Below, piece by piece: positions 1 to 38,507 of a stretch of DNA of 38,507 nucleotides (positions within the stretch are counted from its first letter, which is position 1; each line of letters starts with the position of its first letter). The notes under the pieces were generated by a model that saw nothing but the letters and a program-made list of their open reading frames with translations, did not search any database and was not told the origin of the DNA. Source of the stretch: a virus (taxonomy: Duplodnaviria; Caudoviricetes); IMG/VR virus record IMGVR_UViG_3300008255_000242, positions 1-38,507 of that record. One strand, 5' to 3'. The position numbers were made by a program, and so were the translations under genes.

Positions 1-229
1 GACCACAGGCCATTTCCCGGCCAGCGTTTCTGGCGCGACGGCACACCAGATGAAGCGGAAGCCATCATGCGTCGGCGGATTAAACGCATGATGGATACCT
101 ACCCCACGTCCCCCGAACGTGAAGAAGAACTTGTCCGCATGTCGCGGGACGGCTCAACCGGCGAGTTTCAGAAGGGCTGGCCAGCAATTGAAAGAGCGCC
201 GGAATGACTAACACACTGAGGAAGAAGCT

Positions 230-571
230 ATGAGACTGGAAACTGAGAAGCACTTCAACCGCCTGAACCCAGCGCAAGCCGAACGCATTGCAATGCTGAT
301 GGAGGAAGCTGGCGAAATCGTACAGGCCTGCGGCAAGGTGCTGCGCCATGGATACGAAAGCCACAACCCGAATGACGCGCAATCATCCTCGAACCGCCAT
401 CACTTGCACAAGGAAATTCGGGACATTGAGGCCATCATCGAAATGATGCGCAGCGCCCATGACCTCAGCGGCGTACAGCCCGCAACAGTGACTGAGACGA
501 TCCGCAAGAAGATGAGATACACTCACCATCAAGAAGCCGCCCTCGCATCTCTCACGGAGGCAAGTGAATGA
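230..571 (+). CDS. MazG-like nucleotide pyrophosphohydrolase
   Basis: LMEEAGEIVQACGKVLRHG...KEIRDI matches the EExxE...ExxD motif of all-alpha NTP-PPases; GAGGA RBS upstream. Confidence 0.7.
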   Translation: MRLETEKHFNRLNPAQAERIAMLMEEAGEIVQACGKVLRHGYESHNPNDAQSSSNRHHLHKEIRDIEAIIEMMRSAHDLSGVQPATVTETIRKKMRYTHHQEAALASLTEASE

Positions 572-876
572 CTGAGGCCGAATACGACGCAGAAATAGCG
601 CCAGCCCTCGCGGATTTGATGCGCAAGGTGGCCGACAGGGGCGGGGCAATTCTCTGCTACGTCCGCTTCGAGGGTGACGATGGTGGCGACTCGTTCGGCC
701 TCACCATGCACGCACCTGAGCCAAGCGTTCACGAGCGGATCATTGAGTTAGCCCTCAAGACGCGAGGCAACTTCGATTCCATCGGCATCGAACTCACGCG
801 CCTGCACAAGGCGGGAACGATTGATGCCTCTCAAAGCCTTCTGCTGGGCAGATATATTGGAGGGTCAAATGACTGA
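568..876 (+). CDS. hypothetical phage protein
   Basis: Start overlaps the previous stop; GGAG RBS. Confidence 0.6.
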   Translation: MTEAEYDAEIAPALADLMRKVADRGGAILCYVRFEGDDGGDSFGLTMHAPEPSVHERIIELALKTRGNFDSIGIELTRLHKAGTIDASQSLLLGRYIGGSND

Positions 877-1432
877 CGCAACAGCTTTGGAAGCTCTCGC
901 ACGGAGAGTGGAGGCGGGAGAGACGGGACGGAAGATTGAGGGGGCCTGCTGGTTCGCTCTACATCCGGAGTTCCGTCGATGGGGTGGACCAACCATGTAC
1001 GTCCCGGCTGGTGACCCTGACTATTACGGGAGAACGGAAGCGGTTACAGCCGCCGATGGATCAGTATACGATGCTTACATAGCGCATGGAACACCTCTTT
1101 GGAGCGAAGGAAGAAACCTTAACCTCCTGACCATTGACGGGTATATTTGCAGACCTGTCGGCGGATACATGAAGAACCCGAAGCGCCGCTATGTCCCTGA
1201 AATATCCACCTCTCTCGACGCAGTAGCGGCTCTGGCAGAGAGGGTGCTGCCGGGGTGGCACACTGCCACCTTTAGGCACGCAGGCAGCGATACACACGTA
1301 GCAGAATTTTATATTCCGTCGATGTGGTCGCCATTCCCTGAAGTGACCGTGAAGGGCCGAGCCCCCACCGAATGCGCTGCAAGGCTCGCAGCTATCCTCC
1401 GGGCAAAAGCAAAGGACCAGACCAATGACTGA
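869..1432 (+). CDS. hypothetical phage protein
   Basis: Start moved to ATG 869 after GGAGG; overlaps both neighbours. Confidence 0.6.
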   Translation: MTDATALEALARRVEAGETGRKIEGACWFALHPEFRRWGGPTMYVPAGDPDYYGRTEAVTAADGSVYDAYIAHGTPLWSEGRNLNLLTIDGYICRPVGGYMKNPKRRYVPEISTSLDAVAALAERVLPGWHTATFRHAGSDTHVAEFYIPSMWSPFPEVTVKGRAPTECAARLAAILRAKAKDQTND

Positions 1433-1730
1433 CACACGCATAGATGAGAAAGCGAAAGCCATTGGCAACCTTCAGAACACCGAGGAAGTGTTTCAGGCTC
1501 GGGACGCATTCTTGCGCGAACCAACGGGAGGGAACTGGCGGGCCGTCCTTGAGGCAATCTATGATGAGATGATCGCAGCACGGGAAGAGGCTGGGTTCGT
1601 GGAAGTGCCGAGGGAGCCTACGGATGCAATGATGGATGCCGGTGTGGACGAGCGCAATAGTCAGGACGAAGACTTTGAGGGCTGGGACACTAGGGAAATC
1701 TACCGCGCCATGATCGCAAAGGCCACGTAA
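1425..1730 (+). CDS. hypothetical phage protein
   Basis: VPREPTDAMMDAG...IYRAMI is a motif common in small phage proteins; coupled to neighbours. Confidence 0.65.
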   Translation: MTDTRIDEKAKAIGNLQNTEEVFQARDAFLREPTGGNWRAVLEAIYDEMIAAREEAGFVEVPREPTDAMMDAGVDERNSQDEDFEGWDTREIYRAMIAKAT

Positions 1731-2017
1731 TGAGCGAGCGCCAGTTATCCACCATTAAGCGCCAAGCCCCCATGATCCCCTCATGGCCCGCGCGCATGCA
1801 GGTGCGGATGGCGGCAGCATATGTCGGACTGATCGATGATGCTGGCCTACCGGACGACAGCACGTTTCGGGAACATGTGCGGAAGGGTTTATATCCGATG
1901 CCGTACAAGCGACCGGGAGAACGGCAAGCATGGCTGAAGGTGGAACTGGACGAGACCCTGGAGCGGATGCGCCAGGCAGAAAAATCAGCAACCGAGGACG
2001 AAGACGAGTTCGAGTGA
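1730..2017 (+). CDS. excisionase / AlpA-like DNA-binding protein
   Basis: Small protein (AAAYVG...FREHVRKGLYPMP...WLKVELD) directly upstream of and coupled to the integrase. Confidence 0.6.
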   Translation: MSERQLSTIKRQAPMIPSWPARMQVRMAAAYVGLIDDAGLPDDSTFREHVRKGLYPMPYKRPGERQAWLKVELDETLERMRQAEKSATEDEDEFE

Positions 2018-3207
2018 TGGCCCTGAAAGAACCAAACACATATTCCAAAACGCTCGCCAGCGGAGAGACCCTATGGTCATGGCAGCCCACCAGCCGGGAC
2101 CGTAAGAAAAGCAACAACCACTGCCCGCTTGAATACACGGCGCTGGGGAGCGATTTCGCTTCGGCTATGGTGCAGGCCCGGAAGCTCAACGAACGGCTCT
2201 ACACGTGGCGCGCTGAGCGCAGAGTGGGCAAGGATGAGACATCTTCGATCAAGGGCACGTTCGGCTGGCTCCTCGTCGAGTTCGAGAAGCACGGCCTGAC
2301 CGACGCATCCGAAGGGTACAAGGCCGAGGTCGCCCGCTATATCCGCATCGCCGGTGAAATGAAGCTGAAGGGCGGCGGACTGTTCGTTCACAAAGACCTC
2401 GCAGACGTCTCGGTCAAGATGGCGCAGAACTGCCTCACTAGGCTCAAGGAGAAGCGCGGCGGATCCACAGCCAAGAAGTGCCGCGCGATCTTTTCCGCAG
2501 CGTGGAGCGAGGGCTACCGGCTCAATGAGAAGTATGTGCCCGAGCGCAACCCATGGTCCCACGTCAAGCTGCAGCACACGGAAGCGGAAACCTATGCGGC
2601 CACCTATGACCAGCTGCAATCGTTCGTCTCGGCCGCGATCGCGATGGGTGAAACCGGTATGGCCGTCGCCGCACGTCTCTGCTGGGACATGCACATTCGG
2701 CCAACCGAGGTCTTCCGGTCAACCGTGTGGGCCGATTACCGCCCAGATCACAAGCCCAATCATTTCCTGATCCGTCACGAAAAGCGGAACACCGGCGGGT
2801 GGCAGATACTGGACGACCCCGAGGAACTGAAGGAAGGCCGAGTCTCTCCGATGTTCCCCGAGCTGGACACGCTGCTGCGCGCGGCACCGAAGCAAGGCTC
2901 GCTGATCTGCATGCGGGAAGTCCGCCAGGGCACGAAGATCATCCCCGGTCAGTGGCAGACGATCAAGAACGCCGCAGCCCTTACCCGGCGCATTGCCAAG
3001 AAGGCCGGCCTGCCTCCTGGGGTGACCCTCGCATCGTTCCGACATGGCGGTATCACCGACCTTGGCGAATCCGGCGTCGAGACGTCGCTGATCCAGGCGC
3101 GCACGAAACACCGCCAGCGTGCATCGCTCGATCGGTACGACCATTCTACAGATATGAAATCGGCCAAGGCTCAGAAGCTGCGGCTGGCACATAGGAGAGA
3201 AGGATGA
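2017..3207 (+). CDS. int: tyrosine recombinase / phage integrase
   Basis: Catalytic R (HIRPTE), K (EKRN), SFRHGG, H (TKH) and Y (DRYDH); TGATG coupling at 2017; att site downstream. Confidence 0.9.
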   Translation: MALKEPNTYSKTLASGETLWSWQPTSRDRKKSNNHCPLEYTALGSDFASAMVQARKLNERLYTWRAERRVGKDETSSIKGTFGWLLVEFEKHGLTDASEGYKAEVARYIRIAGEMKLKGGGLFVHKDLADVSVKMAQNCLTRLKEKRGGSTAKKCRAIFSAAWSEGYRLNEKYVPERNPWSHVKLQHTEAETYAATYDQLQSFVSAAIAMGETGMAVAARLCWDMHIRPTEVFRSTVWADYRPDHKPNHFLIRHEKRNTGGWQILDDPEELKEGRVSPMFPELDTLLRAAPKQGSLICMREVRQGTKIIPGQWQTIKNAAALTRRIAKKAGLPPGVTLASFRHGGITDLGESGVETSLIQARTKHRQRASLDRYDHSTDMKSAKAQKLRLAHRREG

Positions 3208-3596
3208 ATACCGCATCCAGAGAGATCGCCGTTCGCGCCACGCTCAAGGACCGTCCCGCCGGCATCCTTAGCGAGCTTCCTCGCGTCGAGGGCAAGTACC
3301 CTGCCAGTAACGTGTTCGCTGCATTGTTCAACGGGGCACGACAGGGCTACGCCATTCCGAATGGTCGTGTCTTTTTTGGGAAGGCCGAAGCCGAATGGGG
3401 ATGGCCCCACGCATGGGAAGAATTAATGCAGGCCGGACTGATCATCTTTTCCCTGGACGGGAATCGGGTGGCTTGGGCAATAACGAACAAGGGCATGGAA
3501 GTTCGCAATGATGACCTTGCCTACTTCCGAGAACTTATGAAAGCGATGGATCTCGATGAGGCAGATGCGCTCGCAAAGCAGGAGCAGGGACGATGA
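3204..3596 (+). CDS. hypothetical protein
   Basis: ATGA overlap with the integrase stop. Confidence 0.6.
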   Translation: MNTASREIAVRATLKDRPAGILSELPRVEGKYPASNVFAALFNGARQGYAIPNGRVFFGKAEAEWGWPHAWEELMQAGLIIFSLDGNRVAWAITNKGMEVRNDDLAYFRELMKAMDLDEADALAKQEQGR

Positions 3597-3919
3597 ACGC
3601 ATTCCAACACATCACCAGAATGGCCTATCAGGCGCGGGCCAGACACGAGCATAAGCGGCCGCTTCCGGTTATCGAAATTGTTTGCGGTCAGGAAGCATGG
3701 AACGAACTTCGCGCGTGTCTTGAAGTTCTTCGGGCTATCACGATCGAAGGCAAAAGCCGCGAAAACAAGCTGCACGGTTTCAAGATTTGGTGCGATTCCG
3801 CGAAGGCCGACTACAGCGTCTATATCCTCGTCGATGGCGTTGAAGACGAGATGGAAACGCTGGATCATTCTGACTCTGCCTCCGAACCTGCAGTATCTGC
3901 GACCAAGAACGAAGCGTGA
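3593..3919 (+). CDS. hypothetical protein
   Basis: ATGA overlap with the previous gene. Confidence 0.5.
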   Translation: MNAFQHITRMAYQARARHEHKRPLPVIEIVCGQEAWNELRACLEVLRAITIEGKSRENKLHGFKIWCDSAKADYSVYILVDGVEDEMETLDHSDSASEPAVSATKNEA

Positions 3920-3958
3920 AAGAGTCAGAACGTGAGCGGAGTAATTGACGTGTCGCCA

Positions 3959-3998
3959 GATTACAAATCAGATGCTCTACCAGCTGAGCTAAACCGGC
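3959..3998 (-). other. attP core: 5' half of tRNA-Thr(UGU)
   Basis: Minus strand reads GCCGGTT TA GCTC AGCTGGTA GAGC A TCTGA TT TGT AA TC (acceptor 5' strand, D arm, anticodon arm); similarity stops in the 3' anticodon stem and there is no T arm. Confidence 0.85.
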
Positions 3999-4008
3999 AC
4001 TTACGCCG

Positions 4009-4037
4009 TCGTTATTGTGGTTTCAGCGGAACGTCAA
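4009..4037 (-). promoter_or_regulatory. sigma70-like promoter upstream of the tRNA half
   Basis: TTGACG-17 nt-TAACGA, ending 10 nt upstream of the tRNA 5' G. Confidence 0.5.
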
Positions 4038-4210
4038 CCCGGCATTCTGACTCTCATTCTGATGGCATTCTGACTTCTTTGTTCTCACGGGGTTCCGGTA
4101 GAGCACTGCCTTCGGATGACAGATCCTGACATAGCTGGCACAAACGCAAAAAGCCCCCCGACTCGACGCTAAAAGCATCATCCGAATTACAGAAAGAGAG
4201 GATTTGTGAA

Positions 4211-4891
4211 ATGAATAGATTCATCATCGGCTTTGTTGGCCGGACAGGCTCCAGTTATCTCGAAGGACTGCTAGACAGTCATCCAGACATTGTATGCGAC
4301 CCTGAGATTTTTTCAGTCAATGGGCCGTTTGATCTGTCTGGCCTTTCCTATGACGACTTCCTTGCCAGCCTAAGCGCAGGAAGGCTGGCTAGCGGGTTCA
4401 AACTTGGCATTGAGCACATGAAGGCCCGCGCCGGAATTGACGCAGCACTGAGGCGTCAGAATTATTCTGTCATTCTGCTGCATCGAGAGAACCTACTTGA
4501 CCAGTTCATCTCCATGCGCCTCGCGCAGATCAATGAAATATGGAGATCGGATCGCGGAGATTATAAGGCGCAATCATTTGTTGCTGACCCAGCCCACGCC
4601 ATTGCCTGCATGAAGTCATTCGAGGAGCAAAATGATTACTGCCGGTCGTTTCTGTCAGGAATGACCGTATTTGAAATAACATATGAGACAATCACGACTC
4701 GACTGCCCGCATTGATGGACTGGCTGGGGGTTGTAAGAACTGATCTATCGAGCAAATACAACCGCCAAAGATCGGCTCGCACACAGGCCGATGCTGTGGA
4801 AAATTATAATGAACTAGCCGACGCAGTGGCTGGCACCAGGTATGCTCACCACCTAGAGACCTTTGAAGTGGGCAAAAAAGTTGCCGGCTAG
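4211..4891 (+). CDS. Stf0-like sulfotransferase (moron)
   Basis: PAPS-binding GRTGSSYL..LL.SHP, LHRENLLDQFIS and ITYE motifs; more AT-rich than the core genes. Confidence 0.8.
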   Translation: MNRFIIGFVGRTGSSYLEGLLDSHPDIVCDPEIFSVNGPFDLSGLSYDDFLASLSAGRLASGFKLGIEHMKARAGIDAALRRQNYSVILLHRENLLDQFISMRLAQINEIWRSDRGDYKAQSFVADPAHAIACMKSFEEQNDYCRSFLSGMTVFEITYETITTRLPALMDWLGVVRTDLSSKYNRQRSARTQADAVENYNELADAVAGTRYAHHLETFEVGKKVAG

Positions 4892-7024
4892 TGGAGCATT
4901 AGCACTGTCCAGGAGGATGAATTGCTGAACAGCGGTGTCGCGCACGCCGGCTTTTGGGTAAAAGGGCGTCGAATTTGTCATACAATGCCCCATCGCTATA
5001 TATTCAGTTGTGCCCAGGTTGTGTGTGAGTGTGCAGATATGGTTTGACGCGCCACTGGTCCCGATAGTCCAGCCTGACGGCAGGTGGTCACAAGCAAACA
5101 CTGTTCCATTGTGCGAGATATAAAGGCTGATATCCAATAGGGAGCGAGAAATCCAGTTGGTTCCGTCGCTTGTGTATATTGCCTGATTGCCGAGAGGTGT
5201 TCCATCCGTCACCCTAATGGACGCCCCCTCAAACAGCCCCTCATCAAGGCTCGCCACGACTTCGGCTGCGGTATATCTCCCGCCGATCGAGTCGGGCGTC
5301 AGTGTGTTCCTTGGCATAAGGGCCGGGTCTTGGAGCATATTGGCGAACTGGTAAACGTCACCAACACCCGCCTCCCAATAGGGACGGCCTGAGTCGTCTG
5401 TGTATGGAGATATGCTTTCAAACGCATTACCGATCAGAACCAGTCTGCTAAGCGCCTCGCTGGATGTGAATGAAATATGTGTCTTTACATAGTCCGTCGA
5501 ATAACGCTGGAACGTCGAGCCTGTGATGACATAAATCGCGCGCTCTGCTGTGCTATGGTCAACGACGAAGTCAGCAAGTCCTTTGTTGCCCTCGATGTAG
5601 GTTCCGCTGACCATAAGAGCGACACCGCCCTGCACACCGCAATCCTCCAGTGAGATTGCACCGCCAGATGATCCGCCAGATGTATATGCGCGCCCATTGC
5701 CTTCAATCGTACCGTTGTTGAAAACAACATTTGCGCAACCGCGCAAAAGCGAAAGGTTTTGTGATCCGGCAATGATGCAATCATTGAATGCGATGGCGTT
5801 CGGATGACTAAACAAGGTCTCCGACTCATACGAACCCCCGCGAAGATCGAAGTGAGCGTTGTTTAGTGAGAAATGACACTGATTGAATGAACCAGACAAC
5901 ACGTCAATTCCATCGAATCCGGTGTCAAGGTAAGCAAAATAAATATCCTCAAATGCAAAATATGCAGCGTTATTGAACAACATCCCAACAGTTCCAGTCG
6001 CTCTGGCAGCAACACCTGAAAACAAGTTGGGCCGAATAGTGAAACCGCCCCAGTCAACGTAACTGTGAACACCGGACGCCGTGCCGCCAAGATACCTGAT
6101 TGCGACGGTAGCTGCATCCAGTTCTATCCACGAGACGCCGGAACCATCGCCGCGCAATTGTATCACCGGCAGTTCCTGCTCGATGGAATCGGCAGTTTGA
6201 GACGAAATATCAATCGTAACCGTTGTGGCAAATGAGACCTGGCGAACGCGAATCACAGCCGACAGTGACAAATCAATTGCAAAATCAATCGCGGCCTGAA
6301 ATGCGGGGCTATCAGATGTGTCAGCCGCCAGCTTGAACCACGATGGCTCCAGTTCCAGAGGCTCCTGCTCCTGGCCGACACGCACAAACGCACCTGATGC
6401 GCCTGTAGCATCAGATGTAGGCGCTACCCAAATGCCCTTACGCGGATCAGCGGTCACGTTTGCGGACTGGTCGCCAGAGACCCAGCGGAAATGCCCCTCA
6501 TAGCCATCGCCCGCTGACGTGCGGCCAGTGCAGAAAACCACATCGCCTGCCGCGGTGGCTGTATGTGCGGCGAGCCCGACCAGCAAATTCACGCGGTCTT
6601 GCTTGCCGCCAAGCCCAGCCACCACCGCTTCGAGGGCTGCCGTCGAGACCGCACCCAGCACAGTCCAGACGTCACGGTAGAGATCCTGGGCCATCGTCAC
6701 AAGGCGGTTGAATTCGACGTTCAGGCTATTGGGCGTAGCCCCACCGGAACTGAATTGCGCCTCTCGCAGACGGGGAGTGTCCCGGTATAGCCGTATCTTT
6801 GCGCTCGCCACCGCGACATTGAGGGTGATGGCGCCACCGTCAAATCCGCCATCCACCGCATTCCCGACAACGGTCCATGCCGACTGCGCGAGCAACACGC
6901 CATCGACCTCTACGTTATTGTCTGCCTTCTCGAAGTATGCCCAATCGAATGACAGCGGGCCCGTTCCGGTGAACGAGTCCCACGTCTTTTCGTTTACTTC
7001 GGTGATGATTTTCAGGGCAACCAT
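4853..7024 (-). CDS. tail fibre / tailspike with a probable beta-helix domain
   Basis: T7 gp17-like N-terminal anchor (RLYRDTP...LNVEFNRLVTMAQD), DSPAFQAAID beta-helix cap and N/G-rich repeats. Confidence 0.8.
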   Translation of the reverse strand: MVALKIITEVNEKTWDSFTGTGPLSFDWAYFEKADNNVEVDGVLLAQSAWTVVGNAVDGGFDGGAITLNVAVASAKIRLYRDTPRLREAQFSSGGATPNSLNVEFNRLVTMAQDLYRDVWTVLGAVSTAALEAVVAGLGGKQDRVNLLVGLAAHTATAAGDVVFCTGRTSAGDGYEGHFRWVSGDQSANVTADPRKGIWVAPTSDATGASGAFVRVGQEQEPLELEPSWFKLAADTSDSPAFQAAIDFAIDLSLSAVIRVRQVSFATTVTIDISSQTADSIEQELPVIQLRGDGSGVSWIELDAATVAIRYLGGTASGVHSYVDWGGFTIRPNLFSGVAARATGTVGMLFNNAAYFAFEDIYFAYLDTGFDGIDVLSGSFNQCHFSLNNAHFDLRGGSYESETLFSHPNAIAFNDCIIAGSQNLSLLRGCANVVFNNGTIEGNGRAYTSGGSSGGAISLEDCGVQGGVALMVSGTYIEGNKGLADFVVDHSTAERAIYVITGSTFQRYSTDYVKTHISFTSSEALSRLVLIGNAFESISPYTDDSGRPYWEAGVGDVYQFANMLQDPALMPRNTLTPDSIGGRYTAAEVVASLDEGLFEGASIRVTDGTPLGNQAIYTSDGTNWISRSLLDISLYISHNGTVFACDHLPSGWTIGTSGASNHICTLTHNLGTTEYIAMGHCMTNSTPFYPKAGVRDTAVQQFILLDSANAPLAGNFFAHFKGL

Positions 7025-7086
7025 GCGCAGCTCTCACTTGTTCAGGAGCCTGCAGGGTGATGATTTGATGGTGCGCTATGAACGCA

Positions 7087-7413
7087 CTAGGCCAGCTCTT
7101 TGACCCGTAGCGCAACGGTCGGATCGAAGGCGACTTCCCGCGACTGCCCAGCCAGGACAACATGGTACGCGGTCGGTGTTGCCGCATCAGAGGGAGCGAA
7201 CGCCAGGTTCGACGTGCTGAGGTTGTGGATCACGAGCCACAGATCATGGGCGCCCTGGGTCACCGCGTCGGCGGCAATGGCGTCTCCCCAGGCATTGAGC
7301 GCCGGGAAGGAAGCGGTGACATTGGCGGCATAATGATGCGCGGCCGAGGATCCCGTTTGTTGCGGGACGGACGGAAGGCGCTGCTCTTTGATTTCGATTT
7401 CATAGTCGGCCAT
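7087..7413 (-). CDS. hypothetical late protein
   Basis: ORF with RBS in the late module. Confidence 0.6.
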   Translation of the reverse strand: MADYEIEIKEQRLPSVPQQTGSSAAHHYAANVTASFPALNAWGDAIAADAVTQGAHDLWLVIHNLSTSNLAFAPSDAATPTAYHVVLAGQSREVAFDPTVALRVKELA

Positions 7414-7488
7414 TTACTCGCCCTCAGAAGACCAGGTGTTTCATCATACAGTGTGCCAGCCCGGGCAGATGCGTAACGCACCCGGTGA

Positions 7489-7890
7489 CTACTTCGGCCA
7501 GAAGATATCCTTGATGGACTTGGCCAGGGCGACAACGTCGCGCCCGTGAAGTGCCAGCGATATAGCAATGCCGATACCGATAGCCCAACCAAGGGCCACA
7601 TTCGGACCTGCGCCCTCGATCTGGAAAATGCCGGCGGCTCCACCACCGAGTGCGCCAAGGGCGGTTGCTGCCATCGACATGACCGGCCTCGTCTTGGGTC
7701 CGGTGCGCGTTGCATCCAGCTGGCTGACGATCGCAGCTGTCGCGGCAGCAAACCCGGCAAGTCCGGCGAACACGCCGAAGTGGGCAAACGCCGGCATAGC
7801 CAGCGACTCCTGCGTTGCCACGCCAGACGCCACCGTCAGGAATGAGAGAACCGGTACTGTGAGCTTGCTTGCGAGCGGCACGATGTCCAT
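7489..7890 (-). CDS. holin-like membrane protein
   Basis: Several hydrophobic helices; lies in the lysis cluster. Confidence 0.5.
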   Translation of the reverse strand: MDIVPLASKLTVPVLSFLTVASGVATQESLAMPAFAHFGVFAGLAGFAAATAAIVSQLDATRTGPKTRPVMSMAATALGALGGGAAGIFQIEGAGPNVALGWAIGIGIAISLALHGRDVVALAKSIKDIFWPK

Positions 7891-8180
7891 CAGGCCCTCC
7901 TTGAATCGTCCGTGTCATAGTGCATTAACGCGCGATACAGAGCCAGGAAGCAGAGGGCCGAAACGATCATGATGAATGGGGCGAGGCTGAACGGCAGACG
8001 AACCTCACGGGGAAGCACTGCGAGCCAAAGGGCAGATCCGGCCGCCACTGCTGAAACTGCTGCGCTCATCAGGCACGCGCGCCAGCCAGGAGCCGGCCGT
8101 AAATGGTAGGAAACGTGCCAGCCATAGATCATGGCTGACACGCTGATTGGGATCGACAGAATGAAAAGGATCTGCGTCAC
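7890..8180 (-). CDS. small membrane protein (lysis cluster)
   Basis: Three hydrophobic segments; coupled to the next gene. Confidence 0.5.
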   Translation of the reverse strand: MTQILFILSIPISVSAMIYGWHVSYHLRPAPGWRACLMSAAVSAVAAGSALWLAVLPREVRLPFSLAPFIMIVSALCFLALYRALMHYDTDDSRRA

Positions 8181-8189
8181 CGCGGGGCC

Positions 8190-8501
8190 TTACTGCTTGT
8201 AGCTCGCAAGGATGGCGTCGAGGCGTTCGCCACGCTCGGCGATGGCTGCGACCTCATCGCGAATGTCAGAGCCGGAAACCGGGCCGCGAGCGCGAATGGC
8301 TTCCATCTCGTCGTTCAGTTCGTCAAGCTCGGCCACGAGCGTTTCATACGCGGCCCGGCCCGTCCGCGCCCCGTCGAGAACCTTGGAAACGACACCAAGG
8401 ACCTCGGACACATAAGGCTGGTCCTTGAGGATGGGCTCGAGCATTTTGAGCACCCCGAGCGTGCGCCCGGCGGTGTCAAGTACGACAGTGAGGCTAACCA
8501 T
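8190..8501 (-). CDS. hypothetical coiled-coil protein
   Basis: ATG 8501 follows a GGAG RBS. Confidence 0.55.
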   Translation of the reverse strand: MVSLTVVLDTAGRTLGVLKMLEPILKDQPYVSEVLGVVSKVLDGARTGRAAYETLVAELDELNDEMEAIRARGPVSGSDIRDEVAAIAERGERLDAILASYKQ

Positions 8502-8958
8502 TGGTGAGGGCTCCTGCTTTGCCAAGGAAGCTGTCTACCTCGGCTTTGATGGGGGCATAGGCGCTTGCAAGGCGCCCGGCGGTTTCAGCCGATAGCGCCA
8601 GCCACTCGGCAGGCGCTTCAGGGCCAACTTCACGGATCCGCTTGTCGATGTCGGCATACTCGGCCGCGATGAGGCCAACAGCCTTGACCGCGGGGCGCAG
8701 CGTTTGCTCAGCAGTGATGAGCGGAACGCACACATCAGCTGAAGCGGCGCCTTCAAGTGCAGGGTCACAGGTCGCGATGAGCGTGTCCTGGGCGGCACCG
8801 AATGCCTTGATGGACACAAGGGCCTTGTCTGCCGGCGTCTCGGAGGCGGCATAGATGTCCGGCACAGGCCGAAGATCGGTGAAGGTGTTGCACGCCGACA
8901 ACACCATGGCGATCGATGCCATGAGAAGTGTGCCGCGCTTAGTCAGAAAGCCCAACAT
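8494..8958 (-). CDS. lipoprotein (possibly spanin-related)
   Basis: Signal peptide with lipobox VLSAC; downstream of the endolysin. Confidence 0.6.
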   Translation of the reverse strand: MLGFLTKRGTLLMASIAMVLSACNTFTDLRPVPDIYAASETPADKALVSIKAFGAAQDTLIATCDPALEGAASADVCVPLITAEQTLRPAVKAVGLIAAEYADIDKRIREVGPEAPAEWLALSAETAGRLASAYAPIKAEVDSFLGKAGALTNG

Positions 8959-8969
8959 GGCTTGTCCTT

Positions 8970-9431
8970 TCAGGATTGGTTGCGAGGATGGATCAGGTTT
9001 CCGGTGTCCCACCAGGTGGCGACATCGAAAGACGGGCAGTCTTTTTTTGCCCCGGTGTCGCGATGGCCCATCAGCTGCGCATCGGGGTATTGCTCACGCT
9101 TCGCGACCAGGAAGGCCCGAAGCGCAATCATTTGTTCCTTGGTGAAGTTGGCGACACCCTGCCCATGAGCGCCGGCACCGCCGACAAGGCAGATCCCGAT
9201 CGAGTGGGCATTCCATCCGAAGGCATGAGCGCCTGTTTCTTCGTCGATATCGCCATCGTGATCGAGGTCACGGCCGGTCTCGATGGAGCCGTCCAGCCGG
9301 ATCACATAGTGGTAGCCGATGTCTGACCATCCCTGAGCCAAGTGCATCGTGCGAATCTCTTTCGCCCCGATGTCCCACCCAGCGCGCGTGGCTGAGCAAT
9401 GGATGATGATCTGTTTGATTGACCTCGGCAT
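8970..9431 (-). CDS. endolysin, N-acetylmuramoyl-L-alanine amidase (T7 lysozyme-like)
   Basis: IIIHCSAT, GWSDIGYHYVI, SIGICLVGG, GHRD..AKKDCPSF. Confidence 0.92.
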   Translation of the reverse strand: MPRSIKQIIIHCSATRAGWDIGAKEIRTMHLAQGWSDIGYHYVIRLDGSIETGRDLDHDGDIDEETGAHAFGWNAHSIGICLVGGAGAHGQGVANFTKEQMIALRAFLVAKREQYPDAQLMGHRDTGAKKDCPSFDVATWWDTGNLIHPRNQS

Positions 9432-9555
9432 GGGGTCAAAATGCGAAAAGGCGGCACGTCGTTAAACGCACCGCCTTCCAATGGAGACTGTATTGCGGAT
9501 GAGACGTCCGCCAGTCCAGACATCGGTATCCCCGAAGCCGCGAGGCCTGTCAAGC

Positions 9556-12500
9556 CTACTTCTCTTGCGCAAGTGCCCGCATTGTCGCTTCCGCCATCGC
9601 CGACTGATCAGCCTCTTCCTGCTCGGCTGTGCGCTCCATCATGCGGCCAAGTTCATCGCGGCCCATCTTCTGCAGATCACCCCAATACTCCTGGGTGACG
9701 ATCTGTCGAACGAGGCTGCGGTGCTCAGTGATCACGTCGCGAATCATTGCGGCCTTGGATCCTTCGAGCGGCTGTGGGCCGTCCATCAGTGCGCCATAGC
9801 CAGGCGCTGACACCAGAATGTTCAGCTTGTCCATCACCGAGGGAAGGCCGAGTTCCTTGTCACCGCCCATCAGCTGGGTCATGCGCGAATAGATGTCCGG
9901 ACGATCACGAAGGTTGACCGGAATGCGCTGTCCTGCAACCGGCACCCCGAGCGAGCGATCCATCTGCGACGGCATGAACTTCAATCGGAGAAGCTCGTTG
10001 TCGATCGGCTCCGGGTCAACCTTCTTGGCAATGAACGGCATCAGCGAATCATACACGACGCCATGGCCCGACTGGTAGACCTTTGGCCGGCCGAACATGT
10101 CGTACTCCATGGGCAGTTCAGACGACAATGTCGGGATCCGGTTCTTGATCGCCGTGATCGCCGTATCCGCTTCCCGCCAGAACGGGTCGACCTGGCGGCG
10201 GACCTCGGCGCCGACGGCCGGTGTCGTCACGGCCGCAGACGTCCGGGCAAAGTATGACTTCGCGAAGTTCTCATCTTCGAGCGCGCGGATGAAGTCCCGG
10301 ACGCCGGTCATGTACGATTTCTCGAGCATCATGCGGCCAATGTTGATCGCTGATGCAAACAGCAGGTCACCGAACTGGTCGTCCGGCTCGCTGTCCCAGC
10401 CCTTGTTCGCCCATATCTCATTCAATTCGGCGCCAATCAGCAGCATCGACGACACCGGGTCGAGGCGGTCGACCGTGTATGTGTGCCCATGTGCCCTGAT
10501 CGAGAACGGCTGGAAGCCCAGCCCCTGGTTCTCCTGGAGAAGACGGCGCTTTTCGCGGTCATCGGGGCCTGATCCCATCATGACGCCAGCGGCACCAAGG
10601 CTCATTCCCAGCATCATGACGCTCGTGCCCATGGCAACCTGACCGACAGCTCGGGCGCGACGCGGTCCACCCGCCTGATAATCGGCGCGCCATTCAGGGA
10701 AGAACCCTGCAGTTGGCAGGTGACGGAATGTGTAGCTGAAGATGTTCGACGGTGTGATGACGAACGGCAGCAGCAGGTGACCGATTGGAAGGCCCGTCAC
10801 GTTGTTCAGGGCGCGCCTGAAGCGCAGGACGCCCATGGTCAATGGTCCGGGCCGATTGGTGAACGTGCGCTCCTGTGCGGCCTTCCTGGACGCAAGGACC
10901 ATGTCGTCTGTCGGCTCCTCGATGATCTCCTCGACACGCTGTGCCAGTTCGTCCTTGCTGATCCGGCCGTCACGCAGCTCAGCGTTCGCCTGGCGCCATG
11001 CCAGAGCGCGCATTTCAACGCGGTAGTTCACACCCTTGAACATGTCGTCAGCCACGCCAAGCGCCTCCGACGGTGCAGCAATGCCATACCCGATCAGATT
11101 GATCGTGCGGCCGACAATGCTGTCTTCGGAGGGGTTCTTGAGCAGACCGCCGGTCAGGGAATTCACACGTCCTGCCGACAGCGCACGGGGCGATCCTGCA
11201 TCGACCTGCCGTCCGGAGACGTTCATGTCATCGAAGCGGACGGATGTTCCTTCCTTCAGCGGGTTCAGCTGGCTGTGCTTCGCCATGTATCTGAACTGGT
11301 GGTAGAAGGCGTCGGTCATCTCAGCCGCGCGGATCCCTGCCTCGCTCATCATCTGCTGATCGAAGGTCAGTGCGCCGCCGATAAAGGTCGAGCCCACATC
11401 CATTGCCTGCACCATCATGTTGCCAAGGGCGTTCACGCCGTGCGTCTTCGGATTCGACAGGAACATGGCGCGGATCCATGCGCCGCCGAGATCCGTCCAC
11501 GCCTGCTTGAAGCCAATGTGCAGGAGGTCATCCAGTTCAACCTCCTGATTCTTGCCGAGACGGCCAATGCGCTTGACCAGCTCGTCGACGTTTTCTTCCG
11601 TCGCCCAATTGTCCAGAGCGTCGTTGATCTCGCCGATCCGTCCGGTCTTGGCTTTCGACATGATGCGCAGCGAGCCCAGCAAGCGTGAGGCATCGGCACT
11701 GGCACCTGACACTTCGGCCTGGATCGTGCGGTGCAGGATCAGTGCCCGATGCAAGGCAGCCTTCGCCGCTCGGCTTGGGTTCTGCTCCACCACCGCGGCG
11801 ATCTCGCGGATCTTCGTTGCCGAGGCGTCTCTCAGCTGGCGCAGGGCGAGCATCTCCCTGTCATTGAGGATGTTGCCCTTGCGGCGCTTCATCAGCACGT
11901 TGAAGGCTTCCTCGCCGGCGGCTTCGCGCTCGACCTGATCGAGTGTACGCTTGCGGCCGATCTTCTCGTTGACGGCGTCTCGAGACTTGTTCGCCAGTTC
12001 CTGCACAAGGGCACGGAAGTCTTCCGGACCTTCCACGCGGGCAAGGTTCACGTAGACGTCCGGGTCTGCGTAAGGATCGAACATGTCGCTTTGCGTACCG
12101 TCCGACCGAGAGGCGAGGAGATTCGGGCTGGTCGTCAGGTCTGGGTCGAAAGCCGCGTGGACGGAACGGATGTTCTTGGGGTCGAAGATCATAATCTCGG
12201 CATCGGCCGTGATCTGCGAGCGACCAGACCGTCCTGCAAAGCCAGCAGCCTCCAGCAGGGCGTTCCTGCCCTCTTCTGTTTCTGCGGCGTTCGCGATGAC
12301 CTTCCTGAATGTCTTTGGAAATGCGCCGTCACCCTCAAACACCTGTCGCAACTTTGCCTGATGGCTCGGATCAGCTGCAGCAACGATGGCGGCAAAGTCT
12401 GCATCACTCATAATGCTGGACGATTCATCGGGGAATATCTTTCCCCTGATATGCGTCGGCATGACAGCGCCTTCAGAGCCCGGCTCCGAGAACAGCAGCA

Positions 12501-15500
12501 TTGCATCCTTGTTTGTTGAGACTGCGTATTTTGCAGCAACGTCAGGCTTTGGCGTCAGGTAAATGCCACGACCCCTCGTGCCGCTTTGCGATGCCCTGAA
12601 CCCAGCAATGTCTGCGCCGGTGCCATGATACAGCACAGTATCCGTATCAAACCCCATCGCCTGAGCCCGCTCCATGCGCGCCTCAGTTGACATGTCGAGT
12701 CCCTTACGAACGGCTTCTTGATATTCCGGTGAGCCGGGCGTCTCGAATTGAGCATCACCACGCGCAAGCATGAACCCGCGCTGCCCATCCCGGCGTGGAT
12801 CGAACCGCGCTTCCGTCGACCGGACATCCTTGAAGTCGAACATAGTGACCGTGTCACCGGCCTCGACGCCGGAGAAACCGGCATTCTGTAGAAGCTGCTG
12901 TGTGACGGCCGCAATCTTCTGGTCGGCATTCATCACGTTGCCAACCTGCTTCGCCGCCATCGTGCGCGCTGCTTTCGCGTCCTCGAATGAGGCAAGGCGT
13001 CCGCGGACATAGAGCGGGATCACCGAGGCCTCGCCACCCGTGGCGTATGTCCTTGCCGTTTCCTCGTTGCGGGTCAGGTAGATGCCGGCGCCAAACAGGC
13101 CGTCACGCGACTGGCGCAGCACGTCACCCTGAATCGGGTTGGGCGTGCCGTGGTAGAGCGTCCTGCCCGTATCGAAACCAAGTGATGCAGCGCGAGCCAG
13201 CCGTGAAGCATCATCCATCGCCATGTCAGCGTCGACGCGCTTCTTCATCTGGAAGCGGACCTGTGCGACATGGTTCGTCGTCTTGCCGGTGCGCTCGGCG
13301 ATCACCTTGTTGCTCAAGCCACTGTCGATCAATCCCTCGATGCGCAGCCGGTCATTACCGGCCTGCTTGTATGCGGCAACCGGGATCTGGATGCCGATCC
13401 TGCGAGCGACCGACAGCATGTTGGCTACAGAGTCGACGGTCGAATCCTCGATCTCGGCGATTTCTGCATTGGAGAACCCATTCAGCGCCTTTTCAACAAC
13501 GCGGTTCTGCAGGTCCGTAAGGTCCGGGTGGCTGAATGGTTCGTTGCCGCGCGCAGCTTCATCATCAAATCCGACAGGGCGCTCGAAGCCATTTTCATCA
13601 CGCGAGGCCAGTACATCGAGCGGGATGTCCATCCCCTTCAGCGGCTCAAGCAGTTTCGACAGGTCGTGCGCCGCGTCCGGATCGCCCGTGTTCGCCACCT
13701 GCTCGACCAGGTCCTGATAAAGGAACGGGTCAAATTCAGGGTGGACCGTAAACAGCGCCTCCATGACATTCGGATCTGTCAGGTCTTCAGCATTGGCTGC
13801 AACCGCTTGCTGGAAGTCCTGAGGCTTCTTCAGATCGATCACGCTGCGCACACGCTCAAGCAGGCGAGGCGATGGGCTGTTGCCGAATGTCAGCGTCGTG
13901 CGCGGTGTGGACAACACCAGCGTGGTTCCATCGCCTTCGAGACCACGACGGAAGATCACCGGCAGCTCCAGGGCCCGGTAAGCCTGATGTCGGATAGACA
14001 GCAGTGCCAGCTGGCGGAAGTCCGCTGTCGTCCAGTTGAGGCGGCCAATCACGGCCGGGAACCGGCGTGCGAGCCAGACCTTCATCGTCGCAATTGCACG
14101 GGTGACGATCGGTGACCGCGGGGCGTACTGCACCAGATAAGCGAGCGTCTCTTCCGCGATGTGTTGAGGCTGCAGCGAATTGCGCTGGGCGCGCTCACGG
14201 GCGACAACGGCGCTCGCGTCCTTGGACTGAACCAGGCGCTCGACAGAGTCGAGAATGGCCTGCCTGCCACGGAAGCCCATGATCGCACCAAGGCCGGCAT
14301 GAATGCCCAACTCGTGAAGGATCAATCCCTCCATGATCTCGGGTAGGACATTGTCGTTGATGAGAACGCGGCCGTCATTACTGGTCACCGCCAGAGTATC
14401 GACGGGCAGCTCCGGGCTGATCTCCTGCATATCGCTGACGAACCCGATCCGGCCCGTCTTCGCAAGTTCGGCATACCATTGGCCGAAACTTCTGAGGGCC
14501 GACAGGTGGAGCGTGTTGCGCCGCTGGGTCATACCATCACGCAGCTCTGACAAGTGGTCTCCGCGGGCCAGTTTCGGATCCTTGGCCTCATCGACAAGAC
14601 TCTGGAACGACCGGCCGAGGCCGCCCTCCCCGGCTTCTGGCTGCTGGGCCACAAGCGCCTTGAAGTCTTCCTGAACGGCGGGCTTGGCCATCTGCGAACG
14701 GATCTTCGCCACGCGCTTCATCAGCGTGTTGAACCGCTTGGTGCTACCCTCGCCGTCGAGCGCCGCATCCATGATCTCGCGGACCTGCTTCGGCATATAA
14801 TCGAACTGGTCATCGAGCGCCGTCAGCATGTCTTTGCCGACAACCTCATCATAGTTCGCCTCAGCGAGCGTCAGCATGCTTTCAGCGTCAGCGGCTTCCG
14901 GAACCTCTACAGTCTCACGATCTGCGATGCGGGTGATCTCATCATCCGACAGGAGCGCCGGAGTTTCATCGGCTGGGGCCACTGGCTCTGGCGTCGCGAT
15001 GACGTCGGCCTCGGTCTCGGTCTGGGTCAGCCCCTGGCCACCAAACGACTTGCGTCCGAAATACTTCTTTGTCGTTGCCTCTGTGACCGCAGCGATCTCG
15101 GCGACCTCGGCCTGCTCGACAATCGTCGGGGCTGCCTGCTCTCCAAATATGGCGCGGAATGGCGTTGTCTGTGGACCTGGTACTGCCGGGTCCTGTTCGG
15201 CAGCGGGCTCGACAACTGGCGCCGGCAGGGCCTTGGGCGCCAGGCCAAGCAGCGCATTGTATTCAGCCTCGAACGAACTGGCGGCCGTGCTGTCATCCGG
15301 GGCCATGCCCTGGACGTCAGGGTTGCGATCGATGATCGCATCAATCTCTGTTGTCTCACCAACTTCAGCGGCAGCCGCGTCGATTGCGTCCTGCATGCGC
15401 TGAGCCTGGGCTTCGAACGTGTCGGCCTCAGCCTCAGGTTCAGCCTCCTGCGCTGCTGCGGGCTCCTGTGGCGCGTTTTCGGCTGCAGGGGCCTCCGGTG

Positions 15501-16569
15501 TCGGATCACCAGCTGGCGGCTCTGTGGGGGCGTCCGGCGCCGCATCAGGTGCCTTTGCGGTGTTTGCCTTGATTGCATTGCCGGCCGCATCAGCTGCGGT
15601 GATGGCCGTGTTGGTCAATCCTGAACCGATCAGCGTTGCAATCGCCGTCTGATAAGCGGCCATCGGGCGCTCATTCATGTAGTCGTCGACTGTCTTCTCA
15701 GGATGCAGGGCGCGCCATGACAGGAAGTCCTGCGAGAACGTCGCGACCTGTTCACCCACCTGCTCCTGCGCAAGCGACGTCAGCAGCCGGCGGGTCAGCG
15801 ACTTGCCGGCCGGGGATCCGAGGATCGTCTCCATCGGCAGTTTCTCGGTCGCGTATTCCACAAGCCCGACCGATGCCGAATACACGAGGCGATCCGTCTT
15901 ACTCAGGTTCTTCCCCGAATCCATCGCATCAAGGTTTGCCTGCCCAGCCGCCATGGCCGAGCCGGCACCAAGCGCGACGCCGGGCTGGCGTGTCTTCCAT
16001 GCGACAGCAATATAGGGCGCCAGCTGCGCGAACGATTGTATGCCGGACTGGATTGCGGCCTCAGTCGGATCATCAGAAACCGGGGCGGCGTCAAGCTGCT
16101 CCTGAAACTTATTGGCGCTGGCGTATGCTTCGGCGGCTTCCTTCTCCATACCGACGGATTCGAACAGCATGCCGGATGCTGAATCCATGCCGGCAAGTCC
16201 GCCGACGATGCCGCCGCCTACCGCGTTAGGAACAGTCTCTGTCCAGAGTTTTTCCCATTCGGCGCGCTGGACGTCAGCTTGAGATGCTGCCTCCTCCGGG
16301 GAATACCCATCCGACTGCAGACGACGGATCGCATTCTTGTGCATCTTATTCCGGGCGTACCCCAGGAAGGCGTCAACGGCACCGCCCTTTTTCTCCTCGG
16401 CTGCGGGCGTCTGCGCTTCGGGCGTGGATGCCTCGGGGGCAACCGGCGCTTCCTTCGGCTTCGCGGCCTCGTCTTCAGCTGCGATCTCCGCATCCATTCC
16501 AGAGAGAACGCTCTGAAGACGTTGGCGGCGCTGTGCCTCATAGGCAGCATCTGCAGCGTTAACGGGCAT
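9556..16569 (-). CDS. giant internal virion (ejection) / polyvalent protein with two ART-like domains, a zincin-like motif and HTH motifs
   Basis: ~2337 aa following two other internal virion genes; LYHGT...GIYLT twice, HELGIH, LuxR-like HTHs; ATG 16569 after GAGGAG. Confidence 0.8.
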   Translation of the reverse strand: MPVNAADAAYEAQRRQRLQSVLSGMDAEIAAEDEAAKPKEAPVAPEASTPEAQTPAAEEKKGGAVDAFLGYARNKMHKNAIRRLQSDGYSPEEAASQADVQRAEWEKLWTETVPNAVGGGIVGGLAGMDSASGMLFESVGMEKEAAEAYASANKFQEQLDAAPVSDDPTEAAIQSGIQSFAQLAPYIAVAWKTRQPGVALGAGSAMAAGQANLDAMDSGKNLSKTDRLVYSASVGLVEYATEKLPMETILGSPAGKSLTRRLLTSLAQEQVGEQVATFSQDFLSWRALHPEKTVDDYMNERPMAAYQTAIATLIGSGLTNTAITAADAAGNAIKANTAKAPDAAPDAPTEPPAGDPTPEAPAAENAPQEPAAAQEAEPEAEADTFEAQAQRMQDAIDAAAAEVGETTEIDAIIDRNPDVQGMAPDDSTAASSFEAEYNALLGLAPKALPAPVVEPAAEQDPAVPGPQTTPFRAIFGEQAAPTIVEQAEVAEIAAVTEATTKKYFGRKSFGGQGLTQTETEADVIATPEPVAPADETPALLSDDEITRIADRETVEVPEAADAESMLTLAEANYDEVVGKDMLTALDDQFDYMPKQVREIMDAALDGEGSTKRFNTLMKRVAKIRSQMAKPAVQEDFKALVAQQPEAGEGGLGRSFQSLVDEAKDPKLARGDHLSELRDGMTQRRNTLHLSALRSFGQWYAELAKTGRIGFVSDMQEISPELPVDTLAVTSNDGRVLINDNVLPEIMEGLILHELGIHAGLGAIMGFRGRQAILDSVERLVQSKDASAVVARERAQRNSLQPQHIAEETLAYLVQYAPRSPIVTRAIATMKVWLARRFPAVIGRLNWTTADFRQLALLSIRHQAYRALELPVIFRRGLEGDGTTLVLSTPRTTLTFGNSPSPRLLERVRSVIDLKKPQDFQQAVAANAEDLTDPNVMEALFTVHPEFDPFLYQDLVEQVANTGDPDAAHDLSKLLEPLKGMDIPLDVLASRDENGFERPVGFDDEAARGNEPFSHPDLTDLQNRVVEKALNGFSNAEIAEIEDSTVDSVANMLSVARRIGIQIPVAAYKQAGNDRLRIEGLIDSGLSNKVIAERTGKTTNHVAQVRFQMKKRVDADMAMDDASRLARAASLGFDTGRTLYHGTPNPIQGDVLRQSRDGLFGAGIYLTRNEETARTYATGGEASVIPLYVRGRLASFEDAKAARTMAAKQVGNVMNADQKIAAVTQQLLQNAGFSGVEAGDTVTMFDFKDVRSTEARFDPRRDGQRGFMLARGDAQFETPGSPEYQEAVRKGLDMSTEARMERAQAMGFDTDTVLYHGTGADIAGFRASQSGTRGRGIYLTPKPDVAAKYAVSTNKDAMLLFSEPGSEGAVMPTHIRGKIFPDESSSIMSDADFAAIVAAADPSHQAKLRQVFEGDGAFPKTFRKVIANAAETEEGRNALLEAAGFAGRSGRSQITADAEIMIFDPKNIRSVHAAFDPDLTTSPNLLASRSDGTQSDMFDPYADPDVYVNLARVEGPEDFRALVQELANKSRDAVNEKIGRKRTLDQVEREAAGEEAFNVLMKRRKGNILNDREMLALRQLRDASATKIREIAAVVEQNPSRAAKAALHRALILHRTIQAEVSGASADASRLLGSLRIMSKAKTGRIGEINDALDNWATEENVDELVKRIGRLGKNQEVELDDLLHIGFKQAWTDLGGAWIRAMFLSNPKTHGVNALGNMMVQAMDVGSTFIGGALTFDQQMMSEAGIRAAEMTDAFYHQFRYMAKHSQLNPLKEGTSVRFDDMNVSGRQVDAGSPRALSAGRVNSLTGGLLKNPSEDSIVGRTINLIGYGIAAPSEALGVADDMFKGVNYRVEMRALAWRQANAELRDGRISKDELAQRVEEIIEEPTDDMVLASRKAAQERTFTNRPGPLTMGVLRFRRALNNVTGLPIGHLLLPFVITPSNIFSYTFRHLPTAGFFPEWRADYQAGGPRRARAVGQVAMGTSVMMLGMSLGAAGVMMGSGPDDREKRRLLQENQGLGFQPFSIRAHGHTYTVDRLDPVSSMLLIGAELNEIWANKGWDSEPDDQFGDLLFASAINIGRMMLEKSYMTGVRDFIRALEDENFAKSYFARTSAAVTTPAVGAEVRRQVDPFWREADTAITAIKNRIPTLSSELPMEYDMFGRPKVYQSGHGVVYDSLMPFIAKKVDPEPIDNELLRLKFMPSQMDRSLGVPVAGQRIPVNLRDRPDIYSRMTQLMGGDKELGLPSVMDKLNILVSAPGYGALMDGPQPLEGSKAAMIRDVITEHRSLVRQIVTQEYWGDLQKMGRDELGRMMERTAEQEEADQSAMAEATMRALAQEK

Positions 16570-18310
16570 TATCCAAGCTCCTCTCGATTTCATCCAGAAG
16601 AAGCAGTTCTTCTGCGAGTTTCAGGCGCGCTTCCTCAGTGGAGGGGTCAGCGGCGCCGGTCGCCGTCTCTCTCATGTCAGGCCCAACGACCCGCAGAATT
16701 GCACGGTAATCTTGCTTGATCCGCTCACGGGCGGACGCGATTTCTTCGGGTTTCGGCGGAAAACCAAACGCGCCCGACGGAAGGTAAGATGAACGCTCAG
16801 CCAGGACCGACGACGCACCCATACCGGACAGGATGGCGTCTGTTTGGTCTGACACTTCCCGGGCATTCGGAGTGTGATCGAGCCCGGCAAACCACTGATC
16901 GAGCTGGTCGAGCGCTTGCACCTTTCGGGTGGCCAGCTGCTGCGACGTGCTCATGTCGGCCATCGCGCCCTCTTTGAACGCGGCCTCGATACGATCAACG
17001 CCCGTCTTGCGAACCTTGTTGCCGGTCTTCTCGATCTCGTCGATCAACTGGTCACGCTGGGTGCTCGTGAATTCACGCATCTCGAGCACCTGGTCGACAT
17101 CAAGCTCATTGCGCATCGCCATGATGCGGTACTGAGTGAAGGCCGTGTCGCCGACACCCTTGTTCGACGTCTCGTCATAGACCGAGGAAAGCAATGTCCC
17201 ATAGCGCGGACCCGTCACATAGGGACGCGCCTTGCGTACAGCCGCCAGCTTCTCTTCGGTGGTGGCGGTCGGGCTATTCAGGACGTCAGAGGCGCGCTTG
17301 TCGTACTCATCGCCAAGTTCTTCGAGCTGGGCCTTGCGGGCCTTCTCGGCCGCCTCCTGCTCTGCGAGCACGGCATTGCGGTTTTGCTGAAGAAGGTTGA
17401 CCTCCTGGCGCAGCGCGGCGCGCAGGGACTCCCGCTCCTTGGCCGTTCCCTTCCGGGCCGCCGCCGTGTCGTCAGCGAACTGCAGGGTAGCGGCATAACC
17501 CTTGTCCTTGAAGTGGCTTTCGATCGTCGGCAGTGAACTCGACACGGCCATGCGGACACGGAAAGCGCCATCCTCTTCGTCGGCCTGTTCCTGAGAATAC
17601 CCATAGAGCGGGTTGCCGACCTTGATCGCGCGCTGGTCGGCCAGCTCGCCCATCATCTTGACGACGTCATCATCCAGCAAGGCGGCCGGGCCGCGCTCCC
17701 TCAGGATCGCGTCAATGCCGTCTTCAGCGGACGAGATATTGGCGTCCATGGTTTGCTTGGCTTCAGCCAGGACCGCCGCCTGCCGATCGGCTGCGACCTT
17801 CCCGCGATACTCCTGCTGCGCCGTGTCCAGTTCGTAGAAGACTTCCTCGGCGAAATTCGGGTCTACGCTCTCGCCAAGCCCTTCGCGGAAGGCGATCATC
17901 CCCGCGTCAAACTTTTCCACATCGCCGAAGTTTTCCGGATCGGCGCGCAGTTCTGCGGCCTTGGCCTGGATGTCAGACTTCGAGCGCTGAAGGTACAGCG
18001 TCTCAACCATGTTATTGTACGCCTGATCGCCAAGCGTCTGTAGGCCCAAGCCCCGCTCACGCTTGGCAAATTTGCCCAGGTTGTCAGCACCGATATCTTC
18101 CGCGAACTGATCGCGGTCGTTGAAGTCCTTCAGCGCATCCTTCTTCGCCTGCTTGACCGCGCGGGCGTCGATGACGGATCCGATCTTCTGGGCAGCGCCG
18201 GCCAACTTGTCGAACATGGACGCCGCTTCGGCATCGGCGACACCCGCTCCGCGAATCTGCCCGGGCGCGGTGATCGCCCTTCCCTGGATGTCTGGCAAGC
18301 CGTCTGGCAT
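16559..18310 (-). CDS. internal virion protein
   Basis: Alpha-helical 583 aa ORF at the gp15-equivalent position. Confidence 0.6.
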   Translation of the reverse strand: MPDGLPDIQGRAITAPGQIRGAGVADAEAASMFDKLAGAAQKIGSVIDARAVKQAKKDALKDFNDRDQFAEDIGADNLGKFAKRERGLGLQTLGDQAYNNMVETLYLQRSKSDIQAKAAELRADPENFGDVEKFDAGMIAFREGLGESVDPNFAEEVFYELDTAQQEYRGKVAADRQAAVLAEAKQTMDANISSAEDGIDAILRERGPAALLDDDVVKMMGELADQRAIKVGNPLYGYSQEQADEEDGAFRVRMAVSSSLPTIESHFKDKGYAATLQFADDTAAARKGTAKERESLRAALRQEVNLLQQNRNAVLAEQEAAEKARKAQLEELGDEYDKRASDVLNSPTATTEEKLAAVRKARPYVTGPRYGTLLSSVYDETSNKGVGDTAFTQYRIMAMRNELDVDQVLEMREFTSTQRDQLIDEIEKTGNKVRKTGVDRIEAAFKEGAMADMSTSQQLATRKVQALDQLDQWFAGLDHTPNAREVSDQTDAILSGMGASSVLAERSSYLPSGAFGFPPKPEEIASARERIKQDYRAILRVVGPDMRETATGAADPSTEEARLKLAEELLLLDEIERSLDNAR

Positions 18311-18315
18311 GATTA

Positions 18316-18747
18316 TTACTCCGTTGGCGCGAAGGCGCCGGCAAGCGAAGATGTGGCCCCCAGGAAGCCCCCGAGAACAGCCATTTTCTTGCCCGCGCGG
18401 TATTGAGCTGCCTCGTATTTCGTCGAACTGATATCCTGATGGATACCCAGCTGCTCGGCGTTGCTGACGGATTCATTCTTCTTGATGCGCTGGCGTTCGA
18501 TCACCATGGCTGTCGGGCTGTCGAGCGAGACATTCCGCTGGCTGCGAACACCGTCGATCGTCGCAAGAACATCGTTCAGATCCGTGGCGCGCTCGGCCGC
18601 CATCTGCTTGCCCTGAAGCGCGAGGCCTTTTGCCCGGTAGTCTGCGGCCTTAGCTTGTGCGTCGAGAGAGCGCGACTTGCCGAACCCGCTGGCGAGCGAG
18701 CCTGCGGCAACCGCACCCGAGGCCATCATTGGAACTGCTGCGGCCAT
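18316..18747 (-). CDS. internal virion protein (gp14-like)
   Basis: Small A/G-rich protein with hydrophobic ends, directly after the tail nozzle gene. Confidence 0.6.
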   Translation of the reverse strand: MAAAVPMMASGAVAAGSLASGFGKSRSLDAQAKAADYRAKGLALQGKQMAAERATDLNDVLATIDGVRSQRNVSLDSPTAMVIERQRIKKNESVSNAEQLGIHQDISSTKYEAAQYRAGKKMAVLGGFLGATSSLAGAFAPTE

Positions 18748-20816
18748 TAGTAAGATACCTCCACAGTCATTGACCGAAGCAGGAACGGCGCGCCTTCGCC
18801 GACCTCCTGGCTGATTTCAGGTACGTCATTCGGACTGAAGCCGATGAGGTAAAAAGGCTCCTGCCCGCCATTCATCCACGGGGCCGGAGCTTCGATGTCG
18901 TCTGTCGCGGTGTACCCGGTGCGCAATTCGCCGTTGACCCGGAATGCGCCGGTTACCAGTACGTCAACCCATAGGCGCGTGTACCGGCGGCGCTCATGCC
19001 CAATGTACTTGCTGACTGGTGGTGTTGGGCTCACGCCGACCCGGAAGTCATGACCAATCGCGAGACCTGCCGCCGGCGCAATCGTATCGATCTCACCCGA
19101 TCCATTCACGACAAAGGGGCCCTGCCAGACCTGATTGCCTCTTAGTACATAGACGGATCGACCGACCATCAGCGGGCAAGCCGCCGAATAGTCGCACTGC
19201 ATGTCCAGGACGGCATCAAGATCGATGTCGCAGAGGAATCCATCCTGGACTGCGTAAAGCCCGGTCTTCCATGCCGCGAATGCCTGCCACGCTGTGCCCG
19301 GCGCTGACGTCCAGCGCGTCATCCCGGCCTGGTCGGCGCCGCGACGATAGTTCATGACGGCGACGCTGGCGTCCTCATTGCGAACGAGAATGTAGCGCTC
19401 GCTTCTGGACCCGAGCCCATCGACATAAGTCAACTCGACCGGCTTTGTGATCATGTGCTTGGCCAGGAGAGACAGTTCCGACACGGCCCATGATGCGCGG
19501 ACGCTCCCGGTCGCAGCAATAACCAGCAGGCGATCCGCATTATCGACGAACACCACACCCTCTGGCGCCAGGATCGGGCGAACCCGCGCCGCGCCATCGG
19601 GCGAAATGCGGAGAAACTGGACCCGTGTCGGCGACAGCGGAGATTGCTCGCTCTCCGGCACGTAGTAGCAACCGCGATCCGTGAGAACCACGAGCTGTTC
19701 AGCTGCGATGATGTGGCGGATTGCTGCATTGGGATCATCGCCAAGCGCCTCGATGAACGCATCCGCGTCATCGGCCGAGCCAAGATCGAAGTCTTTCGGA
19801 AATCCAATAGCCGAAGCCGCAATCGCATTCGCGGCCTGGGGGAACCCGCCCATGATGAGACGATTGCGGTGCAGGGCGCCTGTCCTCGGGTATCCGCGCA
19901 CTGCGCTCATCATCTGTTCGTCCCAGATGGTTGATCCCGCTGTTGCTGTCAGTGACACTGCAGACGCCGTAGCCCGTCCCTCAGGAGAGACGATAACCTC
20001 CGCTGCGTCGAAGTACGTGTAGCCGGCAATCAGCGTCACATCGATCGTGCCAACGCCAACGGCAGCCACCTGCCCCTGGATCTCGGTCGTATCGCCCTTG
20101 ACGATGTGCCCAACCTTGAACGGGGCAACGCTTCCGACCGTGATCTGGACCGTTGGGTAAAGCGTCGTGATGACCGTGCCAGTTGCGGTAGTTCCGTTTG
20201 TAACCGCGGTGATCTCGATCTCATTGTTGAGATAGCGGAACCGGACGCCGACATGGCCGGCGACGAACACATCTTCCGACATTGTGAGCGTTATCGACCC
20301 GGATGTCGCTGATGGTGTGAGCGTGACTCCCTTGGCTGCAAAGCGCCAGTAGGGTTGCCGGATGGCTGCGCCAATCCCGGAAGAAAAGGCCAGCGCCGCC
20401 ATTGAGAACGTCGTGCCGTTGTACGACAGGATCTGCGTCTGGAACTCGCCGAAAATGTAGAACTCATTGTCGCCGTTGACGACCGTCATCGTGTCGATGT
20501 CGCCCTCGACCCAGGGCCCGACAATTGTCTGCTGCAGTGTCGCGCCGTTGAATATCTCGAGCTTTCCGGCCGAGAACACAACCTCGCGAAATGCATCGTC
20601 TTCCAGGTCGAATATCTCGAGAAGGCGCTTCGTCCCGCTGACGGCCGCCCGTGGGCTACTCCCGGGGCGACGACGGGCACCGCCTGCGTTCAGGACGATG
20701 GTATTGCTGAGGTCCTTGGCGCTCCTGTTGAGCAATTCTTCATCGGTGCGCTGAAGAAATTCCGGGCCTACCTCACCTGCTGTCAGGTCATTGGAGAATG
20801 ATCTACGACGTGCCAC
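18747..20816 (-). CDS. tail tubular protein B / nozzle (gp12-like)
   Basis: N-terminal TAGEVGP...GGARRRPG, GYPR..ALHRNRL; GTG 20816 after GGAG. Confidence 0.8.
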   Translation of the reverse strand: MARRRSFSNDLTAGEVGPEFLQRTDEELLNRSAKDLSNTIVLNAGGARRRPGSSPRAAVSGTKRLLEIFDLEDDAFREVVFSAGKLEIFNGATLQQTIVGPWVEGDIDTMTVVNGDNEFYIFGEFQTQILSYNGTTFSMAALAFSSGIGAAIRQPYWRFAAKGVTLTPSATSGSITLTMSEDVFVAGHVGVRFRYLNNEIEITAVTNGTTATGTVITTLYPTVQITVGSVAPFKVGHIVKGDTTEIQGQVAAVGVGTIDVTLIAGYTYFDAAEVIVSPEGRATASAVSLTATAGSTIWDEQMMSAVRGYPRTGALHRNRLIMGGFPQAANAIAASAIGFPKDFDLGSADDADAFIEALGDDPNAAIRHIIAAEQLVVLTDRGCYYVPESEQSPLSPTRVQFLRISPDGAARVRPILAPEGVVFVDNADRLLVIAATGSVRASWAVSELSLLAKHMITKPVELTYVDGLGSRSERYILVRNEDASVAVMNYRRGADQAGMTRWTSAPGTAWQAFAAWKTGLYAVQDGFLCDIDLDAVLDMQCDYSAACPLMVGRSVYVLRGNQVWQGPFVVNGSGEIDTIAPAAGLAIGHDFRVGVSPTPPVSKYIGHERRRYTRLWVDVLVTGAFRVNGELRTGYTATDDIEAPAPWMNGGQEPFYLIGFSPNDVPEISQEVGEGAPFLLRSMTVEVSY

Positions 20817-21399
20817 GCGGTTTTCTCCCCCGCCAGGCGTTGATGAGCGGCGAATTCTGGCTGATGTCGCGGCCACGGATCTGTCGTCTGTCGCGGACGA
20901 TGGCGTGTCGGAGCTTGATTTCGGCTTCCTTGTCTGCCCTGGCTGCCTCGGCGAACTCGTTCAGCAGCGACCGCGCGAGCACGGCATACCCCTTGAGAAC
21001 GACAGCTTCCGCAAAATCGGCCGGCCACCGCGCCTCCGGCACGCGCCAGTTGCCGTGCACCTCAAGGCTGGAATTGAAGGGCACGCTGATATGCCCGTCA
21101 TCCATGTGCTCGATCTGGATGTCGGTGGATCCGACGCGCACCCACCGGACATTCAGGAAGTCGGAAGGAACCGCGTAGAGATAATTCAGGTCAACACCCT
21201 GCCCCGACGACTGAACGACTGCGGCCTTGGTGGCCCATGTCCAGGCATGGCGCGTCAGGGCCGACTGAACGACCGGCTCATAATGCTGGCGAAGGATGAG
21301 GTTTTCCTTGGATTGATCAAGGAGCGTGACGATCGGCTTGGCGCCAATCATCAGCATCATGGAATTCATCACATCGATGGGGGCGGCGTACAGTGTCAT
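20803..21399 (-). CDS. tail tubular protein A / adaptor (gp11-like)
   Basis: N..L..IGA..I...H.WTWA...Y.VPSDFL pattern; position after the capsid genes. Confidence 0.75.
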   Translation of the reverse strand: MTLYAAPIDVMNSMMLMIGAKPIVTLLDQSKENLILRQHYEPVVQSALTRHAWTWATKAAVVQSSGQGVDLNYLYAVPSDFLNVRWVRVGSTDIQIEHMDDGHISVPFNSSLEVHGNWRVPEARWPADFAEAVVLKGYAVLARSLLNEFAEAARADKEAEIKLRHAIVRDRRQIRGRDISQNSPLINAWRGRKPRGTS

Positions 21400-21443
21400 G
21401 GCCACAAGATGCCGCTCTCTGAGGCGTCATATGTACGCACCGG

Positions 21444-21482
21444 AAAAGCAAGACCCCCGCCGGGTGTGGCCAGCGGGGGTCT
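21444..21482 (-). terminator. Rho-independent terminator
   Basis: AGACCCCCGCTGG...CCGGCGGGGGTCT hairpin followed by TGCTTTT on the minus strand. Confidence 0.65.
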
Positions 21483-21512
21483 CTAAGTCCTTGGGACGAC
21501 CGGGAGGAAGCG

Positions 21513-21998
21513 TTAGTCCAAGGGCTGTTTCATGAAGTCGAGAAACACGTCCATTGCGACGGACTTCTTGACCAGCGTCTCGAGAACGGCCTTCTTGATA
21601 TAGCCCTTTGGCGTCAGCGAATCCGCCGGCAGCGCGGCCATGTCGATGCCCTTCGTCGCCTCAATGCATTCAGCCAGGGTCGCTTCGGATGGCTTGCCTG
21701 TGCCATGGCCGGTGAGCTTTGGCACCTTGCCCGAATTCGCCAGGCTGACGGGCTCAGGCTGCTTGGTCGGAACCTTCTCGACACGCGAGACGATCTCAGG
21801 CTTCGCTGCGGCCACCGGCGCCGTGAGGTCGCGGACCTGCGGCCTTTCTAGTTCGTCTTTCAGGACCATCGCCGTGCATGTCTCTGCCATTTCAGGCGGG
21901 ACGCGCAGCACCGTACCAATATCAAGATATTCCTCACCGACGAACATCGGCGATACCAACTTCACTTCAACTGATTCTGTGTGGGACTGATTTCCCAT
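21513..21998 (-). CDS. hypothetical protein
   Basis: ATG 21998 after a GGAG RBS. Confidence 0.6.
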   Translation of the reverse strand: MGNQSHTESVEVKLVSPMFVGEEYLDIGTVLRVPPEMAETCTAMVLKDELERPQVRDLTAPVAAAKPEIVSRVEKVPTKQPEPVSLANSGKVPKLTGHGTGKPSEATLAECIEATKGIDMAALPADSLTPKGYIKKAVLETLVKKSVAMDVFLDFMKQPLD

Positions 21999-22060
21999 GT
22001 GCTTTCTCCCTATCTGGAGACCAGACGGTAAAACCGATGCAGCTGGCGATGTACGCACCC

Positions 22061-22095
22061 AAGAAAAAAGGGCCCGGCGCAATGGCCGGACCCTT
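22061..22095 (-). terminator. Rho-independent terminator after the capsid/cement genes
   Basis: AGGGTCCGGC...GCCGGGCCCT hairpin plus TTTTTCTT. Confidence 0.75.
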
Positions 22096-22121
22096 CAATG
22101 TCTTCCGTAGTATGGCCCAGC

Positions 22122-22544
22122 CTAGTGACTGTAGCCTTTCGGGAAATTCCTGCGCGTATCGACACCGGAGACAATTCCGGCGGTAAATGTTCCGGCGGTT
22201 GGAAGAACCTGGAAGTTCACCAGCAGCCGGTTGTATTGAAGCATCCGGCGGCTCAGACGAAGGAACAGAGGCTCCAGGGCACCGGAGCGATACTTGGCGC
22301 CCAGGGACATGATCGAGCCCACGACGTCAACCGTCGCGAAGCCGGAATCCGCCGAGGTCTGGAAAATCATTTCGACACGGGTTGCCGACGTGATTTCCGA
22401 GTGGGCCTGGAACATCACATCAAGATGTTCCGCCCCCTGCACACCGAAGTCATACGCCGGAAGCGGGATATTCGTCGACGTATGCAAAGCTCCAGTGGTC
22501 GCATCTTTCGCTTCGAACGGGAGGAGTAGCGCGTCACCAATCAT
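22122..22544 (-). CDS. capsid cement/decoration protein (Bbp16-like)
   Basis: MI.DALL...STN...QTSAD..F...Y.RL...TAG..TAGIV, directly after the MCP. Confidence 0.75.
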   Translation of the reverse strand: MIGDALLLPFEAKDATTGALHTSTNIPLPAYDFGVQGAEHLDVMFQAHSEITSATRVEMIFQTSADSGFATVDVVGSIMSLGAKYRSGALEPLFLRLSRRMLQYNRLLVNFQVLPTAGTFTAGIVSGVDTRRNFPKGYSH

Positions 22545-22571
22545 GTTCAGATCCTTTTTGTTCCGACGGCC

Positions 22572-23561
22572 TTAGGCGACGGCTGCCTCGTTGTTGACCA
22601 GAGCGTCGCTGAGGCGGAACGGAATGCCGTCGACATCCATCACACGCTTGCCTGTGACTTCGCTCGTGGAGATTTGCACGTTCTTCTTGTTCTGCGCCTG
22701 GAGACGCATGAACTCGCGAACCTTGCGGTTGCCGTAGAAGGCAAGGCGCCCGTTGGTCGGAATGCGCTCCTGAGCGCGGCTGACCAGTTCGTACAGGTCG
22801 GCGCCGCCAGTCGTCGGATCGGCCTTCAGGGCGGTCACGTCGATGTTCGGGATACGAACGATCGAGCGGTAATCGCGGACAACCAGGCCGATGTCCCACG
22901 CATACTTGTCGTCATAGACTTCGATGTTACGCTCGGTGCCGCTGTCGTCATAGGTCTTGACGCGCTTGCCGAGATCCTTGTGGCTGAGGCCGGCGCTCGA
23001 CCCGGCAGGATAGATGCCGTGGACGGTATCTTCGCCCCAATTGACCAACCAGATCGACGTGTTGTTCGAGCCCGAACCACCACCGGTGATGACATAGTCC
23101 TTCAGTTCGCTGTCGGTCAGCGAATTGTAGCGGGGGGCAAGGCCCATGAACTCGTCCAGCGGATTGATGTTCGAGTTGCCGTAGAAGGCCATCCGGCCGA
23201 CTTCCTGGTTGAAGCCCTGGATGTGAGCGGTGTGCTCGCCCATGCGGTAGCCTTCGCCGTTCTTGTCGACGAGGTCCGCATCGGCCTGGGCCCAATCCTC
23301 AAGCATGATTGGCGACTCTTCGATCGAGCCGACATCAGACTTGGTGGACGGCGTACCGCGGTTGTACAGGCGGGCAACCGGCTTTGGCAGCTTGGTGCGA
23401 AGCGTGGTGACGTGCTTCGTTTTCTGGTTACACTCGATGAACGGCATGTCTTCAAGGATGCCGTCCTCGCGCTTCAGGATCTCAATGATCCGAGCGGGCT
23501 TGCCGTTCTGATCCATACGGGCTGCAAGATCGGCGAGGGTGGGGTTCTGTATCGCGTCCAT
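22572..23561 (-). CDS. major capsid protein (BPP-1 Bbp17-like)
   Basis: PTLAD.A.R, ILED..F.E.N, R..LP....R.YN.G, F.GLAPRY, TSIWLV.WG, GL.VRD.R..VRI.NID. Confidence 0.9.
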   Translation of the reverse strand: MDAIQNPTLADLAARMDQNGKPARIIEILKREDGILEDMPFIECNQKTKHVTTLRTKLPKPVARLYNRGTPSTKSDVGSIEESPIMLEDWAQADADLVDKNGEGYRMGEHTAHIQGFNQEVGRMAFYGNSNINPLDEFMGLAPRYNSLTDSELKDYVITGGGSGSNNTSIWLVNWGEDTVHGIYPAGSSAGLSHKDLGKRVKTYDDSGTERNIEVYDDKYAWDIGLVVRDYRSIVRIPNIDVTALKADPTTGGADLYELVSRAQERIPTNGRLAFYGNRKVREFMRLQAQNKKNVQISTSEVTGKRVMDVDGIPFRLSDALVNNEAAVA

Positions 23562-24334
23562 CAGGCTTTAGCTCCGTTTTGAGACGTGGGGTGATCGAAG
23601 AAAACTTTTGCTGCTGGCAACTTGCCGCCGCCCTGCTCGCCGGCAGTCGGCGACGCCGATCCTTCGCCGCCAATGCGATCGAGGATGACTTCGGTCAGCT
23701 TCACCATGTCGGCGCTGTCCATCGCGTCGATGAACTTCATCGACAGGGCTTTGTGCTCGGCGCCGAGCGCCTGATACAGACCATTGGCCGCCTTGGTGGC
23801 GCGCTCCTGGGCCTTGGTGATATCGGGGTCCAGCTTGGCCCATTCGGCCTGCTGGCGCTCGGCGACACCCTCGGTGTTCTGGGAATGCGCGTCCTTGATG
23901 ATGTTGCCGTAGATGCCCATCAGTCCGGACACGGCTTTCTGGCCGATGCCGTTTTCACGGGCCCATGCAGTCAGGTCGGCGACGCGCGGGTCGGCTGGGT
24001 CGATCTTCGCGATCTCGCCGTCTTCACCCTTGATGTCGAAGTCTTCACCGAAGGCCAGCTCATAGGTGGCGTCTTCAGCAGGAATATCGGCGTGGACCCT
24101 TCCAAGCGCGGCGGTGATGGCCTCGAAGTCCGGCTTGCCGTCCTTGACGAAACCTTCGCCGAGCTTGCTGACGTCCCAGCCCTCAGGGGCCACGCCGTCA
24201 TCCGCAGGCGGGGTATCGGCAGCCGCCGCAACAGCAGCGGCATCTACCAGCGGAGCTGGGTCTGCGGCAGATGATGCAGCAGATGCAACGGCTGAAACGG
24301 CCGGCGTGGCCTCGGGGGGCACGGTACCGGTCAT
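23561..24334 (-). CDS. scaffold / capsid assembly protein
   Basis: Acidic, A/P-rich N-terminus; immediately upstream of the MCP. Confidence 0.65.
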   Translation of the reverse strand: MTGTVPPEATPAVSAVASAASSAADPAPLVDAAAVAAAADTPPADDGVAPEGWDVSKLGEGFVKDGKPDFEAITAALGRVHADIPAEDATYELAFGEDFDIKGEDGEIAKIDPADPRVADLTAWARENGIGQKAVSGLMGIYGNIIKDAHSQNTEGVAERQQAEWAKLDPDITKAQERATKAANGLYQALGAEHKALSMKFIDAMDSADMVKLTEVILDRIGGEGSASPTAGEQGGGKLPAAKVFFDHPTSQNGAKA

Positions 24335-25116
24335 TCGGCGGCGCCAAACGTCAGTTTGCGGCCACCATTCGCGTCAGGAATGATGCTCACGTTGGGCACG
24401 AACGTCACGGCTTCGGCGCAGGCATAGCTTCCGTCAGGGTTGCGCTGCTGTGTCGTGACCTGGATCAGGCAGCCAAGTCGGGCGATCTGCATCGCCTTCG
24501 TCGACTTCATCCAGCCTTCGTGCTGCGAGGAAGCCTTCGACAGCAGCTGCCAGAGGTCACCGTTCCCGAAGAACTTGATATCGGTGACGTTGACGGATGC
24601 GCCGCTGGCGTCCGAGTTGCCAAGAGTCTTTGGCGCCAGAGGAACCGGTGTCGGCTCAACTGCCGGCTTCGGTGCGGTCGTCGGCGCTGGGTTCGCGAGG
24701 GATTCCTGAACAGACGGAGTGGCCGGAGCAGAGTCGAACGGCTTTCCGTCATCGACCGGCACACTTGCGACGATCTCGACACCTTCGGTTGCGGCGACTT
24801 CCTCAACCAGGTCAACCGGCTCGTTGACAGGAGGCGGATTGTTCGCGATCGAATCGAATGGAAGGCCGTCATCGACCGGCGCCGAAATGACAGCTTCCGC
24901 GACCGGCTCCGGTCCAGTGTCCGGTGCCACATCGGCGACTTGCTCGATTTCGGGTGTGATTACGACATCAACCGTCTCAGCGACGGGAGCTTCAGGTTCA
25001 GCCTGTGTCTCCGGGGCCGGATCGGCCTGGACTGGATCGGTGACGCTTACGGCCACCGGCCCCTGGTCCGTCATCGCCAGTAGCGCTTGCGGTGTCAGTT
25101 CCGTTTCGTTCGGCAT
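24331..25116 (-). CDS. protein with Pro/Ala/Glu-rich N-terminus and globular C-terminal domain
   Basis: Repeats PVDDGLPFDS / PVDDGKPFDS; C-terminal KASSQHEGWMKSTKAM...VTTQQ. Confidence 0.65.
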   Translation of the reverse strand: MPNETELTPQALLAMTDQGPVAVSVTDPVQADPAPETQAEPEAPVAETVDVVITPEIEQVADVAPDTGPEPVAEAVISAPVDDGLPFDSIANNPPPVNEPVDLVEEVAATEGVEIVASVPVDDGKPFDSAPATPSVQESLANPAPTTAPKPAVEPTPVPLAPKTLGNSDASGASVNVTDIKFFGNGDLWQLLSKASSQHEGWMKSTKAMQIARLGCLIQVTTQQRNPDGSYACAEAVTFVPNVSIIPDANGGRKLTFGAAE

Positions 25117-25366
25117 TGGGATCCTCGGCCATGAAGTGCACTATTTCTCGTGCCATTCGACGACGTGCCGACGTTTCCCTGAACGCACCGTCCGGAAAAT
25201 TAACGGGATCTGCCTGCGCAATAATCGACAGAAGCCAGCTTTCGATGACCTGTCCGGCGCTCAATGTGGCGATTGAACGGAAGGCCGCATGGACCTTCGA
25301 AAGTTCCGGGCCCTCGGTGCGGCCGACGACCAGATCCTTGAATTTTCGTACCTGCGGCTTGTCCAC
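24998..25366 (-). CDS. hypothetical protein at the Bbp19-like position
   Basis: Between portal and scaffold; GQVIESWL...RRR helix pattern. Confidence 0.5.
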   Translation of the reverse strand: MDKPQVRKFKDLVVGRTEGPELSKVHAAFRSIATLSAGQVIESWLLSIIAQADPVNFPDGAFRETSARRRMAREIVHFMAEDPNAERNGTDTASATGDDGPGAGGRKRHRSSPGRSGPGDTG

Positions 25367-25369
25367 AAT

Positions 25370-26893
25370 TTACCCTTTCGTGAGATTACGCATGTTGGCG
25401 AGCAAGCCCTGGAGACCCTCGCCCTGCTGTTCAAACGGCTTCAGTTCCAGCATGTCGTCGCCCAGCTTGTCCTTCCACTTCTGGATTGTCCCGACGGCGT
25501 CGACATTGGCCATGAACTGCTCGCCAAATATGCCTGCCGACGACTGCGCAAGGTTCATTGAGCGCGAGACATCCTCAGCATCCGAAGACTTTGTTACCGG
25601 GTTTTCAAAGCTGACCTCGAACAGTTCGCCATCGATTTCGAGCGGCGGCAGGTCACCACGTGTGGTCAGGATCCAGTTGAACCGCTCAAGGATGGGCAGC
25701 ACCCATTCCTTGTAGATCCTCAGGCGCGCCAGCTGCAGACGGCGGTCGGTCTGCGCCCGCTCATCGATCCATTGGGTTGCCGTCGGGGGAGTCTGGCCGC
25801 GTTGCTCGGGCCGGTCCTGGAACAGCGCTTTCTTGACACTCATCCGCAAAAGTTCTCTCTCGAACATCGCGGAATTGATGTCCTGGTCAGGAATTAGCCA
25901 CTCGATTTCACCCGATTGCGCATCACGCGGCAGGGCCATGCCGGCATCAACGCCGCCTTCAGGGTTGAACAATCCGTCTTCGACATACGAAAACGGCGCG
26001 TCGATACGCTTGCCGAGGTTCTTCAGGAACAGATACCCGAGTTCCTGCAGAGTGTTGGCCGATGGCATGGCCGGAATTGCCGCGCCCGGCCCCCATGTCG
26101 ACATCGGGGCGTCAGACCAGCGCAGGATGTGCACGGCCAGCGCCCCCATGCCCTTCATTTTCTTCATGTGAACGACGCGGCCCTGAACGACGACAAAGAA
26201 AACCCAGTCATTGGCTTCGCCGTACAGGCGGTAATTGCCCTGCACGACGACCACATCCGTGTTCTCGCCGCCGGTCATCAGGCGCAGCGCCTCGGTCATG
26301 TCGATCTTTGGAAACAGTGTTTTCAGGTGTTTCCGCTTGGTGATGAATTCCATTGCCCGCATGTCGAGGTCGCCGTGCGGGCCCATGTCATCGAGGAGTC
26401 CGGACATAACGACCGGCGTGCAGTGGACCTTGTCGCCTGCCTTGGCATACGGAATGATGATGCCACCCTTGGAGCCGGCAACGTCGAGCCACGGCTGGCT
26501 GGATTGTTCGTAGAAGTCAGAACGCTTGATCTCGGCGTAGATCATGTCCTGGCGCTCTTTGATCAGGCCCTTGGCCTTGGTGGCGAGCGCGCCGGACAAT
26601 TTCTTCACCGGCTTCAGGTCGGCCCACGGCTTATAGTGCGGGGTGAACCGGTCCATCATCTCGGCGCCAAAATCGAGAACGCTCATCTGCAGCGTGTCGT
26701 CGAAGATATCTTCCTGTTCTTCGAGCCGGGTCTGCGTGCTCCGAGTTACCGTGTGTGAGATCGGCGCCCGAAATGGCAGCGCCAGTTCATAGAACCGGTT
26801 GAGTGCTGTTGAAACAATACTGCGGTCAGAACGCGCAGCATTGAGCCTGGCAATCAGTTTGCCTTCTGGCGTGGTCGGCTCGTGAATGTCCAT
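25370..26893 (-). CDS. portal / head-to-tail connector
   Basis: 507 aa with LRW.....WG.G, TPPTAT...ER and LP..ER motifs typical of podoviral connectors. Confidence 0.88.
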   Translation of the reverse strand: MDIHEPTTPEGKLIARLNAARSDRSIVSTALNRFYELALPFRAPISHTVTRSTQTRLEEQEDIFDDTLQMSVLDFGAEMMDRFTPHYKPWADLKPVKKLSGALATKAKGLIKERQDMIYAEIKRSDFYEQSSQPWLDVAGSKGGIIIPYAKAGDKVHCTPVVMSGLLDDMGPHGDLDMRAMEFITKRKHLKTLFPKIDMTEALRLMTGGENTDVVVVQGNYRLYGEANDWVFFVVVQGRVVHMKKMKGMGALAVHILRWSDAPMSTWGPGAAIPAMPSANTLQELGYLFLKNLGKRIDAPFSYVEDGLFNPEGGVDAGMALPRDAQSGEIEWLIPDQDINSAMFERELLRMSVKKALFQDRPEQRGQTPPTATQWIDERAQTDRRLQLARLRIYKEWVLPILERFNWILTTRGDLPPLEIDGELFEVSFENPVTKSSDAEDVSRSMNLAQSSAGIFGEQFMANVDAVGTIQKWKDKLGDDMLELKPFEQQGEGLQGLLANMRNLTKG

Positions 26894-26896
26894 GGC

Positions 26897-27250
26897 TTAG
26901 AACTTCTGTACGAGGGAAGACGAATAGCCGGACGATGACCTGCGATAGACCTTCGGCGCTGATCCGACGCCGGCCGCGCCACTCACGCCCGTGAGTGGAT
27001 TGAAGCCGGTGAAGCCGGCGCCGTTATTGCCTCCGGCTCCTGCAGCAAATGGATTGTAGGATGCTGCGCCAGATGCCCCGGATGCTGCAGCACGGGCTCC
27101 AAATCGGCGGATTACGCGCTGGGTCGCGTCGCTGGTGAATTCCTGCGCTTCGCCGAATCTGGTGGCATCAGCACGGGCTTCCGCCTGCTCCCTCAGTTTC
27201 TTCGTTGCCGGGTCTTCCTTGATCGCCGGCGCCTTGGTCTTGATGCTCAT
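26897..27250 (-). CDS. hypothetical virion protein
   Basis: Small Gly/Ala-rich ORF just upstream of the portal. Confidence 0.6.
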   Translation of the reverse strand: MSIKTKAPAIKEDPATKKLREQAEARADATRFGEAQEFTSDATQRVIRRFGARAAASGASGAASYNPFAAGAGGNNGAGFTGFNPLTGVSGAAGVGSAPKVYRRSSSGYSSSLVQKF

Positions 27251-27680
27251 CGGTTTCCTCGAATGCGGGAACGGCTCCTGAGCGTATAAGATCGCGGTAT
27301 AAGGCTATCGGCCGGAACGCACGGCTCCGAACCCCGACGAGGCGGGCGATGGTCTGTGTGCACCAGTTGCCGATCCTGGCATTGTATGGATCCCCGAATT
27401 GCTGGTCGATGCGGAGGATCCTGACCTTGTGCATGTAGATCTCGGTCAGCACCGGCCGCACCATGTGGTCAGGCACCACCGAGATTTCATGGCGGTGCAG
27501 TTTCGGGTCGACGAACAGCCAGCAATCGAGCGGCTTCAGGTAGGCGAAGGCCATGACGTGGCGCGCCCATCTCGGTGACAGGCGATCAAACCAGTCCTCC
27601 TCCTCGCGCTCGAGGAAGGCGACGTACCAGATCGAGGGCTGGAATGAGCCGGAAAGACGGATTTGATCGCTGTCGGCCAT
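27168..27680 (-). CDS. hypothetical protein (possible His/Cys peptidase fold)
   Basis: WYVAF...RHVMAF...WLFVDP...WCT; coupled to the DHH gene. Confidence 0.5.
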   Translation of the reverse strand: MADSDQIRLSGSFQPSIWYVAFLEREEEDWFDRLSPRWARHVMAFAYLKPLDCWLFVDPKLHRHEISVVPDHMVRPVLTEIYMHKVRILRIDQQFGDPYNARIGNWCTQTIARLVGVRSRAFRPIALYRDLIRSGAVPAFEETDEHQDQGAGDQGRPGNEETEGAGGSPC

Positions 27681-28642
27681 CAGTCGCCGTCCCAGCCAAG
27701 GCGCATGGTGAAGCCGGCCGCGTTCTTGTGACCCCCGCCGCCATACGCTTTGGCGATTTCGGAAACGTCTGCGCCGCCTTGCTTGTCATCGCTGCGCAGC
27801 GAGAAGACGCGGCCTTCAGGGGTGTCCCAATAGCAGGCAGCAAAGGGTGGAGTGACGATTTCGCCTTGCAAATTCGGCGAGGCATATGGTTGGCACATCA
27901 GGTGCCCTGCATCGCTGGTCAGCGTGTAAGGCAGATTTGCCACCGGAACCCACTGCCCGCCGATAATCATCTCTTGGCGCAGCTTGGCGACCAGCTCGGC
28001 CACGTCCTTGTGGTGTTTCAGTTCGATTGCGCGGCCGCCAGCAGCCGCGTCGGTACGATCTGTCTCGAGGATGGCATTAATTTTTTGCCAGTTATCGAAC
28101 GTGTAGGGGTGCGCAAAGATGAACGCGTTCACCTCGCGCGACTGGTCGAGGGTGAAACGCCAGAGATCCCTGTCTTCGACATACCGAACGATGTTTGGCC
28201 GCGCATCGTTCGGATGCAGGAAGTCCCAGGTAATGCCAGCGCCGGACCGCTCCATATCAAACACCGTGTAAATGCGGCACCCGGCGTTTTCCATCTCGTC
28301 CTGCATGAGGTTCTCCTCATAGCGGGGCCAGTCTAACCGGTCAGTCCACTTGCTCATGGCCGTGAAAATCCCGCCTTGCACTAGATCGGATTCAGCCGTC
28401 TTGTGGTGATCGAGCACGAGGATTGAATAGGCGCTCTTTGCCATCTCCTCCAACACGGCGCGCTTGTAGCTGAAGTCCACGATGACGACGTTCTTGCCCT
28501 TCACATCCGGCGGGCTTTCGCCGTACACGCCGGGGATGTACTGAACCTCATCACCGAACCTCTTCCAGACAGCCCAGGCTGCGGTGAAACCATCGGCGCA
28601 ATTGCCGTGGTAAATGCAAATATCGGGTTTCATCTTGGTCAT
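27680..28642 (-). CDS. DHH/DHHA1 family phosphoesterase (NrnB-like)
   Basis: YHGNCADG, VDFS, LDHHKT, EDRDLW, GGGHKNAAGF. Confidence 0.9.
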   Translation of the reverse strand: MTKMKPDICIYHGNCADGFTAAWAVWKRFGDEVQYIPGVYGESPPDVKGKNVVIVDFSYKRAVLEEMAKSAYSILVLDHHKTAESDLVQGGIFTAMSKWTDRLDWPRYEENLMQDEMENAGCRIYTVFDMERSGAGITWDFLHPNDARPNIVRYVEDRDLWRFTLDQSREVNAFIFAHPYTFDNWQKINAILETDRTDAAAGGRAIELKHHKDVAELVAKLRQEMIIGGQWVPVANLPYTLTSDAGHLMCQPYASPNLQGEIVTPPFAACYWDTPEGRVFSLRSDDKQGGADVSEIAKAYGGGGHKNAAGFTMRLGWDGD

Positions 28643-30192
28643 CCTTTTGCTCTGGAGCGCCAGACAGTGCCGCCCCCGTTGTATTTGATCGGTTTGGGCT
28701 TGGGTCTTCCGGCTGGCCGCACCAGCTCGGTTGCTTCGCCACCGCCCCAGATGGCGTATTCTGCTGCTTCCATGACGTCAGCGAGCGGATTTTTCTTGTC
28801 GACGACCTCCTCGACACGCATGCCGTCCGGCGACTTGATGTGCTTCATCGTGCACCCGCCATCGAGCGCCTGGATCAGCGGCGCGCAGTGAATGCGATCG
28901 AGGATCAGCCGCGGCGCTCCGGTGTCGGTCCTGCCCTTCAGCAGCTTGACCATGGCCGCCTGGCGCAAGGACGGATTGTCATGGGCCTTCGGCGAGCGGA
29001 ACGGCAGTTTCTTGGCCTTGAAGATGTCAAATGCGGTGTCTTCTGGGCGCTGCACCGATGTGCCGCCACCGAACCGAGTATTGCCATACGGATCGCCCCA
29101 GCCCACCCAGCCGGTTTCCTTCCAGAACGGGAACCACGTATTCAATTCGGCCAGGACGCGGTCTGCCAGCTGCTCGGCGCCGTCACCATGGGCGAGGATC
29201 GAGCGCAGGCCCATCCAGCGGTCATCCCAATTCTGGAACAGGTGGATACACCCGTGGATCCCGGGGTCGTAACCGGCGATGATCGGCAGGTTCTCGTGCG
29301 CCTTCAGCCCGTCACCGATGTGGATGTTGGTCAGGAACTGCGTATAGCGCGGGAACCCCTTCCGGATCGGCACCACCTTGTTCATCAGGTCGCGGCGAAC
29401 ATCGTTGTACGACCGACCTGAGAGTTCCTGCCGGATCGATTCCTCACCGATGTGCTTCAGGTTCTCGGCTTCCGGGTTGACGTCGAAGCGCAGGAACACA
29501 TCGGCGTCATCGCGGACCTCGAGCACGGCCGCCGGCTGTTCGAAGAATTCCCAATCGTCGGGCTTTTGCATTTCGAAGCGCTGTTCCGGCGTCCAGTCGC
29601 GCGGCATCGGGGTCTTGCCCCGCATGTAGTAGCCCCAGAACTTGTCGGTTGCCGGCGCGTTCATGTCGCCAACCATCCATTTGCGCCGGTCATATTCCGG
29701 GCAGTCCTTGCGGGCCGGGAATCGTCCTGTCCGCGAATACACTTCCTTGACGATCGGCAGAGGGCAGAACTGAAGCTCGTTGCCCCACGCCCCGGTCCAC
29801 TCGGTCGACTTCAGGTCCTTGATCGTCTTTTCGATGTTGCCGAAGTCCAGGGCCCGGAACACGACTTCCCACTCGACATCCTCGAACTGGTACTTCGCAA
29901 CCATCGGCTCGGATCCGGTGATGCGCCCCCACTCTTCCTCGGGAAACCATTGTCTCCACGTCGGAATAGTCGAGGAATTCAGGTTCGGATACGTGTCACG
30001 GAAGGCCAGGAACTTCGAGCGGCGCACCCCGTCTTTGCAGCGCGGCATGGTCACGGCCTTGCCGTAGACCTCAGACAGCGACCAGACCGACTTGCCCGAG
30101 TTGACCGGGCCTTCGACCAGCTTGAATGATGCCGGTGACAGGGAAGCGAGATCGAGCACCGGCGCATGCTCGAAGCTGATGATGTCACCCAC
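28639..30192 (-). CDS. terL: terminase large subunit
   Basis: Walker A GPVNSGKS, RDTYPNL..T, Walker B (WGNE), DMNAP, nuclease GYDPG. Confidence 0.9.
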   Translation of the reverse strand: MGDIISFEHAPVLDLASLSPASFKLVEGPVNSGKSVWSLSEVYGKAVTMPRCKDGVRRSKFLAFRDTYPNLNSSTIPTWRQWFPEEEWGRITGSEPMVAKYQFEDVEWEVVFRALDFGNIEKTIKDLKSTEWTGAWGNELQFCPLPIVKEVYSRTGRFPARKDCPEYDRRKWMVGDMNAPATDKFWGYYMRGKTPMPRDWTPEQRFEMQKPDDWEFFEQPAAVLEVRDDADVFLRFDVNPEAENLKHIGEESIRQELSGRSYNDVRRDLMNKVVPIRKGFPRYTQFLTNIHIGDGLKAHENLPIIAGYDPGIHGCIHLFQNWDDRWMGLRSILAHGDGAEQLADRVLAELNTWFPFWKETGWVGWGDPYGNTRFGGGTSVQRPEDTAFDIFKAKKLPFRSPKAHDNPSLRQAAMVKLLKGRTDTGAPRLILDRIHCAPLIQALDGGCTMKHIKSPDGMRVEEVVDKKNPLADVMEAAEYAIWGGGEATELVRPAGRPKPKPIKYNGGGTVWRSRAKG

Positions 30193-30490
30193 GTTTGCGT
30201 CCTCTGGTTTCGACGTAGCGGGTCTTGCCCCGCACCTTCTTCGGCCGGCGCCTCAATCCGTCGATAACGGTGATGACGACGCCATGCTTGATGATGAAGG
30301 TACACCCATGTTCATGGTGACGGGCCGCACCGGCCCTCAGCTTCTCCAGGAGAGCCGGTGTGCACATCTGGGCCTGCAGGTCATCGAGTGTGACAAAGCC
30401 GCTGAGCATCTCGTAGGAAACCCCGTATCGGGCCTCTGCAAAACGCTCAGCGGCATGCCGGGTGACGATCTTTCGCAGATCGTCGGTCAT
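30185..30490 (-). CDS. hypothetical protein
   Basis: VTRHAAERF...VVITV pattern; overlaps the terL start. Confidence 0.6.
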   Translation of the reverse strand: MTDDLRKIVTRHAAERFAEARYGVSYEMLSGFVTLDDLQAQMCTPALLEKLRAGAARHHEHGCTFIIKHGVVITVIDGLRRRPKKVRGKTRYVETRGRKRG

Positions 30491-30493
30491 GGC

Positions 30494-31171
30494 TCAGCTG
30501 TCGCCGCCATATTTGTAGAAGGATTCGAACGCCTCGGCCGCGGCAACAATGTCCGCCAGCGGCATGTGATTGTGCATCTTGGCGTACTTGAAAGCGTCCC
30601 GAACCGCCTGCATCCGCATCGCGTCCTCGGGCTCCAGGCCCCATGCCAGGGCATACCCGGAATAATCGGTCACCCGGTCAACCAGAGATCCGCCCACCGC
30701 CATCGCAGACTTCAGGTCATCGTCCAGTGCCGCAACCGTCGCATCCTCGTGGGCAGCAACAAGCTGGTGGGCCTGAAACTGTGCATACGCCTCGGCCGCC
30801 TTTTGGCGCTCATCAGGTGTTCCAAAGAACGTCGCCGTGATCAGTACTCCATCCGATGTCGTGAATTCAGTCTCCGTCCAGGACCCGCACTCGGTCAGCT
30901 TCACGGTATGCGGCTCGGATCCAATGTACCGGGTTGTCACACCGGACGGCTCGCCAGACGTCACGCCCTCGACGAACTCACCCCCCGGACCAGCAGGCAG
31001 GTCACCATCCCGCCCGGAACCGTAAGCCCCCCCACCCACACTTCCTGCCGGCGCAGCCGGGTCAGCCTTCGCAAACGCTTCAGCAAACTCCCGCTCATTC
31101 GCAGCCAATTCCTCGATCGATCCAATTACAGGATCCTCATCACCATCAACCTGTTCGTTATCGCCGCTCAT
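30494..31171 (-). CDS. hypothetical acidic protein
   Basis: ATG 31171 after GGAGTGAGG. Confidence 0.6.
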   Translation of the reverse strand: MSGDNEQVDGDEDPVIGSIEELAANEREFAEAFAKADPAAPAGSVGGGAYGSGRDGDLPAGPGGEFVEGVTSGEPSGVTTRYIGSEPHTVKLTECGSWTETEFTTSDGVLITATFFGTPDERQKAAEAYAQFQAHQLVAAHEDATVAALDDDLKSAMAVGGSLVDRVTDYSGYALAWGLEPEDAMRMQAVRDAFKYAKMHNHMPLADIVAAAEAFESFYKYGGDS

Positions 31172-31631
31172 GAGCCTCACTCCCTGATTTGTGTAAGACC
31201 GATAATTCCGATTTTTTTGATTAATGCAAGAGCCATGAGCCAAACATCAGGGATTTATACCCCGCCCATTAATTATGGATAACCAGACCGTTACCATCAA
31301 ACCTGCAGTAAACACTGGAATGGCCGATAATTCCGCTATTCCCGATACAAACCCGGAATAACAACCGATTTTATCTCATATTCCGCTTTAAGGTAGTCTA
31401 ACCCCCGCGTTTGAGCAGACCAGACCCCGGTATTTGGTAACCACAGAGTGAAACATGGCTATAGGGGGGAATAAAAAGTTGGGGGAGATACCCATCGAGC
31501 CCGGGAGGGGCGCGGATTTTGCCCCCCGGGTGGCATTTTGAGAGACCCCCACCCCCTCCCTGGTTTCGTTCTGACACTATGCAGGCAGTCAGAACGTCAG
31601 GCCGGATCACCTGCAATTGCTGCAGGTTGCG

Positions 31632-32144
31632 CTATGTCTGCACGTCTGATGCTGTATCACTATGCTTACGTGATGCGCCGCGCACCACCATCACCAGCTT
31701 AGACGCATCGCCGCGCCGCGATCCCCCGTCCTGATTGCGTAACGTCTCCCGGTATTGATTGGCCGTCTGGTGCGGGAACCTGTTGTCGCCACGGGTGATT
31801 GCCTGCTGCTGAGCTGTATCGATCCACGCCAGGGCTAATGCACGTGCGCGTGTGGCCGCTTGTGCCAGTTCAGGGAAGGTCACCTTCCACTCTTCCCAAT
31901 CATTCGGATTAATCGAAAGCGCTGCGGTTATTGCAGCTTCCGTTGATCCAAGCGCGCCCAGTGCAGTGACCTTGTCCGGCAGGTCTGGCGTGTATTCAGT
32001 CTGTTGCGGTGGCAATGTGCCGAGTATGGCGTCAGGCGCGTGGACAGCGAGGAGCTGCTTTAGCTGCTGCACTTCGCGCTCCAGCTCGTCGCATTGCGCT
32101 TTTAGCTGTTCCTCGCGTGCACGCTTCATTGGCTGGCCTGACAT
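31632..32144 (-). CDS. terS: probable terminase small subunit
   Basis: EYTPDL...G.T...I...L.I....WEEW...FPE..A..RAR HTH-type pattern, upstream of terL. Confidence 0.6.
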   Translation of the reverse strand: MSGQPMKRAREEQLKAQCDELEREVQQLKQLLAVHAPDAILGTLPPQQTEYTPDLPDKVTALGALGSTEAAITAALSINPNDWEEWKVTFPELAQAATRARALALAWIDTAQQQAITRGDNRFPHQTANQYRETLRNQDGGSRRGDASKLVMVVRGASRKHSDTASDVQT

Positions 32145-32254
32145 TGTCTCTGCTCCTCCGCGCTACGCGCTCTCTAGTGCTCTTGATGCTTCAATAGATG
32201 CAGCGGTGTTCCTGTTCTGTCCATATGCGGTGGCCTTCACATCGGGAATTCCGA

Positions 32255-32283
32255 TTGACTTTTACTGATTTATTGGATATATT
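32255..32283 (+). promoter_or_regulatory. strong sigma70 promoter of the early operon
   Basis: TTGACT-17 nt-TATATT. Confidence 0.8.
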
Positions 32284-32290
32284 TGGATCA

Positions 32291-32328
32291 TGGAGCGGCA
32301 GACTGATGTGCTCCAGGCTCTTTGACAT
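32291..32328 (+). promoter_or_regulatory. hairpin plus boxA-like antitermination element
   Basis: TGGAGC...GCTCCA hairpin followed by GCTCTTTGACAT (compare rrn boxA TGCTCTTTAACA). Confidence 0.6.
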
Positions 32329-32339
32329 CGTTAGGGAAT

Positions 32340-32433
32340 ATCGAAACACGCGAGGCGGGGCTCTCTCCAGCCATGTCTAAACCGCTCGTGTGTCTGTTCG
32401 GGGTAAGCGCCCGGGCACTGATGAGACAGCTTA
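32340..32433 (+). ncRNA. type II hammerhead ribozyme 1 (predicted cleavage after 32394)
   Basis: TC-GAAA-CACGCGAG...CTCGTGTG-TC / TGTTCGGG-loop-CCCGGGCA-CTGATGA-GA; loop TAAGC pairs with tail GCTTA. Confidence 0.85.
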
Positions 32434-32451
32434 AAAATGGAGACTTAGACC

Positions 32452-32520
32452 ATGTTTTGGACTCTTGGTTACGTTGGCGTCATCGCCTTTCTGTTGATTT
32501 GCAGCAGGTTGGCGCGATGA
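32452..32520 (+). CDS. 22-aa hydrophobic peptide
   Basis: MFWTLGYVGVIAFLLICSRLAR after an AATGGAGA RBS. Confidence 0.55.
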   Translation: MFWTLGYVGVIAFLLICSRLAR

Positions 32521-32618
32521 TCGCCAGCGCTCTTATCTGGCTGGGTTTCGCCTTGGCGCTTGTCGCCTGTGGCTGGCACCTGGTTGACGTGGCGGGATAC
32601 GTTCCGCCTGATGAATAG
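32517..32618 (+). CDS. 33-aa membrane peptide
   Basis: ATGA-coupled; MIASALIWLGFALALVACGWHL...; TAG overlaps ribozyme 2. Confidence 0.55.
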   Translation: MIASALIWLGFALALVACGWHLVDVAGYVPPDE

Positions 32619-32685
32619 TCGAAACGGGCCTTAACGGGCCCGTCATTGCAGGATTTGCCGCCTGCAGTCTGATGAGACAGGCAAA
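32618..32685 (+). ncRNA. type II hammerhead ribozyme 2 (cleavage after 32644)
   Basis: GTC-GAAA-CGGGCC..GGCCCG-TC / ATTGCAGG..CCTGCAGT-CTGATGA-GAC; pseudoknot TTTGCC/GGCAAA. Confidence 0.92.
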
Positions 32686-32709
32686 CCCCACTAAATGGAG
32701 ATTGTGACC

Positions 32710-32970
32710 ATGTGCTATGAAGTAGCCAAAGAGATGCAGAGCGTTCTGATTGCCCATCACCGGGAAGCAAGCGCCGCGCTTCGCGCCGTTCCTGGTATCA
32801 GCTCGGGCTCTATGGGCCTGACGCCAGACGCGGTGAAGGCATCGCCAGCATACAGGGAAGCCCGTGAAGATTATCACGCATGCCATGAGGCACTAGGCCG
32901 GTTTAACCGGTGGTTTTTCAAGCAATACAAGGCCGAGATACGCGCCGAACGACGCGCCATCTTTGCCTAG
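32710..32970 (+). CDS. hypothetical early protein
   Basis: AATGGAGA RBS; GLTPDAVKASPAY motif; TAG overlaps ribozyme 3. Confidence 0.75.
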   Translation: MCYEVAKEMQSVLIAHHREASAALRAVPGISSGSMGLTPDAVKASPAYREAREDYHACHEALGRFNRWFFKQYKAEIRAERRAIFA

Positions 32971-33034
32971 TCGAAACCGGGTTTCGGCCCGGTCTGCCAT
33001 GGGTTCGCGGCCTGGCGCTGATGAGACACGCGAA
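32970..33034 (+). ncRNA. type II hammerhead ribozyme 3 (cleavage after 32994)
   Basis: GTC-GAAA-CCGGGT-TTCG-GCCCGG-TC / TGCCA..TGGCG-CTGATGA-GAC; pseudoknot TTCGCG/CGCGAA. Confidence 0.9.
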
Positions 33035-33051
33035 ACAATGGAGATTACGAC

Positions 33052-33339
33052 ATGACAGCAACCACACTAGCCCGCCCTTTGGGGGGCATACAATGGTTTA
33101 TAGTCGGCGAAGGCGGTGGCGAATGCTGCATATACCGCCACCGCAACGGGCCTGATGTGCTTTTGCACATGCGCCATTGCGACGGCGCAAAGGAATTGCT
33201 CGCACTTCTAAATGAGGGCAACGGGCTCGCCGCTTTGGCCTTCCTGCAGCGCTTGGCGCCGCCTAAATCGCCGCTCTTGGCCTGGTCACTACGGCAGGCA
33301 ATCCCGGACATGCGGCTACTTATCGATCTTTACAATTGA
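33052..33339 (+). CDS. hypothetical early protein
   Basis: AATGGAGA RBS; fills the space between ribozymes 3 and 4. Confidence 0.7.
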   Translation: MTATTLARPLGGIQWFIVGEGGGECCIYRHRNGPDVLLHMRHCDGAKELLALLNEGNGLAALAFLQRLAPPKSPLLAWSLRQAIPDMRLLIDLYN

Positions 33340-33341
33340 GA

Positions 33342-33404
33342 GTCGAAACCCTCGCAAGAGGGTCTGTAGGGGCCTAACCCGCCCTACACTGATGAGACAG
33401 GGTT
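33342..33404 (+). ncRNA. type II hammerhead ribozyme 4 (cleavage after 33364)
   Basis: GTC-GAAA-CCCTC-GCAA-GAGGG-TC / TGTAGGG..CCCTACA-CTGATGA-GAC; pseudoknot AACCC/GGGTT. Confidence 0.92.
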
Positions 33405-33424
33405 TATTCAATGGAGACTACACA

Positions 33425-34210
33425 ATGAGCAATACTTATCGCTTTTCCGCTGACCTATTCCGCACGGTTTACCGCTTCGCATCGAAAGAGAAGACGCGGT
33501 ATTATCTTAACGGGGTTTGCATTCAGCAAGCGCCTAAGGGCCAGCCTGGCGTTGTCATGGTGGCAACAGACGGCGCAAAGATGATTGTTGCATATGATCC
33601 GAAAGGATCAGCCCCCGCCGGTGAAGGCGTCATAGTTCGCACTGAAGGCCACAAAGTGCCCGGCTCTAACTTCCGGGACAACACTAAGCTGGGTTCCAGT
33701 GTGGAGCGTGTCGCAATCCTGGACATGGGCAAGCGTGGCGCGGGTGATGCCTACGCTGCAAGCCTGGTTGATTGCTGGACCGATAAGGACGGCAACAGCG
33801 AGGAGCTGCCAGCGTCGGCGCATGTGTTTGAACACGTCGACGGCACGTTTCCAGATTGGGCGCGCATCATTCCCAACTTTGGGAATTGCGCTCCCGTCGA
33901 CAACGCCAGCGTGTTCAACGCGAAGCAATTGAAAGTGTTTTGCGATGCTGCGTCAGACTTTCAACGCAACGTCAGAACACCGGCAATTTCAGTCTGGGCT
34001 AAGTCGCCCGCTGACCCTGCCTTGGTGACCTTTGGCATTGTCCTGGAACGTGGCCGCGACTTGTTCGGGGTTCTGATGCCTATCAGGTCTGAGGCTGGCG
34101 AAGCTGCGGACCGTGGCGCGCCTGACTGGACGAAAGGGCATGACCTGCCTGCAATCGCCAGTGAAGAAACCGTGACCCTTGAGGCGGAAGCCGAACGGAT
34201 CGCGGCCTAA
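33425..34210 (+). CDS. DNA polymerase III beta-clamp-like protein (partial clamp fold)
   Basis: TRYYLNGV, MVATDG, DGTFPDWARIIP, FNAKQL and GVLMPIR match DnaN middle and C-terminal domain motifs. Confidence 0.8.
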   Translation: MSNTYRFSADLFRTVYRFASKEKTRYYLNGVCIQQAPKGQPGVVMVATDGAKMIVAYDPKGSAPAGEGVIVRTEGHKVPGSNFRDNTKLGSSVERVAILDMGKRGAGDAYAASLVDCWTDKDGNSEELPASAHVFEHVDGTFPDWARIIPNFGNCAPVDNASVFNAKQLKVFCDAASDFQRNVRTPAISVWAKSPADPALVTFGIVLERGRDLFGVLMPIRSEAGEAADRGAPDWTKGHDLPAIASEETVTLEAEAERIAA

Positions 34211-34281
34211 GTCGAAACGCGGGCCCTTTGGGGCTCGCGTCTGCCAGCACCTGCCCCCGCTGGCACTGATGAGACAGGGGC
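34211..34281 (+). ncRNA. type II hammerhead ribozyme 5 (cleavage after 34241)
   Basis: GTC-GAAA-CGCGGGCCC-TTTG-GGGCTCGCG-TC / TGCCAGC..GCTGGCA-CTGATGA-GAC; pseudoknot GCCCC/GGGGC. Confidence 0.92.
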
Positions 34282-34307
34282 CTTTTCTATAAATGGAGAC
34301 TGAACAC

Positions 34308-34886
34308 ATGACCGAGATTCGGATTTATGCGGCCTGCCTGGCGTCTTACAACAACGGGCGCTTGTACGGCCAATGGATTGATTGCGCGGGCAAGGATGCC
34401 GATGATCTGCAGGAAGAGGTTAGCGCCATGCTTGCCGCTTCCCCAGAGCCTGACGCGGAAGAATGGGCGATTCATGATTACGAATGCCCATCGGCCTGGC
34501 GCTCTCACTTTTCCGAGTTCATGGGGCTGGACAAGGTCGCAACCTTTGCGGCCCTGGCTGATCTCATGGCAAGCGGTGACCACTATGCCGCCGGTGTTGC
34601 AATTGCGCTTGATCGCATGAACGGCGCCTGGGACGCGGCAGACGTGGAACGCTGGATCGATGACCACTATGCGGGAGAGTCCGACAACGGGCCCGCAGAT
34701 TGGGTTGAGAACTGGCTTGAAGAAACCGGCGGCCTTGAAGGTGTGCCGGAAAACCTCCGCAATTACTTCGATTTTGAGGCATACGCCCGGGACTGCTCAA
34801 TGGGTGATATCGATTTCGTAGACAGTGAAGGCGACACCGTGCGCCATGACTCCCGCGAAAGCTGTTATGCCTTTTACTCGAACTAG
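34308..34886 (+). CDS. ardA: antirestriction protein ArdA
   Basis: RIYAACLASYNNGRLYGQWID, EEWAIHDYE, NYFDFEAYARD; highly acidic, as expected of a DNA mimic. Confidence 0.92.
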   Translation: MTEIRIYAACLASYNNGRLYGQWIDCAGKDADDLQEEVSAMLAASPEPDAEEWAIHDYECPSAWRSHFSEFMGLDKVATFAALADLMASGDHYAAGVAIALDRMNGAWDAADVERWIDDHYAGESDNGPADWVENWLEETGGLEGVPENLRNYFDFEAYARDCSMGDIDFVDSEGDTVRHDSRESCYAFYSN

Positions 34887-34948
34887 TCGAAACCCCGCTT
34901 CGGCGGGGTCTGGTGAGACTGGCCGCTCGCCACTGATGAGACAGGCCG
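34886..34948 (+). ncRNA. type II hammerhead ribozyme 6 (cleavage after 34910)
   Basis: GTC-GAAA-CCCCGC-TTCG-GCGGGG-TC / TGGTGAG..CTCGCCA-CTGATGA-GAC; pseudoknot TGGCC/GGCCG. Confidence 0.92.
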
Positions 34949-34976
34949 CAACCCTCAACAATGGAGACTTAACCGC

Positions 34977-35213
34977 ATGTTTGATGCACTCAAAATGGTG
35001 CGCCTCATTTCCGGCCTGGCGATTACTGCCAGCGGTGCCGGCTCTCTCACCTTCGCCTTTGATCTGCACTTCATCGCCGGCTTGCTGGCATGGGGTGCAA
35101 CCATGCTCGCCGGGTTCTGGACCGTTGGTGTCCTGATCGATCGTGACGAATGCGAGGACGTGGATTCAATCCTCGACGCTGAAGCAGAGAGAGGCGAGCG
35201 CACACAATCCTAG
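34977..35213 (+). CDS. small membrane protein with acidic tail
   Basis: AATGGAGA RBS; two hydrophobic segments. Confidence 0.7.
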   Translation: MFDALKMVRLISGLAITASGAGSLTFAFDLHFIAGLLAWGATMLAGFWTVGVLIDRDECEDVDSILDAEAERGERTQS

Positions 35214-35216
35214 ACT

Positions 35217-35286
35217 GTCGAAACGCCGGGCCGCGCGCCTGGCGTCCGGGGAGGGCTGGCCGCTTTCCCGCTGATGAGACAGGCCA
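35217..35286 (+). ncRNA. type II hammerhead ribozyme 7 (cleavage after 35246)
   Basis: GTC-GAAA-CGCCGGG..CCTGGCG-TC / CGGGGAGG..CTTTCCCG-CTGATGA-GAC; pseudoknot TGGCC/GGCCA. Confidence 0.9.
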
Positions 35287-35301
35287 ACAATGGAGATTGT
35301 G

Positions 35302-35478
35302 ATGAAAACCCAAGCCGTGAAAATGGTTTGCAGCAATTGCGGTAGCGATGACGTCACCCGCGACGCTGTAGTGCGCTGGAGCATTCAAAGCCAGCAATGG
35401 GAAGTATCAAACGTATTTGACAATTCCGACTGTGAGGCATGCGGCGAAACCCGCCTTTCTGAAGTCGTCGTTGAATAG
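35302..35478 (+). CDS. small Zn-ribbon protein
   Basis: CSNCGS...CEACG; AATGGAGA RBS; TAG overlaps ribozyme 8. Confidence 0.75.
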   Translation: MKTQAVKMVCSNCGSDDVTRDAVVRWSIQSQQWEVSNVFDNSDCEACGETRLSEVVVE

Positions 35479-35539
35479 TCGAAACCGGGTTCCGGCCCGG
35501 TCTGACGCCTTGAGCAAGCGTCACTGATGAGACAGCTCA
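35478..35539 (+). ncRNA. type II hammerhead ribozyme 8 (cleavage after 35502)
   Basis: GTC-GAAA-CCGGGT-TCCG-GCCCGG-TC / TGACGC..GCGTCA-CTGATGA-GAC; pseudoknot TGAGC/GCTCA. Confidence 0.92.
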
Positions 35540-35557
35540 CTAAATGGAGACTGCACT

Positions 35558-36106
35558 ATGACAGCAAGAAAGCAATTCACCGTCGCTCTGACATGGGCCA
35601 CGGTGGCGCTAAGCGTCGGATTTGCCCTGATGGGATTCATCGATCAGGCATACACTGCGGCGCGTGTGGCGGCGATGTTCGTCACGCTGGCAATCTTTTC
35701 CTGGTTCCTTTCCGAAACGGTAGAGACCTATCTCGAACACCGGACGGCGAAGAACTGGCGGCAATGGACGACGCTCACCATGGGCCTGGTCCTGTTTGTC
35801 GTGGAAGTGCACCTTGTCCACTACGGCCTGGCGTGGCTGTTCGGGAATGTGGGACTCGTCGCGCTCTATGCAGCGTCGGCGGGCTTCTCGTTCCTGACCG
35901 TCACCGCCAAGGCCAACTATGGCAAGACATACACCGAGGCGGAAACAGCGACGCCAGAGGCTCCGGCCTTCACCGTCGATATGGAGCCGCAATGGGTCAT
36001 GCAGCCCGTGACGTTCGAGACTGCCGAGATTGTCCCGCTTCGCGGCGATCTCTCAGCGGTGGCTGACCGTCTGGAACGTGTGGCCGGACTTCGCGTCACT
36101 GCCTAG
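35558..36106 (+). CDS. multi-pass membrane protein
   Basis: About four hydrophobic helices; AATGGAGA RBS. Confidence 0.75.
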   Translation: MTARKQFTVALTWATVALSVGFALMGFIDQAYTAARVAAMFVTLAIFSWFLSETVETYLEHRTAKNWRQWTTLTMGLVLFVVEVHLVHYGLAWLFGNVGLVALYAASAGFSFLTVTAKANYGKTYTEAETATPEAPAFTVDMEPQWVMQPVTFETAEIVPLRGDLSAVADRLERVAGLRVTA

Positions 36107-36178
36107 CGGTGCGCCGCGTCGGGGAAACCTGGCGCGGCCATCCGGTGCGCAGTGCACCGAACAATGGAGACGAAACAC

Positions 36179-36358
36179 ATGGCAAATCCCAAGGACTTTA
36201 TCGAAGCCGAACGCGCCGCCGAGCGCATCGAGCAAGCCGCCGCAAATCTCACCGCTGCTCTGATGCGTGTAGAGGCCCGGCTCGCTGGTGCGGTGGCTGT
36301 CCTGGCCAAGCTGGACCAACCAGCGGCCAACGTGAGCCCGATCAAGTCGCCGAACTAG
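36179..36358 (+). CDS. small coiled-coil protein
   Basis: AATGGAGA RBS at 36163; MANPKDFIEAER... Confidence 0.65.
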   Translation: MANPKDFIEAERAAERIEQAAANLTAALMRVEARLAGAVAVLAKLDQPAANVSPIKSPN

Positions 36359-36372
36359 TCGACACCCCATCA

Positions 36373-36415
36373 CCCCGTCGCGATCCTTAACCGGATTGCG
36401 GCGGGGTTTCTTTTT
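36373..36415 (+). terminator. Rho-independent terminator ending the early operon
   Basis: CCCCGTCGCGATCC-TTAACC-GGATTGCGGCGGGG followed by TTTCTTTTT. Confidence 0.85.
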
Positions 36416-36441
36416 GCCCGAAATTCAGGCATTAAACCGGG

Positions 36442-36702
36442 ATGGGACGGATTCTGGCTTTACTCGCTGCATTATTCCTGGTCATCGCCCCCTGGGCACT
36501 TGGCCGGGACTGGCGGGACATGGCGCTCGCCGCCCTGATCTCGGTGCCGTTCTGGCTCATGGTTTTCATCAGGCGCTCAAACGAAGACATCGCTGATGAA
36601 CTGTCTCGCTTACCGTCGGCCCGGCCAGGTGCCCCTGTGGCCCGGATTTACCGGGAGGGGCCGGATGGCGAGATCTACCACGAAGACCGAGAAATTCGCT
36701 AG
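36442..36702 (+). CDS. small membrane protein
   Basis: Two hydrophobic helices and a charged C-terminus. Confidence 0.5.
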   Translation: MGRILALLAALFLVIAPWALGRDWRDMALAALISVPFWLMVFIRRSNEDIADELSRLPSARPGAPVARIYREGPDGEIYHEDREIR

Positions 36703-36794
36703 GAAGCCCGCACAGAGCGATTTGCTGATTTGGTCACTCCGGTGTGGCTGAGGCCAAAAATGCTCGCCACGAGCCTCCGCTGTTCGATTATCGC

Positions 36795-37196
36795 CTATTC
36801 TGGCTTCTCATCACCCCGTGACATGTTCCAGCCACGCCTCCAGGCATGCCTCAGGGCCGTCTGGTCACGTCCATACGGGCAGGCATCGATCGAGCGCCCG
36901 ATCATCTCCGCGTGGTAACCGTCATCCGTCGCCGCCTCGATACGCATCGGCAGCGAGCTTATCGGCTTCTCGTCAAGGCGGATCAGGTCGAAGGCAACCG
37001 GCGAATGGACTGCACGTAAGAGATCGGCGCACTCGGATAGCCGCAGATATTGCAGACGTGGATCATCGGTGGAATACCCAATGGCTTCGACGATGGCGTC
37101 TCGCGAGATCCCGTCTTCGGTGGCACTGGTGACGGCGGCGTTGAGGGCGTTGAGGGCAAGTCGTAGCTGGTCGACGCGGGGGAGAATCCGCCGCAT
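36795..37196 (-). CDS. hypothetical protein with an Rmf/CrpP-like C-terminal motif
   Basis: DGY......DACPY......AWRRGW; start moved to ATG 37196 after GGAG. Confidence 0.5.
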   Translation of the reverse strand: MRRILPRVDQLRLALNALNAAVTSATEDGISRDAIVEAIGYSTDDPRLQYLRLSECADLLRAVHSPVAFDLIRLDEKPISSLPMRIEAATDDGYHAEMIGRSIDACPYGRDQTALRHAWRRGWNMSRGDEKPE

Positions 37197-37621
37197 GTGT
37201 CGCTGGCGTCTCCGGGCCTGACTCTCAGGCTCAGTGTGAACCGCGTCTCGTTCGGGTAAATCTCCCGCGTCTCCTTGTTGCGGTGCTGACGGATTGTCGA
37301 CTGGTTGTCCACCGGCATCACCTGCCGGGCCGTCTCCTCGTCCACCAGGAGCAGCTTCAGCTTGTAGTGCTCCATCAACCACATCAATGTCGGGGTGACG
37401 TTTACCGGGCTTTGCTGGTCGTCTCCGGCCACTGCCTTTTGATTTATTCGGAAGGGACGCTTTCCCCATTTCTTGTCTCCTGCTTCAATCTTGCCAAGGT
37501 GGCCATGGGTCAGGTTGACCGCGTGTTCGACTTCTTCCTGCAGCATCTCGAGATCCGCGCGCCGTTCGGACAGCGCCTGGCTCATATCGACTTCGGTGAG
37601 AATCGAACGGATGAAGTTCAT
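36983..37621 (-). CDS. XRE-like HTH protein
   Basis: RRADLEMLQEEVEHAVNLTHGHLGKIEAG; ATGA-coupled to the GcrA-like gene; C-terminus overlaps the next ORF. Confidence 0.5.
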   Translation of the reverse strand: MNFIRSILTEVDMSQALSERRADLEMLQEEVEHAVNLTHGHLGKIEAGDKKWGKRPFRINQKAVAGDDQQSPVNVTPTLMWLMEHYKLKLLLVDEETARQVMPVDNQSTIRQHRNKETREIYPNETRFTLSLRVRPGDASDTCGGFSPASTSYDLPSTPSTPPSPVPPKTGSRETPSSKPLGIPPMIHVCNICGYPSAPISYVQSIRRLPST

Positions 37622-38139
37622 GACAGCGCCACCTTCATGCTGACCGGCTTCCGCCTCAGCGTCGCGGCCGACATGTGCGAGACGCTGGCAACGCGGTGAC
37701 CCTCGCAATATGCGGAGCCCTCGACCGAGGGCCCACCGCAAAACATGTGCGGCAAGCGCTCTGTCACGGCCCACTTGCATCGCCGGTCGTTGAGTTCCGG
37801 GAACGGTATGGGTGGCGCATCATGCACCACCACCGGAACAGGTGGAGGCGGCGGGGGTGGAGGCGGTGCCACGATAGCCTCCAGCTTCTGCTTCGGCGTT
37901 GGGCGAGGCGCCTTGCCGGCACGCCTTCCCTTCCCGGACTTGCGGTCCTCGAGCCCCAGCTTCGCCCGGTTGCGGTAAACCAGGCCGCGAACGGATGACA
38001 CCGTGATCTTGCGGCCGAACTGCTGCGCAAACATGGCGACAATCTCGGGCGCAGCTTTGCCGTCGTTCCACGCAACCCTCAGCGCTTCGAGTTCTGCGGC
38101 GCACTGGCCAATCGGTCTTGCTGTTCCGGTCTGGGTCAT
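37618..38139 (-). CDS. gcrA: GcrA-like cell-cycle regulator
   Basis: N-terminal W..G....EI......SVRGLVYR, Pro-rich linker, C-terminal ELNDRRCKW...FCG.P...GSAYCEGH. Confidence 0.8.
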   Translation of the reverse strand: MTQTGTARPIGQCAAELEALRVAWNDGKAAPEIVAMFAQQFGRKITVSSVRGLVYRNRAKLGLEDRKSGKGRRAGKAPRPTPKQKLEAIVAPPPPPPPPPVPVVVHDAPPIPFPELNDRRCKWAVTERLPHMFCGGPSVEGSAYCEGHRVASVSHMSAATLRRKPVSMKVALS

Positions 38140-38507
38140 GACGTTTCCTTTCCCCAATTTATCAGGCGTTCACGCGACTCCGGATCCAGGAAATAGCCCT
38201 GTCCATAGACGGTTCGGATCTTGAGGCCGTATGGCTTCAGCACCTTGCGCAACCGGCACATGCGAACACTGACGATCTTGAGCGACGCATCCGCGCAAAC
38301 ACCGCGCGTTGAACCGGCCGCCATCAGGTAATCGAGTGTGCAGAACGTCCGGCCCACAAGCGCAGCCAGCGTGGATCGCTCGCCCGGCGACAGTTGCCAT
38401 TCCGGCGGGCACATCCAGGCGTCATTGCGAAGCAGCGCGTAGACCTGGGGCAACTCCTCGCGCAGTTCCTCGACCTGATTTCGCAGGTGGACCTCGACGT
38501 GCTCGGC
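38136..38507 (-). CDS. winged-helix (OmpR/CtrA C-terminal-like) DNA-binding protein, 5'-truncated by the window
   Basis: LSPGE..LA.L...KIVSVRMCRLRKVL....IRTVYGQGY; frame stays open to the window end. Confidence 0.7.
   Translation of the reverse strand, partial: AEHVEVHLRNQVEELREELPQVYALLRNDAWMCPPEWQLSPGERSTLAALVGRTFCTLDYLMAAGSTRGVCADASLKIVSVRMCRLRKVLKPYGLKIRTVYGQGYFLDPESRERLINWGKETS

What the first reader, a model, noticed from the sequence alone, without database searches (positions are those of the whole stretch)
32340..35539. Eight type II hammerhead ribozymes punctuate a phage early operon that includes the anti-restriction gene ardA
Seen in sequence: every spacer from 32340 to 35539 reads (G)TC-GAAAC-[stem III]-GTC^-[stem I]-CTGATGA-GAC-A-[tail]...AATGGAGA-start. 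Established knowledge: CUGAUGA, GAAA, the G10.1-C11.1 and A15.1-U16.1 pairs and a GUC triplet form the complete hammerhead core, and this order is the type II permutation. Stems I and III differ between copies yet stay paired, so structure rather than sequence is conserved. Predicted cuts fall after 32394, 32644, 32994, 33364, 34241, 34910, 35246 and 35502. They would release RNAs of 250, 350, 370, 877, 669, 336 and 256 nt plus a ~910-nt final piece, most carrying one gene. Inference: the phage processes its early polycistronic mRNA without host RNases, as a ribozyme counterpart of RNase III processing of T7 early mRNA. Type II hammerheads are known from bacteria and prophages; I cannot tell from here whether a regular eight-copy, one-per-cistron array has been described.
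Basis: partly seen in the sequence, partly recalled or inferred. Interest (0 to 1): 0.95.

Follow-up and report, generated by a model that had tools for sequence, protein, structure and literature searches.

The report
Eight hammerhead ribozymes framing swappable genes
Eight intact hammerhead (self-cutting RNA) sequences sit between the small genes of one phage operon and likely cut its transcript into hairpin-capped, mostly single-gene messages, a layout published for prophages in 2011; close relatives of this phage gain and lose whole genes at these same repeats, so they likely double as gene-swap joints.

Summary
Observation confirmed. Eight type II hammerheads (Rfam RF02276) with perfect cores lie at the stated places; cut sites, fragment sizes and ardA are correct. 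It also missed a sigma70-like promoter, a terminator and a ~105-nt leader piece. This scan has found such arrays many times on other DNA, and I found a nine-copy array, so eight is no record. New here: four related contigs carry 6-7 ribozymes at the same locus. Two strain pairs that are 99% identical differ by whole gene cassettes whose ends lie in the repeated ribozyme or ribosome-binding words. Ribozyme halves are re-paired while stem I keeps its pseudoknot tail in 33 of 34 copies. No RNA data exist for this phage, so cleavage, timing and purpose are inferred. Verdict: new member of a known kind, with good evidence for an added gene-shuffling role.

The parts
32255..32283 (+). sigma70-like promoter (10 of 12 consensus, 17-nt spacer); predicted start near 32290
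   Evidence: 3 promoter-like sites found, 2.9 expected, so not significant alone; spacing and -10 box kept in L218 and G001
32290..32394 (+). predicted ~105-nt first cleavage product: 5' hairpin, conserved leader, long stem III with conserved loop
32340..32433 (+). hammerhead 1; cut after 32394; 2-bp stem II; long loop III; pseudoknot 32404-32408 with 32429-32433
32452..32618 (+). two tiny hydrophobic ORFs (22 and 33 aa, overlapping stop and start), no family
   Evidence: the split is also in an independent run (X5)
32618..32685 (+). hammerhead 2; cut after 32644; 6-bp pseudoknot
32710..32970 (+). g2, 86 aa, phrog_7560 unknown function
32970..33034 (+). hammerhead 3; cut after 32994; 6-bp pseudoknot
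33052..33339 (+). g3, 95 aa, no family; absent from L217, L218, G001, G002
33342..33404 (+). hammerhead 4; cut after 33364; 5-bp pseudoknot
33425..34210 (+). g4, 261 aa, likely stand-alone beta-clamp-like protein
   Evidence: phrog_947 processivity factor E 4e-8; best PHROG is phrog_3007, labelled RusA-like; ESM Atlas clusters with PF02767 at 0.96-0.97
34211..34281 (+). hammerhead 5; cut after 34241; 5-bp pseudoknot
34308..34886 (+). ardA anti-restriction gene, 192 aa
   Evidence: PF07275 E 3.6e-34, phrog_2059
34886..34947 (+). hammerhead 6; cut after 34910; 4-bp pseudoknot
34977..35213 (+). g6, 78 aa hydrophobic protein, no family
35215..35286 (+). hammerhead 7; cut after 35246; 5-bp pseudoknot; stem II can extend to 5 bp
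35302..35478 (+). g7, 58 aa zinc-ribbon-like (phrog_32296); variable slot holding other genes or none in relatives
35478..35539 (+). hammerhead 8; cut after 35502; 5-bp pseudoknot
35558..36106 (+). g8, 182 aa hydrophobic (likely membrane) protein
36107..36160 (+). ninth junction: two hairpins, no ribozyme
   Evidence: z -4.0; near-identical in L217 and L218; no Rfam hit
36179..36358 (+). g9, 59 aa, no family
36372..36417 (+). intrinsic terminator-like hairpin (15 bp) with T run
31632..32144 (-). terminase small subunit-like gene, divergent from the unit (context)
   Evidence: phrog_309 E 4.6e-7

Best explanation
The eight pseudoknotted type II hammerheads likely cut one ~4.1-kb host-polymerase transcript, probably made early, into mostly single-gene RNAs, each predicted to start with a 5'-OH on a hairpin and end in a hairpin with a cyclic phosphate, and the repeated ribozyme and ribosome-binding words likely also serve as crossover points through which whole genes are gained, lost and exchanged. 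Shown: motifs, pairing, cut geometry (55-66 nt from cut to start codon, 24-33 nt from stop to cut), and cassette-wise differences between strains. From established chemistry (recalled): 5'-OH and 2',3'-cyclic phosphate ends. Inferred: cleavage in the cell, longer-lived and context-independent messages, early timing, and recombination as the cause of the swaps. The type II order suits both jobs: stem III stays on the upstream piece, stem I plus pseudoknot on the downstream piece, and the near-invariant stem II lets almost any upstream half work with any downstream half after a crossover.
For: Core invariant in 8 of 8; stems differ in sequence but pair. Pseudoknot: cognate mean 5.1 bp against 2.7 for non-cognate pairs; 2 of 40,320 permutations reach the observed total; at least 4 bp in 34 of 34 ribozymes of the clade. 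Perreault 2011 showed this pseudoknot gives fast cleavage and that like arrays cut in vitro and in E. coli. End hairpins -6.6 to -20.9 kcal/mol. RiboJ, a synthetic ribozyme-plus-hairpin leader, raises mRNA about twofold and protein 2-10-fold (PMC6206723). Swaps: G001/G002 are 99.2-99.4% identical with no large indel over 15.9 kb, yet differ by an 827-nt g4 cassette with a 14-nt shared word in the ribozyme core and by a replaced last ribozyme. L217/L218 (99.5% over 6.1 kb) differ by a 509-nt cassette ending at the RBS word. Run X4 has a contig joining 34291 to 34960, without ardA, at a 10-nt shared RBS word; X2 and X4 carry other genes after ribozyme 7. 15 stem III and 13 stem I families occur in 22 combinations, and stem I keeps its own tail in 33 of 34.
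Against: No cleavage or expression data for this phage. Whether cutting stabilises or destabilises the pieces is unknown; in glmS, cleavage triggers decay (PMC6765202). Predicted RBS accessibility did not rise consistently after cutting: 2 up, 2 down, 4 unchanged of 8 (no pseudoknots in the model). Breakpoints must be intergenic anyway, so lying in spacers is expected; only their match to shared words points to recombination. One of the four large differences in the two near-identical pairs (a ~150-nt insert in L218) is not bounded by the main repeat words. One crossover (G002 copy 5) split stem I from its tail. The X4 joint rests on one contig at depth 3.5 with 33 letters on the short side, and L217 has single-base indels that look like sequencing errors. 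Repeat-bounded differences can also be assembly artefacts; reads were not available.
Confidence: 0.75

Rival explanations
1. Cleavage is real but serves to shorten or tune expression: the pieces decay at different rates, or cutting uncouples translation and destroys the long transcript, giving a brief pulse of anti-defence proteins.
For: glmS precedent, and the review's suggestion of differing stabilities or translation efficiencies. Hairpin strengths differ more than twofold among pieces. A temperate phage (integrase) might need these genes switched off quickly.
Against: Both ends of every piece are hairpins, and 5'-OH ends are poor substrates for 5'-end-dependent RNase E in Proteobacteria (recalled). 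RiboJ raises output.
Confidence: 0.15
2. The released pieces re-form a hammerhead from their own two ends, because stem II is nearly the same in all copies, and ligate into circular mRNAs or re-join in new orders.
For: Each piece carries the 3' half of one ribozyme and the 5' half of the next; stem II pairs 1-2 are invariant in 28 of 28 distinct copies. Tertiary contacts raise hammerhead ligation rates 2000-fold (PMC6155905).
Against: Only 2-3 bp plus the core would hold the two ends together. Perreault 2011 looked for circular and spliced products and found none (data not shown).
Confidence: 0.06
3. The motifs are selfish or neutral repeats kept mainly as DNA recombination joints; cleavage is incidental.
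For: Clear cassette and module exchange.
Against: Copy-specific pseudoknots and paired but divergent stems are constraints on RNA folding and reduce DNA identity between copies. All copies lie on the coding strand at a fixed distance from stop and start codons.
Confidence: 0.04

Closest known systems
Clustered hammerheads flanking single prophage genes (Perreault et al. 2011, PMC3088659): Agrobacterium tumefaciens triple array around ardA; two-ribozyme sets in Azorhizobium caulinodans and Clostridium scindens
   Same: Ribozymes between small, variable phage genes, ardA among them; type II fold with loop I/tail pseudoknot described in the same paper; proposed single-gene mRNA processing.
   Different: Eight copies in one delimited unit against two or three tested there (Figure 3 is not held, so the largest array pictured is unknown to me). 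Strain-level cassette gain and loss at the ribozymes is not mentioned in the sections I read.
Rfam Hammerhead_II (RF02276)
   Same: All eight match the full model.
   Different: Four score below the gathering cut-off (30.5-36.8 bits against 37); copy 1 has a ~30-nt loop III insert.
PeSL promoter-stem-loop cassettes of T4-type phages RB49 and phi1 (Arbiol et al. 2010, PMC2839356; abstract read)
   Same: Repeated regulatory elements between non-essential genes that mediate modular shuffling.
   Different: The repeats here are ribozymes and RBS words under one promoter, with shared words of only 5-14 nt; no mini-circles were tested.
RNase III processing of T7 early mRNA (recalled); synthetic RiboJ insulator (PMC6206723)
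   Same: Processing yields hairpin-ended, context-independent messages.
   Different: Protein-free and natural. T7 ends are 5'-phosphate, here 5'-OH (recalled chemistry). RiboJ is engineered and sits only at the 5' end.

Membership tests
Hammerhead ribozyme, type II | Core C3-A9 (CUGANGA), G12-A14, A15.1-U16.1 pair, NUH triplet | tested here: met
   8 of 8
Hammerhead ribozyme, type II | Stems I and III closed by loops, stem II open (at least 2 bp) | tested here: met
   stem III 6-10 bp, stem I 5-8 bp, stem II 2-5 bp; RF02276 full-length hits
Hammerhead ribozyme, type II | Pseudoknot between loop I and the 3' tail | tested here: met
   4-6 Watson-Crick bp in 8 of 8; 2 of 40,320 permutations
Hammerhead ribozyme, type II | Self-cleavage | not testable with these tools
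   needs an in vitro assay; no RNA holder listed
Clustered prophage hammerheads (Perreault 2011) | Several ribozymes flanking single genes or short blocks in a phage or prophage, with variable genes | tested here: met
   phage with integrase, portal-like, capsid and tail genes; gene content differs among relatives
PeSL-type shuffling cassettes | Repeat made of a sigma70 promoter plus stem-loop terminator | tested here: not met
   one promoter-like site at the head of the unit, none in the spacers; works like PeSL, is not one
PeSL-type shuffling cassettes | Gene insertions, deletions and replacements with ends in the repeats | tested here: met
Integron/attC cassette array | attC sites and a dedicated integron integrase | not tested
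   no attC model was run; the crossovers seen fall at several different words, which fits homology-driven exchange better than one site

The most novel reading that the evidence does not exclude
A ribozyme-framed cassette system in which one element does three jobs: it cuts out single-gene RNAs; those RNAs re-close into stable circular mRNAs through their own ends; and the same halves act as interchangeable DNA joints, so phages trade anti-defence genes as ready-to-express units. The first ribozyme would also release a conserved ~105-nt small RNA whose anti-Shine-Dalgarno-like loop regulates translation. The DNA-joint part alone is probable (about 0.7); the full version with circles is not.
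Probability: 0.06. Interest if true: 0.85.

Novelty: new member of a known kind. Interest (0 to 1): 0.4.

Why it matters
What genome-encoded bacterial and phage self-cleaving ribozymes are for is still called open in the reviews I read (PMC6765202, PMC6155905). This unit is unusually clean: one promoter, eight perfect ribozymes, one terminator, and natural strain variants lacking single cassettes. It can be synthesised and tested in a laboratory strain to ask whether cleavage raises, lowers or equalises expression. The strain comparisons add a second, testable reason for such arrays: they make accessory genes, ardA included, exchangeable as self-contained expression units. A cultured phage with the same architecture (Roseobacter phage CRP-3, two copies) allows an infection test.

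Tried and rejected
No RNA holder listed for the region. Record size rejected: a nine-copy one-per-gene array is in L043/L044 (one contig) by my descriptor; Rfam supports only 4 of those 9, weakly (E 0.001-0.27). A general ardA-hammerhead link rejected: 2 of 80 ardA loci have a type II hammerhead, and none was found near ardA in phages Pasto and ProddE. 'Crossovers always avoid the core word' rejected: G002 copy 5 crossed over there. 'Cutting exposes the RBS' not supported. 'Arrays always sit beside the terminase' not supported: terL within 5 kb upstream in 4 of 14 outside arrays, 3 of them divergent, many loci truncated. Folding z-scores are weak (1 of 8 below -3), though stems I and III are recovered in 7 of 8. 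The loop III motif of copy 1 has no antisense target in the window at up to 3 mismatches, and 6 of 9 IMG/VR matches were chance hits without ribozymes. No other Rfam family in the L218 insert. terL and g8 found no relatives in IMG/VR. The nearest cultured phages are at most 32% identical in TerL. Felletti 2017 (PMC5785228) is not held. Six searches for later work on phage ribozyme arrays or ribozyme-bounded cassettes listed none beyond the papers cited; the library lacks most subscription papers, so absence from print is not shown.
Full report
Observation. Rfam RF02276 finds four above its cut-off in the window and all eight at E<=0.0033 in 31000-37000. My descriptor finds 8 on the + strand, none on the - strand and none in 30 block shuffles. 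In 4 of 7 internal junctions the last base of the upstream stop codon is the first base of stem II. Stop-to-cut is 24-33 nt and cut-to-start 55-66 nt. The same RBS word precedes the first gene behind each ribozyme and g9; 9 of its 12 + strand copies in the window are in this unit.

Pseudoknot. One base after stem II, every copy has 4-6 bases complementary to its own loop I. Cognate pairs average 5.1 bp and non-cognate 2.7 (8 of 56 reach 4 bp); 2 of 40,320 permutations reach the observed total. Perreault et al. 2011 describe this contact in type II hammerheads and show that breaking it slows cleavage 20- to over 100-fold (passages). This is the strongest sequence evidence that the copies are selected as active RNA.

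Context. The window is a 38.5-kb virus record, 85% complete, with integrase, portal-like, capsid, tail, amidase and terminase-like genes. A GcrA gene suggests an alphaproteobacterial host (inference). The array is its own unit on the + strand among - strand genes: a promoter-like site at 32255-32283 and a terminator-like site at 36372-36417. Neither count exceeds shuffles, but the promoter spacing and a 5' hairpin with changed but paired bases recur in L218 and G001. It lies head to head with the terS-like gene. Cargo: ardA, a probable stand-alone beta-clamp-like protein, a zinc-ribbon-like protein, and hydrophobic or unknown small proteins. 'Early' rests on the host-type promoter and ardA only.

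Relatives. Four contigs carry the orthologous unit next to terS: L217 (6 ribozymes), L218 (7), G001 (7) and G002 (6); L241 covers the first two. TerS is 80% and 54-55% identical to the window's. Among 34 ribozymes (28 distinct), 25 distinct copies have the exact core; two vary at the free position 7 and one has an AUU triplet. Stem pairing counts are partly built into the descriptor; the pseudoknot is not, and it reaches at least 4 bp in 34 of 34.

Gene content changes cassette by cassette. Against L218, the window's alignment blocks end at the RBS word or at the cleavage triplet: the first two ORFs, g3 and g7 are missing there and other genes are present. G001 and G002 lack ardA. G001 and G002 show no large indel over 15.9 kb at over 99% identity but differ by the 827-nt g4 cassette, bounded by a 14-nt shared word, and by the whole last ribozyme. 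The last ribozyme of G002 has the same stem I as L218's sixth. L217 and L218 differ by a 509-nt cassette at the RBS word and by a ~150-nt insert not bounded by the main words. So 3 of 4 large differences in the two near-identical pairs end in repeat words, and all four lie in the array. Contigs of runs X2 and X4 show two further genes in the slot after ribozyme 7 and another paired stem III on ribozyme 8; one X4 contig skips ardA RBS to RBS (low depth, 33-letter side). Fifteen stem III and 13 stem I families occur in 22 combinations, and stem I keeps its tail in 33 of 34, the exception being G002 copy 5. Caveats: these are assemblies, not reads; gene-preserving breaks must be intergenic; the recombination enzyme is unknown.

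Mechanism. Shown: anatomy and strain differences. Established (recalled chemistry, plus Perreault's tests): such RNAs self-cleave, leaving 5'-OH and cyclic phosphate. Inferred: the transcript falls into a ~105-nt leader, seven pieces of 250-877 nt and a ~915-nt last piece. Each begins with stem I (-6.6 to -12.9 kcal/mol) or ends with stem III (-9.6 to -20.9) or both, and would be protected and translated independently of its neighbours, as with RiboJ (passages). Independence from neighbours is what a shuffled cassette needs, which links the two roles. A test of RBS exposure on cutting gave no consistent gain. Destabilisation and circularisation remain rivals.

How common. Of 128 loci (flanks fetched for 80), 24 have two ribozymes, 5 three, 1 five and 2 nine (one contig). 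Of 109 GTDB loci, 11 have three to six. Cultured Roseobacter phage CRP-3 has two, flanking gp56. Earlier notes of this scan list hammerhead arrays of three to seven copies and an eleven-copy twister array on other genomes (unchecked); none is on a look-alike stretch.

Literature seen. PMC3088659: abstract, passages, sections 6, 11 (part 1 of 2) and 17, and a term search of the supplements; figures are not held and Dataset S1 was not read, so larger arrays may be listed there. Passages only: PMC6765202, PMC6155905, PMC6206723, PMC10085705, PMC13725137. Abstract only: PMC2839356.

Verdict. A real, unusually regular member of a kind described in 2011, with new comparative evidence that the repeats are also gene-swap joints. 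Interest 0.4.

Noticed in passing
window 32321-32384; L218 5442-5660; L238 6880-7110 (-): Ribozyme 1 has a long loop III with a motif kept in all three lineages, and a leader word just upstream is also kept. The loop pairs better with the leader (-12.1 kcal/mol) than with the RBS words (-8.7 to -9.6): a possible second pseudoknot or anti-Shine-Dalgarno small RNA. No covariation was available to test it.
   Followed up: partly
window 36107-36160: The ninth junction has two strong hairpins instead of a ribozyme (z -4.0), near-identical in L217 and L218; perhaps a processing or stabilising element.
   Followed up: partly
L218 8138-8290: ~150-nt structured insert (z -2.2) before a ribozyme, starting with a copy of the stem III hairpin of window ribozyme 4; no Rfam match; absent from the 99.5% identical L217.
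   Followed up: partly
window ribozymes 2, 4, 5, 6, 8: Predicted folds pair the 5' arm of stem II with the bases just after the RBS instead of with the ribozyme: a possible alternative fold. It is not kept in 3 of 7 G001 copies, so it may be chance.
   Followed up: no
L043 3640-6600: Nine hammerhead-like motifs, one per small gene, mostly without the pseudoknot and with GUA or GUC triplets.
   Followed up: partly
L361 2273-2995 (Roseobacter phage CRP-3): Two unannotated type II hammerheads with pseudoknots flanking gp56 in a cultured phage.
   Followed up: partly
L022 (between its 2nd and 3rd ribozyme): An ArdA-like ORF (by eye) between hammerheads in an unrelated phage record, downstream of terL.
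   Followed up: no
window 9556-16593 (-): 2345-aa internal-virion-like protein with an ART-PolyVal ADP-ribosyltransferase domain (E 4e-18), likely injected into the bacterial host.
   Followed up: no
window 27680-28642 (-): DHH phosphoesterase gene inside the packaging and head module, between terL and the portal-like gene.
   Followed up: no
window 36795-38157 (-): Genes with a ribosome modulation factor-like segment (PF04957, E 2e-10) and a GcrA-like regulator (PF07750) just beyond the unit.
   Followed up: no
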